From NCBI GenBank assembly GCA_016206785.1, contig JACQQV010000031.1, positions 35,860 to 99,859 of the forward strand: a stretch of DNA of 64,000 nucleotides, in the 5' to 3' direction. A model generated the notes under the pieces. That model had not been told where the DNA came from. It ran no database searches and worked only from the letters and a program-made list of their open reading frames with translations. The position numbers and the translations under genes are program-made. Shown piece after piece: positions 1 to 64,000 of the stretch (position 1 is the stretch's first letter; each line of letters starts with the position of its first letter). This stretch comes from Candidatus Omnitrophota bacterium. Its GTDB lineage: Bacteria; Omnitrophota; Gorgyraeia; JACQQV01.

Positions 1-1212
<1,212 letters not shown>

Positions 1213-1240
1213 TGGTACCTCCGTTAAAAGTTTACTATAA

Positions 1241-1274
1241 CATAAAAAAGCGCGCCGGTCAATCAAGCGCGCTT
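1241..1274 (-). terminator. Rho-independent terminator downstream of the giant gene
   Basis: Inverted repeat AAGCGCGC(1248-1255)/GCGCGCTT(1267-1274) with an 11-nt loop. On the minus-strand transcript it is followed by CUUUUUUAUG (reverse complement of 1241-1250). Confidence 0.5.
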
Positions 1275-1300
1275 TGAAATGTGAGATTGAATCCTAAAAA

Positions 1301-4300
1301 TTACAGCCCTTTAAGCACCATGGTGGCGATCCGCTTCGCCTCAGCAAGTTCGTTTTGCACCTTTTCGCTTGTCATCAGTTTCCCGGCCTTACCGAATCCC
1401 TGCGTCACCTCGACAAGGAGGAGCTTTGTGGTTGTGTCAAGATCTTCAAGCCGGTCTTCCCTAAGGAGAGACATTTGCGAGGCAAGACTTGTCCCCAGAT
1501 ACACCTCTTTAAGGAAATCGACCGGTGTCTTCAGGGGGACCGTAAAAACCTTCTGCTCATTGATAGAGGAAATAAGGGCTTTGCGGTGGGGCCCAAATGC
1601 GAGAGAAACAGGAGAGAGAAGTCCATGCTTTTCGAGCCCGAACGCTTCTTGATCCGCCGGCGTCAAAAGAAAGACCGCGGATGGCTTTTCAGGGAGTTGA
1701 TCCAAACGGGTCTTGAACCGACCCGCCATCTTGTCGACCAAGGGAGCCCCATAGGCATAGCTCAATTCATCAAAGAGTTTTCTTCCTTCTGGCGTCGAAA
1801 ATTCTGGAGCGGCAAAGAATAAAAACCCTTCTGTCTGTTTTAAAAGGTAGGAAAGGACGTCTGGATTCGATGTTAAGTCCTCATCCAGGAGTCTCGATGC
1901 GCTTAACAACAGGATTGTGGATTGACTGATGTGATCCATCCGGCTTCCAATTTCAAGATGGAGGATGTCTTCCTCAACAGGCATCGGTATCCGTTTCGGA
2001 TCTAATTTTTTATTCTGACGAGAAAAGAGCTCCCGTACCAGGATGGTATAGAGCGTGCGGATCGAACCTCGATGCGCTTCGTCGGTTTTATTGAGTTCAT
2101 CAAGGAGGGGCTCCTCCTCAAACATCTTCGATAGGGTAATTGCTTTGGGACCCACGCTCTTCATAAGCGATGTGACCGCCTCCGCCAGCGAGACCTCTTT
2201 CTTCCCGCCGTCTTGGGCGTAAGATTGGACACGTTCCGCGAATCTGTCATTTTCTGCAAAAATCCAGTCGGGAAGTGGGAATCCTTTATCGACGAATTCC
2301 TCTTTGAGATATTCGGTTCGGCGCTCCGCCTCGGCGCCATAGAAGGCAGCGTCGTATCCGAGGACGGTATCGAGATTCGCACGGATGAGGGCGACGTTCG
2401 CCTTGTCCTCCGCCGTCATCTTCTCCGGTAAAAGATCGTCAAGAATCCGCTCAATTGCGGCACGGGTCGGCATATAACCGAGGGATGTTTCAACCGCCTC
2501 TCCCTTCCCCGTTGTATTCCCCTTGATCCGCTCGGTCGCCCAGATGACCGCAATCGTATTCCATGAATAACCGGGCCATAGGAAATTTCCATCGGCTCCC
2601 TTCTGGAACCAGTTCACATGGAAAAAGAGGGGTTTGTTCTCACCGAGTTTCTCGATCACGGCACGCTGATTGTCCAGATATTCCTTTTCACTGAGTCCAA
2701 AGAAAGGCTTCATCGCCACAGGGTCCGGCTCAACGGCACCCACCTTCACATCACTTGCGGCAGCGGTTGCCTCCCGGATGAGCATAAACTGATCGTAAAG
2801 ACCTGAGTTCAGATCCCGCGACTGATAAATGAGCGGGACCCCTTTGGACATCTTCCCCCCGACGAAGAAGGCATGAACGGTGAGGCCTTTCGGATCGTTC
2901 CATTTTGGCGAACGGTTCGGAACGTTCGTAATCCGGGTGGTAAACCGCGAGTTTGGATGGGCCCATTGGTCCACGTTCGGATGCGTCGCGGGACTTGCCG
3001 GCTCCCGTCTCCAGTTGATCCATCCCTCACCCGTCGGAAGTTCTTTTGTAAGTTTCCTCCACCACACTTCACCCGTAAAAACATTGTAGGCGACATTTGT
3101 AAAGACGGTTCCCGTATTGTCTCCGATCGCCTCCATGGCCACCGCATTGGAACGCTCATTGGTGTCGGGTGCTACCCCAAAAAGCCCACGTTCCGGGTTA
3201 ATGGCATGAAGTCTATGATCCTCTTCATCGACCCACGACCAGGTAATATCATCTCCAAAAAATTCTGTCCCATAGAGATGCTGAAGGGGTGCAGGAACTT
3301 GAAGCATCGCAAAATTGGTTTTGCCTGAAGCGCTCGGTGCCGCATCAAGGATTCCGAAAAGTCCACCGGTTGTTTTGTCACGGAATCCGAGCATCGCCAT
3401 ATGTTCGACAAGCCATCCCTGCTTGGCAGCAAGGTACCCCGCAATACGAAGCGAGACATGTTTTTTGCCGAGGATTGCATTCCCTCCGTACGCCGACCCA
3501 AAAGACCAGACTTCACCCTGATCGACCACATCGACAAAATAGCGATCATCATCTGTCAGTTTTTCAAGATCCCCTGTGGCCTGGACTCCCTCAATAAACT
3601 TTCCACCCTTTTCTTCCAAGGCAACCAACGCCTCCTCGCCCACGATGACCTCACCGACCGCTGCCATAATATCTTGATTGGTGAAAACGTAAGGATTGTC
3701 GGTTAACATCATCATCACTTGAGAAACAGGGGACTTTCTTAGTCCCATGAGGACCGGTACGACATACATCGTCTTCCCGGCATAAGAGCCCTTGACCTTC
3801 GCCTTCACTTCTGGAAGAAATTTCTCCGTGAGTCGATGATTGTTATACCGCCCTTTATCCGCAGGATTACTGGAGAGAACAAAGGTTCTCTTCTCCATCC
3901 GGGCCACATCGTTCACATCGGAGAAGGAAACCGAGGTACCGTTTTTCCGCCGGATGAAGTGCCCCGGACGTACGACCTCTTGGACGGCCTCCGTGAAGGA
4001 GAGGCCGTCGCCCGTAAGCCGCCGGATTTCTACCGCAACTTCTTCTTGCGTCCGCGCCACGCCAGCGATCGCTTCCTGAATGTCGTCCTGATTCAAAATA
4101 ACTTTGATGCTACCGGCGCCGACAAAGTCTACCATCTCCGAAACCCACCCCCGCGCCGCTTCGTTCTGGATTTTGGCTAACTGGATCGCCTGATTCTCTC
4201 TAAATTCTTTCCCACCCCCATCCGCGGCCCTCTTTGGAACATAAACGAGAAAAGCCATGTCCATGATGTTGGTCCCGGTGGGGCCTGTGATGATATGAAT

Positions 4301-7300
4301 TCCCATCTCTTTTGCAAAAGCCCCAGACTTAAAACGGCGAAGAAACTCTTCGGGATCAAGCCCCTTCTTTTGAGCCAAATCTACCGTCTCACTCGTTACA
4401 ACCGCCCCAGCACCCCCCCACCGACCATCCTTCCCATCGGTCGCCCCTGCCAAGAAGGTTGCCTTTCCGAGGTTCCTTTTCTCAAGTTGTAAGGAAGAAA
4501 GGAGATTCGCTACCGTTAAAGCAAGGTGACTATTTCTCCCACCCTCTCCTGCTCCAGGTGGTACCTCCACCTCTGGTTCCCCACCCCAAAGGAGCACGAC
4601 AGGCTCTTTTCCAAGATAGGGGGAGAGGGTTGATACCATTCGATCCGCTTCTTTTTCTACAGATTGGGTAAGGGGCTCGTCAATAATCACTGTCTTGAGT
4701 CCAAAGGAACGAGCCACCTCCGCCGCCCTCTCAAGACCGGGTCTATTTCCAAAGAGGAGCGCTGACTGAAAACGTTTTTGGTCGAGGAAGGTGTCACTAG
4801 GTCGAACCACTTTTTGTGTTTGTTCTTTGATGTTTTGTTCAATATCATCGCGTACCGTAAGAGGAACTTTGTCCCACAGTTTACGTTTTACGAGAATATC
4901 CTTCGCGTCTTGAAAAGTGCTTCTATCCCCAACGGTGTACCCGGAAGCGATATCTTCGAGTCGATCATACGGAACGTCAGACCCAAGGAGATTCACAAAA
5001 TATTTTGCATTTCCACCGAGTTTTAGAATCTCGGTCCGCTGATCGACATGCTTACGGATAATATTTTTGTCATGAATATTCATTCCTGAATCTTCAAGGG
5101 TTTGGTAGAGTTCCCGTAAATCCTTCAATGGAATTTCAGGAACGGGGAGAGCACCGATCGCGCTCCCTCCTCCCGAAATAAGGGTGATCACCATATCCTG
5201 AGGGGTCGCTTTGGCGAGGAGTTTCAATATTGCTTCAGTCCCCTCGGCCCCCTCCAAGCCTGGGGTTGGATGTTGACCGGCATACAGTTGAATGACACCG
5301 ATCTTGCCACGATATTTTTCCTTCTGTTCATGCCCATCGACACTCAACACACCCGCCGTGATCCGGTTCCCAAAAATTTTATGAAGCGCCTCGGCCATCC
5401 CGGCAACCACCTTGCCATATCCAACGACGTAAATATGTTTGACCTCGTTCAAATCATATTCACGTCTTTGGATCGTGAGTTTCTTTGAAAGAGCATCATA
5501 CACGACATTTCTTCTCACCGCATCCGAAGCATTGGCGCTTTGGATCGCCTCAAAGAACATCCGGTTTGCCAAAACCTCTTCAACCGGAACTCCAGGAACG
5601 GGATTCTTGGGAAAGGAGCCATCCAGAATTGCACTTAGGTTTTCAAACGCGATCTCCTGCATCCTGCGGCGGACAGGAATCACCGCGCTTCCTGTATGCC
5701 CTGTGATCTTTACATTGGAAAGTTCAAAAAGACCCTGCTTCGAACTTCCATTTGTATTGCTCTCATCAGTGAGCACATCGAAATGGCCCTGAGCCTCCGG
5801 GTGCTTTTTCAAATGAGCGATCATATCTTCTTCGTTTATAACGCCACCTCTTGAAGTATTGAGGTGGATCGCTTTAGGTTTGGTTTTCGCGAGGAATTCT
5901 CGATTCACCCAATGTTTGGTTTCTGAATTCAGATCAAAGAGGTAAGTGAAGATATCGGGTTCTTTAGCAAGGGTATCTTTATCGACCACTTGAATCCCCT
6001 GTCGAGAGGCGCGCGCGATATTATCGGAATTCTTTTCAAAAGTGAGCATCTTCATTCCCAATGCAGCCGCCCGTGAGGCAACCGCCTGACCGATCCGGCC
6101 GAATCCTGCGATCCCGAGCGTCTGTCCGGCAAGAGTCTTTTCAAACAATGCCCCTTCACGGCCCGATTTTACCCAAAGATCTTCAGGGTCAACAATGGTA
6201 TGGTGAACGCCATCAAGAGGAGTTGTTCCTGGAAGACGAATGACGTAATCTGCTTTCTCACGAAGTTCGTGGAGTTTTGGCACGATGGGAAAGTAGGTTA
6301 AACGAAGTTTCGATTCCTCTTCAGGAGTGAGCCGTTGATCCTCAGGGGCGAAGTAGACAATAGAAGCGATGCCGTGGGCGTTCGCAAATTCTGCAAGACG
6401 CTTACCCACCTCATTCATCCCCACAATCCCAAGAGAAGTTTTGACGCCGACCTCCGGATCGGCTCCCAATTGATCATGAAGAATGGTCGCCTCAGGGCCA
6501 ACACCACATCCACAATACTTCCCATCCCTGACAAACTGGTACATGTCACCCAAACGGAGGGACTGACGCAACAGTTCTCCCCAAAGGATCTCCGCCACCG
6601 CTTGCGGATGTTGGGGAATTGCTGCAAGAAGAACCTCTTCCAATTTCTTCTTTCCAATTTTTTCCTGAGAAATGGAATCGGTAAGGAGGTAGTTTGCGTT
6701 GAGCGCCTTCCCGATATTGAGCTCGGCCATCGCAATCGTTAAGGGGCTCCCGGTAGGCGTCTGTGCATTGGTCACAAAGATCCCCCGCTTCCGCGCCTCT
6801 TCGCGGTCCACATTGTTATACCCGATGCTGAATTGAAGAATCCCTTTTAAATGGGGGGAGGCGTCCATAACCTCTTTGTCAAAACTCAAATTGGTAAATC
6901 CGGTGATGTAGTCATAATCTCCCTTCCGGACAATTTCGAGAAATTGCTTTTGATCGAGGCGTTGATAGTAATCTTCTCCGGCTTTGAAAATTTCAGACCC
7001 GGTCCTCAGGACGTCGACATTAACGTCTCCTCTTTGTCTGTAGAGCTGGCGGACATTCTCATCCAAGGGCTCTATGACCAATACATTTGCTTTTGGATTT
7101 TCAACCCTCGTTCTTCGGACCTCGACTCCCGGCACGACCTCAACGATGGATTCCTCGGTAGGCTCCCGTACAACTTCTCTCCCTCCATCGCGAGAAGCTT
7201 CATAGGTCCCCTGTTCAAAGGAATGGCCTCCTGCACTCGGGTAGAAGCGGGCCATCCGGAATCGGTTCGAACCTTCTTCAATCGGATCAAACCGGTGGAT

Positions 7301-10300
7301 CCCCGTCTCTACAAGAGGTTCTGCGTAAATAGCGACTTCAAAGAGGATTTCATCACCGTCATTGATCACTTGATGAACCGGATTGATGACTCGCGTAATT
7401 TTTGAAATACTTCCCTTCCGAATGGATTCTTCCGAGACCTTTTCCAGAGAGACAATGTTTCCTGCTGTTTGTGAAACCATACGAAAACGCCTCTCCTTCC
7501 CACGCCCTTCACCGACGATGCAGAAGACACAAGCATTTCCACCATGATTATGAATAGGATTCCCTTGACCGGGAAGATACGCGATAATGCTTAATTCAAA
7601 ACGCTTTTGGGGATCGAGGTGAATCACAACGCGGGGGTAATCGGTAGGACCTTTGAGGCCTTGGACCTTTCGCTTGGCAATGATATCGAGGATGCCGATC
7701 TCTTTTAAGAAATCTGGGGAGCGCGGAAGGAGTTCGTCGGTTAAAATCCTTGCCAGGGTATCTGCAAGACTCTTCTGTTCTTTATCCGATAACTTCTGAC
7801 CTTTCTTTAAAGAATCTACCTCAGCCGTCACACGATCCACAACCGCCTGCGTCACAGCGCCATATTTTGTCCCCCCATCCGTTCCAGATTCATACTTGGC
7901 CGATTTTTCCGCCGCCTGAGAGGCCTTCCACTCTTCCACCGTCGGAAGTGGGAAGAAGGCATCGAAAAGCGGTTTCACAATTCGCCCATCCTGAATCGCC
8001 TCGAGAATTTTTTCTTTCTCGGGGCCAGGATCTTTATCGGCATCATTGAATCCAACTTGAAGATCCCGACGGATGAATTCATAAAGCGGTCGTGTGTTCC
8101 CAAGGAGGTGGCCTCCCCCTTGTTGCAAAGCTCTTTCTTTAGCCTGAGGGAGTAACAGATCAAGACGCTTCGCAAGAAGTTCCATAAACACCTTATAATA
8201 TCCAGCGACAGCCTTGGCGTCATTGACAAGGTTGACCTCCACAGACCCAACCGCTTTCGGATCGCTCCGAAGAATATCGTCAATTTCGCCCGCCAGCGGA
8301 TCAAAAAGCGGCTTATATCTTTCAGAAGAAGTAAATGCATAATAATAAGGAGGGATCGTTTTCGCTTTCTTGACCAAGTGCGCGGTCATGAGAGGTGCGA
8401 TGTCCTTCCAATTCGTTACGACACTTGGCAGTGTCTCCTCAACGGTTTTTGCAATCGCTTCCTCTGTGGCGTTCTGGTAGATCCGTTCAATATTCCGGAG
8501 GTCAACCGCCTGAGCCGTGGAATAGAGATGATTTACAAGCATGAGTTGAAGAACTCCAACTGCCTTTTGCGTATACCGCGCAGAAATCAGGGCCAGCGAA
8601 TTGACGTCTTGATTCCCCAGCTCTGCATTTTTGACGTGAGTGGTCACTGGATTCGCCAGATACTCCAGCTCCGATTGGTAACTCGCCATTCCGATTTCTG
8701 AACCCTTATCCCCAAAGTCGAGGTTCGGGTCAGATCCTGCGAGATTTTTAAGGAGGCCGTTGTTGTAGGCGTCGCTGTGAAGTTCGGTATATTGGGCAAA
8801 AAGAATCTGGCCGATCGCGGAGAGGGCAAGACGTGTATTCTCCATGGCGACACCGAGGGGTGTTCCCTGGAAATTCCCTCCGTGAAGCACGCGGTCTCCT
8901 TCAACATCAATAATCGGATTGTCGGTCACAGAGTTCATTTCGGTCGTCACCGCTTCGGTTGCCGCCAAAACGACCTCGAGTTGCGGCCCAATGGCTTGGG
9001 GAGCGGTCCGAATTCCGTAACGGTCTTGCCGCATCCTCCCCCTTTCAATCTTTTCTTTCCCGTCCAGCTCATCCCGTGAGAGCCGACTTCCCTTAAGAAG
9101 ATGCAGAAGGTTTTCACCCACTTCAATCTGTCCTAAGTGTGGTTTGATGGCTTGAATGACCGGATCGTAACTTTGATTCGTGCCGATAAGCGTTTCGACG
9201 CTCAAAGCGGTTGTCGCCTGGGCAAGCAGAGCGAGAATGTTGGCATCATACAACACGTGGGTTGCCAAGGCATTGGCGACAGAGGTGCCATTGACAAAAG
9301 CAAGGCCTTCTTTAGGCCCAAGTGCAATCGGTTCAATGCCGGTGATCTGAAGTGCTTCTCTGGCTGAAATTTCTTTTCCTTGATAGCGTGCCTTTGCCGT
9401 CTCTTTCCCCATGAGCACCGCAAGCATGTGAGAGAGCGGTGAAAGGTCGCCGCTCGCCGTGATCGAGCCTTTATTGGGTACAACAGGGGTAACCCCCTTG
9501 TTAAGGAGTGCCACAAGATTTTCCAAAACAAGCCAACGGAGTCCCGAATATCCTTTAATATTGGAATTGGCGCGGATGAGCATGGCACCACGCACCTCAT
9601 CCTCCGGAAGCGTCGGACCAAAGCTCGAATTCAAGAAACGGATCAGTTCTGCCTGCAGTCTTTGCACTTCATTTGTCTGGGCGCCCGCGCTTCCGCCATA
9701 TCCTCTGTTGACGCCATAAATATCCCTTCCTTCGGCAATCGCTTTCGCAAGCCATTCCACAGAAGCATCGACCTTTGCTCGGACCTTTAGAGAATCCGTC
9801 AAAGAAACCGGTACACCATGCTGAGCCACTGCGGCCACATGGGGAATAGTAAGGTCTTCCCCGGTGACCACAACTTTATCGGTACGTTTCAATCCTTCAG
9901 CAAGGGCAAGTACAAGATCCCGATGCTTCGTCTGTTTGACAATATTTCTGAGTCCTTTCGTGTCTCGATAAGTTTTCTCCACGAGTTGCGCTTTTTCTCT
10001 TTCAACTTGTTTTTCTCTTTCCTTCCGGGTATACAATTCTTCAATCTGTTTTGCGAATCGCTTTTCAATCTGTGGACGAATGAGAGAGCCTTTTGGTGAA
10101 AGCGGAAGCGGTTCTTCGCCTGGCGCCATAATCACAATATTTTCCCGACGGACCCTTGAATAATCAAGGAAGTATTGATTAACATCCTCGAAGAGCCCCC
10201 AGATCGCTTCCTCAATGTCCATCCACTGTTTTCCTTTGAAAGCCGCATAGTTCGGTTGGACAATGGCGATATTGTAGGGTCTCAAATGCCCCACCAAGGC

Positions 10301-13300
10301 AGCCTTTTGAATCAAGGGGCTGTCTTCAAGCGCCATTTCAATTGGAAGCGGATTTGTCTTTTCGCCTGTCGGATGTGCAAAAATTTCGTCGTTCCGACCC
10401 ACATAGACATATCCCCCCTCAACCTCTTGGAAAAGATCTCCCGTATGGAAACGTTCAGGTTCTTTAAAGACATCTTTTGTCGCCTCTTCATTTTTAAGAT
10501 AGCCGGCGGTCACGGTTGGACTATTGTCAAGGACGAGCTCTTTCCCTTCAAGACCCGGGGTAGAAACAAAGTCGGCGTTCACCCCAGGGATCACCCGAAG
10601 AGTCCGCCAATCGCGCTTTTTCGGGTCCCCCAAGAAGATCGCGCCTCCCACATCGGTCATCCCCTCGCCTTGGATGACATTTACCCCCTTCCCTTGGAAA
10701 TATTTTCCAGTCGCTTCTGAAAGAACAACGCCACCTGACATGATAAATTTAAGGCCCCCCAATGTATCAAGTATCGTCGGATCTTTCTCTGCCATTGCCT
10801 GGAATCCTTCGAGCATCCACGGAACGGTGTAGAAAACATTCGCCTTGGTTTCTCTTAAGGAGGCGAGGAGTTGATCGGGCGTCGGCGGTCCCGGTTTTAA
10901 CCGTGGGAAGGCATATTTGGCACCGACGTACAGATTGCCCAAAAACTCAAAAGGGAGCCCCATGACATGAAAGAACGGAAGCCAACCGAGGGTCATATCT
11001 TCGTCGGTAAAATCACCCTCCCAGGCGAGCCGCGAGGCCTCCCGGTTATAGAGGAGATTCTGATGGGTCAGCGGAACTCCTTTTGGCAGTTTGGTGGTTC
11101 CTGAGGTATAAAGGATCAGTGCAACGTCCTCCGGTTTTATATCAACAGGCGGGATTTCGACAGGGGCCTCACCCTCTTGCCAAGTCGCTAAAGAAATTTC
11201 ACCCTCCTGAAGTTTTTCAGGAGGAAGTGCATCCAGTACGAAGATTTTTTTGATGTTTAGATTTTTAGATTTAAGGTCACGGGCGGCCTGAAGGAAAGGA
11301 CCTGCGGAGACAATAAGGGAAGTCGCATCAGAATTGGACACCATATGTTCAAGCACGGGAGGTGGCGCACGAAAGCTCATTGAGACAACCGCCCCTCCCA
11401 ATCCCCAAACCCCCATCGCGGTTTCCACAAATTCAGGACGATTCGGTGAAAGGAACGCGATCCGATCTCCCGGCCGGACCCCTTCGGTATAAAGCGCTTT
11501 CTTCAGCCGTGCCACCTCTTTGTCAACTTGATTGAAGGAGACCTCTTGGTATCCCTGCGTCGATGGAACGACGAGAAATCCCCGATCGCCATATCTCTCC
11601 ACCTGCATCGCCCAAAGATCCGGAATCACTCCCGTCTTCAGGGTCAGTTCTCCAAGGCGAAGGTTCCGGTAGGCACCGTCTTTGGCGAACTTACCCGCAT
11701 GTTTCTTGATGATTTCCTGATGGAGCGCCGGTTCAATATTTTTCCCCGAAATCATCAAAACGACGGTCCTGGCGTTTTCAAAAAGATCGCGATGTGCAAG
11801 AAGTGCTGCCACAGAAAGGACCCCCGCTCCTTCCGCCACAATCCCTTTTCCTTGATAGTGCTCCTGGTGAAGGAGTGCGATGGCGCGTTGGATATCCTCT
11901 TCCGAAACTGACACGACACTTCCAACTTTTTCTTGAAAGATCTTAAAGGGGATGACGCCTGGGCGTTTGACCTTCGCGCCGTCCGCAAGGGTCTCCGGGG
12001 AATCAATTTCAACGATCTTTCCGCTTCTCAGAGAACGAAGCATGCTATCTGATCCGGATGCCTGAACCCCGATTGTTTCTGTCCGCGGAGAGAGGGCACG
12101 GGTCACCGTCGCAATTCCGGCCAGATACCCTCCGGTTCCTACAGGCGCAACGATAACGTCGGGAGTCACTCTGTCTTTTTCGAGAATCTCCAGCGCAACA
12201 GTCCCTTGTCCGGCGATGACCCAAGGTTCAACGGGCGAGATGAAAATATTGCCGCGCCGGAGCGCCTCGTTATACCAGGCTTTCCGGAGGACATCGTCAA
12301 ATTTACCAGTGACCGTTTCCAACCGTCCTCCCAGTCTCTCGATCGCCTGACGCTTCGTAGGAACGATATCCTTCGGAACAAAAATCAGATTGTCGACTCC
12401 AAAGCGGTTCGCAGCAAGGACGACCCCTTGGGCATGATTTCCCTGGGAAGGGGCGATCACGGTGATACCCTTCCGATCAGCGAGCGGAACATTTTCAAGG
12501 ACATGAGCCACTTTCGCAAGTGCCCCGCGCCACTTGTATGAACCGATGGAGGACTCGCTGTCCAGCTTCAGGTAGATGCGTCGGTCGGTTCCTTTTCCAA
12601 AGAAATATTCGCTCAGAACCGGCGAATAAATGAGGGGCGCTTCTTCCAAGTAAGGGCCCATGAGACGATAAACTTCCCGAACCCGATCGATATCCACGTA
12701 TCCGTAGCGGGGCTCAAGACGTGTCCACCGATCCTCTGAAACCGCATGGGGGGAATCGGGAAGGGTGGCAACTTCTTTCAAGGTTACGAAGACTTTCGCA
12801 AGCCGCAGATCGATAAAGTAAGGATCGAGGGTTTCAAGATAGGTCAGGTCGATCGTCTTTTCCGGCACCACGCCCCCCTCCTGCGTCAGAAATCTCACGA
12901 TCTGGATTATTTCTTCGTAAAGGGCTTCCTCATATTGGGTCGGGTCTGACACCTGACGGGACTTAAGGTAAGCAAGTTTATCGATCGGCTCCAAGAGTCT
13001 CAAGGAACCGTTGGGGGTATCCTTGCTCCGACTCATTGTGCCGATGATACGGTCCTGAGCCACCTGACCATCCTGCACGATTTGGAAAACGACCTTCCCG
13101 TCTCCTCGCATCTGGATGGTAAAGGTGACAAATTCATAAGGCCTATTCCCCACGTTGGATTCGAGGAGTCCTGCCACTTCCTGAATCGTTTTTCCTCCAC
13201 CGTCGCGGGCCATGGCAGTGCTGACTAAAAACATTCTTCCTCTCCCTGTCACATCCCCCGAAGGACCGATTGAGACTTCATTAGCCCAACTGCTTCTTCC

Positions 13301-16300
13301 TGTAAAAATATTTCCTTTCCGATCGGTAAGAATACGTAGTCTCCCGTTGACAATCTCAACGTCTGTAATCTTCGGGCCTTTCTTTCCAGAAGGAGGTCGT
13401 GCAAATCGAAGAACAACCACTTCATCTTCTGGGGTCACCACCATGGCCAAAGCGGGATCTAATGCAGAGGTCTTTCTGGATAATCCTCTTATCGGAAAAC
13501 GAATGGGATTCTGCCAATAACTATCTTTCACAATCGCGACCCACTCTTCTCCTGCAAAGATCTTTGTCCCCCCTGTGGCAGGCCTCACTCCTTCTTCCCC
13601 TTGGACTCTGCTTTCATAATAAATAAAAGGCCAACTCCATTTTCGATGCTCCATTTCAATAGAAGCACCTCTTTGAGAAAGGGTCCCAGGATCTGTGTCA
13701 AATGTGGAGTGCGTCAATATCAAGGGAAAACTCTCTGGAGAAGAGATGCTGTCTTGAATTTTTTCTTCAAGGAGGTCATGAAGATGACTGTGTGGAAGGA
13801 CCTGCTGCCCAAATGCGTAGGAAGGGACGTCGACACGGAGTCGATCTCTAAATTGTTCAAGATTTAACCCTAGATTAAAGTGGTATCTGACACCCCCTCC
13901 AATATCTTCTGCAAGGAGAATCCCCTCTTGGACCAAAGGTCTAAGTGCTCCTAAGATCTCTCCTTCGCTCCTGATTTGTTGAAAGACCAAGGCCTCGCGC
14001 AGCCCACCATCCTTCGCAAACTGCGGGGGGGCTTTTTCCACTGCCACAGGCTTCCCGGCCTTTGCAAATGCCGTCGTGATCATGGCGACGACACGTTTCA
14101 GATTTCTGGCGATATCCTCTTCGCTGATCGGGACATTGGGATTGTTCAAATCGGCGGCCAGGTAATTTTGCGCAAGCATCCTGTCATGGATGGAAACGAA
14201 ATCGACCTGATCCGCATAGGAAGTTGCAAAAAGGTATTGGTCGGGATTGTCCGCGCGGACGCCAAGTTTGAATCCCTTGTGACTCCGCCTTAAATCGGTC
14301 TCCTCCAAAAGATCATGGGCGATTTTTAAATGAGTCACGTCACGGACATCGGTGAGTTGTATCAAAATGTTGTCAATGCCACCTCTCCGCGCCTCCTTCA
14401 CCGCCTCAAACTCCCAGCGGAGAAGAGTCCGGTATTCATCACTCGCAACATACCGGTAAAATCCTCCGAAACCGAGGGGGGTGTTTTCTTCCTTCTTGTC
14501 AAAAACAGTTCCATACCGAAGGGAAAGATATCCTTCGCTATCCAAATCGCTGGTCTGATACACAAGCTGCTCGCTCTTTTTCGACGAGACCGCTTTGGCA
14601 AAGAACGCAATGAGTTGGGTGCGGTAGTAATCCTCCGCTTTGATGAACCCCTTCTGGCCGATAAGCGTACGAAGGGTGGTCTGAATCTTCCGGATACCTT
14701 CCAAGTCCCTATTCAGTCTTGTGAGGAGTGCCGCCTTTTCATTGGCTATCTGAAGAAGTTCAATCCTTTTTTGCTCCTGCCCATCACCCAACGACTTGAG
14801 ATTGCGTTCGGCAGCAATTCGATCTTCCCTGGTTGTTTCAATTTGATGCAAGATTTCTTGTTCGATCTGATGGAGTTTCCCGCTGTCATAATAAAGGAAA
14901 GCGAGGGGGTGAATTTTCAGGATGTCACGGTAGAAATCGGAAGCCCGTATCGTCTGGATCTCAAGCCGCTCCGCGGCCACTTCTCTTTCGGGGATTTCGA
15001 TGGCGTCAGGCGTGGTCACCTCTCCACGGGTCAAAGGAAGTCTCCCTTCATAAATTTTTCCGGTCTTAAAATCAGCAGTAACAATTTGTCCTTCCTTCAA
15101 GTCTCCTCGGATACCGACGAGGACCGGTTTCCCTTGCGCTTCAGCTTCTCGGAACCAGGGACGGTCAAGGTCTTGGGCCTCAAAGAAAAATGCCCCCGCT
15201 TGATTGACAACACCGTTGGGAACGGCGATCCTTTCGGAACCCTTTCGAAATAGAACAAAATCGCCGAGTTGGATCCGACGGAGATCTTCCGGATCTTTGA
15301 CCACGACCATGTGACGGTCCCCCGCACCCTGTGTGGCAAGCGTTTTCCCAAAAGCGACCTCATGCGCTTCACGAAGGGATGCTTCTGAAATGGAAGAAAG
15401 ATTTAATTCCGCCTCGGAAATCAGTTTGACGGCTGCAAGGAACCCACGGACGTCTGTTCCGGTTGAATCAAGGAGTACGGCAATCTCGCGGGCCGCCTGA
15501 AGGTTATACCCCGGTTCGCTCGGATTGGTGAGTTTGATGATCGCCTGACCGCAGAGACCGCAGGTAAACTTCACGTTGCGCCTCTGGCGTGCTTCACGTA
15601 CCGCATACACCACATGACGGATGCTATTGACGATAGCAGGATGCGATTCTTGGAAAAGGGCTTTCACCAAAGGTTCTTCACGCCCCGCGCGGCGTGTTGT
15701 TTGTGTTAAGTCATTGGTTCCGAACGAGAAAAAAACATCCTTTCCGGTTTCCTTCGCGTATTGTGCCAAAAGATCCGCAAATTCATCCGCCTGAATCACG
15801 TTTGAAGGGAGCTCAACCATCATGCCGACGGTATGAAGCGGCATTTTGACTTCCTGGAAGCGTTTAAGACCTTTCCGGAGTTCTTCCGGCGTCCGGACAA
15901 AGGCGAAGAAGGCCCCAATATTGGTATAACCGGCCTCGTAGACCCGCTTGAGCGCTTCTAATTCCAAACCGAGAACTTCACGGTTCTCTTCCTTTAATAG
16001 CCAACCTGTTCCACGGTCTCCCAACATCGTTGCGCGCTCACGGGAACCGAAGACACCGCCCCCTGTAATCTGGAGAAGCTCGTTCTGTTTGAAATCGTTG
16101 AATCGGTAGAGAACTTTTTGATGAATCCCATTTGCCGCCGCCATAGAGGCGAGACCTTCATAGAATTTTCGGACGTAATATTCACGGGCACTGGGATAAC
16201 CGGCCACACGCCTCTCGATTTGCGCAACCAACTGGGGATGGGCACGGAGTTTTTCAACGTCTCCGCGCTCATCCATAGTCAGGGAGGTGTTGGAATCTTT

Positions 16301-19300
16301 TTCGAGTCCCTTCAGATTGTCGTAGGCGAGGATCGCCCTCGGATGAATTCCGACGCCGACAAGAATAAATTCTGCCCGGGCAAGACTGATCCCGTAAAAA
16401 GAAGGGTAAAGGGCAAGGTTGGAAACTTCCTGCATCGCCCGGGGATTTGCTACAATCAGTCCCGGTTTTGTGAAATGGGTCTCCGGAAGTTGGTCCACAT
16501 CGATCTCAACCTGCTCGGTTTCGATGGGGAGTGCTCCTTTGTAAATCCTCCCCGTATTGGCATCGACCGTGACCCAGTCATCTTCGGTAAAAAGATAGTC
16601 CCTCGCCTCCCTGTAGTGCGAAGGGGCTTCCTGCCGAAGTCTTTCCAAATCTCCATTAATTCCGGTGATCGTCGCCAGATTCAACTCGCGGCTCACAATT
16701 GCGGCATGAGAGGTGTCTCCTCCCTCTTCAGTAATAAAGCCGCGGACCCCCTCGGTTTTCATGAGCGGTTCCTGTCCGGGGGTCGTAAAGTCTGTCACAA
16801 TGATAGTATCCTCCCCAGACTTTCGGAAGTCAGCGACTTTGTTGCGGATACGGTCCTCTTCCCGGGCATAGTCTCCCTTGAAACTCCTCGCCTCGCGATC
16901 CAGAACGATGACCCGTCCGGTAAACGCATTCCGCCCCTGAACGCCTTTGACCAAAAGTTTCCCTGCCCCTTCCGCCTCCTCCGCCACCTCCTCCGGAACA
17001 AAAGTTCTTTTAATGGAAACATTCCGCGCCCCGATGTCGGAAGGGGTGGTAACGGCTCGCGACTGCACAAGACCCACGGCGGAGCGTTCCATCGCCCCTT
17101 CCATATCGCGGATCCCTCCGTAAAAATCGGTAGCCGCTTTGAGTTGTCGGGTAATTTTGATGATCTCTTCGTCGGTTGCAGCGAATTGATTTCTTTTTTC
17201 AGGAGGGACATGGGTCCAAATGAGCCGCTGTTTCGGATCTTCGAGAAGCGCATGGATCGCGTGGGTCAGTTGCAAAAAGTTTTCTCGCGGAAGGACAAGA
17301 TGTTTTGAAACGGCTGCCGGTAGATGAAGTCCCTCTGCAATCGCCTTCTCGGCCCTCTCTTCAATCTCCTCGTGGATGCGCACAATGGTCCGAAGAAGGG
17401 GAGCGATCTGATTCCCGTTATAAATCTTTCCAAGGAGTTCAGGGGAAAGGGCGACCCCCCTCGGCTGGAACTCTTGCGCGATATAACGGCGGACCGCTTC
17501 CATGAGTTGTGCAAGCTCCTCTTGGGTGATTCCCGCCTTCTCAAGAATCTCCTCCAGATACACCATTTGAGTCCGCTTCGCCCCAAGCTCTGCTTCAATG
17601 ATATTGACATGTTCCCGACCCTCTGCATCCGTGAAGAGATGAACTTTGTAGGCGTCTGGAACCACCATTCCCCCCACAATCGCTTCTCCCAACCCGTAAG
17701 AAGTGGTAATCCGGAAAATCCGTCCTTCGGTGAGTCTTTCTTCGGGGGTATCCTGAAAGCTCCTCGCCGTGAAACCGGTGGTCCGATCGAGGCTGAAAGC
17801 CACAAGGGAGACGTCGCTTCGAATCATTCTTTGAATGGGAACTGCAAGAGAAAGGCGCGTTGGATCAATGTAAGGCTTTCCCGCTTCTTCCAAAAGTTTC
17901 AAGAAACGGTCCGCAATCCTTGGGTGCCCGGTCCGGATTTCCACCAGGGCGTTCCGCATCTTTGCATGGGGAACATACGTTCCCTTTTCAAGATTTTCGC
18001 CGATTTCCCGTACCTGTTGCCGCGGCGTCTCCTTCAATGCCGAAACAAGCTGAGAAAGATCCTGCGGGGTTTCAATGGCGCTGATGAATGCAAGGAAGAT
18101 TTGCGTATCCCGGTAGCTGATGGCGTTCGGTCTAAAAAGACTTGCCAAGACATCCCGATATCGCTCGAGGACAAGGGAGTACCCCCTCACATTCAAAAAG
18201 GTCTCCTGTTGCCCGGCACTGGAACCGGAGGAGATCTCCACTTTCAACCCCGAGCGGAGCGGCTTGGAAGGATCAATCTCCACATCTTCGACGGTGCCGG
18301 AGCTTCGTACGGCGACAGGGAGATTCATATCGGGATAACTGTTTTCCCGGCTGAGGACCATATAATTTCCGACAACCTCCTGTTCAAGATCTTCCGGCAT
18401 CACCGCCTGCTCAATCGCCTTTTGAATCGCCTCTGAAGCATCCTTGAGGGCATGAGGGTCGGTGACATCTAAATCGGAAAGGAGCCGACCGATGGTATCC
18501 CTGATTTCAGGATTTGCATCGAGGAAACGCTGGTATCCTGCTGCCGTGACAATGAATCCTGGTGGGACAGGAACCCCATGACCAAACATTTCCCCAAGAT
18601 TCGCACCCTTCCCGCCCACAATCGCCATATCATGACGCCCTACCTCTTCAAACCACACCGTCAGTCTTTGAGAAATATCTTCAGCCCTTTTGCCTTCGCC
18701 ATCTCTGGCCGCGAGACCCCATTGTTCTCCTCGGGGATGGTTTAGAATGCGCACTTGCGATAAAGTCCTCGGCAGCCTTCCGAAAGCCACCTCATTGACA
18801 AGTTGAAATTCGGCCTTCGATTCTCTATGGTCGATTTCAAACTCTATCACCCAAGAGTCTGCATCCGCTCTTCCCATTTCCCGTAATGCGATGCCCCGAT
18901 GATGACCTTCCGCGATGAAGAAACGGGCCCGTTTGGGTTCCGGCTTAATCACAATAAGCGCTTCACCTTCGCCCTGTTTAATTTCTTTTTTACGTACCTC
19001 AATTTCTTCTCGAAAAGCGGTTGGGGCGGCGGGCGCCAACACACCTAACGAGAGTGTACGACGATAAACCTTCATGGGTACCCCATGAATTCTTTCAAAA
19101 TCTCTTGCTAACCGGTATGCCAAATCTTTGGAGTAATCCGCAACGGGAATTCGGTAAACGCTTCCTCCCGGACGGATTCCCAGTATGATGCGGCGGTCGC
19201 CAATATACAAAGAGACCGCATCATCACCCTTAAAGTATGTGGGTTCATGAATAAATAGTGCGGAGAGCGAGGGATCCTTCGCCCGCGCCTTTTGGAGTGC

Positions 19301-19558
19301 ACGGAGGAGACCCCATCGGCTGGCACCTTTCTTCTTCGCGCCCGTGAGAATTGTTGAAACTTTTCTTAGGAGGGGGCCCGAAAGCTCGTTAAAGAGTTGT
19401 TGCTCGCCTCCGTCCTTTGCGCCGATGACGCTGTGGGTGCGAAGATGTGAAGAAGAAGTGAAGATATCCTGCAAGGCATGTGCAGGCAGGGTATTGGTAC
19501 AAAGGAATGCTTGAAGAATGATCCAACTCGAAACTTTAATCCAAGTTTTAGACTTCAT
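1301..19558 (-). CDS. Giant (6085 aa) signal-peptide-bearing multi-enzyme-domain fusion protein
   Basis: A single stop-free frame spans 18,258 nt. The N-terminus [28 protein letters not shown] looks like a signal peptide. I checked the motif positions against the DNA by back-translation: GGDTSHAAI at 16697-16723, SYKWRGA at 12521-12541 and KGSITASGD at 9446-9472. The sub-domains are listed below as separate features. Confidence 0.85.
   Translation of the reverse strand: [6085 protein letters not shown]
1304..2458 (-). other. C-terminal region (~385 aa) of the giant protein with no recognisable family
   Basis: I recognised no known motifs in this region. It is mixed charged and hydrophobic, and it ends ...[11 protein letters not shown]. 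Confidence 0.3.
2459..4171 (-). other. GTP-dependent phosphoenolpyruvate carboxykinase-like domain (aa ~5130-5700), paralogous to pckG at 55807..57579
   Basis: [38 protein letters not shown] aligns with [37 protein letters not shown] in pckG. The P-loop is [13 protein letters not shown], with Ser in place of the pckG Cys. Other matching segments are [32 protein letters not shown] and [19 protein letters not shown]. Confidence 0.8.
4259..5521 (-). other. Glycerate 2-kinase (DUF4147 + MOFRL family) domain (aa ~4680-5100)
   Basis: [54 protein letters not shown] and [10 protein letters not shown] match the conserved motifs of GckA/TtuD-type glycerate kinases. Confidence 0.65.
5609..6991 (-). other. 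D-isomer-specific 2-hydroxyacid dehydrogenase (glycerate dehydrogenase/hydroxypyruvate reductase-like) domain with a ~170-aa insertion (aa ~4190-4650)
   Basis: The catalytic domain is [42 protein letters not shown]. The NAD-binding motif is [33 protein letters not shown] and ITGHTGSA carry the catalytic His. Confidence 0.7.
7289..7636 (-). other. Cysteine-dioxygenase-like cupin domain (aa ~3975-4090)
   Basis: [25 protein letters not shown] parallels the CDO type-I motif IHDHxxSHCFxKxLxGxLxExxF. Confidence 0.45.
8279..9856 (-). other. Aromatic amino-acid ammonia-lyase (HAL/PAL family) domain with an intact MIO-forming Ala-Ser-Gly triad (aa ~3235-3760)
   Basis: [15 protein letters not shown] carries ASG at aa 3368-3370. 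[26 protein letters not shown] and GIRTAPQ are typical of histidine/phenylalanine ammonia-lyases. Confidence 0.75.
10019..11521 (-). other. Adenylate-forming (AMP-binding, acyl-CoA-synthetase-like) domain (aa ~2680-3180)
   Basis: Core motifs are present: [14 protein letters not shown] (A3), [24 protein letters not shown] (A7/A8) and [15 protein letters not shown] (A10 PxGK). No carrier-protein domain follows. Confidence 0.7.
11609..12631 (-). other. PLP-dependent (fold type II) threonine/serine dehydratase-like domain (aa ~2310-2650)
   Basis: SxKxRGA with the PLP-binding Lys in [15 protein letters not shown]. It also has [11 protein letters not shown], the glycine loop [12 protein letters not shown], and [11 protein letters not shown]...[11 protein letters not shown] at the C-terminal side. 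Confidence 0.7.
14009..15361 (-). other. Degenerate second PEP-utilizer half (mobile-domain-like plus TIM-barrel-like) lacking the catalytic His and with TNDLTQ replaced (aa ~1400-1850)
   Basis: [12 protein letters not shown]...GDFVLF...[15 protein letters not shown]...GKPVLVGI...[10 protein letters not shown] parallels the first swivel domain, but GGDTSHAAI is replaced by [30 protein letters not shown] parallels [10 protein letters not shown]. A coiled-coil-like segment at aa 1550-1640 lies between them. Confidence 0.45.
15524..18661 (-). other. Complete pyruvate-phosphate-dikinase/PEP-synthase-like module (aa ~300-1345): ATP-grasp N-domain, phospho-His swivel domain, PEP-binding TIM barrel
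   Basis: [14 protein letters not shown] matches the PPDK_N nucleotide-binding motif. [21 protein letters not shown] matches the PEP-utilizer mobile domain with the catalytic His. [10 protein letters not shown] plus FTCGLCGQ matches the PEP-utilizer TIM-barrel motif with the catalytic Cys region. The domain order is the same as in PPDK/PpsA. Confidence 0.75.
18839..19201 (-). other. ParB/sulfiredoxin-like nuclease-fold motif region (aa ~120-240)
   Basis: [17 protein letters not shown] resembles the ParB-like nuclease domain signature DGHHRlxAxxxxG. The assignment is tentative. Confidence 0.25.
19475..19558 (-). other. Predicted signal peptide of the giant protein (aa 1-28)
   Basis: Positively charged N-terminus (MKSK), then a hydrophobic core WIILQAFLC, then an AHA-like cleavage motif. 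Confidence 0.5.
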
Positions 19559-19592
19559 GTAAATGTTCCCACGTTATAATCCCTTGAAGACC

Positions 19593-22500
19593 TTAGAGAC
19601 CGCGGTTTTCGCGATAGAACTTGTCAAACTCTTCGAGTTCCTGGCTAACCGGCTGAAGAATGACTGTAAATTCTCTTCCTCCGCTTTGAAGAAGTGCTTC
19701 TTTAGCCACTTGATCCATCCCAAAGATTTCAACCATTTCACGGAGGGCCAAGGCCCCATTGGCAACTCCTGATTCACCCTTTGCTGGATTTCCAGCAACG
19801 AGATAAGCGTAGAGGCGAACCCCTGCTCCCCGATAGAGAGCGACAATCTCTTTCGGAGCGATCAACTCACGAAGTGGGGAGCCCTGGAATTCCAATTCCT
19901 CAGCCACAGCTACAGGATCTGTGACATCGACCTGATCTTTGGTTAAAGTCACCTGGAATGCCCCACGAAGATCGACAACGCCATTGGAATCCTTAAAGAC
20001 CCCTGCAACGACCGCGTTTCCAGATCTCCCTGAGGTTGAGATGAGACTAAATCCAATTTTGGAACCTGAACGCTTCAGTTGACCGGCAAGATGCGCAATC
20101 TGTCGAGCGATTGTGAGATTATTAAGCGCCTCTTCGTAGACGGCCACCGTCCCCAGTTCTTGAGACTGGAGAATGGCGGACGACAAAGGTTGTGACAATG
20201 ACGGGAATGTTCTCGTCAAAATATCCCTCACGGACGCGACATCCGTTCTTGTACTTCCATCGGCAACAGCGATTGGTGAAGCCTGAACCTCCGCATAAGC
20301 CGGTGTCGCCATCGGCGTCGAAACAGGTATGCCAGCCGGCACACCCGAAAGAATGTGGAGCCAATTCGTCTCATAGACAGGCTGATTTGGGGAAAACGCT
20401 TCATCAAGACGTACCGCTACTTCATTCGCCCGCTGTCTTTCTTCTGTGGTCATCTGACGTAAGATTTCCCCTACGGCATCCCGCACCGGCAAATCTACTC
20501 CTGAATTTTGAGAGGTAGTAAGAAGAAGTTGTGCAATATCGGAATCGCTACGCGGTTTGACCCCTGCAATAGCCTTCACCGCGTCCACACTTTGAAGCGG
20601 CTTCGCCTCTTTCCGCCCACCGTCCATCACTCCCGCGAGTTTCTTTGCGATATTGAGAGGCGTGTCAATCATATACTCCCTAAAATCAGGGCCGCGGAAG
20701 GCCATCGCCCCCGCTGGCGGTACTCCCATCCCCACAAGCCGCTCGTAGGCGCGAGTGACCCTTTCGATATCGACCCCCTCTTCTTTCATCTTATTGACCA
20801 CTTGGCGAGCTTTTTCATACTTGACTTCCTCCGCGGCAATCATTTCGAGGCGCTCCTGGGCATATTTCGTAAGAGTTGCATCGTCGTCTTCCGAAAGAGG
20901 TTTAAGGATCCCCTTTACAATATCCGCCACGGACCCGCCCTTTTCCACCTTCCGGAAAGTCTCCTTGTACTGACCTTTAAACCGGTCATCGAGTTCTACC
21001 AGGATATTCATCGCAAGTCTTCTGGCGATATCCTGCTGGGGGGTGAGCGTCAGGGAAAAAGTATTCAAGAGTTCATAACTGGTTCCGGCAAAGAGCCCTT
21101 TCTGCACCACGTGTCCTTCGCGCGCCACGTCCACCATTCCCGTTTCCTGAAGATGGGTGTCGATTTCATCCAGAATCTCAAGGACCTTGTCGAATTTCGC
21201 ATAGGCCGAATAGAGTGTGAACAAATGATCAAACACAGTAGCCATGAGGACTCCGGAGAGAGAATCATCCATCATGGGAAGAGGAATAACGATAGTAGCA
21301 CTTTTGCGAATCCGTTGGTCATTGGCAAGAGATTCATCCACAACAGCAATAACATTTCCTTGGGATCCTCCTTTATCCAGAGGTCCGATACGATCGCGAA
21401 TTTCCCCGAGAGCCTGAACCATCTGTTCCGTGTAACTATCTTTTCCAATATAAAGGATAGTGGTCATCCCGGGTTTTAATTCTGCATAAGGGCCATGTTT
21501 CCCGACATTCGCAGGATAGTTTTTGACCCGTTCATGACGGAGCACTTCCTGAAGTTTCAAGCGGCTTTCTGAAGCGACGACCGCGTAGGAACCCAGCCCC
21601 TCAAACCAGATAAAAGGATTGTCTTCTCGACCAAAAGTGGCTTGGACCGCAGTCATTACTTTTTCAAGAAGGTCGGGGTTCACTTTTCCTCTGTCATCAA
21701 TAAAGATTTTGCTCTGGAGGGCATCGACAACGTCATACAGCCTTTTGACGATGACTCTTACCTGATCCTCTGTGACGCGGTTTGTCTTAAGCATGAAGTC
21801 AGTCAACTGAAGGGTCATTGCGATGATTGCGCCTGTCAGCGATCCTGTCGCGGCAACGGAATTTTCAAAGGTGTTGATCGTGTGTACGCTGTGCGGCGTC
21901 TGGTCCTGGGCGCGGGCTAAGTTATCGATCGGGCTTCCCGGTACGTTGGTAAGTACAGAGACCAGGATGCGATCTTTGGGATTCTCAACTTTTACATTGA
22001 TGTCTTGAATCATTTGAAGCGCCTGCTTTGTTTCTTCGGTCGCTCCACTATTGGAGACACCGATCACCAGATGGCGAGGACCCTGGTGATCGGCATTCTT
22101 CAAAAAATCCTCATAAGAAGCGAGTTCCTTGGGAGGAGAGACCTTGAAATCAAAACCGTTTCGGGGGTGAATGGGAACTTCAAGAACTTTGTCGAAGATA
22201 GAAGCAATCGTCTCGGAGAGATGGGCGCTTGTTCCAACACCGACGAGCCAAATATGACGGATGTTCTTGAGGTCCTCGGCGCCGTAGTTCAGCTGATGAA
22301 GGTAAGGCAATCCATTTCGCGTCAGAGAATTTAATGTTCTCCTCCAAGCGACTCTTTGTGCAAAAATTTCCTGTTCAAGATAAGTGTCCCGCCCGCGCTC
22401 GAGACTTTCAAGATCCACCTGCGGTGTTAAAGTAGGAGGGATGATCGGATCGCCTGTGATATAATTTTTAAATTGGACATCGGTCCCTTTCACGGTGACA

Positions 22501-24008
22501 ATTTGTTCCCGGCCGACGTCACGGACACTGACAATTCCTCTTTTCCAATCCCGGAGTTGCTGAGACAGCTCGTGCTCAGGGTCTTCTGGAGGGGCAACGG
22601 GGTACGGTTCCCCCGTGATACCCGAGAAAGCACGGTTTTCGGACGCACCATAGAGTGCACCTTCTTTAGGAAGAGAAATGGTGATGTCTCCTCCCTCCTG
22701 GCCACGGGCCAATACGATATCAAACCCTGCGTTTGAAACGGCGGCAATAGCAAACGTTGAGGCATTCCCACCCCCATAAAATTCCTTTTGCGCCTGGTTG
22801 ACGAGTTTATTTCGGTCGATAGAAGAGGGGAGCTTCTGTGAAACCTCCTCCAAAAGCCTGTCTCGGAAACGGATATACTTTCCATCATAGTGGTCTGGAT
22901 GTCGCAATCCGTCTTTGATCAGATCAAAGTTATGCTGCCGAACTGCATCCAAGGTTTCTGTCTCTTCGAGAACTTTTAAAGTTTCCCGGACCAACTTTTC
23001 AGCAATGCCCCGCACTGCAGCAAAGGTACTATCCTGGGAGATCAGGAGGCCATGGGTATTATGCCAATCTTCATAATCCTGAACGATCCGAAAGGCTCTC
23101 TGCACCGCTTTCGTCAAATCAACGGAACCGTCAGACTCCCTCGTCGCCATAAGTGCTACCAAATTTGCAAAAATTTCAGAGTCGGTCTGCCCTTTGAAAT
23201 CGGAAGCGAGGCGAAAGGGGCTTTGGGTCCCCGGTCTGGTACTATTCAGCATGCGGTCTTTAAAAGCATCCGCCCCTAAGAAATTCCCATTGTGGACAAG
23301 TGCAACTTGAAATCCGATTTCATCATTGCGCGCCAGAAAAGGATGGGCATTTTCATCAGAAATCACACCAACAGTCGCCCAACGGGTATGCCCGATCCCA
23401 ACCTGTTCAAACTTCACAGTCTCAAGATTGCCGCCCTGCTGTGTAATGATAGCCTGATCTTTTCGTGGGTCGATAGAGACATTGGAAGCCGGAACATGGT
23501 AGAGCCGGGCAATGTCACTTTTCAGGCCCTGATGGAGTTCTGTGCGGATTTTTTCCCTGAGGACCTTCGCATTCCCGGCATACTTGGAAACATGAACAAA
23601 ATAGGCCGCTTTCCTGTCCGGGCCGGGGATTTTGGTTACAATTGCCTGACCGTATCCGTCGTAACCGCCACTTAACAGTTTTTCAGTCTGTGTCTGAAGC
23701 ACTCCAATGGTATCCTGCACGCCAGTGACAAAGCAGAGACGGCACTCTACAGGAGATTTCCGTAGATTCAGAATGTCGTACCCCCGCGCCAGTGATCCGA
23801 ACCGTTTTGCGAAGTCTTTCGCGAGCGGCTCCTCAAGAGAAACGCCTCTTAATTCATCGATTAATTGTTTGCGGTTTCCGTCCTGAGAGTTCATGAGGGT
23901 TGGAGTCCGGAGATGAGAAACTGTGTGGGGGCGAGAAGCCCATGCAACAGTAGAAAAGGTATTGGAAAAAAGGAAAAGTTGTACGGTAAGCACTGCGACG
24001 ATTTTCAT
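19593..24008 (-). CDS. Second giant secreted protein (1471 aa): GlmS-like (class-II amidotransferase-like plus two SIS domains) fused to a ~500-aa Ala/Gly/Val-rich unknown C-terminal region
   Basis: The track ORF 19593..24134 reads through the leader. The start is refined to ATGAAAATC at 24006-24008 ([24 protein letters not shown] signal peptide), with a GGAGGTGAG RBS immediately upstream. Its stop lies only 35 nt before the 6085-aa gene start. Confidence 0.75.
   Translation of the reverse strand: [1471 protein letters not shown]
21129..23756 (-). other. GlmS-like region of the 1471-aa protein (GATase-like aa ~85-470; SIS1 ~560-760; SIS2 ~780-950)
   Basis: [21 protein letters not shown] aligns with [21 protein letters not shown] in glmS (39373..41208). 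The SIS motifs are [12 protein letters not shown] and [41 protein letters not shown] aligns with FLGRGVNFPSALEGALKLKEL in glmS. The N-terminal nucleophile Cys position is internal (ECRLCFVTG), so it is probably not an Ntn-type active amidotransferase. Confidence 0.65.
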
Positions 24009-24100
24009 CTCACTCACCTCCAAATTCGGCTGGGGGTCTTTTGGGTCTCCACCTCTCACCTTGGGAAGAAGGAAGCCAAAGCCCCCGTCGCCGAATCGAA

Positions 24101-24137
24101 ATAAAAAACCAGGTTGCCCTGTTCCTTTAGGCAACCC
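24101..24137 (-). terminator. Intrinsic-terminator-like hairpin plus U-tract inside the 5' leader of the giant-gene operon (attenuator candidate)
   Basis: On the minus-strand RNA the structure is GGUUGCC-uaaaggaacag-GGCAACC followed by UGGUUUUUUAUU. On the plus strand the stems are GGTTGCC (24113-24119) and GGCAACC (24131-24137), with the A-tract at 24101-24110. It sits about 95 nt upstream of the start codon at 24008 and about 180 nt downstream of the predicted promoter. Confidence 0.5.
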
Positions 24138-24317
24138 GGCTGTCTATTCTAGATCCAAGGTTTTGCAGTCCCACCCTCACGGATGGTTTGCTCTTATCTA
24201 GTGAACCATTCGGCTAAAAACAAATTCCGTTTCAAAAGAACTAAACTTATTAACCATTTAAAAAGGCTTAAGTTACGAACGAAAAAAAATACATGGACTC
24301 GTTCCCTTTTGTAACAA

Positions 24318-24346
24318 AGTATACCATTCAACCCGTAGGTTGTCAA
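24318..24346 (-). promoter_or_regulatory. Consensus sigma-70-type promoter for the giant-gene operon (TTGACA-17-TATACT)
   Basis: The minus-strand sequence reads cccTTGACAacctacgggttgaatggTATACTttg. The -35 box is the reverse complement of 24341-24346, the -10 box is the reverse complement of 24318-24323, and the spacer is 17 nt. Confidence 0.55.
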
Positions 24347-24378
24347 GGGAAAATATCTACCTATTGCGTCAACTAATA

Positions 24379-24400
24379 GGGACGCTTTCGGATGCGTCCC
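24379..24400 (-). terminator. Hairpin downstream of the HscB-like gene (weak terminator candidate)
   Basis: GGGACGC-tttcggat-GCGTCCC forms a perfect 7-bp stem. There is no strong U-tract after it on the minus strand. Confidence 0.3.
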
Positions 24401-24435
24401 CTGGGGACGGATTAGAGCCGAATTGGAAAACGTCC

Positions 24436-25077
24436 CTAATGGTGGACTCGCCCGCCGGTCTCGATCGATTGGAGGAGGTTCTTAAGGTAGGTGATTTCAT
24501 CTATCGTCTTGCGGATCGTCTTGGCAAGCGTTTTCTTCTGGGCGGGGTTGTTCTCTAAGTAATCCCATTCCTTTGTATAGGCCTCCAAGGAGAGGTGGCG
24601 CGTTTTCATTTTTGATTCAACCTCCTTCTTGGCTGAAGCAAGTTCCGCTTGGAGTGCCGAATCCTTCGTCCGTTTCTCCTCTTCTATCTTTTCCTGGATT
24701 TCAAAAATCTCCGCCGAAAGCGCGGGGTCTACCTTCGTTCTCTCTTTCTCAGGGGCGGGGACTTCAAGGTCAAGGAGATATTCAACCCGTGCGACCAGGT
24801 TCTTTAAGGTTTTATAGGCGTCGTTGAGAAGAGACGTTTTTTCGAGGCTATAGCGTTTCTCTTTGTCACTTTTCCCTTGAAAAAGATCGGGGTGGAATTT
24901 CCGACTTAATTCATAAAAAGTCTTGTCGAGAAGGGAACTATCAAGTTCCATCCCCCGAGGGAGCCCAAGGAAGGAAAAATAATCTTTTGTAGAAATCGGT
25001 TGGATTTTCTGGCAATGCTGACAGAAATGACTCGGACCCGGATCGTTCTGACAAGACCAGCAGAGAGAAGTTGTCAT
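24436..25077 (-). CDS. J-domain co-chaperone (HscB-like) with an N-terminal CxxC...CxxC zinc finger
   Basis: The J-domain is DYFSFLGLPRGMELDSSLLDKTFYELSRKFHPDLF, carrying the HPD motif. The N-terminal zinc-finger region is CWSCQNDPGPSHFCQHCQ. The C-terminal part is a helical region. The start is uncertain: the track ORF extends to 25152 and abuts tRNA-Asp, so MTTSL is chosen. Confidence 0.5.
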   Translation of the reverse strand: MTTSLCWSCQNDPGPSHFCQHCQKIQPISTKDYFSFLGLPRGMELDSSLLDKTFYELSRKFHPDLFQGKSDKEKRYSLEKTSLLNDAYKTLKNLVARVEYLLDLEVPAPEKERTKVDPALSAEIFEIQEKIEEEKRTKDSALQAELASAKKEVESKMKTRHLSLEAYTKEWDYLENNPAQKKTLAKTIRKTIDEITYLKNLLQSIETGGRVHH

Positions 25078-25154
25078 AGGCGAGAACTTGTAAGGCCTCT
25101 CATCCCGCATAGCGGGATTCGAGGCCATTTTGCCACATCTTGCGCCATTCAAAA

Positions 25155-25233
25155 TGGCGGTCCCGACGAGATTCGAACTCGCGATCTTCAGATTGACAAT
25201 CTGACGTGTTAGACCGGGCTACACCACGGGACC
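25155..25233 (-). tRNA. tRNA-Asp (anticodon GTC), CCA encoded
   Basis: The reverse complement is GGTCCCGTGGTGTAGCCCGGTCTAACACGTCAGATTGTCAATCTGAAG...GGTTCGAATCTCGTCGGGACCGCCA. The anticodon arm is TCAGA/ttGTCaa/TCTGA. The acceptor stem is GGTCCCG/CGGGACC. Confidence 0.8.
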
Positions 25234-25418
25234 TCGCTCGCAAATTCATGGAGAGCGCATTGCTCGCTCTCCAATGGGGAAAACTACGTTTTCCCCCTAT
25301 GGCGTCCGCCAAAGATCGTTGGCGGACTGTTACCCCCTTTCCTAAACATAGAACAGTTTATAACAAAATCCGAGAGAATCGAATAATTTTTGACATGCTC
25401 AGCTTAGTAAGTAACCAA

Positions 25419-25495
25419 TGGTGGGCGAAACAGGACTCGAACCTGTGACCCCGTGGATGTAAGCCACGTGCTCTAACCAACTGAGCTATTCGCCC
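25419..25495 (-). tRNA. tRNA-Val (anticodon TAC), CCA encoded
   Basis: The reverse complement is GGGCGAATAGCTCAGTTGGTTAGAGCACGTGGCTTACATCCACGGGGTCACAGGTTCGAGTCCTGTTTCGCCCACCA. The anticodon loop is cTTACATc. Confidence 0.8.
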
Positions 25496-25776
25496 GTTCG
25501 TTTCAGTTTAATAAACTCGTAGGCGAGAAGTCCAATATACGTGCCGAAGAGTCCTAAAAGCCCCGCCCGGCGGCTCACCCATTTGGCGCTCACGATAACA
25601 AAAATTCCGGCAAAAAGCAAAAGGTATCGGGACGAGAAAGCCAGAAGAAAAGAAAGGTTCGGTTTGCGAAGGCTCCCTAAACGCATGACCCACTTTTTAA
25701 GGAGAAAAAAATTAAAAAAAGAGAGCCCCGCCCCAAAGAAAAGTCCGCCTAAAGAATAGATCGGTTCAGGGAACAT
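25486..25776 (-). CDS. Small hydrophobic membrane protein (hypothetical)
   Basis: This ORF has two or three predicted TM helices (LGGLFFGAGLSFFNFFLL and LLLFAGIFVIVSA...LLGLFGTYIGLLAY). I recognised no family, and its 3' end overlaps tRNA-Val by about 10 nt, so it may be spurious. Confidence 0.3.
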   Translation of the reverse strand: MFPEPIYSLGGLFFGAGLSFFNFFLLKKWVMRLGSLRKPNLSFLLAFSSRYLLLFAGIFVIVSAKWVSRRAGLLGLFGTYIGLLAYEFIKLKRTGE

Positions 25777-26351
25777 CACCGGCTGAGTCCTCGACTTCCC
25801 GGCTTGGTCAAAGGGATCTTCTCCCTGCAGAGGGGGCATTCCCCTTTTGAAAAACTTTCCACCTGAAGTCGTAAAAGTGGCTCAAAGGGGACATCATAAC
25901 GGGCTTCGCCTCCACTTCGATCGACCAAGGCCCCCACGCCAATCACTTCTCCCTCCTCCGAGCGGGCAAGTGAAATCACCTCCTGTGTCGACCCTCCAGT
26001 TGTGACCACATCTTCCACGACAAGAACCTTTTCCCCTTTTCGAATTTCAAAATTTCGACGAAGTCGGAGAACCCCATTTTCCCGTTCTGTGTAAAGGGAG
26101 CGGGCCCCCAGCTGCCGCGCCACTTCAAAAGAGACGATGATCCCTCCTACTGCGGGGCCAATGACAACCGTCGCCCCTTTTCCCCGAAACCTATCCGCAA
26201 GCATCTTGCAAAGTTTCTCTGAAAGTGCCGGATGCTGAAGAAGAAGGGCGCACTGAAAATAAGCACCGCTATGCCGACCGCTCGTCAGCTCAAAGTGCCC
26301 CGTAAGATACGCCCCTGTTTCTTTAAATAGTTGTAAGGTGTCTTCACTCAT
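25776..26351 (-). CDS. pyrE: Orotate phosphoribosyltransferase
   Basis: PRTase motif VLVVEDVVTTGGST. The protein is 191 aa. It overlaps pyrF in an ATGA-type junction. Confidence 0.85.
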   Translation of the reverse strand: MSEDTLQLFKETGAYLTGHFELTSGRHSGAYFQCALLLQHPALSEKLCKMLADRFRGKGATVVIGPAVGGIIVSFEVARQLGARSLYTERENGVLRLRRNFEIRKGEKVLVVEDVVTTGGSTQEVISLARSEEGEVIGVGALVDRSGGEARYDVPFEPLLRLQVESFSKGECPLCREKIPLTKPGSRGLSR

Positions 26352-27061
26352 TGTATTTCCTTAAGAATAAGGTCTACCATCTCCAACGGATTTTGACTCT
26401 CAAGAATGGGGCGGCCGACTACAAGATAATCTGCGCCTGCCTCTATCGCTTCTTTCGGCTGGCTCACCCGCACCTGATCATGAAGAGGTGATCCAAGCGG
26501 CCTGATGCCGGGCACGACAATAAGAAAGTCTTGCCGAAGCGCCTGCCGCACCGAGTGGACTTCTGGGGGGGAACAGACAACCCCATCCAGGCCATTTTCA
26601 CTGGCAATCCTTGCGAGATGAACGACCTCTTCTTCCATATTCCCTGTAAGATCCCACCCTAAATGACCGAGCGTTTCCCTCCCCAAGTGCGTGAGAAGAG
26701 TGACTCCAAGAAGAAGGGACTTGCGTAATTTTCTCTGGGAGGCCTCTTCAGTGACCGCGGCCACACTCTCTCGAAGAACCCTCTCCCCCCCCATGATATG
26801 GAGCGTTAACATAAAAACACCCAAACGGACCGCCGCACGGCAGGCCCCCACAACCGTATTGGGGATATCATGAAATTTAAGATCCAAGAAAACCTCTTTG
26901 TTCTTTTGGCGGATCATTTCAATGACCGGCGTGCCCGCCGCTGTAAAAAGGGTGCTTCCTACCTTGAAGAGGTCTACTTTGGGAGAAAGTCTCTCCACCC
27001 ACTCCTCGGCCTCCTGAAACGTCAACACATCAAGTGCCACGATAAGTTTTGAAGGACTCAT
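26348..27061 (-). CDS. pyrF: Orotidine-5'-phosphate decarboxylase
   Basis: LIVALDV...FLDLKFHDIPNTV...PGIRPLG are the ODCase signature residues. Confidence 0.85.
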   Translation of the reverse strand: MSPSKLIVALDVLTFQEAEEWVERLSPKVDLFKVGSTLFTAAGTPVIEMIRQKNKEVFLDLKFHDIPNTVVGACRAAVRLGVFMLTLHIMGGERVLRESVAAVTEEASQRKLRKSLLLGVTLLTHLGRETLGHLGWDLTGNMEEEVVHLARIASENGLDGVVCSPPEVHSVRQALRQDFLIVVPGIRPLGSPLHDQVRVSQPKEAIEAGADYLVVGRPILESQNPLEMVDLILKEIQ

Positions 27062-27972
27062 GCAACCACCCCCACGATGTCACTTAAACGCTGAAGTCTC
27101 TCTCTTTTGGCATAGGCTTGAAGGCCCCCCAAAATTTCAAGAGGGGCTTTCGGGTTGACGAAATTCGCCGTGCCGACCTGGATCGCGGAAGAGCCGACCA
27201 TCATCATCTCGATCGCATCTTCTGCATTCATGATCCCCCCGATCCCGACGATGGGGCACTTGAGTGCCCGATACACCTGCCAGATCATCCGAAGCGCAAT
27301 CGGTTTAATGGCGGGGCCGCTCAAGCCGCCGGTCACCGTCGACAAAACCGGCCTCCGTCTCTGAACATCCACCGCCATGGCCAGAAAGGTATTGACGAGG
27401 GAGACAGCATCACTCCCGCCCTCCATCGCCGCTTTGGCCATGGTAACGATGTTGGTGACATTCGGCGAAAGTTTCGTGATGACCGGAAGGCGCGTTTCTC
27501 TCCGGACCCTTCGGACGATTTCCGTAATGCATTTTGGATTTGTCCCGAACTCAAGCCCTCCCTCTTTCACATTAGGACAAGAAACATTCAGTTCAAATCC
27601 AGAAATTCCTTTCGCGCCGCTCAAACGGGCGGTAAGCGTGGCGTAATCTTCAATCCGTTTGGCGGCGATATTGACAATAACGGGAACCTTCTCTTTCCTT
27701 AAAAAAGGGAGCTTTTTGCGAAGGAATTCATCGACGCCCACATTTTGAAGACCAATGGAATTAAGCATGCCGGAAGGGGTCTCAAGGACGCGGTAAGGAG
27801 GATTCCCTTGGCGAGGTTTTAAGGTGATGCTTTTTGTGACAAAGGCGCCGAGGCGGTTTAACGGAAAAACACGCGATTGTTCTTCTCCGTAGGAAGCGGT
27901 CCCGGAAGCGACCATGACCGGATTCTTCAGCTTCAGCGGACCGACTTGGACAGAAAGGTCTACATTAGACAT
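27058..27972 (-). CDS. pyrD: Dihydroorotate dehydrogenase catalytic subunit (class 1B)
   Basis: Motifs NPVMVASGT, GFELNVSCPNV and GGIMNAED. The start is refined to MSNVDLSV, because the track N-terminal extension is encoded by GGTCTTT-type repeat sequence. Confidence 0.8.
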   Translation of the reverse strand: MSNVDLSVQVGPLKLKNPVMVASGTASYGEEQSRVFPLNRLGAFVTKSITLKPRQGNPPYRVLETPSGMLNSIGLQNVGVDEFLRKKLPFLRKEKVPVIVNIAAKRIEDYATLTARLSGAKGISGFELNVSCPNVKEGGLEFGTNPKCITEIVRRVRRETRLPVITKLSPNVTNIVTMAKAAMEGGSDAVSLVNTFLAMAVDVQRRRPVLSTVTGGLSGPAIKPIALRMIWQVYRALKCPIVGIGGIMNAEDAIEMMMVGSSAIQVGTANFVNPKAPLEILGGLQAYAKRERLQRLSDIVGVVA

Positions 27973-28014
27973 AAGACTAAAGACCCAAGACAAAAGACTC
28001 TCGAGAAAAACAGA

Positions 28015-28935
28015 CTAATCCCATACAATCTCCTTTGCATCAAACACAGGTCCATCGACACACGCCAGCTTATAGAAAAAGTGGTTTTCGCTCCCTTTTC
28101 CTTGAGGGTCTTGGGTCTTAGGTCTTTGGTCTTTGGTCTGCACCTTCACCGCGCAGCCGAAGCAAATCCCATATCCACACGGCATGTGGGCATCGATGGA
28201 GAGTTCGCAGGGAATTTTAAATTTTTTTGAAAGTTCGGAGACCTTACGAAGCATTAATCTTGGGCCGCAGGCGTACAGTTGCGTCGTGCGTCGTTCGTCC
28301 CTCGTCGCTCGTAAGTGCTTCGCAAGGAGTTCCGTTACAAGTCCTTTGAATCCGTAAGACCCATCGTCGGTGGCGACTTCAAAATGCACACCGAGTCTTC
28401 TAAAATCCTTTTCGCAGAAGACCCTATTTTTGTTTCTCGCCCCCAAAAGGATGATTACATCCTCTTTCCTCTGTTTGCCCCGTTTCGGATCAATGAGCGC
28501 TTCGGCGAGGTCGTAGAAAGGAGCAAGCCCCACCCCCCCGCCAACCAAAATGGACAGATGTTTCGGCCGCGGGTAAGAAAAGGTCACCCCGAGAGGTCCG
28601 AAGAGATTTACGACATCTCCTTTCCGGGTTTCGGACAACATACGTGTCCCACGCCCGACTACCTCATACAGGATATCCAAGATCCGCTTCTCCCGCACAC
28701 GATAAATACTGAAAGGACGGGGAAGGAGAGGGTCGTACCTGGGGATGCATCGGATCTGCACAAACTGCCCCGGCTGGATCGTCTTTGCAATCGAAGGGGC
28801 CTCAAGGCTTAGGATAAAACTTTCCTCCGCCACCTTCGCCTGCTCGATGACCTTGGCATCGAGTTGAAAGATAGGGTTCACCCCGTTAGACCTCCCAGAC
28901 AAGCGATGATTGATTAAAGGTCTAACGGGGTTCAT
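28015..28935 (-). CDS. pyrK: Dihydroorotate dehydrogenase electron-transfer subunit (FAD/NAD-binding, 2Fe-2S)
   Basis: Ferredoxin-reductase-like fold with the C-terminal Cys cluster [11 protein letters not shown]...C. A repeat-encoded insert [16 protein letters not shown] lies between the third and fourth Cys. Confidence 0.75.
28106..28140. repeat. Tandem heptamer array (GGTCTTG GGTCTTA GGTCTTT GGTCTTT GGTCTG)
   Basis: Five GGTCTTN units read directly on the plus strand. The array lies inside the pyrK coding sequence and encodes ...[12 protein letters not shown]... Related copies are at 27973-28000 (inverted orientation) and 41330-41398. Confidence 0.7.
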
Positions 28936-31900
28936 GATACCACTTCGAGTTTTTCTTTAAGAGAATGGTGATATTCCTGAAGACTGCACACTTGAAGGTC
29001 TCCTGAAAGAAAGGCCTCGATGCCCCGCACAGACGCGGCGGCACCGGGGATCGTCGTAATACAAGGAATCCCCCGCTGGACCGCGCGACTCCGGATAAAC
29101 GCCTCGTCTGATTTTGGCTTTTTCCCCGTCGGGGTATTGATAATGAGATGAATTCCATTCTCACGGATGAGATCTAAGGCATTTGGGCTCCCCTCTTTGA
29201 TTTTTAAGATCTTACGTGCCGGAATCTGGTTTTCTGAGAGAACCTTGTGCGTCCCTGCTGTTGCGACCAAGGCATACCCGAGTTCAGCGAGGCGTTTGGC
29301 GATTGGAAGGATCGCTTTTTTGTCCTTATCCTTGACGGTGACAAAAACGGTCCCCTGCTTCGGAAGGATCTGCCCTGCGGCAAGCTGCGATTTGATATAG
29401 GCGTGGCCAAATTCGGAGTCAATTCCCATCACCTCTCCTGTCGATTTCATTTCAGGTCCCAAAATGATATCGACGCCGTGGAATCGCGTGAAAGGAAAGA
29501 CAGATTCTTTCACAGAAATGTATGGAGGGATTCTCTCCTGGGTGAAGCCGAGTTCTTTAAGAGTCTTCCCGACCATGATCTTGGCTGCCAGTTTTGCAAG
29601 AGGGATACCGATTGCTTTACTCACAAAAGGAATCGTCCGTGAGGCGCGGGGGTTGACCTCAAGCACATACACCGTCCCATTTTTTACGGCAAATTGGATA
29701 TTCATGAGGCCGACCACCTGGAGTTCTTTGGCAAGGGCATGGCTATTTTCTCGGATCTTGACGATCGTCTCGGATTTGAGCGAAAAAGGAGGCAATGCCA
29801 TGGCGCTGTCCCCTGAATGGATCCCCGCCTCTTCGATGTGCTCAAGAACTCCCCCGATGACCGTCGTCTCCCCGTCGGAAATAAGATCCACGTCGACCTC
29901 GATCGCATCTTCAAGGAATTGATCAATGAGAACCGGATGGTCTCCCGAGACAAAGACTGCCCGTTCCATGTAGCGCTCAAGGTCTTCTTCATCATAGACG
30001 ATCTCCATCGCCCGCCCTCCCAAAACATAGGAAGGACGGAGAAGGACCGGAAACCCGATCTGTCGGGCAACCTCTTTTGCCTTTTGGAGGGTGGTGGCGG
30101 TTCCGCTCTCCGGCTGCACCAGGTGGAGTTTGTCGACCACCTCTTTAAACCGTTCGCGATCCTCTGCCCGGTCGATCGCATCGGGACTTGTCCCGATAAT
30201 CAGCACCCCCGCCTTTTCAAGAGACTTGGCAAGATTAAGCGGCGTCTGCCCCCCGAACTGAACGATCACCCCCTCCGGTTTCTCACATTCCACAATATTC
30301 AACACGTCCTCCCGGGTGAGCGGTTCAAAGTAGAGTCGGTCAGAGGTGTCATAATCGGTAGAGACCGTTTCAGGGTTTGAATTCACCATAATCGTTTCGT
30401 AGCCGATCTCCTTCAAGGCAAAGGCGGCATGGACGCAACAATAATCAAATTCGATCCCCTGGCCGATCCGGTTCGGCCCTCCGCCGAGGATCATGATTTT
30501 TTTCTTCGAAGAGGGCTGCGCCTCGTTTTCAATTTCATACGTGGAATAGTAATAAGGGGTGAACGCCTCGAATTCTGCAGCACAGGTATCCACCAGTTTA
30601 AAGGTCGCCTCGACCCCCTCTTTCTTCCTCAGCTGTCGCACCGCCTCTTCGTTCATCCGCCAAAATGAAGCGAGTTGCACATCGCTAAATCCATATTGTT
30701 TCGCCTTTTTTAATAACACTGCACTCGGTTTGGAGGTGGTAAGTTCTTTCTCCATCTCGCAAAGTTCCTGAATCTGATGTAAAAACCACGGATCGATTTT
30801 GGTGAGGCCGTAGAGCTCATCGATCGAAAAATGATTTTGAATTGCGGCGCGGAGGTAAAAAATCCGGTCCTGGTTCGGAGAAGAGAGTTTTTTCCGGATT
30901 TCTTCCTTATCTTTAATGGAAAAGTCTTTTCCATCCCCTCCTAATCCAAACCGCCCAATTTCCAACCCCCGCACCCCTTTCTGAAGCGCTTCCTTAAACG
31001 TCCTCCCGATCGCCATCGTCTCCCCGACCGATTTCATTTGGGTCGTGAGGGTGGGATCAGCGGTCGGAAATTTTTCAAACGTCCAACGGGGGATCTTGAC
31101 CACGCAGTAATCGATGGTCGGCTCAAAACAGGCAGGGGTCTTGGCGGTGATGTCGTTCGAAATCTCATCAAGGGTGTAGCCGACGGCGAGTTTTGCAGCG
31201 ATCTTTGCGATCGGGAACCCGGTGGCCTTCGAAGCAAGGGCGCTACTTCTTGAGACCCGCGGATTCATTTCGATAATCACCATCCTCCCGTTTTTGGGAT
31301 CGACGGCAAACTGAATATTGCTTCCTCCCGTCTCTACCCCGATTTTCCGGATGACGGCGATCGCCTGATTACGCATGAGTTGATATTCTTTATCGGTCAA
31401 GGTCTGTGCGGGGGCTACAGTGATTGAGTCTCCGGTATGAACCCCCATCGGATCGAAGTTTTCAATGGAACAGATGATGACGACATTGTCTTTCCTGTCG
31501 CGCATGACCTCCAGTTCAAATTCCTTCCACCCGATCACCGATTCTTCGATCAGCACTTCATGCTTCATGCTCAAATCAAGGCCCCGGGCGGCGATTTCGT
31601 CAAGGTCCTCGAGCGCATAAGCAATGCCTCCCCCCGTCCCCCCCAACGTGAAACTGGGACGGATCACGACGGGGAAGCCGATCTCCTTCGCAAACGTGCG
31701 AGCCTCTCCGACGCTGTGGGCGATGCTGCTTCGAGGAAGGTCCAGACCGATCTCTTGCATCGCTTTTTTGAAAAATTCCCTCTCCTCCGCCATCTTGATC
31801 GCTTGGATATTTGCCCCCAGAACCTCCACGCCGAATTTTTTCAAAACGCCTTTTTCGGAAACTTCCACCGCGACATTCAAGCCCGTCTGGCCTCCCAATG

Positions 31901-32165
31901 TCGGCAAAAGCGCGTCGGGCCTCTCCCGCTCAATAATCTTTTCGATGACCTCTGCCGTGACCGGTTCCAGATAGGTCCGATCCGCAAATTCCGGATCGGT
32001 CATGATCGTAGCGGGGTTAGAGTTGACCAAGACCACCCCATACCCCTCCTCTCGAAGGGCCTTGCAGGCCTGGGTTCCAGAATAATCGAACTCGCAGGCC
32101 TGACCGATAATGATCGGTCCGGATCCGATGATAAGAATCTTTTTGAGTTCCGTTCGTTTAGGCAT
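28932..32165 (-). CDS. carB: Carbamoyl-phosphate synthase large subunit
   Basis: 1077 aa with two ATP-grasp halves and the classic CPSase L-chain sequence ([30 protein letters not shown]...). Confidence 0.9.
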
Positions 32166-32167
32166 GG

Positions 32168-33406
32168 TTAAAAAAGTTCCAGCTGCTTATCCTTCTCCTG
32201 CGCCGCTTCCTCTCCTCCAAAAATCTCTATTTTCCCATATTCTCCGTCGTAGCCGGGATGGATCTTAAGCCTCCCCTCCCGAACACGGAGAATGCCTTCG
32301 GCGACTTTGGGAGGCGCTTGTTTTCGAAGAGCTTCTCCTGACGCCTCAAAGAGGATCAAAAACTCGTTTCCAAATTCCTGAATAAGTCTTTGATATTCCC
32401 TCTCAACGGCCTGGGAAGCAACGCCAACTCCCAGCGCTTCAGAAATAATTTCATCCAACGGAACCATGTTCCGATAAGGAATCGCCCCTCCCAGCCGGAA
32501 CCCCTCAGGTCGATCCGCAAGCGCATCCACCCGATGCATGACCCCAATCGTGACAGGCTTCCCACAGGTCGTGCAGCGCCCCTTGTGCGATTTTGTTTCC
32601 GCAGGAGACCAGACGACGTTGCACTTCCGGTGGCCGTCAAAATGATACTTTCCCTCTTCCGGGAAAAATTCGATGGTGAAAAGAAACCGTTTTGGATCTT
32701 TTCTTTGAATCGCCTCCGCGATCTCGCCATAATCCAGTTCACAGTCAAAACAGTTCGCCTCCCGTCCGAGCCGGCGGGCACTGTGACAATCGGAGTTAGA
32801 AATAAGCGCATACCGATCCAGACGGCTCAAACGCCAATTCATTGCGGGGTCACTGGAGAGCCCTGTCTCGAGGGCGAAAATGTTTTTTGCTTCCTCTTCG
32901 TAACATTCCTCGACGGTATCAAATCCTGACTGAGACCCAAAGATCGCGAAATGGGGCGTCCAGGCATGGGCCGGAATAATCAGCGCACGGGGCTCCACTC
33001 CCAGAACGATCTTCACCAGTTGCCTCGCTTCCATCATGAGAAGCGGTCTTCCGTCACTCCCCAGGTCTCCAAAAGAGGCGAGTTCCTGATTCATCTTCTC
33101 GACCGACTCCAGGCTCGGTGAAAAAATAAGGTGGTGGATATTCTTTGCCTTCCCTCCACGATAGAAAAGGGTGTTGACTTCCGTCGTCAGGATAAAATGA
33201 ACGCCATGGTATTCAAAAAGCCCGCGTCCTGTCGGGGCAAGATCTCTTTTCAGCCCCTCAAACCACAACGGATGGGTAAAATCGCCGGTCCCGATGAGCC
33301 CCACTCCCTTGAGTCGAGCCCACTTGCTCAGTTCCTTAAGATCGAGTTGGTTGCTCGTCGCCCGGCTATATTTGGAGTGAATGTGGAAATCGGCAATAAA
33401 TTTCAT
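32168..33406 (-). CDS. PHP-domain (polymerase/histidinol-phosphatase-like) metal-dependent phosphoesterase family protein
   Basis: The N-terminus is [18 protein letters not shown]. It has multiple His/Asp metal ligands and is embedded within the pyr operon. Confidence 0.55.
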
Positions 33407-33846
33407 AATGTTTTTAGAATTTGTGAAGCGCGCTTCCAGTGAGTCGCCGCCCAGTAAAGACGCTTACACGAAGGACATTGAGAAAAATCCTTTTGGGTTT
33501 TAAACACGTAAGGAGGTACTTTCCTTCCAACCTTTTCCTTGGCAATCCGTTTCACAGGGACATTACAGAGGAGGCATCGCAAAAAAAGCCGCTTCATTGA
33601 AAGACGGATACCGCATGATCTCCGAAGTTCCTTGAGTTGCTCGCCGAATCGATCGTGCCGGATAAGCCAAACCGGTGTCCCCCGATGACCTCTAAGGGCC
33701 AAGTGCCTTGTCAAAATGATCCGCTCATCCGCCGTCGCCTTGGCCAAGAGATCCGCAATGCGCCCCTTGAAAATCTCAGCGTCGTACCCAACAGCCCTAA
33801 GCCACTTGGCTAACCGCCCGAGTTCTGGTGTCAGCAGAAATTTCAC
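33403..33846 (-). CDS. Mut7-C RNase-domain (DUF82) protein
   Basis: [23 protein letters not shown]... plus a C-terminal zinc ribbon CLLCNVPV...CPSCKRLYW. Confidence 0.55.
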
Positions 33847-34928
33847 TTTGCCATCACCCTGATAAATTCGTCGAAAAGATATCGCGCATCATGGGGACCC
33901 GGTGAAGCCTCGGGATGATACTGGACAGAAAAAACAGGAAGTTTTTTATGGCGCATCCCTTCGACGGTTTTGTCGTTCAGATTGACATGCGTCAGTATCA
34001 TTTCCCTGTCCGGGATTGAATCAATATCGACGCAGAATCCATGGTTCTGGGCGGTAATTTCCACTTTTTGACTCGCAAGATGGAGAACCGGATGGTTCCC
34101 CCCATGATGGCCGAACTTGAGTTTAAAGGTCCGCCCGCCGAATGCAAGACCCAGAATCTGGTGACCGAGGCAGATCCCGAAGATCGGAAGTTTGTCTAAA
34201 AGATTCCGCACCGTCTCGATGGCATACGTCACTGCTTCTGGATCACCCGGACCATTTGAAAGGAAGAGCCCAGCCGGCCGATAAGAAAGAACTTCGTCGG
34301 CGGTCGCGGAAGCGGGGAGTACCGTGACGCGGCACCCAAGTGCGGTGAGTTGCCGCAAAATATTCTGCTTAATGCCATAATCCATCGCGACCACAGGATA
34401 CGGGCTGGCCGCCTCTTGAGGGTTCCAGACATACGGTTTTTCACAAGTCACCTCTTTCACAAGGTCCCTTCCCACAAGGCCTGGAGACTCCTGCACTTTC
34501 TTAAGGAGTTCTTTGGGATTGTGTGTTGTTGTGGAAATGATTCCCTTTTTTGCGCCCTGTGTCCGAAGATGCTTGGTGAGCGCTCTGGTATCGACCCCCT
34601 GAATCCCCACAATCCCATATCGCGTTAAATACTCCTTAAGACCCCCCTCGGCGCGGTGGTTACTTGTGATTTGACTGAGTTCCTTGACCACAAATCCCTC
34701 GACAAACGGCCGTCGGGACTCAATATCTTCCTCATTCACTCCGTAATTCCCGATATGCGGATAGGTCATGGTGACTATCTGACCCTTATAGGAAGGATCC
34801 GTAAGGATCTCTTGATAACCGGTCATACTGGTATTAAAGACGACCTCCCCAAAGGCTTCCCCTTCCGAGCCGATCGACTCCCCTTCCAGCAAAAAATTGT
34901 CTTCCAGGCAAAGGGAAGCCTTTTTCAC
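33843..34928 (-). CDS. carA: Carbamoyl-phosphate synthase small (glutamine amidotransferase) subunit
   Basis: The GICLGHQ catalytic Cys motif and the HH...E triad region. 361 aa. Confidence 0.9.
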
Positions 34929-35704
34929 GGTGAGGAATCCTCCTTTAAAATAAGCCTCATTCTCTTTTCCATCTCTTGGGTAATCTCAACGAGTTTCACA
35001 TGCTCCGGCCGAAATTCAAATTCCTCTTCTAAAAGTTCCAAGTTCGGTTGAATGTCCCAAAAATGCTGTCTCATGACCTCCTGACCCGATGCGTCGTACA
35101 GGACAAGGTCCTGAAGGAGCCCATGTTCATCTGAAATTCTCATGCGACAGAGCGCGGGGGTAAGCACCCCTTGATGCCGAATCGCCTTTTTGGGAACCCC
35201 TTCAAAAAGGTATATAGTTTTGCCATCGATTCTCTCTTCATCCAAAAACTGAAGCGTCTTCGTCTCTATGAGATCAAAAGGATTCTGAAGATTAAGAAGA
35301 TCCTGGGATGCAAAGGCATCCGGATATTTCCCCCGAAGGACTTCTTCCTGCTGGCGGAAGGCGATCCTCGCGGAAGGGAGATATTGCCAAACAATCCCCC
35401 CCTTCCAATAGATGACCTGACTCAATTCCTTTGAATCACGAAGGGACATCTCGGTCCGAAGCATCTTCGGCCATTTGAAAAGGGTGACCCCTGTTAAGAA
35501 AAATTCTTTCCCATCGGCGAGGAGCCAAAGATCAAAATTGGCTTTGTAACTCTGGACACCGAGTGCCTTCTGTTCAACTCGTGAAGCGATATGACTTCCA
35601 AGATCTTCTGCCCTCACCATGAAGGAAAGGGCCGACATCCCCACGATGCCGACGGCCACGGCTCTCAGAAAGGAGAAGTTAGTCACCCTTTGTAATTTTC
35701 CCAT
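34925..35704 (-). CDS. Signal-peptide-bearing periplasmic protein, LolA-like/outer-membrane-lipoprotein-sorting fold (tentative)
   Basis: It has an N-terminal hydrophobic signal sequence and its length and composition resemble the LolA/RseB family. The assignment is weak. Confidence 0.3.
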
Positions 35705-36989
35705 CTTTCATCACAATCCGTCCGCTGACCATCGTGATCTTTGCGCGTCCTTTGAGCGTCCGGCCGACAAAGGGAGAATTCTTGCTTTTTGATTCAAAGT
35801 CTTCGCTCCGGAGAGTCCATGTCTCATCGGGATCAATCACAGTAATGTCCGCATCCATCCCGATCGACAACGTCCCCTTTGGAAGCCCGAGGAGTGTGGC
35901 GGGGGCTAAAGACATCCGGCTCACCAGTTCTGAAGGGGTCAATACTCCCGTATGCACAAGAGACAGACAAAGCCCGAGGGAACTTTCAAGGCCGATAATC
36001 CCAAACGGTGCCGCGTCGAACTCTGTATCCTTCTCCTGCTCCGTATGAGGGGCATGGTCGGTGGCAATGCAATCAATCGTTCCATCCTTAAGGGCCTTTT
36101 TCACCGCTTCCACATCCTCCTCCGAGCGGAGAGGTGGATTCATCTTAAAATTGGCATCGAAACAGGAGATGTCTTTATCTGTTAAGGAAAAATAATGGGG
36201 TGCGGTTTCGCAGGTCACGGCCAACCCTTGTCGCTTCGCTTCACGAATGAGTTCGATCGAGCGTTCGCTACTCACATGCGCGAAATGGACTTTCCCTCCC
36301 ACGAACTTCACAAGTTCGATGTCCCGTGCCACCATAATGCTCTCGCAGACTGAAGGGATGCCGCGAAGACCAAGAACCGTCGACGTATACCCTTCGTGCA
36401 TCACCCCTCCTTCAAAAAGGGACGGATCCTGTTCATGGGCGATGATTGGAAGCCCAAACATGGCGGCGTACTCGAGGGCGTGGCGCATCAATTTTGCATT
36501 GTGAATCGGTTTTCCATCATCGGAAAGGGCCACACATCCCACGCTCGCCAGTTCCCCGATTTCTGAAAGTTCTTCTCCTTTAAGCCCCTTGGTGACCGCG
36601 GCAACCGGAAAGACATTCACAAGGCCTACCCGTTTTGCTTCCGAGAGGAGAAATTCAACTGCCCCCCGGTTATCCACCACCGGGTCCGTGTTCGCCATCG
36701 GAAGGACAGAAGTAAATCCTCCCTTGGCCGCTGCACGACTCCCCGTCAGAATCGTTTCTTTATCCTCTCGGCCCGGCTGCCGGAGGTGGACATGCATGTC
36801 CATGAGCCCAGGCACCACCCATAATCCGTCGGCATCGATAACCTGTGAGCCGTTTGGAGAAAGATGCTTCCCGACCTGCACAATCTTTCCCCGTTCAACC
36901 AAAAGATCACACCGCTCATCCCGTTTATTCTTCGGATCAATGACCCGACCCCCTTTAAACAGAAACTTCATCGCGTTCCTCTTTCGCAC
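35679..36989 (-). CDS. pyrC: Dihydroorotase
   Basis: Amidohydrolase motifs [10 protein letters not shown] and DHAPH. The start may instead be the internal MKFLFKGG at 36971. Confidence 0.85.
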
Positions 36990-37911
36990 GATTCACCTGG
37001 GAGACGAGAAATAAAACCGCCATTCTCACCGCGACCCCGTTGGTCACCTGATCGAGAATGACAGAGTAAGGTCCATCGGCCACTTCCGGCGCAATTTCAA
37101 CCCCCCGGTTCATGGGGCCGGGATGAAGGATCAGAAGATCTTTTTTTGCCTTCCGCAACCGCTCGGGGGTGATGCAAAACTTTTGCGCATACTCACGAAT
37201 AGAAGGGAAAAGACACCCCTGCTGCCGTTCCAGCTGCACCCGGAGAATGTTGAGGACATCCGCACCTGCAATCGCCTCTTCGAGGTCGCAGGTGGTCCGG
37301 GCATTGAGCCGCCCACACTCCACCGGGAGAAGCGTCTTGGGTCCGCAGAGGGTGACTTCGGCTCCCAACTTCAAAAGCCCCCAGAGGTTGGACCGTGCAA
37401 CTCTCGAATGAAGAATGTCCCCGATGATGCTGACCTTGAGCCCCTCAAGTTTCCCTTTTTTCTCCTGGATCGTCATCATATCCAGAAGCCCTTGTGTCGG
37501 ATGTTCGTGGGAACCATCCCCTGCATTCACAACGGAACTTTTGAGGGAGCGCGCAAGGAGATGGCAGCTTCCCGGCGACGGGTGGCGCATCACAAGAATA
37601 TCCACCTTCATCGCCTCGATGTTGCGCGCCATGTCCTTCAAGGTCTCTCCCTTTGCAAGACTGGAGCCCTGTACAGCGATATGCATCGCATCGGCACTTA
37701 AGCGTTTCGCAGCGAGCTCAAAACTGACCCGCGTCCTTGTCGAAGGCTCAAAAAAGAGGTTCACCACCGTCTTCCCCCGAAGTGTCGGTACCTTTTTGAT
37801 GGGACGGGCAGAAATTTCTTTAAAGGAGCGGGCCGTTTCCAAGACAAGGCGGATCTCCTTTTCGGAAAGTTCCTCGAGCCCCAAAAGATCTTTTCGGGTC
37901 CATCGCGTCAT
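36955..37911 (-). CDS. pyrB: Aspartate carbamoyltransferase catalytic subunit
   Basis: [13 protein letters not shown] (STRTR), HPTQ and HSRVARS motifs. Confidence 0.9.
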
Positions 37912-38462
37912 CGCTCTGTCTCCTCGATCACGACCTCATCGACCCCATCCGTTTCTTGAAATCGTACCTGTACAATCTCCTGTAGAGAGGTGGGAAGATT
38001 CTTGCCGACGTAGTCGGCTCGAATAGGAAGATCCCGATGCCCTCGATCGATAAGAACCGCAAGTTGTATGGTGCGGGGTCTCCCGAAATCGATCAGTTCA
38101 TCTAAAGCGCAGCGGACGGTGCGGCCTGTAAAAAGAACGTCGTCCACCAAAATAACTTTGCGATCGGTGATGTCAAAATCGATCCGCGTCTCATGCACCA
38201 CAGGGCTTTGGGCCACCTGGGTGAGGTCATCCCGATAAAGGGTGATGTCGAGGGCGCCGAGGGTCAGCGTTGTGTCATTCATCTTGCGGATCGCTCCACT
38301 CAACCGCTGGGCAAGAATCACTCCTCGCGTCATGACCCCGATCAACACAAGGTGCCCTAGGTCCTTCTGGTTTTTCTCGACAATCTCATGGGCAAGACGG
38401 ATCACCACTTTTTCGATCCCCTCGCTGTCCAAAATTTTTGCCTTCTCTCGAAAGGAACTCAT
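37908..38462 (-). CDS. pyrR: Bifunctional pyrimidine operon regulatory protein / uracil phosphoribosyltransferase
   Basis: PRTase motif [19 protein letters not shown]. The start is refined to [12 protein letters not shown]; the track N-extension reads through the leader. Confidence 0.8.
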
Positions 38463-38525
38463 AGGTACTTTCTTAAAAAGAAACCCTCCGGAACCGAATG
38501 TGAAAGTAATTCGGCCAAGGAGGGC

Positions 38526-38556
38526 AAAAAAATAGCCCACCCCGTCATGGGTAGGC
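38526..38556 (-). terminator. Leader terminator/attenuator upstream of pyrR (also downstream of rsmI)
   Basis: Minus-strand RNA: GCCUACCC-augacg-GGGUGGGC followed by UAUUUUUUU. It lies about 65 nt upstream of the pyrR start, consistent with PyrR-dependent attenuation. I could not confirm the PyrR-binding loop motif. Confidence 0.45.
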
Positions 38557-38668
38557 TTCGCTTTCCAAAAACCTTCATGCCTGCTCCTTTACCAACCTCA
38601 CGGGGTTAGTTTAAAAGGTTGCTTGTTGAAGAAGTATACCTTCCCCCTCACCCTTTGTCAAGGATTTT

Positions 38669-39373
38669 TTATGTCTCCTCAGAGGAAGTTTCTCTTTCCA
38701 TACCGATCTCTTTTAAATGAAAGAGGATAACAAATTCTCCTTTCACCCCTTTTTTTTCGAAATGCGCAATCTGTTCACCCACTTTTTTGCGAAGTACCTC
38801 TTCAAATTTCTTGGTCATCTCCCGGACGATCACAACCTCGATATCCCCCAGAACCTCCAAAATATCTTTGAGACTTGAAAGAAGTCGATGCGGCGCCTCA
38901 TAAAAAATGACGGTCCTTTTTTCGGAAGAGAGCCGTCGTAACTTTCTTTGCCTTTGCCCCCTCTTGGGGGGAAGATATCCTTCAAAGACAAAGCGATCCG
39001 GCGGGAGTCCTGAGAGAACGAGGGCTGTGATCGCAGCCGTGGGCCCGGGAATCACGGTAAAGGGGATCCCTTCCCGGATCGCTCCCTGCGTCAGAAAAAA
39101 TCCGGGATCTTGAAGCACGGGGGTCCCCGCATCCGAAATCAGCGCCACATCCTTGCCTTCCTTGAGGCGCTTCAGGATTTCATCTGCACGGATCCGTTCG
39201 TTGTGATCAAAGTAACTCATGAGGGGAGCGGTAATCCCATAGGCGGAGGTCAATTTTCGGGCGTGGCGGGTGTCTTCGCAAGCAATCAAATCGACCGACC
39301 TCAAGACCTCCAAGGCCCTGAGACTAATATCTTTTAAATTTCCGATAGGGGTTGCAACAAGGTACAACACCAT
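38669..39373 (-). CDS. rsmI: 16S rRNA (cytidine1402-2'-O)-methyltransferase
   Basis: Tetrapyrrole-methylase-family N-terminus MVLYLVATPIGNLKDISLRALEVL. The start is refined to MVLY. Confidence 0.75.
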   Translation of the reverse strand: MVLYLVATPIGNLKDISLRALEVLRSVDLIACEDTRHARKLTSAYGITAPLMSYFDHNERIRADEILKRLKEGKDVALISDAGTPVLQDPGFFLTQGAIREGIPFTVIPGPTAAITALVLSGLPPDRFVFEGYLPPKRGQRQRKLRRLSSEKRTVIFYEAPHRLLSSLKDILEVLGDIEVVIVREMTKKFEEVLRKKVGEQIAHFEKKGVKGEFVILFHLKEIGMERETSSEET

Positions 39374-41208
39374 TACTCTACCGTGACACTCTTTGCCAAG
39401 TTTCTCGGCTGATCGACATTGCATCCGCTTTCAATCGCAAGATGGTAGGCCAGAAGCTGCAAGGGGACAACAACGAGGATTGGAGAAAAAAGTTCGCTCA
39501 CCTCAGGAATATAGAAAACATGGTCGGAATACTTGGCAATGGCGGGATCTCCTTTTGTCGCAACGGAAAGGATAATCCCCCTCCGCGCGCGCACCTCCTG
39601 AATATTCGACGCCATCTTGTCATACGTCTCGCTCCGGGGTGCGATGCAGACAACGGGAAGCTTCTCATTGATGAGCGCAATCGGCCCGTGCTTCATCTCC
39701 CCCGCCCCATACCCTTCTGCATGAATATAGGAAAGCTCTTTAAGTTTGAGCGCCCCTTCAAGGGCGCTCGGGAAATTGACCCCCCGCCCGAGAAAAAGGA
39801 AATTGGCCGCCGTGTGGTACCGTTTCCCACATTCCCTTGCCACCTCTTGAATGTGCCGGTCTTTGATCACCTCCTCCAATCTGCGGGGAAGTGAAGCGAG
39901 TTCCTTTAAATACGCTCTCTCCTCCTTGGCGCCCAAGGCCCCCCTCAACCGACCCAGGTAAACCGAGAGAAGATAAAGAGCGGTAAGTTGTGACGTATAC
40001 GCTTTCGTCGACGGAACCGCGATCTCGGGGCCGGCATGCGTATAAAGAACTGTGTCCGATTCCCGAGCGATCGTGCTCCCCACCACATTGCAGATCGAAA
40101 GGACCTTGGCCCCTTTTTCTTTCGCCTCCCGAAGACTCGCAAGGGTGTCTGCCGTTTCCCCCGATTGGGAAATCGGAATAGCCAACGTATCTTTTGCCAC
40201 GATCGGATGGCGATAACGGAATTCGCTTGAGATATCGACTTCCGAGGGAAGCTGGGCAACTCTCTCAAAAAGATACTTCCCGATAAGAGAGGCGTGCCAG
40301 GCGGTTCCGCAACTGAAAAAAATCACCCGTCGGATCCGTTTGAGCAAAGAGGAAGAAAGTTTTTTCTCAAAGGAGAGTGAAAGTTTTTCTTCCTCAAGCC
40401 GACCCGCCAGAGTCCGATGGATCGCCTGGGGTTGTTCATGAATCTCCTTAAGCATGTAATGAGGAAAGCCCCCTTTTTCCGCCAAGGAAACATTCCACTC
40501 GATCCGATGAAAATTTCTATGGACTGGCTTCCCCCGAAAATTCTGGATGGCAATGCGGTTCTTCCGTAAGGTGACGATTTCCCCATCATCCAGATAGAGG
40601 ACTTTCTTGGTATAGGTAAAAAAGGCGAGGACATCACTCGCAAGAAACTGTTCTCCTCCCCCAACGCCGACGACCAGGGGACTTCCTTTCCTCGCGCCGA
40701 GGATCTGGTCCGGATGGTTCTTATGGAGGACGACGATGGCATAGGTGCCCTCAATCTCCTTGAGCGCCCGGCGCACCGCCTGCACCAGATCCCCTTCGTC
40801 GTAACATTCGATCAAATGGCTAATGACTTCCGTATCGGTCTGCGAACGGAAGGTGTGCCCTTGTTGAATCAGTTGCGTCTTAAGGGTCCCGAAATTCTCA
40901 ACGATCCCGTTATGCACAACAGAGATTTTCCCGGAACAATCGAGATGGGGGTGAGCATTTTTTTCATTCGGGAGACCGTGTGTCGCCCAGCGGGTGTGGC
41001 CTATGCCGAGGAGCCCTTGAAGGGGATCGGAGCGGAGAGAGGCGTCCAGCACTGAAAGTTTCCCTTGGCGTTTTCTTAAGGACAGCTTCCCCCCCGAAAG
41101 GACCGCGATCCCTGCCGAGTCATACCCTCGGTATTCAAGGGTCTTGAGCCCCTTCAAAAGGACAGGCACCGCATCCCGCTTGCCGATATAGCCTACGATA
41201 CCGCACAC
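39373..41208 (-). CDS. glmS: Glutamine--fructose-6-phosphate aminotransferase (isomerising)
   Basis: The N-terminal nucleophile MCGIVGYIG, then GIGHTRWATHG, two SIS domains, and the C-terminus ...KSVTVE. Confidence 0.9.
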   Translation of the reverse strand: MCGIVGYIGKRDAVPVLLKGLKTLEYRGYDSAGIAVLSGGKLSLRKRQGKLSVLDASLRSDPLQGLLGIGHTRWATHGLPNEKNAHPHLDCSGKISVVHNGIVENFGTLKTQLIQQGHTFRSQTDTEVISHLIECYDEGDLVQAVRRALKEIEGTYAIVVLHKNHPDQILGARKGSPLVVGVGGGEQFLASDVLAFFTYTKKVLYLDDGEIVTLRKNRIAIQNFRGKPVHRNFHRIEWNVSLAEKGGFPHYMLKEIHEQPQAIHRTLAGRLEEEKLSLSFEKKLSSSLLKRIRRVIFFSCGTAWHASLIGKYLFERVAQLPSEVDISSEFRYRHPIVAKDTLAIPISQSGETADTLASLREAKEKGAKVLSICNVVGSTIARESDTVLYTHAGPEIAVPSTKAYTSQLTALYLLSVYLGRLRGALGAKEERAYLKELASLPRRLEEVIKDRHIQEVARECGKRYHTAANFLFLGRGVNFPSALEGALKLKELSYIHAEGYGAGEMKHGPIALINEKLPVVCIAPRSETYDKMASNIQEVRARRGIILSVATKGDPAIAKYSDHVFYIPEVSELFSPILVVVPLQLLAYHLAIESGCNVDQPRNLAKSVTVE

Positions 41209-41237
41209 TTTACACGTTTCACCTTTCGCTCAATTAT

Positions 41238-41312
41238 TGACCCCGACGGGATTCGAACCCGTGTCGAGAGCTCGAAAGGCTCTTGTCCTAGACCAGGCTA
41301 GACGACGGGGTC
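41238..41312 (-). tRNA. tRNA-Glu (anticodon TTC), no encoded CCA
   Basis: The reverse complement is GACCCCGTCGTCTAGCCTGGTCTAGGACAAGAGCCTTTCGAGCTCTCGACACGGGTTCGAATCCCGTCGGGGTCA. The anticodon loop is cTTTCga. Confidence 0.75.
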
Positions 41313-41329
41313 GTAAACAAAAAGACCTT

Positions 41330-41398
41330 GGACAAAAGACCCGAGACTACAGACCCTGAGGGTCTTTGGTCTTTAGTCTTTGGTCTGAGGTCTATAAT
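41330..41398. repeat. GGTCTTT-family repeat cluster arranged as an inverted repeat (AAGACC...AGACCCTGAGGGTCT...GGTCTTTGGTCTTTAGTCTTTGGTCTGAGGTCT) between tRNA-Glu and the gyrA 3' end
   Basis: The central perfect palindrome AGACCC-TGA-GGGTCT is at 41351-41365. It is flanked by AAGACC units on the left and GGTCTTT units on the right. Confidence 0.6.
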
Positions 41399-41402
41399 TT
41401 TA

Positions 41403-43858
41403 TCAAACAGTCTCCTCTGCTTCCCCTTCAACCTTCGCGACGGAAGTCACCTTATCTTTGGGATCAAGGCGCATGATCCGGACACCGATGGCGCTTCGAC
41501 CGACGGTCCGGATGTCCTTCGTAGGGATCCGAACGATCATCCCGTTCTGAGTCATCACCATAATCTCATCGTCGTCCTCAACCGTCGTAAGACTCACGAC
41601 CTCCCCGTTTTTCTTGGTGGTTTTAATGTTGATGATCCCTTTCCCACCACGTCCCTGAGTGCGATATTGATCCAGACGGGTACGCTTGCCAAACCCCTGC
41701 TCGGTCACGGTGAGAAGTGTGGCCTTCGGTTCCGCGATCTCCATGCCGATGACCTCATCATGCTTTTCGAGCCGAATGCCGCGCACCCCTTTAGCCGACC
41801 GCCCCATATCCCGCACCTGTGTTGCTGCAAAACGGATCGCTTTCCCTTTCCGCGTCGCGAGAACAACCTCATCTTTCTTTGCGCCGATTTCCGCTTCGAC
41901 CAATTCATCCCCCTTCTCGAGGGTAATGGCGATAAGGCCCCCCTTCCGGGGGTTGCTGAAGGCGATGAGGGGTGTTTTCTTCAGGGTCCCCAGTTTCGTC
42001 ACCATCACGAGGGAGGTCTCTTCTGAAAATTCGCTTACCGGAATCATGGAGGTAATCGTTTCGTCTTTAACCTCAAGGACATTGACAATCGGTTTCCCCT
42101 TGGCGGTACGGCTCGCCTGAGGAATTTCATGCACTTTGAGCCAATAGAGCCGACCGCGATTCGTGAAGAAAAGGATATAGTCATGCGTCGAAGCGGTAAA
42201 GAGGTGCTCGATGAAATCCTCTTCCCTCGTCTGCGCCCCGGTTACCCCCTTCCCCCCCCGTCGCTGGCTCCGATAGGTATCCACAGGAAGCCGTTTGATG
42301 TAGCCCGCATGGCTTACCGTAATCACAACGTCTTCTTCCTGAATCAGGTCTTCAATGTCAAGATCGATCTCTTTGGCGACAATCTGCGTTCTTCGCTCGT
42401 CTCCATATTTCTCTTTCGCTTCTTTAAGTTCCTGCTTGATGATCTCGAGGACCTTCTTCTCGCTTTTCAAAATCGATTCGTAAAGCTCGATCTTTTTTAA
42501 GAGTTCCACATACTCCTGATCGATCTTCTCCCGTTCGAGACTCGTGAGGCGTTGGAGTTGAAGATCAAGGATCGCTTGGGCCTGTTCGGCGCTGAAATCG
42601 AACTTTTCCATGAGCGCCGTCTTCGCCGTCTGTGGGTCCTTCGATTTTTTGATCGTCTCGATCACCCGGTCAAGATTCGCAAGGGCCTTCTTAAGCCCCT
42701 CCAAAATATGGGCACGGGCCTGTGCCTTGTTGAGTTCAAAGGTGGTTCGACGGACAATGACTTCTTTCCGATGCCGGATGTATTCCTCGATCATCTGTTT
42801 GAGGTTTAAGACATGCGGGCGGTTATTCACCAGTGCGAGCATAATGACACCGAAGGTCGTCTGCATCTGGGTGTGTTCATACAGCTGGTTAAGGACGATC
42901 TGGGCGTTCGTATCCCGCTTCAGTTCCACGACGATCCGCATCCCCTCTTTGTCCGATTCATCCCGAAGGTCCGAAATCCCCTCAATCTTTTTATCCTGAA
43001 CCAATTTTGCGATCTGCTCAATTAAAGTGGTTTTATTCACCTGATACGGGATCTCGCTAAGAATAACCGCCTCGCGGCCGCCTTTGATCTCCTCGACGTC
43101 GGCCTTGGCATAGACCCGGACGTGGCCCCGCCCCGTGAGATAGGAAGATTCGATCCCTTTTTTCCCTCGAATGATCCCGCCCGTCGGGAAGTCGGGACCC
43201 TTGATGAAGGACATCAGTTCCTTCACAGAGATGTCGGGGTTATCAATCGCGGCGGTAATCCCATCCACCACTTCCCCCAAATGATGCGGGGGAATATTGG
43301 TGGCCATCCCGACCGCGATTCCGCTTGAACCATTCACCAAAAGATTGGGAAGGACGGAAGGGAGAACAACCGGTTCCTTGAGGGTGTCGTCGAAATTGGG
43401 GGTAAAGTCAACCGTCTCTTTATCGATATCGGCAAGCACCAGCTCCGAGATGGAGGCCATCCGCGCTTCGGTATACCGCATCGCAGCCGGCGCGTCTCCG
43501 TCGATGCTCCCGAAATTCCCCTGACCGTCCACGAGGGGATAACGCAGGGAGAAATCCTGCACCATCCGGACAAGGGTGTCGTAGACCGCCGTGTCCCCGT
43601 GGGGATGGTATTTCCCGAGCGTCTCGCCGACGATACGGGCCGATTTTTTGTACGCTTTGGTGTGTTCAAGCCCCAGCTCCCGCATCGCAAAAAGGATCCG
43701 ACGGTGTACCGGTTTAAGACCATCCCGCACATCCGGCAGGGCCCGACCGACGATGACACTCATCGCATAGGAAAGATAAGAGGCCTTCATTTCATCGTCG
43801 ATCCCGACCGGGATCACCCGCTCAACCGCTTTTGTTTCCTCTTTCTTTTTATCCGCCA

Positions 43859-43859
<1 letters not shown>
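41403..43859 (-). CDS. gyrA: DNA gyrase subunit A
   Basis: 818 aa. AAMRYTE with the active-site Tyr, and C-terminal beta-pinwheel repeats. Confidence 0.9.
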
Positions 43860-46638
<2,779 letters not shown>

Positions 46639-46642
46639 GGCC

Positions 46643-47740
46643 CTATGAAGAAATCTGCATCGGGAGAACAATGTAGATGTAATTGTCTTTGGTGCGAATC
46701 ACCCCCGGCTTTTCGGGTCCTTCCAACTCAAAGGCGACGTCCGCCTCCGAAATATTCTTAAGGCCATCGATGATGTAAGTTGGATTAAAGCCGATCGTAA
46801 GTTCCCTTCCCTTATACTCGGCCTCGATCTCCTCCCGCGCCTCACCCACCTCTGCGCTCGTCTTGGAAACCACCACCTTGTCCTTTAATAAATCGAGTTT
46901 GATGGATTGAGATTCTTGGGAGGTGAGAAGGCTCGCCCTTCGTGCGGCCTGGAGAAATTGTTCACGGTTTATCCGGATCTTCTCGCGACCCTCTTTGGGA
47001 ATCACCTGTTTATAATTGGGGAATTCGCCGTCGATGAGTCTTGAGATGATGGAGGTCTCCCCAAGGTCAAAGAGCACCTGGTTTTCTTTTTTGACAATCT
47101 TGATCTCCCCTTCTTCTTGGAGGAGACGATTGAGCTCATGAATGGTTTTGGTGGGGACGATCATCCCATAAGGCTGCTTCCAAATTGTCTCGAGCGCCTT
47201 TTCAATATAAGCGAGCCGGCGGCCATCCGTAGCAACGAGGGTTAGGGACCTCTCCCCTATTTCAAACAAGATCCCATTCAATACATACCGGGTTTCATCG
47301 TGAGACATGGCAAAGGAGGTCATCCGGAGCATGGTTCTGAGCGTTTCTTGGGGGAGTAAATATTTTAATTCGTTCTCAAACGTAGGAAATTTCGGAAAAT
47401 CATCTTTTGAGAGACCGGGGAGACGGAAGAAACATTTCCCGCACTCGATAGTAACCATGTTGTTCTTCTTGGTAGAAAGAACGCATTCCTCTTCCGGAAG
47501 CTCCTTAATGACGTCTCCAAATCTTTTTGCAGGAAGCGTAATGGCGCCCTCTTCCTCAATCTCTACGTCGATCTGTGTGGTAATTCCCACGTCCAAGTCG
47601 GTCCCAGCAAGATAAAGTTTCTTCTTCTGGGTTTCAAGAAGAATGTTTGAAAGAATGGGTAGGGCTGTTCGGGTTGAGATAATGTTTTGGACCGTTTGCA
47701 CCCCTTTCAGTAAAATGTCTTTTTCACATCGTATCTTCAT
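46643..47740 (-). CDS. dnaN: DNA polymerase III beta subunit (sliding clamp)
   Basis: 365 aa starting MKIRCEKDILLKGVQTVQNIIS, with the three-domain clamp pattern. Confidence 0.9.
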   Translation of the reverse strand: MKIRCEKDILLKGVQTVQNIISTRTALPILSNILLETQKKKLYLAGTDLDVGITTQIDVEIEEEGAITLPAKRFGDVIKELPEEECVLSTKKNNMVTIECGKCFFRLPGLSKDDFPKFPTFENELKYLLPQETLRTMLRMTSFAMSHDETRYVLNGILFEIGERSLTLVATDGRRLAYIEKALETIWKQPYGMIVPTKTIHELNRLLQEEGEIKIVKKENQVLFDLGETSIISRLIDGEFPNYKQVIPKEGREKIRINREQFLQAARRASLLTSQESQSIKLDLLKDKVVVSKTSAEVGEAREEIEAEYKGRELTIGFNPTYIIDGLKNISEADVAFELEGPEKPGVIRTKDNYIYIVLPMQISS

Positions 47741-47828
47741 TCTTTCCTCTCTTTCTTTCTAAATAAAGAATCGAAGTAATAAAAGTAACTGTGTGAAGAT
47801 GGGGTATAACTTTCCAACCCCACTTCCT

Positions 47829-49205
47829 TTAAGCCTTAATCTCCAAGATGAGCTTGTGGATAAGACTTCGAGTTGATTCGTTCTTTTCCATCTCCCCGCG
47901 AATACGACTATACGCATGGAGGACCGTGGTGTGGTCTCTTCCTCCAAAGAATTCCCCTATCTCCGGAAGAGAGTGCTCCGTCAGCTCACGCACTAAATAC
48001 ATCGCTACTTGCCTTGGATAAGCGATTGCCTTACTTCTCCGCTTAACCTTCATATCCTGCAAGCGGATATCAAAATAGGCCGCGACTTTCTTTTGTATAA
48101 GATCCACCGTAATCTTCTTCTCTTCCTCAAGCAGCATCTCCTTTAAAATATCCTTTGCCAGATCCAACGTGATCTCTTTTTCAAAGATTGAAGAATAAGC
48201 CACGACCCGCATCAAGGCCCCCTCCAACTCCCGGATGTTGGAGGTAACCTTTTCTGCAATGAATGTGGTGACTTCATCGGGGGCAGAAAGACGGTCAGTC
48301 TCACTTTTTTTCCTTAGAATGGCAATCCGGGTTTCAAGGTCGGGTTTCTGGATGTCGGTAATCAAACCCCACTCAAAACGGGACACGAGCCTTTCTTCCA
48401 ACCCCTGAATCTCTTTGGGAGATCGGTCGCTTGAGAGAACAATCTGTTTATGGGCGTCGTAGAGCGCATTGAACGTATGGAAGAACTCTTCTTGCGTCGC
48501 CTCTTTACCAGCAATAAAGTGAATGTCATCAATGAGAAGGACTTCCAAGTTTCGATACTTCTCTCGGAAGGCAAGGGTCGTCCGATTTTGGATGGCGGTA
48601 ATGAGCTGGTTGGTAAAGCGTTCGCTGGAGATATAGAGGATTTTTGCGTCTCGATTTTTCTTAAGAAGAAACTGTCCAATCGCCTGCATGAGATGCGTTT
48701 TCCCAAGCCCCACCCCCCCATAAATAAAGAGCGGATTATACGAACGGGCTGGGCTTTCAGCCACGGCCAAAGAAGCCGCGTGGGCAAAGCGGTTGCTCGG
48801 TCCCACTACGAAAGAGTCGAACGTATAGCGGGGGTTTAAATTTTCCCCCTTGCGAGGGGCCTCCATTTTCTTTTCCTCTACGATCAAGGCGTCTTTTCTT
48901 TCTTCGAGTTTCTCTTCGGAAACGACGACGCCCCCTCCCGCCTCCACCACGAACTGGACCTCCATTTCCTCAGAGCCAGCCTTCTCAATCACCTCTTTCA
49001 CGATGGGGCCATACTTATCCTCAATCCAGTCTTTACAAAACTTATTAGGGACCGCAACCGTAATCGCCCCTTCCCGAAGAGCGATTCCCCTTGTCCCATG
49101 GAACCACGTTTCGTAGCTACGAGGACCTAATTTGGACTTTAGGAGAGGCAAGGCCTCCTCCCAGATCTCCTGTGCCTTTTTTTGCATATTATCCTTCCAA
49201 TTCAC
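47829..49205 (-). CDS. dnaA: Chromosomal replication initiator DnaA
   Basis: Walker A GGVGLGKTHL, the AAA+ core, and the C-terminal DNA-binding domain. A DnaA box lies directly upstream of its start. Confidence 0.9.
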   Translation of the reverse strand: MNWKDNMQKKAQEIWEEALPLLKSKLGPRSYETWFHGTRGIALREGAITVAVPNKFCKDWIEDKYGPIVKEVIEKAGSEEMEVQFVVEAGGGVVVSEEKLEERKDALIVEEKKMEAPRKGENLNPRYTFDSFVVGPSNRFAHAASLAVAESPARSYNPLFIYGGVGLGKTHLMQAIGQFLLKKNRDAKILYISSERFTNQLITAIQNRTTLAFREKYRNLEVLLIDDIHFIAGKEATQEEFFHTFNALYDAHKQIVLSSDRSPKEIQGLEERLVSRFEWGLITDIQKPDLETRIAILRKKSETDRLSAPDEVTTFIAEKVTSNIRELEGALMRVVAYSSIFEKEITLDLAKDILKEMLLEEEKKITVDLIQKKVAAYFDIRLQDMKVKRRSKAIAYPRQVAMYLVRELTEHSLPEIGEFFGGRDHTTVLHAYSRIRGEMEKNESTRSLIHKLILEIKA

Positions 49206-49480
49206 AGATTATCCACAGCCGTTCCCCATCCTCGGGAGACAAAAATTCACCTTTCTTAACTTTTTGTCGTTAGGAGGAATTGTGTTCGGGATGGAGAGGT
49301 GATTAATTACTCACAAATTATCCACAAGAAGGATCCGGGGAGCTTTCCCCCCCTTCCCTTCTCTATGAAAGGTAAAAATTCCCGATGACGGAGCCTATTA
49401 TAACAACGAGGCAGAGCCCTTTCAAGGAAATTTTTCAAAAAAGTTTTCTCTTGACGAAAAAAGAGAATCTCCCTATAATT
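49206..49480. promoter_or_regulatory. Putative oriC / DnaA-box cluster between dnaA and rpmH
   Basis: Perfect TTATCCACA boxes at 49209-49217 and 49318-49326, in the same orientation. AT-rich tracts lie at 49250-49270 and 49420-49470. Confidence 0.4.
49451..49479 (+). promoter_or_regulatory. Consensus sigma-70 promoter for rpmH (TTGACG-17-TATAAT)
   Basis: TTGACG at 49451-49456, a 17-nt spacer, then TATAAT at 49474-49479. The rpmH ATG is at 49496. Confidence 0.55.
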
Positions 49481-49495
49481 TGGTCACACTTCGCC

Positions 49496-49633
49496 ATGAA
49501 GAAACGACTGACGCGGAAATCCAACTTACGGAGAAAGAGAACTCATGGATTCCGCCGTCGCATGCGGAAACGGGGCGGCCGCCGCCTCTTTGCCCGACGG
49601 CGCCGGAAGGGCCGCCGGGTTCTTTCGCGGTGA
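49496..49633 (+). CDS. rpmH: 50S ribosomal protein L34
   Basis: MKKRLTRKSNLRRKRTHGFRRRMRKRGGRRLFARRRRKGRRVLSR. The start is the internal ATG of track ORF 49385..49633. Confidence 0.85.
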   Translation: MKKRLTRKSNLRRKRTHGFRRRMRKRGGRRLFARRRRKGRRVLSR

Positions 49634-49923
49634 AGGAAGAAACTCCCCCCTCCCACACTTCTCGAGGAGAATGGTTCGCCCTCTCTGCACACCCTCAGAA
49701 AAGAATGCAGGGCAGCATTAAAATTGCGGTTCCGCGGGCCCTCTTTCCACTCAGTACGGCGCGTAACCGTTTAAAACGGCAAATTCGTGAGGCGATCCGC
49801 CTCTCTCACCAAGAGAAGGGGAAAGATATTTTAATCGTTGTCAAGAAAAGGGGTGCACCCTCATTCGGCGCGATTCAAAAAGAGCTATGCGCGCACCTTA
49901 AAAATTTGGGAATCCTTCGGTGA
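49630..49923 (+). CDS. rnpA: Ribonuclease P protein component
   Basis: GTG start overlapping the rpmH stop (GTGA). It contains the RNR motif ARNRLKRQIREAIRL and lies inside track ORF 49480..49923. Confidence 0.6.
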   Translation: MKEETPPSHTSRGEWFALSAHPQKRMQGSIKIAVPRALFPLSTARNRLKRQIREAIRLSHQEKGKDILIVVKKRGAPSFGAIQKELCAHLKNLGILR

Positions 49924-50135
49924 AATCTCTTATCCTTTGGCTCATTACACTTTATCAGAAAGGGATCTCCCCTTGTCTGCCCCGGAGATGCCGTTTTTAT
50001 CCTTCCTGCTCACAGTATGCCTGGATGGCGGTTCAGGCAAACGGGGTCTTTTGGGGGCTTCTTTACACATTCAAACGTCTATTACGCTGCCATCCCTTTT
50101 CAGACGGGGGAGCCGATCCTCCTCCCATCGGTTAA
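49920..50135 (+). CDS. yidD: Membrane protein insertion efficiency factor YidD
   Basis: ISPCLPRRCRFYPSCSQYAWMAV is the conserved YidD motif. Confidence 0.8.
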   Translation: MKSLILWLITLYQKGISPCLPRRCRFYPSCSQYAWMAVQANGVFWGLLYTFKRLLRCHPFSDGGADPPPIG

Positions 50136-50153
50136 ACGCGCTAAGGAGCTCTT

Positions 50154-51725
50154 ATGGAAAGAAGATTCTTACTCGCTTTTGCCCTTTCTTTTGCCATCCT
50201 TTTAGGATACCCATATCTGATGGCGCGTCTTTACGGACCCCCTCCCAAACAAACACCCCTTTCGTCAATTTCACCACAAGAGAAACCTTTACAAGAGGTT
50301 GCAGAAAATGAAGCTATTGCTGTCCCCACCCTCTTTCTAGAAACCGACAAAGTTAAAGTTGGATTTCATCCGGCCGCCGGCTCCATTCAACAGGTCATTT
50401 TAAAGCAACATCTTGATGAAATCAAAGCAGAGCCTCTTGAATTGGTAAAAGTGGAGGATATAGAAGGTTTAATTGGCTCAATATGGATTGAGAATCCCAA
50501 ATTAGAACCAATTTTTTATGAGATAGTGGAGCATAGTGCTCAAAAAGTCAAATTTAGAGCGGAATTACCTGAGAAACTGGTTGTTGAGAAGGCCTATGAG
50601 GTAGACAATGAATCTTACACCCTCCATCTTTACCTAACCTTTAAAAATGAAACGACCTTTTCCCTTCCCCTTTATTACCGCCTCCTCGCCTCCTCCTCCC
50701 TAAAACTTCTTAAGAAAAAAGAGGAAGAGCGGTTCTTCGAAGTTCTCACTTCGGTTCAAGGCAAGAGGAAAAGAATTCATTTGAATCAGGTCAAAAAGGC
50801 CCCTTTCTCGTCGGAGGAGAAGCCGGGATGGGTTGCTTTAAAGGAAAAATATTTTAGCGCCATTCTGAAGCCGGAGACACCCTTCACTCGATATGGGGTC
50901 TTTGCGATCGATGAGAAAGAGAACATGGCCGTTTCGGTCTGGGCAGCCCCTCAAGACATCCCCCCAGGCGGGGAACTTCGAGCCCATTATCTATTTTACT
51001 TTGGGCCAAATGATCTCAGAGAACTACGAAAGGCAGGTCCGTGGGCAGAAGAAACGATCGATTATGGAATGTTCAACAGCCTTGCAAAATTTCTTGTCTG
51101 GGCTCTTACAGCCACTCAAGGGGTGGTGAGAAGTTATGGTCTTTCGATTATTCTCCTTACCTTTTTGATCTCGATATTGTTTCTGCCTCTTACAGGAATA
51201 AGTTATAACTCTATGAAAAGAATGAAGTTACTTCAACCAGAAGTGAATCAGATTCGCACTTTGTATAAGGGCAAACCGCAGAGACTGAATAAGGAACTCA
51301 TGGAGCTTTATAAGCGGCACAAAGTAAACCCCCTTGGGGGCTGTCTCCCAATGCTGATTCAGATGCCGATTTTTATCGCCTTTTATCAGGCGCTCGTCCA
51401 TTCGATCGAACTGAAAGGAGTTTCTTTTCTTTTCATCAAAGATCTCTCCCTCCCAGATCAGGCGATTCCTCTCCCTTTTCATGTTGGCCCTCTCGGGGAC
51501 GCGGTTAACCTTCTCCCGATTCTGATGGCGATCGCGATGTTTATCCAACAAAAAATGACCACCCCCATGGCCTCCTCGGCCTCTGAGGCTGAAACCCAGA
51601 AGATGATGGCTTTCATGCCGCTCCTTTTCGGCTTCATTTTTTACGGTCTCCCTTCCGGCCTTGTGCTCTACTGGCTTACGAACAATATCATCATGATTGT
51701 GAACCAGAAACTTATTTTCAAATAA
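50154..51725 (+). CDS. yidC: Membrane protein insertase YidC
   Basis: 523 aa with an N-terminal TM helix, a periplasmic domain, and the conserved C-terminal 5-TM core (GCLPMLIQMPIFIAFY). Confidence 0.9.
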   Translation: MERRFLLAFALSFAILLGYPYLMARLYGPPPKQTPLSSISPQEKPLQEVAENEAIAVPTLFLETDKVKVGFHPAAGSIQQVILKQHLDEIKAEPLELVKVEDIEGLIGSIWIENPKLEPIFYEIVEHSAQKVKFRAELPEKLVVEKAYEVDNESYTLHLYLTFKNETTFSLPLYYRLLASSSLKLLKKKEEERFFEVLTSVQGKRKRIHLNQVKKAPFSSEEKPGWVALKEKYFSAILKPETPFTRYGVFAIDEKENMAVSVWAAPQDIPPGGELRAHYLFYFGPNDLRELRKAGPWAEETIDYGMFNSLAKFLVWALTATQGVVRSYGLSIILLTFLISILFLPLTGISYNSMKRMKLLQPEVNQIRTLYKGKPQRLNKELMELYKRHKVNPLGGCLPMLIQMPIFIAFYQALVHSIELKGVSFLFIKDLSLPDQAIPLPFHVGPLGDAVNLLPILMAIAMFIQQKMTTPMASSASEAETQKMMAFMPLLFGFIFYGLPSGLVLYWLTNNIIMIVNQKLIFK

Positions 51726-51728
51726 CCC

Positions 51729-51744
51729 TGTTTCACGTGAAACA
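51729..51744. promoter_or_regulatory. Perfect 16-bp palindrome TGTTTCACGTGAAACA overlapping the mnmG start codon
   Basis: Positions 51729-51744 are exactly self-complementary. The mnmG ATG is at 51744-51746. Confidence 0.4.
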
Positions 51745-53585
51745 TGTTTACCTACGATAAACAGTACGACATTATTGTAATAGGAGCGGGTCACGCAGGA
51801 TGCGAAGCGGCCCTTGCGGCAGCCCGGATGGGGTTCCAGACACTTCTTCTTACTATGAACCTAGACAGCATCGCTCAGATGTCCTGTAATCCAGCGATCG
51901 GCGGCCTTGGGAAAGGCCATATTGTGAGGGAAGTGGACGCCCTGGGAGGCGAGATGGCAAGGGTGACCGATCGAACCGGGCTTCAGTTCCGGATGCTCAA
52001 CACCAAAAAAGGGCCGGCCGTTTGGGCTCCACGGGCACAAGCGGATAAGAAACTTTACCAATTCACCATGAAGCATGTTCTGGAAAAGCAAGAACGCCTG
52101 GATATCATGCAGGGGGCTGCAGAAGAGATTTTGATGGAAGGGGGAAGGGTTTGCGGAATTGAGACCGAGATGGGAGTTCGATACCTTTGCCGTGCCGCGG
52201 TGATCACAACCGGCACTTTTCTTAAAGGACTTATCCATGTTGGGGAAAGTCAAACTCAGGGGGGGAGGATGGGAGATCCGCCGAGCAGGACACTTTCAGA
52301 TTCTTTAAGACGGCTCGGGTTTGAGATCGGAAGGCTCAAGACCGGGACCCCTCCTCGGGTCAACCGTCGCTCGATCGATTTTTCAAAACTTGAAGTCCAG
52401 CCGGGGGACCCTCATCCTCTTCCATTTTCTTTCTCAACGGTCAAAATTCGCCAGAAGCAACTGGTTTGTTACATCGGATACACGAACGAGAAGACACATG
52501 GGGTAATCCGAGCAAACCTTCACCGCTCTCCGCTTTATGCGGGGAGGATCAAAGGGATTGGCCCCCGATATTGTCCTTCGATCGAAGACAAGGTGGTTCG
52601 ATTTCCTGAGAAAACGCGGCATCAGATCTTTTTTGAGCCGGAGGGGAGAAACACTGAAGAATATTATCTAAACGGCCTCTCCACAAGTCTTCCTCCCGAC
52701 GTCCAGATCGCTTACGTCAGGACGATAGAAGGGTTGGAAGAGGCTCAAATCATGAGATTTGGGTACGCGGTGGAATACGACTACGTGCCCCCCACGCAGC
52801 TTAAAGAGAGTCTTGAGACCAAGCGGATCGAAAATCTCTTTTTTGCAGGTCAGATCAATGGAACGACAGGGTATGAGGAAGCGGCTTGCCAAGGCTTGAT
52901 GGCAGGGATCAATGCAGGACAAAAGTTGAAAGGGAAGGAACCGCTCATTCTGGGCCGCCATGAATCTTACATCGGGGTTCTGATCGACGACCTTGTGACA
53001 AAGGGGGCGGATGAACCGTATCGGATGTTTACTTCACGCGCAGAGTATCGATTGCTTCTACGCCAAGACAATGCCGATTTACGACTTATGAAGTACGGAC
53101 ACGAGGTGGGTCTCATTTCGGACGCGTATTATGAGGAATGTCTCAAGAAAAAAGAACAGATTCGGGAGATGATGGACTACTTAAAAAATCAGAAGGCAGG
53201 GAATAAACGGTTTGATGCGCTTCTCCGTCGACCAGAGGTAGGGATTGAAGAACTTCCATGGGCCCCAGGCGAACTTCAAACGGTTCCTGAAGCAATCCGC
53301 TCCCACGTGGAACTCGAAGTAAAATATGAGGGATACATTCAGAAAGAGATCGTCTCAGCCAGAAAAATGGTCCGCCTGGAGGAGCGGAAAATTCCTGAAG
53401 ACTTTCCGTTTGAAAAAGTGAGGGGGCTTAAGAAAGAGGCGTATGAGAAGCTTGTGAAAATAAGACCCCGCTCGATCGGACAGGCGGCAAGGATCCAGGG
53501 GATCACACCCTGCGACATTTCGCTTTTGATGGTAGAACTTGTGGCGGCAGGGAAAAGCCTTGACAGATACGATGAGAACACATAA
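51744..53585 (+). CDS. mnmG: tRNA uridine 5-carboxymethylaminomethyl modification enzyme MnmG (GidA)
   Basis: FAD-binding YDIIVIGAGHAGCEAA. 613 aa. Confidence 0.9.
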   Translation: MFTYDKQYDIIVIGAGHAGCEAALAAARMGFQTLLLTMNLDSIAQMSCNPAIGGLGKGHIVREVDALGGEMARVTDRTGLQFRMLNTKKGPAVWAPRAQADKKLYQFTMKHVLEKQERLDIMQGAAEEILMEGGRVCGIETEMGVRYLCRAAVITTGTFLKGLIHVGESQTQGGRMGDPPSRTLSDSLRRLGFEIGRLKTGTPPRVNRRSIDFSKLEVQPGDPHPLPFSFSTVKIRQKQLVCYIGYTNEKTHGVIRANLHRSPLYAGRIKGIGPRYCPSIEDKVVRFPEKTRHQIFFEPEGRNTEEYYLNGLSTSLPPDVQIAYVRTIEGLEEAQIMRFGYAVEYDYVPPTQLKESLETKRIENLFFAGQINGTTGYEEAACQGLMAGINAGQKLKGKEPLILGRHESYIGVLIDDLVTKGADEPYRMFTSRAEYRLLLRQDNADLRLMKYGHEVGLISDAYYEECLKKKEQIREMMDYLKNQKAGNKRFDALLRRPEVGIEELPWAPGELQTVPEAIRSHVELEVKYEGYIQKEIVSARKMVRLEERKIPEDFPFEKVRGLKKEAYEKLVKIRPRSIGQAARIQGITPCDISLLMVELVAAGKSLDRYDENT

Positions 53586-53615
53586 GGTTGACTTAGGAAG
53601 CCAGTTGTGTTAAAA

Positions 53616-53631
53616 TGTTCCACGTGAAACA
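53616..53631. promoter_or_regulatory. Second copy of the CACGTG-centred palindrome (TGTTCCACGTGAAACA, one mismatch), 51 nt upstream of parA
   Basis: Positions 53616-53631. It shares CACGTGAAACA with the site at 51729-51744. Confidence 0.35.
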
Positions 53632-53681
53632 ATTTTGAGAACCGTCAGTATTTTTTATAACTAATTGAAAATAAAAAACTT

Positions 53682-54455
53682 ATGAATGAAATCATTGCGG
53701 TTTGTAATCAAAAGGGGGGAGTAGGGAAAACAACCACCGCCATTAATCTCACCACTTATCTTGCGATGGCTGGGAAAAAAATTCTTCTTGTGGATATTGA
53801 TCCCCAGGCGAATGCAACAAGCGGTCTCGGGATCGACAAAACTTCTGTAGAAGAAGGAACCTATCAGGTGTTGTTGGAAGAGGTTAGACTTGAGAAGATC
53901 GTGCGGCCCACTGAAGTGTCAGGTCTTTTCATCGCTCCTTCGAATCAGGATCTCATGGGGGCAGAGGTAGAACTGGTCGCGGAACTTGGGAGGGAGGGGA
54001 GGCTTAAAAAAGCGCTTCTTCCTTTTGTGGATCAGTATGATTTTATTTTCATCGATTCTCCACCTTCCTTGGGGCTTTTGACGGTGAATGCCCTCGTCGC
54101 AGCGCATTCGATTCTCATCCCGATGCAATGTGAATATTTTGCACTGGAGGGCTTAAGCCAACTCATGCAGACGATTCAGTTGGTGCATGACCGGCTGAAT
54201 TCATCGCTGCATTTACGAGGCGTCCTTTTGACAATGGCCGATTTTCGGACGAACCTGACAGAAGAAGTGATCCGAGAAGCGAGAGATTACTTTAAAGAAA
54301 AGGTGTACCAGACCGTCATTCCTCGCAGCATCCGTTTGAGCGAAGCGCCCGGGTTCGGGAAGCCGATTGCACTTTATGATAAAAGTTGTCCTGGTGCACA
54401 AAAATATGAAGAATTGAGTCGAGAAATTTTGGCGATGAAAGTGGAGGCGGTCTAG
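53682..54455 (+). CDS. parA: Chromosome partitioning ATPase ParA
   Basis: Deviant Walker A AVCNQKGGVGKTTTAINL. Confidence 0.9.
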   Translation: MNEIIAVCNQKGGVGKTTTAINLTTYLAMAGKKILLVDIDPQANATSGLGIDKTSVEEGTYQVLLEEVRLEKIVRPTEVSGLFIAPSNQDLMGAEVELVAELGREGRLKKALLPFVDQYDFIFIDSPPSLGLLTVNALVAAHSILIPMQCEYFALEGLSQLMQTIQLVHDRLNSSLHLRGVLLTMADFRTNLTEEVIREARDYFKEKVYQTVIPRSIRLSEAPGFGKPIALYDKSCPGAQKYEELSREILAMKVEAV

Positions 54456-55297
54456 TGGCAGAGCGAAAAGTGCTGGGTCGTGGGTTGCGGGCGCTGATTC
54501 CAGAAGCGGCAGAAGGAAAGGAAGTGGAACCTTCCTTTTTGTTGCGGATGGACAAAATTCAGTCGAACCCGCGACAACCCCGTCAAATTTTCAATTCCGA
54601 AACACTCGCAGAACTCACGGGCTCGATCCGGAAAAATGGGGTGGTACAACCGATCCTGGTCAGGCCCAAAGGAAACGGGTATGAGGTGGTCTGCGGGGAG
54701 CGCCGATTTCGCGCGGCCCAGGCGGCCGGGCTTACGGAGATTCCCGCCGTGGTGCGCCCCATGAGCGACGAAGGCGCGTTCGAGTGTTCCATCGTCGAGA
54801 ATGTTCAGCGCAGCGACCTTAACCCGATTGAAGAAGCGAAAGCGTATCAGAGACTCATGAATGAATTTACAATGACGCAGGAGAAGGTTGCGGATGTGGT
54901 CGGGAAAGATCGCTCCTCCGTCGCAAATACGATCCGCCTTTTGGGGCTCCCAAAGGCCATTCAGGATGAACTGATCCGCGGACGCCTCACCATGGGCCAT
55001 GCCCGTGCGATCCTTGCGGTTTCCAGCGAGGCAGAACAACTGGCCCTTTGCAAACGGATTCTCTCTTCAAACCTTTCTGTTCGGGAAACGGAACGGATGG
55101 GCCGTGCTAAGGCGGGAGGGAAAATTTCCCGACGCGATGAAGCGGTGCGGCATGTTGAGGAGGAACTCCAACACCTGTTAGGGACCAAGGTGCGCATCAC
55201 CGACCGGAAGGGAAAGGGGAAGATCGTTCTGGAATACTTTTCTCCGGCGGAGCGGGAACGGCTTGTCCGTCTCTTAAAAGAAAGGACACGGGGGTGA
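54455..55297 (+). CDS. parB: Chromosome partitioning protein ParB
   Basis: GERRFRAAQ ParB box and a helix-turn-helix. Overlapping start/stop junctions with parA (54455) and ndk (55294). Confidence 0.9.
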   Translation: MAERKVLGRGLRALIPEAAEGKEVEPSFLLRMDKIQSNPRQPRQIFNSETLAELTGSIRKNGVVQPILVRPKGNGYEVVCGERRFRAAQAAGLTEIPAVVRPMSDEGAFECSIVENVQRSDLNPIEEAKAYQRLMNEFTMTQEKVADVVGKDRSSVANTIRLLGLPKAIQDELIRGRLTMGHARAILAVSSEAEQLALCKRILSSNLSVRETERMGRAKAGGKISRRDEAVRHVEEELQHLLGTKVRITDRKGKGKIVLEYFSPAERERLVRLLKERTRG

Positions 55298-55803
55298 TCG
55301 TGGCGGAGCAACAGACCCTTGTACTCATCAAACCGGATGGTTTGAAAAAATCGCTCACAGGCAATGTGCTGACGCGGCTTTCCGAGACGAAGCTGACGAT
55401 TATAGGCGCTAAGATTGTGAAACCGACAAGGGATCTTTCCGTGGCGCATTACAGTCATATGAAGGATAAACCTTTTTTCGAAGAACTCATCCGGTATCTC
55501 ATGGGAGAGTTTCATACCCCAAGGGTCATGGCGCTCGTCTATCATGGCGAGGATGCGATTGAGAAAGTGCGGGGGATTTGCGGTTCGACCAATCCTGAGG
55601 AGGCCGATCCGGTATCGATCCGCGGGGCGTATGGTCGGATTACCACCAAAGGGGTTTATGAAAACGTGATCCACGCCTCTACCAATGAGGAGGAGGCGGA
55701 GCGGGAAATTAAACTCTGGTTTAAGCCCGGTGAACTGATTCTTGAACCTTATCCCGTCAAAGAAGAAGTGGCTTCAAATTACAGAAGGAAAGTGTGGGCA
55801 TAG
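55294..55803 (+). CDS. ndk: Nucleoside diphosphate kinase
   Basis: LVLIKPDG and NVIHAST, the latter containing the catalytic His region. Confidence 0.8.
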   Translation: MIVAEQQTLVLIKPDGLKKSLTGNVLTRLSETKLTIIGAKIVKPTRDLSVAHYSHMKDKPFFEELIRYLMGEFHTPRVMALVYHGEDAIEKVRGICGSTNPEEADPVSIRGAYGRITTKGVYENVIHASTNEEEAEREIKLWFKPGELILEPYPVKEEVASNYRRKVWA

Positions 55804-55806
55804 AAA

Positions 55807-57579
55807 ATGACAGTAGTGGCGCAAGCAGGAACAACCAATAAGCATGTGCTTCTCTGGATAGAGGAGATGGTAAAACTGTGTAAGCCGGATCGCGTTCATT
55901 GGTGCAACGGCTCGGAAGAAGAGAAGGCAGAACTTCTCAAAGAGGCGGTCCGGGTCGGGGACTTCGAGGCCTTAAACCAAGAAAAACTTCCCGGCTGTTA
56001 TCTGCACCGTTCAGCGCCCAATGACGTGGCACGGACGGAACACCTCACTTTCATCTGCACAAGAAATAAGGACGATGCGGGTCCGACAAATAATTGGATG
56101 GAACCCAAAGAGGCCTACCAAAAACTGGAGGCGATTTTCGACGGGGCCATGCGGGGCCGCACCCTTTACGTGGTACCATTTATCATGGGGCAGCCCGGTT
56201 CTCCTTTTAGCAAAGTAGGGATTGAAGTGACGGACAGTCTCTACGTCGCCTTAAACATGCGGATCATGACGCGGATGGGGAGTGTTGCTTGGAAGCAGTT
56301 GGGGGATTCCAACGATTTCACACGCGGCCTTCACAGTAAGGCAGATCTCAACGAGAACCGCCGCTACATCTGTCATTTCCCAGAGGACAACACCATCTGG
56401 AGCGTTGGTTCAGGATATGGTGGGAATGCCCTCCTCGGGAAAAAATGTTTGGCCCTTCGAATTGCCAGCTGGCTCGGAAGGCAGGAAGGGTGGATGGCAG
56501 AACATATGCTCATTATTGGGGTGGAAGATCCGCAAGGGGAGGTCACTTATCTGACCGGCGCTTTCCCGAGCCAGTGCGGGAAAACGAATCTGGCGATGCT
56601 TATTCCTCCCGCTTCTCAAAAGGGGTATAAGGTCTGGACGGTCGGGGATGATATTGCATGGCTTAGGATCGGTCCTGATGGGAGACTTTGGGCAACGAAT
56701 CCCGAAGCCGGTTTTTTTGGAGTCGCCCCAGGAACAAATACCCTCTCCAATCCGAATGCGATGGCAACGATCCGGCGGGATACGTTTTATACCAATGTCC
56801 TTAAAAAACCGGATGGGACCGTCTGGTGGGAAGGGATGGACGGAGAAACGCCCCGAGAGGGGGTCGATTGGCGGGGGAACCGTTGGACCCCTGATTCGAA
56901 AGAGAAAGGGGCCCATCCGAACAGCCGTTTTACTGCACCGGCATCGCAATGCCCGTCGATTTCACCGCAGTGGGAGGACCCCAAGGGGGTACCGATTAGC
57001 GGCATCCTTTTCGGAGGACGACGTGCAAAAGTTGCGCCGCTTGTAGTTCAGGCGCGCAACTGGCAACATGGCGTTTTTGTAGCGGCCACAATGGCCTCTG
57101 AGACAACGGCCGCTGCGACAGGGAAAGTGGGGGTCATCCGGCGCGATCCGATGGCGATGCTCCCATTTTGCGGTTACCATATGGGGGATTATTTTAGTCA
57201 TTGGCTTGCGATGGGGAAGCGCCTTGCCAACCCTCCGAAAATTTTCCATGTGAACTGGTTCCGGACCGGAGAGGATGGAAAATTTCTTTGGCCAGGATAT
57301 GGTGAAAATCTCCGGGCACTCCGGTGGGTCGTAGATCGTTGCCAGGGACGGGGGGAGGCTGTTGAGAACCCGATCGGATTTCTCCCTCCTGCTTCTGCAA
57401 TCGACAGGACCGGTCTTTCTTTGACGGAAGAAGCCCTTAAGGCATTACTGAGTATTGACCGATCCTCCTGGGAAGAGGAATTGCAGTTACAATCCGAATT
57501 TTTTCATTCGCTCGGCGAAAGGGTGCCGCAGGCGCTTTGGGAGGAGCATGCCGCTCTTTCGAAACGTTTGGACCTGTAA
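55807..57579 (+). CDS. pckG: Phosphoenolpyruvate carboxykinase (GTP)
   Basis: YGGNALLGKKCLALRIAS, the kinase-1a loop FPSQCGKTNLAML, and FHVNWFRTGEDGKFLWPGYGEN. Confidence 0.9.
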   Translation: MTVVAQAGTTNKHVLLWIEEMVKLCKPDRVHWCNGSEEEKAELLKEAVRVGDFEALNQEKLPGCYLHRSAPNDVARTEHLTFICTRNKDDAGPTNNWMEPKEAYQKLEAIFDGAMRGRTLYVVPFIMGQPGSPFSKVGIEVTDSLYVALNMRIMTRMGSVAWKQLGDSNDFTRGLHSKADLNENRRYICHFPEDNTIWSVGSGYGGNALLGKKCLALRIASWLGRQEGWMAEHMLIIGVEDPQGEVTYLTGAFPSQCGKTNLAMLIPPASQKGYKVWTVGDDIAWLRIGPDGRLWATNPEAGFFGVAPGTNTLSNPNAMATIRRDTFYTNVLKKPDGTVWWEGMDGETPREGVDWRGNRWTPDSKEKGAHPNSRFTAPASQCPSISPQWEDPKGVPISGILFGGRRAKVAPLVVQARNWQHGVFVAATMASETTAAATGKVGVIRRDPMAMLPFCGYHMGDYFSHWLAMGKRLANPPKIFHVNWFRTGEDGKFLWPGYGENLRALRWVVDRCQGRGEAVENPIGFLPPASAIDRTGLSLTEEALKALLSIDRSSWEEELQLQSEFFHSLGERVPQALWEEHAALSKRLDL

Positions 57580-57593
57580 CGGAAGGGGAAGAT

Positions 57594-58472
57594 ATGGCCG
57601 TTAGCATGACAGGGTTCGGGCGGGGTGAAGCGAAAGGAAAGTGGGGGACGATTGTTATCGAGGCCAGAAGCCTCAATCACCGCTATCTGGAGGTGAGCAG
57701 CCGTTTACCTTTAGTACTGGTCTCTTTGGAAGAACGGATCCGCGAGCATGTCTCGAAGAAAGTGAAAAGAGGCCGCATCACTCTTTCAGTTTCATTGGAT
57801 CGAGATGGAGAGCTCGGGGGACTTATCCGGGTCGATGAAAAACGGGCCAGACGGTATTATGAAGTTCTTCTTTCCTTGAAAAAAGAGCTGGACATGGGAG
57901 GGGAAATTCGGATGGAAGAAATCCTCTCCTTGCCAGATGTGGTGAAGGCTGAAACGACTCCGTCAGAACTCGAAGAGATCTGGTCGCAGATGCGTGAGGC
58001 CCTTGAGAAAGCGATGAACCAGTTAGTCGAAATGAGGGAAGCGGAAGGAAAGGTGCTCACCAATGATCTACTCCGTCGGGTAGCCCTGGTCGAAAAGGAA
58101 CTTGCAAAGATCGCGAAACGCGGCCCTTCCGCGCTTAAACATTATCGTACGCGACTGTTGGAGCGAGTGAAAGAGCTCACGAGCGCCGAAAAGGTGGATC
58201 GGGATCGTTTAGAGCAGGAAATCGTCTTTTTTGCGGAGAACTCAGACATTACCGAAGAGGTGACCCGCACCAAATCGCACCTCGAGACCTTCCAGAAGGC
58301 TCTTTCGATGAAGGAAGAAGTGGGCCGCAAACTCGATTTTATCGCACAAGAGTTACAGCGGGAGGCGAATACCATCGGACAGAAGTCTCGCGATTTCGAA
58401 ATTTCCCAAAGTGTCATCCAAATGAAAGGGGAAATCGAACGGATGCGCGAACAGGTTCAGAATGTTGAGTAA
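57594..58472 (+). CDS. yicC: YicC-family stress-induced protein (endoribonuclease YicC-like)
   Basis: The N-terminus MAVSMTGFGRGEA is the hallmark of YicC_N. The DUF1732 C-terminal domain is present. The track ORF starts at 57537; the start is refined here. Confidence 0.75.
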   Translation: MAVSMTGFGRGEAKGKWGTIVIEARSLNHRYLEVSSRLPLVLVSLEERIREHVSKKVKRGRITLSVSLDRDGELGGLIRVDEKRARRYYEVLLSLKKELDMGGEIRMEEILSLPDVVKAETTPSELEEIWSQMREALEKAMNQLVEMREAEGKVLTNDLLRRVALVEKELAKIAKRGPSALKHYRTRLLERVKELTSAEKVDRDRLEQEIVFFAENSDITEEVTRTKSHLETFQKALSMKEEVGRKLDFIAQELQREANTIGQKSRDFEISQSVIQMKGEIERMREQVQNVE

Positions 58473-58474
58473 CC

Positions 58475-58717
58475 ATGGGGCTCGTCGTCAACCTCGGGTT
58501 TAATAATATTGTCATGCGGGATCGGATCATCGCCGTGGTGGCCTCTGAGGCGGCACCGATGAAACGGATGCGGGAGGAGGCACGGCGGAGCCGGAAGCTT
58601 ATTGATGCGACGCATGGGCGTCGGACGCGGGCCATTGTGATTACGGACAGTGATCATGTGATCCTCTCAAGCGCCCAACCCGAGACGATTGTGCAGCGGA
58701 TTACTGAGAAACTTTGA
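58475..58717 (+). CDS. DUF370 / RemA-like protein
   Basis: NLGFNNIVMRDRIIAVVASEAAPMKR...LIDATHGRRTRAIVITDSDHVILSSAQPETI is the DUF370 signature. It sits in the usual yicC-DUF370-gmk-rpoZ position. Confidence 0.75.
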   Translation: MGLVVNLGFNNIVMRDRIIAVVASEAAPMKRMREEARRSRKLIDATHGRRTRAIVITDSDHVILSSAQPETIVQRITEKL

Positions 58718-59271
58718 TGCGGGGGCGTCTTTATATTCTTTCCGCACCGTCGGGGACCGGGAAGACAACCCTCTGCAATAGACTTCTTCACGCAACGCCA
58801 AGACTGGTTCGATCCGTGTCGGTCACGACCCGCCCTCCTCGGCGGGGGGAGGCGGATGGAAAAGATTATCTGTTCATTTCGCCGGAGGCCTTTCGACGTC
58901 TTAAAAGGACCGGTGGACTTTTGGAGTGGACAAAGTACGCTCATGCATTTTATGGCACACCCCTTTCGCCGTTAAAGCGTTTCCTGGCTGACGGGAAAGA
59001 CGTCATACTCCTCTTGGATGTCCGGGGTGCGCGCGAGGTCAAGAAACATTTTAAGGAAGCAACGACCATTTTTCTTCTTCCCCCTTCGTTTGAGGATTTG
59101 AAGAAGAGACTTTCAAGGCGTCGGACCGAGAAGGGGGTAGAAATTGAAAAGCGGTTGCGTCTTGCAAAACGGGAAATGACGCAGGTGGACTGGTACGATT
59201 ACGTCATCGTCAACGACGATCTTCGTCAGGCCGTACGTGCGTTAAAAAGGATTATCAGAAAGAGTGGATAG
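58714..59271 (+). CDS. gmk: Guanylate kinase
   Basis: P-loop SAPSGTGKTT and the GMP-binding region. Confidence 0.85.
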   Translation: MMRGRLYILSAPSGTGKTTLCNRLLHATPRLVRSVSVTTRPPRRGEADGKDYLFISPEAFRRLKRTGGLLEWTKYAHAFYGTPLSPLKRFLADGKDVILLLDVRGAREVKKHFKEATTIFLLPPSFEDLKKRLSRRRTEKGVEIEKRLRLAKREMTQVDWYDYVIVNDDLRQAVRALKRIIRKSG

Positions 59272-59277
59272 AAACTC

Positions 59278-59475
59278 ATGATCAACATTCCTATCGAAGA
59301 ACTGTCCAAGCAGACAGGGAGCATCTATAAGCTGGTGGTTCTCGCCGCTCGCAGAGCAGCGGAACTGAATGAGGGGGCCGCCCCGTTGGTTCAGGTGAGT
59401 TCGAAAAAGGTGGCAACAATCGCCCTAGAGGAAATTCGGCAGGGACTGGTCACTTACAAACAAAAAGGAAAATAG
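59278..59475 (+). CDS. rpoZ: DNA-directed RNA polymerase subunit omega
   Basis: 65 aa with KLVVLAARRAAELN. Confidence 0.75.
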   Translation: MINIPIEELSKQTGSIYKLVVLAARRAAELNEGAAPLVQVSSKKVATIALEEIRQGLVTYKQKGK

Positions 59476-59476
59476 A

Positions 59477-60016
59477 TTGGCAAAGCCCAAAATCCTCCTT
59501 GGCGTCACGGGGAGCATCGCTTGTTACATGGCCTGCGATCTTGTGAATCGTCTTGTCGAGGAAAAACTTCAGGTCCGGTGTGTGATGACCCAAGAGGCGC
59601 AGGAGTTTGTGCGCCCCTTGTCCTTCGAAGTCCTTTCTGGGCATGAGGTTTATACGGATCTTTTCCGCAGCGGTCAGGTGGAGGGGCCGCTCCATACCGT
59701 TCTTGCCCAATGGGCGGATCTTATCCTCATTTCACCCTGTTCGGCGAATGTGATCGGGAAGCTCGCCCATGGCATTTATGATGACCTCTTGACCTGCATC
59801 GTCTCTGCTACCGAGGCGAAAGTCGTGCTCTGTCCTGCCATGAGCGAGGTGATGTACCAAAAGCCGATCGTCCAGGCCAATATCGCTTCGCTTAAAAAAT
59901 GGGGCTGTCATTTTGTCGGTCCGATCAAGGGCCATCTCACCTGTAAGATTGAAGGAGTTGGGCATATTACAAAAACGGAAGAGATCGTAGCCGCTGTGAA
60001 AAGGTTGATTCGGTGA
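59477..60016 (+). CDS. coaC: Phosphopantothenoylcysteine decarboxylase (flavoprotein) — the CoaC half, encoded separately
   Basis: ILLGVTGSIACYMACDLVNRL flavoprotein motif. The TGA stop is at 60014-60016, and the next ORF starts at 60018 in a different frame. Confidence 0.7.
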   Translation: MAKPKILLGVTGSIACYMACDLVNRLVEEKLQVRCVMTQEAQEFVRPLSFEVLSGHEVYTDLFRSGQVEGPLHTVLAQWADLILISPCSANVIGKLAHGIYDDLLTCIVSATEAKVVLCPAMSEVMYQKPIVQANIASLKKWGCHFVGPIKGHLTCKIEGVGHITKTEEIVAAVKRLIR

Positions 60017-60017
60017 C

Positions 60018-60689
60018 ATGTCGATCTCTCGGAAGAAACTCCACATCCTTGTCACCCTCGGTCCCACCTGGGAATTCATCGACCCTATACGATTTATTAC
60101 CAATCGCGCGACCGGTATACTGGGGTATTTTATTGCTCAAGAAGGACTTCGCCGGGGGCATCGGGTGACCTGTGTGGCGGGTCCTTCGGCCCTCTGCCCT
60201 CTTCCGGGCGCCCGTTGGATGAATGTGGTGGGGGCAGAAGAGATGCGTAGGGCGGTGCAAGTGATTTTTCCGAAGGTGGATGCGTTGGTGATGAGTGCGG
60301 CGGTGTCTGATTATCGGGTAAAGAAACCTTTTCTCTCGAAACTAAAACGGCGCGGTCGGTCTTTCCCCCTTTTCTTAGAAGAAAACCCGGACATCCTCGA
60401 TGGGGTGAGCCGCGGGAAAGGGGGTCGGGTTCTCGTCGGATTCGCTCTGGAGACCGAAAATCTCATCAAAAGCGCTTTGAAGAAACTTAAAGAGAAGAAA
60501 CTTGACCTTATCATCGCCAATCTGGTCAGTGGCGATAAGGATCCCTTTGGCAACCGGAAGGTCGATGTCCATTTTCTCTGGAAAGATGGGCGCCAGCGAT
60601 TTTATGTCGACATTTCGAAATCACAACTTGCAAAAGTGCTCCTCGACGCTGTTGAGGATCTCGCCCTCACAAGGATTTCGGAAAGGTAA
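60018..60689 (+). CDS. coaB: Phosphopantothenate--cysteine ligase — the CoaB half, encoded separately
   Basis: FITNRATGILG corresponds to the ITNRSSG motif, and it has the CTP-binding region. Confidence 0.7.
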   Translation: MSISRKKLHILVTLGPTWEFIDPIRFITNRATGILGYFIAQEGLRRGHRVTCVAGPSALCPLPGARWMNVVGAEEMRRAVQVIFPKVDALVMSAAVSDYRVKKPFLSKLKRRGRSFPLFLEENPDILDGVSRGKGGRVLVGFALETENLIKSALKKLKEKKLDLIIANLVSGDKDPFGNRKVDVHFLWKDGRQRFYVDISKSQLAKVLLDAVEDLALTRISER

Positions 60690-60786
60690 AAGAATTGTTG
60701 TTTTAGGTTTTCCCCATTGGGGAGTGAAGGCCGAGCAGCGACATCTCTTGTTGTTATCTATTTGGTCGCGCGGAGGCCGAAGCGAC

Positions 60787-60861
60787 GGCGACGTAGCCAA
60801 ATGGTAAGGCGGGAGTCTGCAAAACTCCTATGCGTCGGTTCGATTCCGACCGTCGCCTCCA
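60787..60861 (+). tRNA. tRNA-Cys (anticodon GCA), CCA encoded
   Basis: GGCGACGTAGCCAAATGGTAAGGCGGGAGTCTGCAAAACTCCTATGCGTCGGTTCGATTCCGACCGTCGCCTCCA. The anticodon loop is cTGCAaa. Confidence 0.8.
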
Positions 60862-60888
60862 ATTCAGCATATGCCATACGCTATTGAG

Positions 60889-60969
60889 GGGCGAGTGGCG
60901 GAACGGCATACGCGACGGACTTAAAATCCGTTGCCGAAAGGCTTGAGGGTTCAAATCCCTCCTCGCCCA
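60889..60969 (+). tRNA. tRNA-Leu (anticodon TAA), type II with a GCC-GAAA-GGC variable arm
   Basis: GGGCGAGTGGCGGAACGGCATACGCGACGGACTTAAAATCCGTTGCCGAAAGGCTTGAGGGTTCAAATCCCTCCTCGCCCA. The 5'/3' boundaries are plus or minus 1 nt. Confidence 0.65.
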
Positions 60970-60977
60970 TACGTTCG

Positions 60978-61107
60978 GTGTAAAGTGAAAAGTGTAAGGG
61001 GGGCTCATAGCTCAGTTGGTTAGAGCGCTTCCTTGACATGGAAGAGGTCAGAGGTTCGAGTCCTCTTGGGCCCACCATCACTTCAGTGTAAAGTGAAAAG
61101 TGTAAGG
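60978..61107 (+). repeat. Perfect 22-bp direct repeat GTGTAAAGTGAAAAGTGTAAGG flanking tRNA-Val(GAC)
   Basis: The copies are at 60978-60999 and 61086-61107. The second copy ends at the thrS start codon. Confidence 0.7.
61001..61077 (+). tRNA. tRNA-Val (anticodon GAC), CCA encoded
   Basis: GGGCTCATAGCTCAGTTGGTTAGAGCGCTTCCTTGACATGGAAGAGGTCAGAGGTTCGAGTCCTCTTGGGCCCACCA. Confidence 0.8.
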
Positions 61108-62843
61108 TGTATGGGAAAGAGATGGATCCGAAACTTGAACGGTTAAGACATTCCGCCAGTCACGTGATGGCGCAGGCCATCAAAAGGCTTTGGCCTGAGA
61201 CGAGACTGGACGACGGCCCTGCGACAGAAGAGGGATTTTTCTACGACCTCGACTGCCCTGTAACGATTACCGAAGAACATTTTCCTCAGATTGAAGCGGA
61301 GATGGGGAAAATTATCAAGGAAAACCATTCCTTTACGCAATCGTTTATGTCGCGGAAAGAGGCGGCCGAGTTTTTCAAAAAGCGGGGGGAGATCTACAAA
61401 GAGGATCGGATTTTAAACCGCATTCAAGACGACCGAGTTTCCATTTTTACCGATGGGGATTTCATTGATCTGTGCCAAGGGCCCCATATTGCCAAAACAG
61501 GAGAGGTCGCTGCTTTCAAGCTATTGAGTGTGGCGGGGGCCTATTGGTACGGCAAGGAATCGAACAAGATGCTTCAGCGTATTTACGGAACCGCTTTTGC
61601 ATCACAAAAAGAACTGGATCAATTCCTCAAAATGAGAGAAGAAGCAAAAAAGCGTGATCACCGTAAACTCGGGCCGGCCCTCGGGTTTTTTACCATCGAG
61701 GAGGAAGCGGGGGCAGGACTTGTTTTCTATCATCCGAAGGGGGCACTCCTCCGGAAGATGATCGAAGATTATGTAAGGGAACAACACCTTGCCCGGGGCT
61801 ACCAATTTGTCGGCACACCCCATCTTTTGCGGAGTAACATTTGGAAACAGTCGGGGCACCTCGATTATTACAAAGAGCATATGTTTCTTTTTGAGGTCGA
61901 AGGGCAGTCCTTTGGAGTAAAACCGATGAACTGCCCGGGGCACGTTTTGATTTACAAGTCGCGTCTACGGAGTTACCGGGAACTCCCCATCCGCTTTTTT
62001 GAACTTGGCACCGTCTATCGCAATGAGCGGGTGGGGGTCTTACATGGGCTCCTTCGGGTTCGCGGGTTTACGCAGGACGATGCGCATATTTTTTGTGCGG
62101 AAGATCAGCTGGTCGGGGAAATCGAACAAGTCCTTTCATTTACCTTTCAAGTCATGAAAGATTTTGGATTCCGCGATTGGGATATTGAACTTTCCACCCG
62201 TCCTGAAAAATTCGTGGGGGAGATTCAAGATTGGGACAAGGCAGAATCTGCCTTGACCGAAGCGGCCCGAAAAAAATTTGGTGAGATGAAGATCGCCAAG
62301 GGGGGAGGCGCTTTTTATGGACCGAAGATTGATATTAAACTGAAAGATGTATTGGGACGACTCTGGCAGTGTGCGACCATCCAGTGCGACTTCGCTCTTC
62401 CGGTCCGTTTTAACCTTTCCTATGCAGGCTCGGACGGAAAGGGGCACCGCCCCATCATGATCCATCGCGCCATCCTTGGGAGTCTTGAGCGTTTCTTGGG
62501 CGTTTTGATCGAGCAGTATGCAGGGGCGTTTCCCCTTTGGCTTTCACCCGTACAGGTTGTGGTCATCCCCATTTCAGAGGACCAGATTCCTTATGCGAAG
62601 CAATTGACAGAAACCTTCAAGACGCATGGGATTCGTGTTGCGCTCGACGACCGGAATGCAAAAATGCAGTATCGGATTCGAGAGGCACAGACCGACCAGG
62701 TTCCTTATATGGTGGTTGTTGGAACAAAAGAGGCGCAGGAAGGAGTCCTCGCCGTACGCGAACGGAGGGCTGGCGATTTAGGGAAAATGACGCTTGAGGC
62801 GTTCATTCAGAAGTTGAGAAAAGAAGTTGAGGAGAAAACGTGA
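61107..62843 (+). CDS. thrS: Threonine--tRNA ligase (begins at the N2/editing domain and lacks an N-terminal TGS domain)
   Basis: RHSASHVMAQAIKRLWP (N2 domain), class-II synthetase motifs and a C-terminal anticodon-binding domain. 578 aa. There is no room upstream for a longer N-terminus because the tRNA ends at 61077. Confidence 0.85.
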   Translation: MYGKEMDPKLERLRHSASHVMAQAIKRLWPETRLDDGPATEEGFFYDLDCPVTITEEHFPQIEAEMGKIIKENHSFTQSFMSRKEAAEFFKKRGEIYKEDRILNRIQDDRVSIFTDGDFIDLCQGPHIAKTGEVAAFKLLSVAGAYWYGKESNKMLQRIYGTAFASQKELDQFLKMREEAKKRDHRKLGPALGFFTIEEEAGAGLVFYHPKGALLRKMIEDYVREQHLARGYQFVGTPHLLRSNIWKQSGHLDYYKEHMFLFEVEGQSFGVKPMNCPGHVLIYKSRLRSYRELPIRFFELGTVYRNERVGVLHGLLRVRGFTQDDAHIFCAEDQLVGEIEQVLSFTFQVMKDFGFRDWDIELSTRPEKFVGEIQDWDKAESALTEAARKKFGEMKIAKGGGAFYGPKIDIKLKDVLGRLWQCATIQCDFALPVRFNLSYAGSDGKGHRPIMIHRAILGSLERFLGVLIEQYAGAFPLWLSPVQVVVIPISEDQIPYAKQLTETFKTHGIRVALDDRNAKMQYRIREAQTDQVPYMVVVGTKEAQEGVLAVRERRAGDLGKMTLEAFIQKLRKEVEEKT

Positions 62844-62875
62844 GAGAAAGGCGGTGATGTCCAATTATTAAAAGA

Positions 62876-63370
62876 GTGAGGGTCAATGAGAAGATTCGAG
62901 TAGAGAAGGTGCGGTTGATTGGAGCCGCAGGGGAACAATTGGGTGTGGTCGATATGCAGGAAGCGCTCAAGCGCGCGGTGGAAAGCGGGTTGGACTTGGT
63001 CGAAGTGGCCCCGCAGGCAGCGCCCCCTGTTTGCCGCATCATGAATTTCAGCAAGTTTAAATATGATCAGGAAAAGAAGGAAAAGGAAGCCCGTAAAAGA
63101 CAGCGGGTGATCCATGTCAAAGAAATTCGGCTTAAGCCGAAAATCGGAGAGCACGATTATCAGGTCAAACTCCACCAGGCGCAGAAGTTTTTAACACGCG
63201 GGGATCGGATCAAGGTGAGCCTTGTCTTCCGCGGTCGGGAGATGGCTCATCAGGAATTGGGTCGTTTCGTACTCGATCGGTTTGCGAAGGAGATTTCCGA
63301 TATCGGTGAGATTGAAAAAGGGCCCTTCTCCGAGGGGCGCAATATTATTTTGATTGTTCGAGCGAAGTAA
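62876..63370 (+). CDS. infC: Translation initiation factor IF-3
   Basis: (M)RVNEKIRVEKVRLIGAAGEQLGVV...CRIMNFSKFKY. The track start at 62876 is a GTG codon. Confidence 0.85.
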   Translation: MRVNEKIRVEKVRLIGAAGEQLGVVDMQEALKRAVESGLDLVEVAPQAAPPVCRIMNFSKFKYDQEKKEKEARKRQRVIHVKEIRLKPKIGEHDYQVKLHQAQKFLTRGDRIKVSLVFRGREMAHQELGRFVLDRFAKEISDIGEIEKGPFSEGRNIILIVRAK

Positions 63371-63382
63371 AAGGGGAAAGCG

Positions 63383-63586
63383 ATGCCGAAATTAAAAACG
63401 AGAAAAGCCGTTGCGAAACGGATTAGGATGACCAAGCGTGGAAAACTTAAAAGGTTCAGGGTCGGCACCAGCCACCTGTTGGGGCATAAATCCTCGAAGC
63501 GGAAAAGACAGCTTCGACGAAGCGCTTTTGTCTCAGCAGCGGACAGGAAGGTGATTATAAAACTCTTACCTTATGGGAGGGGATAA
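63383..63586 (+). CDS. rpmI: 50S ribosomal protein L35
   Basis: MPKLKTRKAVAKRIRMTKRGKLKR. Confidence 0.85.
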   Translation: MPKLKTRKAVAKRIRMTKRGKLKRFRVGTSHLLGHKSSKRKRQLRRSAFVSAADRKVIIKLLPYGRG

Positions 63587-63940
63587 ATGCCAAGGGCACG
63601 TCATGGAGTGACCGCTCACAAGAAGCGGCGCAAGTATCTTAAGCAAGCGGAAGGAACGTGGGGAGGCCGTCACCGTCTTTATACGGTAGCCCGCGACACC
63701 GTCAAACGGAGCATGGCCTACGCGACACGGGATCGCAAAACGCGCAAGCGCGATTTCCGGAGACTATGGGTTGTGCGGATCAATGCCGCCTGCCGCGCCG
63801 AAGGGCTCTCCTATTCCAATTTTATCAAAGGACTCAAAGAGGCGAAGGTGTCTTTGGACCGGAAGGTCCTCGCGGACATTGCGCTACATGACGCAGGGGC
63901 TTTTCAGGAATTGGTGAAAACTGCTAAAGCGAGTCTATGA
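63587..63940 (+). CDS. rplT: 50S ribosomal protein L20
   Basis: MPRARHGVTAHKKRRKYLKQAEG... Confidence 0.9.
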   Translation: MPRARHGVTAHKKRRKYLKQAEGTWGGRHRLYTVARDTVKRSMAYATRDRKTRKRDFRRLWVVRINAACRAEGLSYSNFIKGLKEAKVSLDRKVLADIALHDAGAFQELVKTAKASL

Positions 63941-64000
63941 AAGAATCTCTTGAGGCATTGGAGCGATCTGCCTTCTCAGCCATTGAAGAGGCGACGACCC
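63937..64000 (+). CDS. pheS: Phenylalanine--tRNA ligase alpha subunit, 5' fragment (continues beyond the window)
   Basis: The ATG at 63937 overlaps the rplT stop (ATGA). MKESLEALERSAFSAIEEATT is a typical PheS N-terminal helix. The call rests on position in the infC-rpmI-rplT-pheS operon. Confidence 0.5.
   Translation, partial: MKESLEALERSAFSAIEEATT

Follow-up and report, generated by a model that had tools for sequence, protein, structure and literature searches.

A GlmS-derived, probably exported protein preceded by a c-di-GMP-I riboswitch in Candidatus Omnitrophota

The window analysed here, a stretch of 64,000 nucleotides from a Candidatus Omnitrophota bacterium (GCA_016206785.1 JACQQV010000031.1:35860-99859), features two large genes in tandem on the minus strand. 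The upstream gene encodes a 1471-aa protein and the downstream gene a protein of 6085 aa. The genes discussed here and the elements next to them are as follows.

24014..24021, minus strand: ribosome-binding site GGAGGTGA, 8 nt upstream of the ATG at 24008
19593..24008, minus strand: coding sequence of the 1471-aa GlmS-like, predicted exported protein (NCBI HY590_04745, annotated as hypothetical)
19559..19592, minus strand: intergenic gap of 34 nt without a terminator-like site
1301..19558, minus strand: open reading frame of the 6085-aa putative operon partner, with a signal peptide and the same leader motif
39373..41208, minus strand: canonical cytoplasmic glmS (NCBIfam, 855 bits versus a cut-off of 381)

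A first-pass annotation of the sequence had described the tandem arrangement on one strand, a separate ribosome-binding site for the 1471-aa gene, and a canonical glmS retained elsewhere; all three were confirmed, and the gap between the two genes, given there as 35 nt, measures 34 nt. The stop codon of the 1471-aa gene occupies 19593-19595. Read mechanically, its open reading frame reaches further 5', to a TTG at 24134, however, this longer version was rejected because it overlaps with a terminator, and the start was placed at the ATG at 24008 because the stretch 24008-24134 consists of riboswitch terminator and leader. A gene-call artefact was also rejected, as the 1471-aa frame is intact, homologues exist, and the predicted fold is confident. 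The two genes are probably co-transcribed. A search for a terminator-like site in the gap found none, and at a syntenic Omnitrophota locus, L002, the two corresponding genes overlap by 1 nt. The gene order at L002 is the same as in the window: riboswitch, GlmS-derived protein with the C-terminal domain described below, large multi-enzyme protein, and Iso_dh.

The 6085-aa partner is a chain of housekeeping-enzyme domains. It consists of at least eight enzyme modules with A-[KR]-D-G-G linkers between them, and Pfam identifies PPDK, PALP, AMP-binding, aromatic-lyase, 2-hydroxyacid dehydrogenase, DUF4147/MOFRL (glycerate-kinase-type), and PEPCK modules with very strong scores, among them a Lyase_aromatic match with E=1.8e-145. 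The earlier proposal of an operon of exported, diverged copies of housekeeping enzymes stands with respect to the tandem layout, the signal peptides, the enzyme domains, and the retained glmS; its co-transcription is only probable.

The 1471-aa gene is preceded by a structured leader RNA with the following elements.

24318..24346, minus strand: sigma-70-type promoter matching 11 of 12 hexamer positions (TTGACA-17-TATACT, TG-extended)
24127..24202, minus strand: c-di-GMP-I riboswitch aptamer (Rfam RF01051)
24099..24141, minus strand: intrinsic terminator with a 13-bp stem and a U tract (-26.1 kcal/mol, z = -4.8)
24027..24093, minus strand: leader hairpin between terminator and ribosome-binding site, in which the CUUCCUUCUUCCC tract pairs with GGUGAGAGGUGGAG (computed fold)

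A covariance model search of the window determined that the aptamer matches RF01051 with 52.5 bits (gathering score 35, E=2.2e-7); the variant model RF03167 scores the same aptamer at 50.6 bits, which is below its gathering score of 59. L002 features an RF01051 aptamer at the equivalent place with 49.5 bits, and between the two loci a C-G pair in one stem is replaced by U-A, a compensatory change. The promoter core TCCCTTGACAA is also conserved in L002 and L006. The terminator is conserved in L002, L004, and L006, and its overlap with the aptamer is conserved in L002. Because the 5' arm of the terminator is the 3' strand of aptamer P2/P1, as read from the Rfam alignment, the terminator is considered the expression platform of a switch that is on with ligand, and c-di-GMP would thus be predicted to turn transcription on. 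The leader hairpin is nearly identical in sequence in L002, L004, and L006, and it matches no Rfam family. An Rfam search of the window found no glmS ribozyme.

The general statement that every member of this protein family is controlled by c-di-GMP was rejected. Among the loci examined, the RF01051 aptamer is intact only in the window and in L002; L004 and L006 carry degenerate, truncated aptamer relics with the terminator retained, and the riboswitch is absent at L008, L009, and L010. Like other c-di-GMP-I (GEMM-I) riboswitches, the element scores above the gathering threshold, uses a terminator as its expression platform, and precedes genes whose products are exported or located at the surface, which is common for the class. 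Unlike them, it is found in Omnitrophota, it would control exported derivatives of central-metabolism enzymes, and its sister loci keep the terminator next to truncated aptamers. A literature search for a c-di-GMP riboswitch in Omnitrophica found no paper.

The 1471-aa protein is divided as follows, from the N-terminus to the C-terminus.

23937..24008, minus strand: Sec-type signal peptide, aa 1-24, predicted to be cleaved after A-W-A
23745..23936, minus strand: pro-region, aa 25-88 (64 residues), with the family leader motif SHLRTP..x..DGNRKQLIDELRG
22509..23744, minus strand: class-II (Ntn) glutamine amidotransferase domain, aa 89-~500 (Pfam GATase_6)
23733..23744, minus strand: C89-R-L-C92, with Cys89 aligned to the Ntn nucleophile of GlmS
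21147..22391, minus strand: isomerase half with two SIS subdomains, aa ~540-954 (Pfam SIS)
20625..21146, minus strand: helical region, aa 955-1128, low AF2 confidence
20610..20624, minus strand: linker motif V-M-D-G-G-R-K (D1129), of the family A-x-D-G-G-x-K type
20244..20609, minus strand: small helical module, aa 1134-1255, which likewise precedes the C-terminal domain of the relative P0003
19596..20243, minus strand: C-terminal domain CTD1, aa ~1256-1471 (~215 aa), HAD-like Rossmannoid fold, ending in ...FYRENRGL-COOH

The core of the protein is derived from GlmS. The GlmS arrangement of a class-II amidotransferase domain followed by two SIS subdomains is present, as had been proposed for a GlmS paralogue, and it is supported by Pfam (SIS and GATase_6, each above cut-off), NCBIfam, and Foldseek. 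BLASTP against the glmS product of the window gave 31% identity over 108 aa (E=2e-12) and a second match of 23% over 393 aa (E=6e-10), so that the expected similarity to GlmS was borne out by formal alignment. NCBIfam PRK00331 matches with E=4.8e-41 and 140.8 bits, below its cut-off of 381, and TIGR01135 matches with 123.1 bits, below its cut-off of 418. A Foldseek search with the AF2 model retrieved full-length GFAT-1/GlmS (E=4e-26, TM 0.70-0.76 on the target). The amidotransferase domain has an AF2 pLDDT of 80-95 and features a confident helical insertion at aa ~298-411, and the isomerase half covers positions 208-584 of the NCBIfam GlmS model, with its fold backed by Foldseek. In the AF2 run on aa 25-1140, the pro-region (pLDDT <50) and aa 956-1140 have no resolved structure.

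The predicted signal peptide is the sole hydrophobic segment of the protein. It was judged by rules and by conservation: the N-terminus MKIVAVLTVQLFLFSNTFSTVAWA|SR has an n-region with a Lys, followed by a hydrophobic core of 12 residues and an A-x-A site, and the two nearest homologues, after correction of their starts, likewise have signal peptides ending in AWA. Equivalent signal peptides are found in the 6085-aa protein, P0008, P0010, P0011, and the L009 and L010 proteins. The signal peptide claimed in the first-pass annotation is thus upheld, and a lipoprotein was rejected because the signal peptide lacks Cys. The first 55 aa are similar to the N-terminus of the 6085-aa protein (E=7e-6), and the leader motif recurs in relatives. 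The 1471-aa protein contains two Cys residues, C89 and C92. Cys makes up 0.00-0.29% of the residues in the family, versus 1.07% in 25 other genes of the window and 1.26% in GlmS, a depletion of ~8-fold. Exported proteins are known to exclude Cys (PMC2823432). The protein is probably exported through Sec.

The nucleophilic Cys had been described as no longer at position 1, with probable loss of the glutaminase function. The position is correct for the precursor, however, the residue is not lost, as Cys89 aligns with Cys1 of GlmS. All of the glutamine-site residues of GlmS (R73, W74, T76, H86, N98, G99, and D123) are kept as R209, W210, T212, H222, N240, G241, and D276, which speaks against a lost glutaminase. 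The prediction that the sugar-phosphate-binding residues of the SIS domains are conserved was correct: GlmS T302, S303, S347, S349, and T352 correspond to T593, S594, S652, S654, and T657, and the isomerase residues K485, E488, and H504 correspond to K818, E821, and H838. The altered positions are R26 (Gly), Q348 (Asn), E351 (Ala), and K403 (Gly). Among the 89 columns that are at least 90% conserved in 28 canonical GlmS sequences, 50 are identical here (56%, versus ~24% overall identity), including Cys1, R73, W74, H86, N98, G99, D123, S347, S349, T352, K485, E488, and H504. P0005 and P0009 keep those catalytic residues too, at ~30% identity.

The motif [E/D]-C-R-[L/I]-C is common to the only three members of the subfamily, with DCRLC in P0005 and DCRIC in the L010 protein; that these proteins are otherwise stripped of Cys also speaks against loss of the glutaminase. 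As in Bacillus subtilis PurF, the Cys is immediately preceded by a Glu or Asp. The nucleophile could be C89 or C92, and the CxxC could alternatively be a redox or metal motif. Taken from the alignments, the Cys looks functionally retained and the enzyme does not look like a dead relic. The GlmS tail ...NLAKSVTVE does not end this protein, since ~500 aa follow. The equivalent of Lys603 is ambiguous in the alignments and has two candidates inside the helical region aa 955-1128: R964 ('..DVAREGHVV'), based on a P0013-type tail ('..LAETITVE'), and K1122 ('PLNIAKK'), based on a weak BLAST/MAFFT match.

The C-terminal region of ~500 aa, which had been described as unknown, is real (aa ~955-1471), but it ends in a domain that is shared by a family. 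The helical module at aa 1134-1255 closes with another motif of the DG type, A-D-G-S (D1250), and the alignment of P0003 to the 1471-aa protein begins at aa ~1162. CTD1 has a pLDDT of 94.5 and shows a Rossmannoid HAD core. The HAD motif I DxD and the acidic motif IV were sought in CTD1 and are absent; strand 1 ends in ..VAVY-E-E-A-L, where Y-E-E replaces the DxD, and the motif IV position reads ..LVAG-N-P, where G-N-P replaces the acidic pair. In this respect CTD1 differs from HAD phosphatases and dehalogenases, and proteins that consist of the CTD alone have no Pfam match. CTD1 is carried by ~10 other exported proteins of a small Omnitrophota family, always at the extreme C-terminus, on differing housekeeping enzymes that include triosephosphate isomerase with crotonase, glutamine synthetase, hydroxyacyl-CoA dehydrogenase, and another GlmS derivative. 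The short members P0003 and P0007 consist of leader and CTD only. CTD1 is absent from the end of the 6085-aa protein, where it was sought; that protein ends in a conserved CTD2 of ~300 aa, which differs from CTD1. The most likely, though conjectural, role of CTD1 is that of a module shared by the family for docking, sorting, or assembly. A word-index homologue search yields only the 1471-aa protein, P0006, and P0007, and exhaustive phmmer is needed to recover the relatives; an exact-sequence lookup of the 1471-aa protein gave no match. P0008, the syntenic counterpart, aligns to the 1471-aa protein in the leader and CTD only (47%), with undetectable similarity in the core. Because of this, the enzyme core appears to evolve much faster than the CTD, as is expected if catalysis is not the main constraint.

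Compared with GlmS/GFAT (TIGR01135, PRK00331; PDB 2J6H, 6R4E), the core of the 1471-aa protein shares the Ntn amidotransferase and two SIS subdomains in the same fold, the glutamine pocket, the phosphate-binding Ser/Thr residues, and the K485/E488/H504 triad. It differs by the signal peptide and 64-aa pro-region ahead of the Cys, by insertions of ~370 aa, by ~520 extra C-terminal residues including the HAD-like domain, by a C-tail that is internal with an uncertain Lys, by a score of 140 bits versus a cut-off of 381, by its depletion in Cys, and by the c-di-GMP riboswitch upstream of its gene. Omnitrophota are widespread, uncultured, and probably host-dependent nanobacteria. The 1471-aa protein belongs to an already described Omnitrophota phenomenon, that of exported multi-enzyme proteins (10.64898/2026.06.07.730766; 10.1101/2023.11.21.568195), with which it shares its origin, a signal peptide, and tiling with enzyme domains. 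The multi-enzyme giants and Archaeovorins of the same phylum (Nielsen & Lui 2026; West-Roberts et al. 2023; Seymour et al. 2023) are exported or membrane-associated, tiled with housekeeping enzymes including PPDK and sugar-phosphate isomerases, and tied to a host-dependent lifestyle. Unlike these giants, the proteins of the window have 1471 and 6085 aa, below the catalogue threshold of at least 10,000 aa, and they lack TM helices besides the signal peptide as well as HEAT or dockerin repeats. In the accounts of the giants consulted for this analysis, neither riboswitch control nor a GlmS-type module is mentioned, and the same holds for the shared leader motif, the A-R-D-G-G linkers, and the HAD-like CTD.

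The best explanation, on which we would place roughly even confidence, is that the gene encodes a c-di-GMP-induced, exported, GlmS-derived pro-enzyme of the Omnitrophota secreted multi-enzyme class. The strong promoter would produce the leader RNA, and bound c-di-GMP would block termination and allow read-through into both genes. The product would be exported through Sec by means of its cleavable signal peptide, and, following the pattern of other class-II amidotransferases, loss of the 64-residue pro-region would then leave Cys89 at the N-terminus as the nucleophile. Because the glutamine and the sugar-phosphate/isomerase sites are both intact, the core module most likely still forms hexosamine phosphate, or at least acts as a glutaminase and hexose-phosphate isomerase. 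It would be followed by the A-x-D-G-G-x-K linker, the small helical module, and the HAD-like CTD1. The 1471-aa protein and its multi-enzyme partner may work outside the cytoplasm, whether in the periplasm, on the cell surface, or against or within a host cell, at a time when the host-dependent bacterium is attached and its c-di-GMP is high. In Velamenicoccus, peptides of the giant ORF were enriched in attached cells (PMC10066038). In this explanation the direction of the switch, export, catalysis, propeptide removal, the site of action, and the role of CTD1 are inferred. Against this explanation, fructose-6-P and glutamine are cytoplasmic metabolites, and the ATP- and NAD-dependent domains of the partner would be without cofactors in open water.

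It is rather unlikely that the glutaminase is dead, with its Cys buried in the chain, and that the exported protein is a sugar-phosphate-binding, lectin-like or adhesive module that keeps only the SIS domains. The position of the Cys at residue 89 of the precursor fits such a protein, as do the large insertions, a score far under the GlmS equivalog cut-offs, the unclear retention of R26, K403, and the C-tail Lys, and the very divergent core of the syntenic P0008. However, a dead domain would lose its pocket residues and its Cys, which disfavours this reading, since both the Cys and every glutamine-pocket residue are kept in three Cys-purged homologues at ~30% identity, and the isomerase triad is kept besides the phosphate-binding residues. 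An internal Cys that is later freed is also normal for the enzyme class, whose members are known to be made with extra N-terminal residues and to gain a free Cys by their cleavage (PMC9140057). A still broader loss of function, in which all of the enzyme modules are structural pseudo-enzymes, stable scaffolds from which an extracellular coat or adhesin is built, and only the leader, linkers, and CTD matter, is judged improbable. The leader and CTD are better conserved than the core in P0008, the enzyme content differs among family members, two members consist of leader and CTD alone, and a coat role was proposed for the giant protein of Velamenicoccus (PMC10066038). The conservation of catalytic residues in the 1471-aa protein is, however, far above background, and the very strong Pfam scores of the partner argue for retained chemistry.

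Export itself is at issue in a further explanation, in which the protein is an additional GlmS anchored by its hydrophobic N-terminus on the cytoplasmic side of the membrane, and the riboswitch raises the amino-sugar supply for exopolysaccharide or cell wall at high c-di-GMP. In its favour, a demand for GlcN-6-P would go logically with c-di-GMP and matrix polysaccharide, the substrates are found in the cytoplasm, and neither active site is damaged; a single Lys stands in the n-region, with Arg26 and Arg34 after the hydrophobic core, and ROK kinases and a GH94 phosphorylase adjoin the P0005 and P0009 loci. This explanation has little probability in our assessment. The A-W-A signal-peptidase site is conserved among homologues, the family has strongly basic n-regions with the typical N-in topology of signal peptides, and the Cys depletion is unlike that of cytoplasmic enzymes from the same genome. 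A canonical glmS is already present, the Ntn Cys would still have to be freed, and a topology survey of similar Omnitrophota proteins places the content of signal-peptide-bearing multi-enzyme proteins outside (10.64898/2026.06.07.730766). With its export signal, its retained catalytic residues, its docking-like end domain, and a riboswitch ahead of it and its multi-enzyme partner, the 1471-aa protein looks like part of an exported enzyme toolkit and not like a dead relic.

The locus is a small and tractable entry point to the catalogued exported multi-enzyme proteins of Omnitrophota. The 1471-aa protein can be expressed, and the mechanism of its parent enzyme is well known, so that activity, propeptide removal, and localisation are testable. 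Induction by c-di-GMP, as predicted, would tie these proteins to life attached to a surface. Across enzyme cargos, the family is defined by features that can be searched for: Cys exclusion, the HAD-like CTD, the leader motif, and the A-R-D-G-G linker. Should the modules work outside the cytoplasm, this would be a bacterium that exports central-metabolism enzymes on purpose, which bears on how episymbionts feed on their hosts.

The family linker A-[RKQ]-D-G-G-x-[KR] was observed 48 times versus 8.2 expected (6-fold), and it is sited at module borders. Cleavage after its Gly-Gly is conceivable. In a more speculative version of the pro-enzyme explanation, which is held to be doubtful, the operon would be triggered by c-di-GMP and yield exported, leader-tagged polyproteins of housekeeping enzymes, and C39-type double-glycine peptidases would cut these at A-R-D-G-G, which would free or activate the enzymes, including a catalytically active extracytoplasmic GlcN-6-P synthase; the CTD would dock them to the surface or to a delivery structure, and, on or within a host cell, they would divert its central metabolites to the parasite. 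An hmmsearch with the domain of the relatives found no C39 peptidase domain in the two window proteins, and no processing protease is present within the window. As in the propeptide class-II amidotransferases (MEROPS C44; PurF, glutamate synthase), the Cys lies within the precursor chain and would have to be brought to the N-terminus. The pro-region here is, in contrast, much longer, 64 aa past the signal peptide, and features the family leader motif. A further difference from MEROPS C44 lies in the sister proteins P0008, L004_2569, and L006_2241, which contain a C39 domain (PF03412, 22.0-26.6 bits versus a cut-off of 22) directly before the GlmS Cys.

The minus-strand gene at 19593-24008 lies in a Candidatus Omnitrophica MAG, where its product is entered as HY590_04745, 'hypothetical protein'. 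This 1471-aa protein is related to GlmS without being a GlmS equivalog, as judged from its homology and fold matches and from NCBIfam GlmS models that match with E-values of 4.8e-41 and 1.2e-35 at about one third of their curated cut-offs. The likeness to GlmS proposed in the first-pass annotation is borne out by BLASTP against the glmS of the window (39373-41208), which gives 31% identity (E = 2e-12) in the GIGHTRWAT...NAHP...HNG...TDSE segment and 23% (E = 6e-10) along a 393-aa stretch in the isomerase half, and by Pfam, where both SIS and GATase_6 exceed their cut-offs. An AF2 model of aa 25-1140 is confident at aa 89-445 and 544-954, and its top Foldseek matches are full-length human GFAT-1 and E. 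coli GlmS (E = 4e-26, TM 0.70-0.76 on the target). In an exhaustive search, GlmS-like cores of this type were found only in this protein, in its two closest GlmS-like homologues, P0005 and P0009, and in the fragment P0013, at ~30% identity.

The active site was compared by aligning the GlmS-like protein with 28 canonical GlmS sequences in MAFFT. It is identical to them at 50 of the 89 columns that are at least 90% conserved, versus ~24% identity overall. The glutaminase-site residues Cys1 (C89), R73, W74, H86, N98, G99, and D123 are kept, as are the isomerase-site residues T302/S303, S347, S349, T352, K485, E488, and H504, the Ser and Thr residues among them being phosphate-binding. The altered GlmS positions are R26 (to G), Q348 (to N), E351 (to A), and K403 (to G), and Lys603 of the C-tail has no clear equivalent, the candidates being R964 or K1122, where the AF2 model is not confident. 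Only two of the 1471 residues are cysteines, C89 and C92; either is a candidate nucleophile, and C89 aligns with GlmS Cys1. Their motif, E-C89-R-L-C92, has the counterpart D-C-R-[L/I]-C where the amidotransferase domains of P0005 and P0009 begin. The signal peptides of these two homologues end in AWA once the gene starts are corrected. Class-II amidotransferases are known to be made with pre-Cys residues that are later cleaved off (PMC9140057), so a Cys away from position 1, from which the probable loss of glutaminase function had been proposed, does not imply that loss, and the conserved active-site residues argue against it. In the regions L009 122-5644 and L010 1-5440, the database starts of P0005 and P0009 lie too far downstream, and the real ORFs open with signal peptides. 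Upstream of both are ROK-family sugar kinases, a GH94 phosphorylase, and a ~595-aa protein without a Pfam hit.

The ORF list gives a minus-strand ORF at 19593-24134. The start was taken as the ATG at 24008, which has GGAGGTGA at proper spacing on its 5' side, and the 126 nt of the ORF before it belong to the leader RNA, so that the product has the 1471 aa first assigned to it. The N-terminus, MKIVAVLTVQLFLFSNTFSTVAWA/SR (the slash marking the predicted cleavage site), shows the n-, h-, and c-regions of a Sec signal peptide and an A-x-A site, in agreement with the signal peptide previously proposed, and is the sole hydrophobic stretch of the protein. Directly downstream on this strand follows the gene of a 6085-aa giant protein, and the 34-nt gap between the two genes contains no terminator-like site. 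Upstream of the GlmS-like gene lies a c-di-GMP-I riboswitch, which is absent from the first-pass annotation. The features are:

24346-24318, minus strand, near-consensus promoter TTGACA-17-TATACT with TG, preceding the aptamer
24127-24202, minus strand (that of the GlmS-like gene), c-di-GMP-I aptamer, Rfam 52.5 bits (gathering 35)
after the aptamer, terminator hairpin of 13 bp plus U tract, -26 kcal/mol, z = -4.8
19593-24008, minus strand, GlmS-like gene
1301-19558, minus strand, gene of the 6085-aa giant protein
133-1266, Iso_dh gene

Aptamer stems P2 and P1 use the 5' arm of the terminator as their 3' strand, so ligand-stabilised aptamer should block termination, which suggests an ON switch. 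Searching species-representative genomes for the C-terminal domain of the GlmS-like protein turned up L002, a locus from another uncultured Omnitrophota MAG. It has the same order of promoter, c-di-GMP-I aptamer (49.5 bits), terminator, and conserved leader hairpin, followed by the gene of P0008 (a GlmS-derived protein of 1795 aa that has the leader and shares this C-terminal domain), the gene of a 2059-aa multi-enzyme protein overlapping it by 1 base, and an isocitrate/isopropylmalate dehydrogenase gene, the counterpart of Iso_dh. The 2059-aa protein matches aa 3948-5118 of the giant protein at 40% identity. The two RNA leaders align, and one aptamer stem carries a compensatory C-G to U-A change; the shared order and leader thus indicate an operon and riboswitch conserved across genomes with a protein identity of only ~40-50%. 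Not all related loci have the riboswitch: it is absent from L008, L009, and L010, and in L004 (1900-1995) and L006 (1400-1480) the terminator and the aptamer's 3' half remain without the first aptamer hairpin (GCAAACC...GGGAC), as either riboswitch relics or a variant. A ~65-nt hairpin between the riboswitch terminator and the RBS (24027-24093, minus strand) is nearly identical across four loci (L002 ~5118-5185, L004 ~2020-2090, L006 ~1665-1745) and matches no Rfam family. Its sequence is CGGCGAnGGGGGCTTTGGCTTCCTTCTTCCCAAGGyrAGAGGyGGAG...CCCCCAnGCCGA, in which a Shine-Dalgarno-like purine tract is paired with a pyrimidine tract.

The C-terminal region had been called unknown; for its last ~215 aa this no longer holds, as an exhaustive search found them to be a module at the extreme C-terminus of ~10 proteins (40-58% identity). 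The carriers differ greatly in length and content and all end in ...FYRxNRG[VL]. Their cargo is triosephosphate isomerase and enoyl-CoA hydratase in P0010, glutamine synthetase in P0011, 3-hydroxyacyl-CoA dehydrogenase and enoyl-CoA hydratase in P0012, HEAT repeats in P0004, and another GlmS derivative in P0008, while P0003 and P0007 have little besides the leader and this domain. The giant protein ends in a second conserved type of ~300 aa (aa ~5774-6085; 1301-2230, minus strand), which is distinct from this HAD-like domain and 34-37% identical to the C-termini of a 2569-aa (L004 2053-9762) and a 2241-aa (L006 1760-8485) protein. Family genes also cluster. L001 (1316-4372 and 4452-6356) has a protein with the HAD-like domain, followed by a TIM plus crotonase protein with the same domain and another crotonase protein, and L002 (62-4728) has a 1230-aa Cys-free FBPase_3-containing protein and the short P0007 upstream of the riboswitch operon.

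After the signal peptide the family shares the leader motif SHLR[AT]P..x..[KR]DGG..L..EL.G, and the first 55 aa of the GlmS-like and giant proteins align (E = 7e-6). In 23.6 kaa of family sequence, the motif A-[RKQ]-D-G-G-x-[KR] has 48 occurrences versus 8.2 expected (6-fold enriched), and in 25 other window genes it has one versus 3 expected. In the giant protein it falls at Pfam domain borders, and the GlmS-like protein has it at D1129 and a weaker form, A-D-G-S, at 1250. The giant protein has A-[KR]-D-G-G-x-[KR] at aa 49, 1850, 2119, 2627, 3894, 4124, 5113, and 5783, for example between MOFRL and PEPCK_N and after PEPCK_GTP. Cysteine makes up 0.00-0.29% of the family (window proteins, P0002-P0012, and L002/L004/L006 proteins) versus 1.07% of other window genes and 1.26% of ordinary GlmS, and outside signal peptides it is mostly in CxxC, CxC, or CC pairs (for example, in the giant protein, aa 1333/1336, 4010/4013, and 4349/4351). 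Exclusion of Cys from exported proteins is documented (PMC2823432). In P0008, L004_2569, and L006_2241, Peptidase_C39 is the only Pfam match on its region (22.0-26.6 bits, cut-off 22) and directly precedes a conserved G-C/C-G-I junction where the GlmS-type amidotransferase domain begins. These double-glycine peptidase domains have a C-x-x-C-G active-site motif and lie at aa ~120-310 of P0008 (L002 5207-10594), ~135-327 of L004_2569, and ~125-318 of L006_2241. C39 peptidases cleave after Gly-Gly, so the D-G-G linkers are candidate processing sites and C39 cleavage is a candidate means of freeing the Ntn Cys. Neither the GlmS-like nor the giant protein has a C39 domain.

Most likely, c-di-GMP would induce the GlmS-like gene together with its 6085-aa exported multi-enzyme partner, and the GlmS-like protein would be the Sec-exported pro-form of a predicted still-functional GlmS-type enzyme, carrying a putative family docking domain. 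The weak point of an exported enzyme is its biochemical sense: the substrates and the cofactors of the partner are cytoplasmic, so the site of action could be the periplasm, the surface, or a host. The rivals to an exported enzyme are a protein that only binds, a scaffold, or a cytoplasmic enzyme tethered to the membrane.

Giant Omnitrophota proteins, many with signal peptides, have been described, including 'multi-enzyme metabolic clusters' that combine PPDK, sugar-phosphate isomerases, and domains of that sort (10.64898/2026.06.07.730766; 10.1101/2023.11.21.568195), and Velamenicoccus giant-ORF peptides are enriched in attached cells (PMC10066038). The searched literature on these giants does not mention riboswitches, c-di-GMP, a GlmS-like module, or cysteine content. 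The kind of protein is thus already known and forms no new category; what is new, as far as checked, is the regulatory element, the set of features by which the family can be recognised, and the pro-enzyme reading.

The window likely includes the replication origin, ~30-50 kb from the operon, given the layout at 41403-53585 (gyrA, gyrB, dnaN, and dnaA on the minus strand, yidC and mnmG on the plus strand) and a sign change of GC skew near 52 kb. A contiguous pyrimidine biosynthesis cluster occupies 25776-38540 (minus strand), within which the ORFs at 32168-33406 and 34925-35704 have no Pfam hits. Its genes encode a phosphoribosyltransferase, OMP decarboxylase, dihydroorotate dehydrogenase and its Fe-S/NAD subunit, CarB, CarA, dihydroorotase, aspartate carbamoyltransferase, and a PyrR/UPRT-like protein.

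What the first reader, a model, noticed from the sequence alone, without database searches (positions are those of the whole stretch)
24101..24346. Consensus promoter, ~200-nt structured leader and an intrinsic-terminator-like hairpin upstream of the giant-gene operon (riboswitch/attenuator candidate)
On the minus strand, TTGACA-17-TATACT (24346-24318) is followed by a long untranslated leader. Near its end the leader carries GGUUGCC-loop-GGCAACC-UGGUUUUUUAUU (24137-24101), about 95 nt before the start codon.

A terminator inside a 5' UTR is the classic expression platform of riboswitches and attenuators. It would allow conditional expression of the 22-kb, very costly operon. I do not recognise a known aptamer class in the leader.
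Basis: seen in the sequence. Interest (0 to 1): 0.6.

Follow-up and report, generated by a model that had tools for sequence, protein, structure and literature searches.

The report
Cyclic-dinucleotide riboswitch before giant-gene operon
The long leader in front of a 23-kb two-gene operon of an Omnitrophota bacterium holds a known RNA sensor for bacterial cyclic-dinucleotide signals (GEMM-I / c-di-GMP-I class) wired to a transcription terminator, so this costly operon is probably switched on only when that signal is high.

Summary
On the minus strand there is a near-consensus promoter with an extended -10 (24346-24318). About 210 nt downstream there is a strong intrinsic terminator (24141-24099), about 91 nt before the ATG at 24008.

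Rfam c-di-GMP-I (RF01051, GEMM-I) matches 24202-24127 at 52.5 bits (gathering score 35, E 2e-7 for the window). The 5' arm of the terminator is the 3' half of the aptamer. The nascent RNA folds as the aptamer and the full-length RNA folds as the terminator. This predicts a ligand-activated ON switch.

The ligand-contacting positions read A20/A47/C92. A at position 20 marks the c-AMP-GMP-sensing or bispecific subclass (GEMM-Ib), so the ligand is c-di-GMP and/or 3',3'-cGAMP.

The controlled unit ends at its own terminator (1273-1244). It encodes two signal-peptide proteins of 1471 and 6085 aa built from divergent metabolic-enzyme domains. No orthologous leader was found. A second Omnitrophota genome has the same aptamer type upstream of a pilin-like gene.

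Verdict: a new member of a known riboswitch class in an unusual genetic context.

The parts
24318..24346 (-). Sigma-70-type promoter. -35 TTGACA at 24346-24341, 17-nt spacer ending in TGg (extended -10), -10 TATACT at 24323-24318. Predicted transcription start near 24311.
   Evidence: 11/12 with TG. It is one of 4 such sites in the window, against 0.68 expected, and all 4 lie at operon heads. The transcription start is inferred, not mapped.
24208..24311 (-). AU-rich 5' spacer of about 105 nt between the predicted transcription start and the aptamer. No significant structure.
   Evidence: z = -0.17; no Rfam match. A spacer of similar length (~100 nt) precedes the aptamer in the Omnitrophota locus L086.
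24121..24207 (-). GEMM-I (c-di-GMP-I class) aptamer; the Rfam core is 24202-24127.
- P1: UAG 24200-24198 with CUA 24130-24128, plus GUUC 24206-24203 with GAAC 24124-24121.
- P2: 24191-24165, with GUGA tetraloop.
- P3: 24162-24133.
- Ligand-contact positions (Vc2 numbering): A20 = 24192, A47 = 24164, C92 = 24131.
   Evidence: RF01051 at 52.5 bits, gathering score 35, E 2.2e-7 for the whole window; all 20 model pairs are standard pairs, and the nascent RNA folds this way; the fold is supported by covariation in 35 A20-type aptamers including this one.
24099..24141 (-). Intrinsic terminator (expression platform). 13-bp stem, 9-nt loop, tail U6AU3. Its 5' arm (24141-24129) is the 3' strand of P3 plus C92 plus the 3' strand of P1.
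   Evidence: -21.5 kcal/mol, z = -5.0; the full-length MFE contains the terminator plus an alternative helix, ACUAGAU (24202-24196) with AUCUAG (24154-24148), which replaces the aptamer.
24025..24095 (-). Second long imperfect hairpin between the terminator and the ribosome-binding site. Role unknown; possibly a stabiliser or processing site for the read-through mRNA.
   Evidence: -34.7 kcal/mol, z = -2.9; unique in the window. It has no U-tract, so it is not a terminator.
24006..24021 (-). Shine-Dalgarno GGAGGUGA (24021-24014) and start codon AUG (24008-24006) of gene 1.
   Evidence: sequence; the protein from this ATG is identical over 1471 aa to the NCBI model HY590_04745.
19593..24008 (-). 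Gene 1. 1471 aa, N-terminal signal peptide, divergent GlmS-like GATase and SIS domains.
   Evidence: No homologue other than itself in the protein database or in either contig collection.
1301..19558 (-). Gene 2. 6085-aa giant protein starting 34 nt after gene 1. It has a signal peptide followed by these domains: PPDK/PEP-synthase, PALP, AMP-binding, aromatic amino-acid lyase, CDO-like, 2-hydroxyacid dehydrogenase, glycerate kinase (DUF4147 + MOFRL) and PEPCK.
   Evidence: Its N-terminal ~55 aa are homologous to those of gene 1 (E 1e-8).
1244..1273 (-). Intrinsic terminator closing the riboswitch-controlled unit: AGCGCGC, 11-nt loop, GCGCGCU, then U6. It overlaps a promoter-like site (1262-1234) for the downstream isocitrate/isopropylmalate dehydrogenase gene.
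   Evidence: sequence read directly; promoter-like site 10/12 with TG. The terminator was found by eye; the scan's loop limit excludes it.

Best explanation
The leader is a transcriptional ON riboswitch of the GEMM-I fold (Rfam c-di-GMP-I).

Proposed mechanism:
1. RNA polymerase starts at the consensus promoter, near 24311.
2. It transcribes an unstructured AU-rich spacer of about 105 nt and then the aptamer (24207-24121).
3. If a cyclic dinucleotide is bound, P1 and P3 are locked. The ligand is c-di-GMP and/or 3',3'-cGAMP, because position 20 is A.
4. The segment 24141-24129 is then unavailable, the terminator cannot form, and transcription continues.
5. The read-through transcript covers a roughly 23-kb unit of two genes (24008-1301) encoding secreted multi-enzyme proteins of 1471 and 6085 aa.
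6. Without ligand, that segment pairs with 24119-24109. The 5' side of the aptamer re-pairs as ACUAGAU/AUCUAG, and transcription stops at the U-tract (24108-24099). This yields a leader RNA of about 210 nt.

What is shown: the promoter match, the aptamer match, the overlap of the two structures, their energies, and the limits of the unit. What is inferred: the transcription start, ligand binding, the direction of switching, and the physiological meaning. That meaning would be coupling an expensive secreted machinery to a surface-contact or prey-contact second messenger.
For: - **Aptamer match.** RF01051 scores 52.5 bits against a gathering score of 35, covering the whole model (1-87), with E 2.2e-7 for 64 kb on both strands.
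- **Pairs preserved.** All 20 pairs taken from the Rfam alignments (plus a 3-bp P1) are standard pairs here, several differing from the Rfam consensus on both sides. The 21st model pair, A49.C61, is a mismatch.
- **Covariation.** Across 35 A20-type aptamers including this one, 91.4% of cells are paired, against at most 44% when partners are slid. 12 pairs change on both sides, and 0 of 500 shuffles reach the observed covariation.
- **Conserved core.** GCAAACC, a GNRA loop (GUGA), GGGAC, GCAAA, the AG bulge and UGCC are all present.
- **Two exclusive folds.** RNA ending at 24120 has the GEMM-I fold as its MFE. Full-length RNA has the terminator. The terminator has z = -5.0.
- **Promoter.** 11/12 plus TG, one of four such sites, all at operon heads.
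- **No competing signals.** There is no promoter-like site between the terminator and the ATG. The unit is closed by its own terminator at 1273-1244.
- **Second example in the phylum.** Omnitrophota locus L086 has the same layout: consensus promoter, ~100-nt spacer, A20 GEMM-I at 51.1 bits, then a terminator. There it precedes a pilin-like gene.
- **Literature.** The base at position 20 contacts the ligand; G favours c-di-GMP and A favours c-AMP-GMP or both (PMC6140456, PMC9481103). Geobacter GEMM-Ib switches are terminator-based ON switches (PMC6456294). Omnitrophota giant genes are associated with pilZ genes and GGDEF domains (bioRxiv 10.1101/2023.11.21.568195).
Against: - No orthologous leader could be found, so there is no locus-specific conservation. 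Gene 1 has no relatives in any collection searched. The three relatives of the giant's N-terminal part have no GEMM match upstream.
- One P3 pair is a mismatch (A49.C61, flagged).
- There is a one-nucleotide insertion (U24167) after the conserved GGGAC.
- The aptamer starts about 105 nt from the predicted transcription start, which is farther than usual.
- No binding, termination or expression data exist.
- Whether this organism makes c-di-GMP or cGAMP was not testable from the window. No GGDEF, EAL, HD-GYP, PilZ or CD-NTase gene was found among the window's ORFs.
- The ViennaRNA energy of the bare aptamer fold (-14.7 kcal/mol) is much weaker than that of the terminator fold. Switching therefore depends on tertiary and ligand energy and on kinetics, which were not modelled.
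Confidence: 0.85

Rival explanations
1. Same riboswitch, but the physiological ligand is 3',3'-cGAMP (c-AMP-GMP) rather than c-di-GMP. It would be a GEMM-Ib-type switch outside the Geobacter lineage.
For: Position 20 is A (24192), with A47 and C92 retained. A at this position marks c-AMP-GMP-responsive aptamers (PMC9481103, PMC6140456). Geobacter examples are about 1200- to 1600-fold selective (PMC6456294, PMC8835794).
Against: A20 alone does not give selectivity. Vc2 G20A binds c-di-GMP at 53 nM and cGAMP at 120 nM. The natural Cbe 1-2 aptamer binds c-di-GMP at 30 nM and cGAMP at 463 nM. Bispecificity is described as widespread, and the further determinants are unresolved (PMC6140456). The exact motif AAGAGCAAACC occurs in at least 119 genome stretches from many phyla. 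No cGAMP synthase was seen in the window. c-di-GMP components are documented for Omnitrophota (bioRxiv 10.1101/2023.11.21.568195).
Confidence: 0.3
2. The main product is the ~210-nt terminated leader itself, acting as a small RNA or second-messenger sponge. This would resemble the massively expressed riboswitch RNA (merRNA) of the predator Bdellovibrio. Control of the operon would be secondary.
For: A near-perfect promoter with extended -10 is followed by a very stable terminator, so much short RNA would be made in the unliganded state. Some Omnitrophota are predatory, and merRNA is a c-di-GMP-I aptamer RNA of a predator (PMC3627812).
Against: Unlike merRNA, this aptamer is followed on the same strand by a well-formed SD, an ATG and a 23-kb unit that has no promoter-like site of its own. 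The terminator overlaps the aptamer in the way expected for cis control. The two roles are not exclusive.
Confidence: 0.1
3. The hairpin is simply the terminator of the upstream DnaJ/HscB-like gene, or a chance hairpin. The aptamer match would be fortuitous or a decayed relic, and the operon would be constitutive or controlled elsewhere.
For: There is no conservation of this leader in other genomes. There is one mismatched pair and one insertion relative to the model. The first 110 nt are unstructured.
Against: The Rfam E-value is 2e-7 for the window, and every ligand-contact and tertiary-contact nucleotide is intact. The terminator lies 295 nt beyond the upstream stop codon, behind a consensus promoter. 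The upstream gene has its own stem-loop at 24438-24377. The precise overlap of aptamer and terminator is not expected by chance.
Confidence: 0.04

Closest known systems
c-di-GMP-I riboswitch (GEMM-I, Rfam RF01051; type example Vibrio cholerae Vc2)
   Same: It has the same fold: a short P1, P2 with a GNRA tetraloop, and P3 with an AG bulge. It has the same conserved core, including A47 and C92. It passes the family's curated score. It sits in a 5' leader with an expression platform.
   Different: Position 20 is A rather than the G that pairs with one guanine of c-di-GMP. P3 is of the short type. One extra U follows GGGAC.
c-AMP-GMP (3',3'-cGAMP) riboswitches, GEMM-Ib (Geobacter Gs1761, Gm0970)
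   Same: A at the position-20 equivalent. Terminator-based ON switch. Controls extracellular or secreted functions (PMC6456294, PMC6140456).
   Different: The phylum differs (Omnitrophota rather than Geobacter). Selectivity is untested and depends on features beyond A20 that are not defined in the literature I could read. The downstream genes are giant multi-enzyme proteins, not cytochromes or pili.
Bispecific A20 aptamers (Clostridium beijerinckii Cbe 1-2; Vc2 G20A; Desulfobacca acetoxidans cluster 3)
   Same: An A20/A47/C92 pocket in an otherwise ordinary GEMM-I background. This is the background most like the present sequence (PMC6140456, PMC9481103).
   Different: Those were measured. This one was not.
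GEMM-I leader in Candidatus Omnitrophota bin E14 (locus L086, JAUSCZ010000039.1)
   Same: Same phylum and same A20 motif. Consensus TTGACA-17-TATATT promoter, ~100-nt spacer, aptamer (RF01051, 51.1 bits), then an intrinsic terminator.
   Different: It is not orthologous. It precedes a 123-aa N-methyl pilin-like gene, a TPR protein and glycosyltransferases. Its P3 is long. Its terminator does not directly overlap the aptamer.
Bdellovibrio bacteriovorus merRNA
   Same: A c-di-GMP-I aptamer in a bacterium with a predatory lifestyle. A strong promoter would give abundant short RNA (PMC3627812).
   Different: merRNA has no downstream ORF. Here an SD, an ATG and a 23-kb coding unit follow directly.

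Membership tests
c-di-GMP-I (GEMM-I), Rfam RF01051 | Covariance-model score at or above the curated gathering score (35 bits), over the full model | tested here: met
   52.5 bits, model positions 1-87 of 87, E 2.2e-7 for the window.
c-di-GMP-I (GEMM-I), Rfam RF01051 | P2 and P3 helices with a GNRA tetraloop and an AG bulge, supported by covariation | tested here: met
   20 of 21 model pairs are standard pairs here (mismatch A49.C61). In 35 A20-type sequences, 91.4% of cells are paired and 12 pairs have compensatory changes.
c-di-GMP-I (GEMM-I), Rfam RF01051 | Ligand-contact nucleotides G20, A47, C92 (Vc2 numbering) | tested here: inconclusive
   A47 (24164) and C92 (24131) are present. Position 20 is A (24192), not G. 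The fold is a member; the canonical c-di-GMP pocket is altered at one of three positions.
c-di-GMP-I (GEMM-I), Rfam RF01051 | Binds c-di-GMP | not testable with these tools
   Needs in-line probing, ITC or a gel shift.
c-AMP-GMP riboswitch (GEMM-Ib) | A at the position-20 equivalent, with A47 and C92 kept | tested here: met
   AAGAGCAAACC against the consensus AAaGGCAAAcc, GCAAAA, and UUGCC. The meaning of this position is taken from PMC6140456 and PMC9481103.
c-AMP-GMP riboswitch (GEMM-Ib) | Selective binding of 3',3'-cGAMP over c-di-GMP | not testable with these tools
   A20 alone gives bispecific binding in Vc2 G20A and Cbe 1-2 (PMC6140456).
c-AMP-GMP riboswitch (GEMM-Ib) | The host encodes a cGAMP synthase (Hypr GGDEF or DncV-like) | not tested
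   None was found among the window's ORFs.
c-di-GMP-I-GGC variant, Rfam RF03167 | Score at or above 59 bits, and G at position 47 (consensus GCGAA) | tested here: not met
   50.6 bits, below 59. The sequence has GCAAAA, so position 47 is A. This model also scores A20/A47/C92 aptamers of other phyla above its threshold, so its near-hit says nothing about variant identity.
c-di-GMP-I-UAU variant, Rfam RF03168 | U at position 20 and U at position 92 (consensus aaUgCAAA ... UGUC) | tested here: not met
   Positions 20 and 92 are A and C.
Transcription-terminating riboswitch expression platform | An intrinsic terminator whose stem is mutually exclusive with the ligand-bound aptamer | tested here: met
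   The terminator's 5' arm (24141-24129) is the aptamer's 3' strand. The MFE switches from aptamer to terminator once 24119-24099 is added. Function in vitro was not testable.

The most novel reading that the evidence does not exclude
The A20 aptamer is a cGAMP-selective or dual c-di-GMP/cGAMP sensor that acts as the master switch for secretion-targeted giant multi-enzyme proteins in Omnitrophota. That would be the first regulatory handle on when these enigmatic giant genes are expressed. It would also extend riboswitch-based cGAMP signalling well beyond Geobacter.
Probability: 0.25. Interest if true: 0.6.

Novelty: new member of a known kind. Interest (0 to 1): 0.4.

Why it matters
The RNA itself belongs to a well-known class, so the mechanism is not new. 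The value lies in what it is attached to.

Giant genes of Omnitrophota, including a recently described class of multi-enzyme metabolic giants, have no known function or regulation. Neither of the two preprints on these genes that I searched mentions a riboswitch.

A cyclic-dinucleotide ON switch in front of such an operon makes a concrete, testable prediction: these proteins are made when the second messenger for surface attachment or prey contact is high.

It also gives a small RNA that can be tested in vitro without cultivating the organism. The A at position 20 adds an open question about which dinucleotide is sensed in this phylum.

Tried and rejected
**Orthologous leaders for covariation**
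- Gene 1 has no relative other than itself in the 5.8-billion-protein database, in genome contigs or in metagenome contigs.
- A 29-base aptamer pattern that leaves P2 free to covary found nothing in the metagenomes.
- Exact look-ups of gene 1 and of P0001, meant to fetch more of the source contig, failed.

**Relatives of the giant's N-terminal PPDK-like part**
- P0002, P0003 and P0004 are Omnitrophota proteins of 1.7-2.3 kaa.
- Their upstream regions have no GEMM match at the gathering threshold or at E up to 1.
- They lack the shared N-terminal module.
- A general link between giant genes and GEMM-I could therefore not be shown.

**Other regulatory elements in the leader**
- A second aptamer or tandem arrangement was looked for. 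There is no other Rfam match at E up to 10 in 23500-25700, and the 5' spacer is unstructured.
- The second hairpin (24095-24025) is not a repeated element; it is unique in the window.

**Variant families**
- Assignment to the GGC variant was rejected. The score is below threshold and position 47 is A. That model also over-scores ordinary A20 aptamers.

**Specificity determinants**
- The primary GEMM-Ib papers (Kellenberger 2015, Nelson 2015, Ren 2015) are not held in the library.
- I relied on PMC6140456, PMC9481103, PMC6456294 and PMC8835794 instead.

Full report
**What is in the sequence**

Reading the minus strand from 25500 downwards, the order is:
- tRNA-Val and tRNA-Asp;
- a DnaJ-domain, HscB-like ORF (25077-24436);
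- a 90-nt gap;
- TTGACA-17-TATACT at 24346-24318;
- a leader of about 300 nt;
- the SD GGAGGUGA and an ATG at 24008.

The promoter match is 11/12 with a TG extended -10. In the whole 64-kb window only four sites reach 11/12, against 0.68 expected in shuffles (0.035 with TG). All four sit at the head of a transcription unit: rnpA, dnaA, the pyr operon and this leader. Sigma-70-type consensus promoters therefore appear to be in real use in this genome, and this one is credible.

It has a 13-bp stem (24141-24129 with 24119-24107), a 9-nt loop and the tail UUUUUUAUUU. Its energy is -21.5 kcal/mol with z = -5.0. One correction applies: the first ~110 nt of the leader are AU-rich and no more structured than shuffles (z = -0.17).

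**What it is**

With gathering thresholds, the only non-tRNA hit in the window is c-di-GMP-I (RF01051, GEMM-I). It lies at 24202-24127 on the minus strand, scores 52.5 bits against a gathering score of 35, covers the full model, and has E 2.2e-7.

With E-value thresholds, the clan competition displayed the c-di-GMP-I-GGC variant model instead, at 50.6 bits, below its gathering score of 59. This near-hit is not informative. The same variant models score ordinary A20/A47/C92 aptamers from Planctomycetota and Nitrospirota above their own thresholds, although those sequences lack the variants' defining bases.

Read by eye, the conserved core is complete:
- GCAAACC;
- P2 closed by a GUGA tetraloop;
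- GGGAC, with one extra U after it;
- GCAAAA;
- P3 with the AG bulge;
- UUGCC.

Twenty of the 21 model pairs are standard pairs in this sequence; one P3 pair, A49.C61, is a mismatch.

To test the fold on sequences of the same subtype, I collected GEMM-I aptamers carrying the motif AAGAGCAAACC. At least 119 genome stretches from many phyla have it. I aligned 34 of them with the window sequence. On the GEMM-I structure:
- 91.4% of cells are paired, against at most 44% when partners are slid by 1-3 columns;
- 12 pairs carry changes on both sides;
- none of 500 shuffles reaches the observed covariation.

**How it most likely works**

The 5' arm of the terminator (24141-24129) is exactly the 3' strand of P3, plus C92, plus the 3' strand of P1. 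P1 extends into what becomes the terminator loop (GUUC 24206-24203 with GAAC 24124-24121).

Folding RNA that ends at 24120, before the 3' arm of the terminator exists, gives the GEMM-I secondary structure as the minimum-energy fold. Adding 24119-24099 switches the minimum to the terminator. An alternative helix, ACUAGAU (24202-24196) with AUCUAG (24154-24148), then consumes the 5' side of the aptamer.

This is the standard architecture of a ligand-activated ON switch. Bound ligand holds the shared segment in the aptamer and polymerase reads through. Without ligand, transcription ends near 24100. The same logic is documented for Geobacter GEMM-Ib switches, where terminator-weakening mutations bypass the need for ligand (PMC6456294). 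The direction of switching here is inferred from structure, not measured.

**Which ligand**

In Vc2 numbering the three ligand-contact positions are A20 (24192), A47 (24164) and C92 (24131). Canonical c-di-GMP-I has G20. An A at this position pairs with the adenine of 3',3'-cGAMP and is the hallmark of c-AMP-GMP-responsive GEMM-Ib aptamers (PMC6140456, PMC9481103).

A20 alone does not give selectivity:
- Vc2 G20A binds c-di-GMP at 53 nM and cGAMP at 120 nM.
- The natural Clostridium beijerinckii aptamer binds c-di-GMP at 30 nM and cGAMP at 463 nM.
- Geobacter aptamers are 1000-fold or more cGAMP-selective, for reasons not yet defined (PMC6140456, PMC8835794, PMC6456294).

The A20 motif is taxonomically widespread. 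I therefore leave the ligand as c-di-GMP and/or 3',3'-cGAMP. I give about 0.3 to cGAMP being the physiological signal.

**What it controls**

The source is an NCBI MAG named Candidatus Omnitrophica bacterium; gene 1 is HY590_04745.

Gene 1 (24008-19593, 1471 aa) has a signal peptide and weak GlmS-like GATase and SIS domains.

Gene 2 starts 34 nt later (19558-1301, 6085 aa). It has a signal peptide followed by these domains:
- PPDK/PEP-synthase;
- PLP-enzyme (PALP);
- AMP-binding;
- aromatic amino-acid lyase;
- cysteine-dioxygenase-like;
- 2-hydroxyacid dehydrogenase;
- glycerate kinase;
- PEPCK.

The two proteins share a homologous N-terminal module of about 55 aa. Canonical stand-alone GlmS and PEPCK genes lie elsewhere in the window, so these are extra, divergent copies.

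The unit ends at a GC-rich hairpin plus U6 (1273-1244). This overlaps a promoter-like site for the next gene. The riboswitch thus governs about 23 kb.

A 2026 preprint describes "multi-enzyme metabolic cluster" giants as one architectural class in Omnitrophota. A 2023 preprint links Omnitrophota giant genes to pilZ genes and GGDEF domains. Neither mentions a riboswitch. Coupling such an operon to a cyclic-dinucleotide signal is therefore plausible and, as far as I could find, not reported.

**Comparative evidence and its limits**

No orthologous leader exists in the collections I could search. The upstream regions of three related PPDK-like large proteins from other Omnitrophota have no GEMM match.

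The only phylum-level support is locus L086 from another Omnitrophota MAG. It carries a consensus promoter, a ~100-nt spacer, an A20 GEMM-I aptamer (51.1 bits) and a terminator. These lie upstream of a pilin-like gene, a TPR protein and glycosyltransferases.

The window contains no cyclic-dinucleotide synthase, phosphodiesterase or PilZ gene. The rest of the genome could not be reached.

**Rivals**

- *Terminator of the upstream gene.* This is unlikely. That gene has its own stem-loop directly after its stop codon (24438-24377). The consensus promoter lies in between. The overlap with a significant aptamer match is not expected by chance.
- *Sponge or small-RNA role for the terminated leader.* This would resemble Bdellovibrio merRNA (PMC3627812). 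It cannot be excluded and is compatible with cis control. Unlike merRNA, however, this aptamer is followed by an SD, an ATG and a long coding unit without its own promoter-like site.
- *The second hairpin (24095-24025).* It has -34.7 kcal/mol and z = -2.9, and is unique in the window. It has no U-tract, leaves the SD largely free, and remains unexplained.

**Verdict**

The aptamer is a known class (GEMM-I / c-di-GMP-I), of the A20 subtype associated with cGAMP or dual sensing. It is a new member of a known kind. The interest is moderate and comes from the unusual cargo and from the open ligand question.

Noticed in passing
window 1301-24008 (minus strand): The two genes under the riboswitch are signal-peptide proteins of 1471 and 6085 aa. 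They are made of divergent copies of central-metabolism enzymes: GlmS-like, PPDK/PEPS, PALP, AMP-binding, HAL/PAL, CDO-like, 2-hydroxyacid dehydrogenase, glycerate kinase and PEPCK. Canonical stand-alone GlmS (41208-39373) and PEPCK (55807-57579) are also in the window. Gene 1 has no homologue other than itself in 5.8 billion proteins.
   Followed up: partly
window 24008-23844 and 19558-19376 (minus strand): The N-terminal ~55 residues of both proteins are homologous: a signal peptide, then SHLRT...DG..QL..EL (BLASTP E 1e-8). This may be a shared export or anchoring module. It is absent from the related Omnitrophota PPDK-like proteins P0002 and P0004.
   Followed up: partly
window 24025-24095 (minus strand): A 71-nt imperfect hairpin (-34.7 kcal/mol, z = -2.9) lies between the riboswitch terminator and the ribosome-binding site. 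It is unique in the window and has no U-tract. Its function is unknown.
   Followed up: partly
window 1234-1273 (minus strand): An intrinsic terminator closes the giant-gene unit (AGCGCGC, 11-nt loop, GCGCGCU, then U6). It overlaps a 10/12 promoter-like site with TG for the downstream isocitrate/isopropylmalate dehydrogenase gene. The true start of that gene is probably the ATG at 1243, not the TTG at 1266.
   Followed up: partly
window 49425 (-), 49451 (+), 38661 (-), 24346 (-): Four sigma-70 consensus sites of at least 11/12 are present, against 0.68 expected by chance. They lie at the heads of dnaA, rnpA, the pyr operon and the riboswitch leader. The divergent pair at ~49.4 kb flanks the dnaA/rnpA intergenic region. 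With dnaN, dciA, gyrB, gyrA and parAB nearby, this is likely the chromosomal origin region.
   Followed up: partly
L086 6709-7095 (minus strand); JAUSCZ010000039.1, Candidatus Omnitrophota bin E14: A second Omnitrophota GEMM-I leader of the A20 type. It has TTGACA-17-TATATT, a ~100-nt spacer, the aptamer at 6963-6869 (51.1 bits) and a terminator ending in U7. Then come a second promoter-like site and an N-methyl pilin-like gene, followed by a TPR protein and glycosyltransferases.
   Followed up: partly
L024, L025, L049, L096, L097, L098, L119: The Rfam variant models c-di-GMP-I-GGC (RF03167) and c-di-GMP-I-UAU (RF03168) score aptamers with A20/A47/C92 above their own gathering thresholds. These aptamers lack the variants' defining bases. 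Automatic annotation with these models can therefore mislabel ordinary or A20-type GEMM-I aptamers.
   Followed up: partly
L096 1496-1576 (minus strand); Nitrospirales bacterium NPIRA04: This is the aptamer most similar to the window's. It shares CUAGAUAAGAGCAAACC, the GUGA loop, GCAAAACC and GCCGGGUU.CCUAAGGAA, including the A-U pair in P1. It comes from a different phylum and is followed by GGGAGG and AUG rather than a terminator.
   Followed up: no
window 24267-24293 (minus strand): An 8-codon ORF (AUG UAU UUU UUU UCG UUC GUA ACU UAA; MYFFSFVT) lies in the AU-rich 5' spacer. It has no clear Shine-Dalgarno sequence and is probably chance.
   Followed up: no
window 24377-24438 (minus strand): A long stem-loop (UAGGGACGUUU...AAAGCGUCCCUA) starts at the stop codon of the DnaJ/HscB-like gene and has only a weak U-tract. 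It may be that gene's terminator or a stabiliser. GGGACG/CGUCCC occurs several times in 24374-24434.
   Followed up: partly
window 32168-33406 and 34925-35704 (minus strand): Two ORFs without Pfam matches (412 and 259 aa) and a Mut7-C RNase-domain gene (33403-33846) are interleaved with the carA/carB and pyr genes of an otherwise ordinary pyrimidine operon.
   Followed up: no
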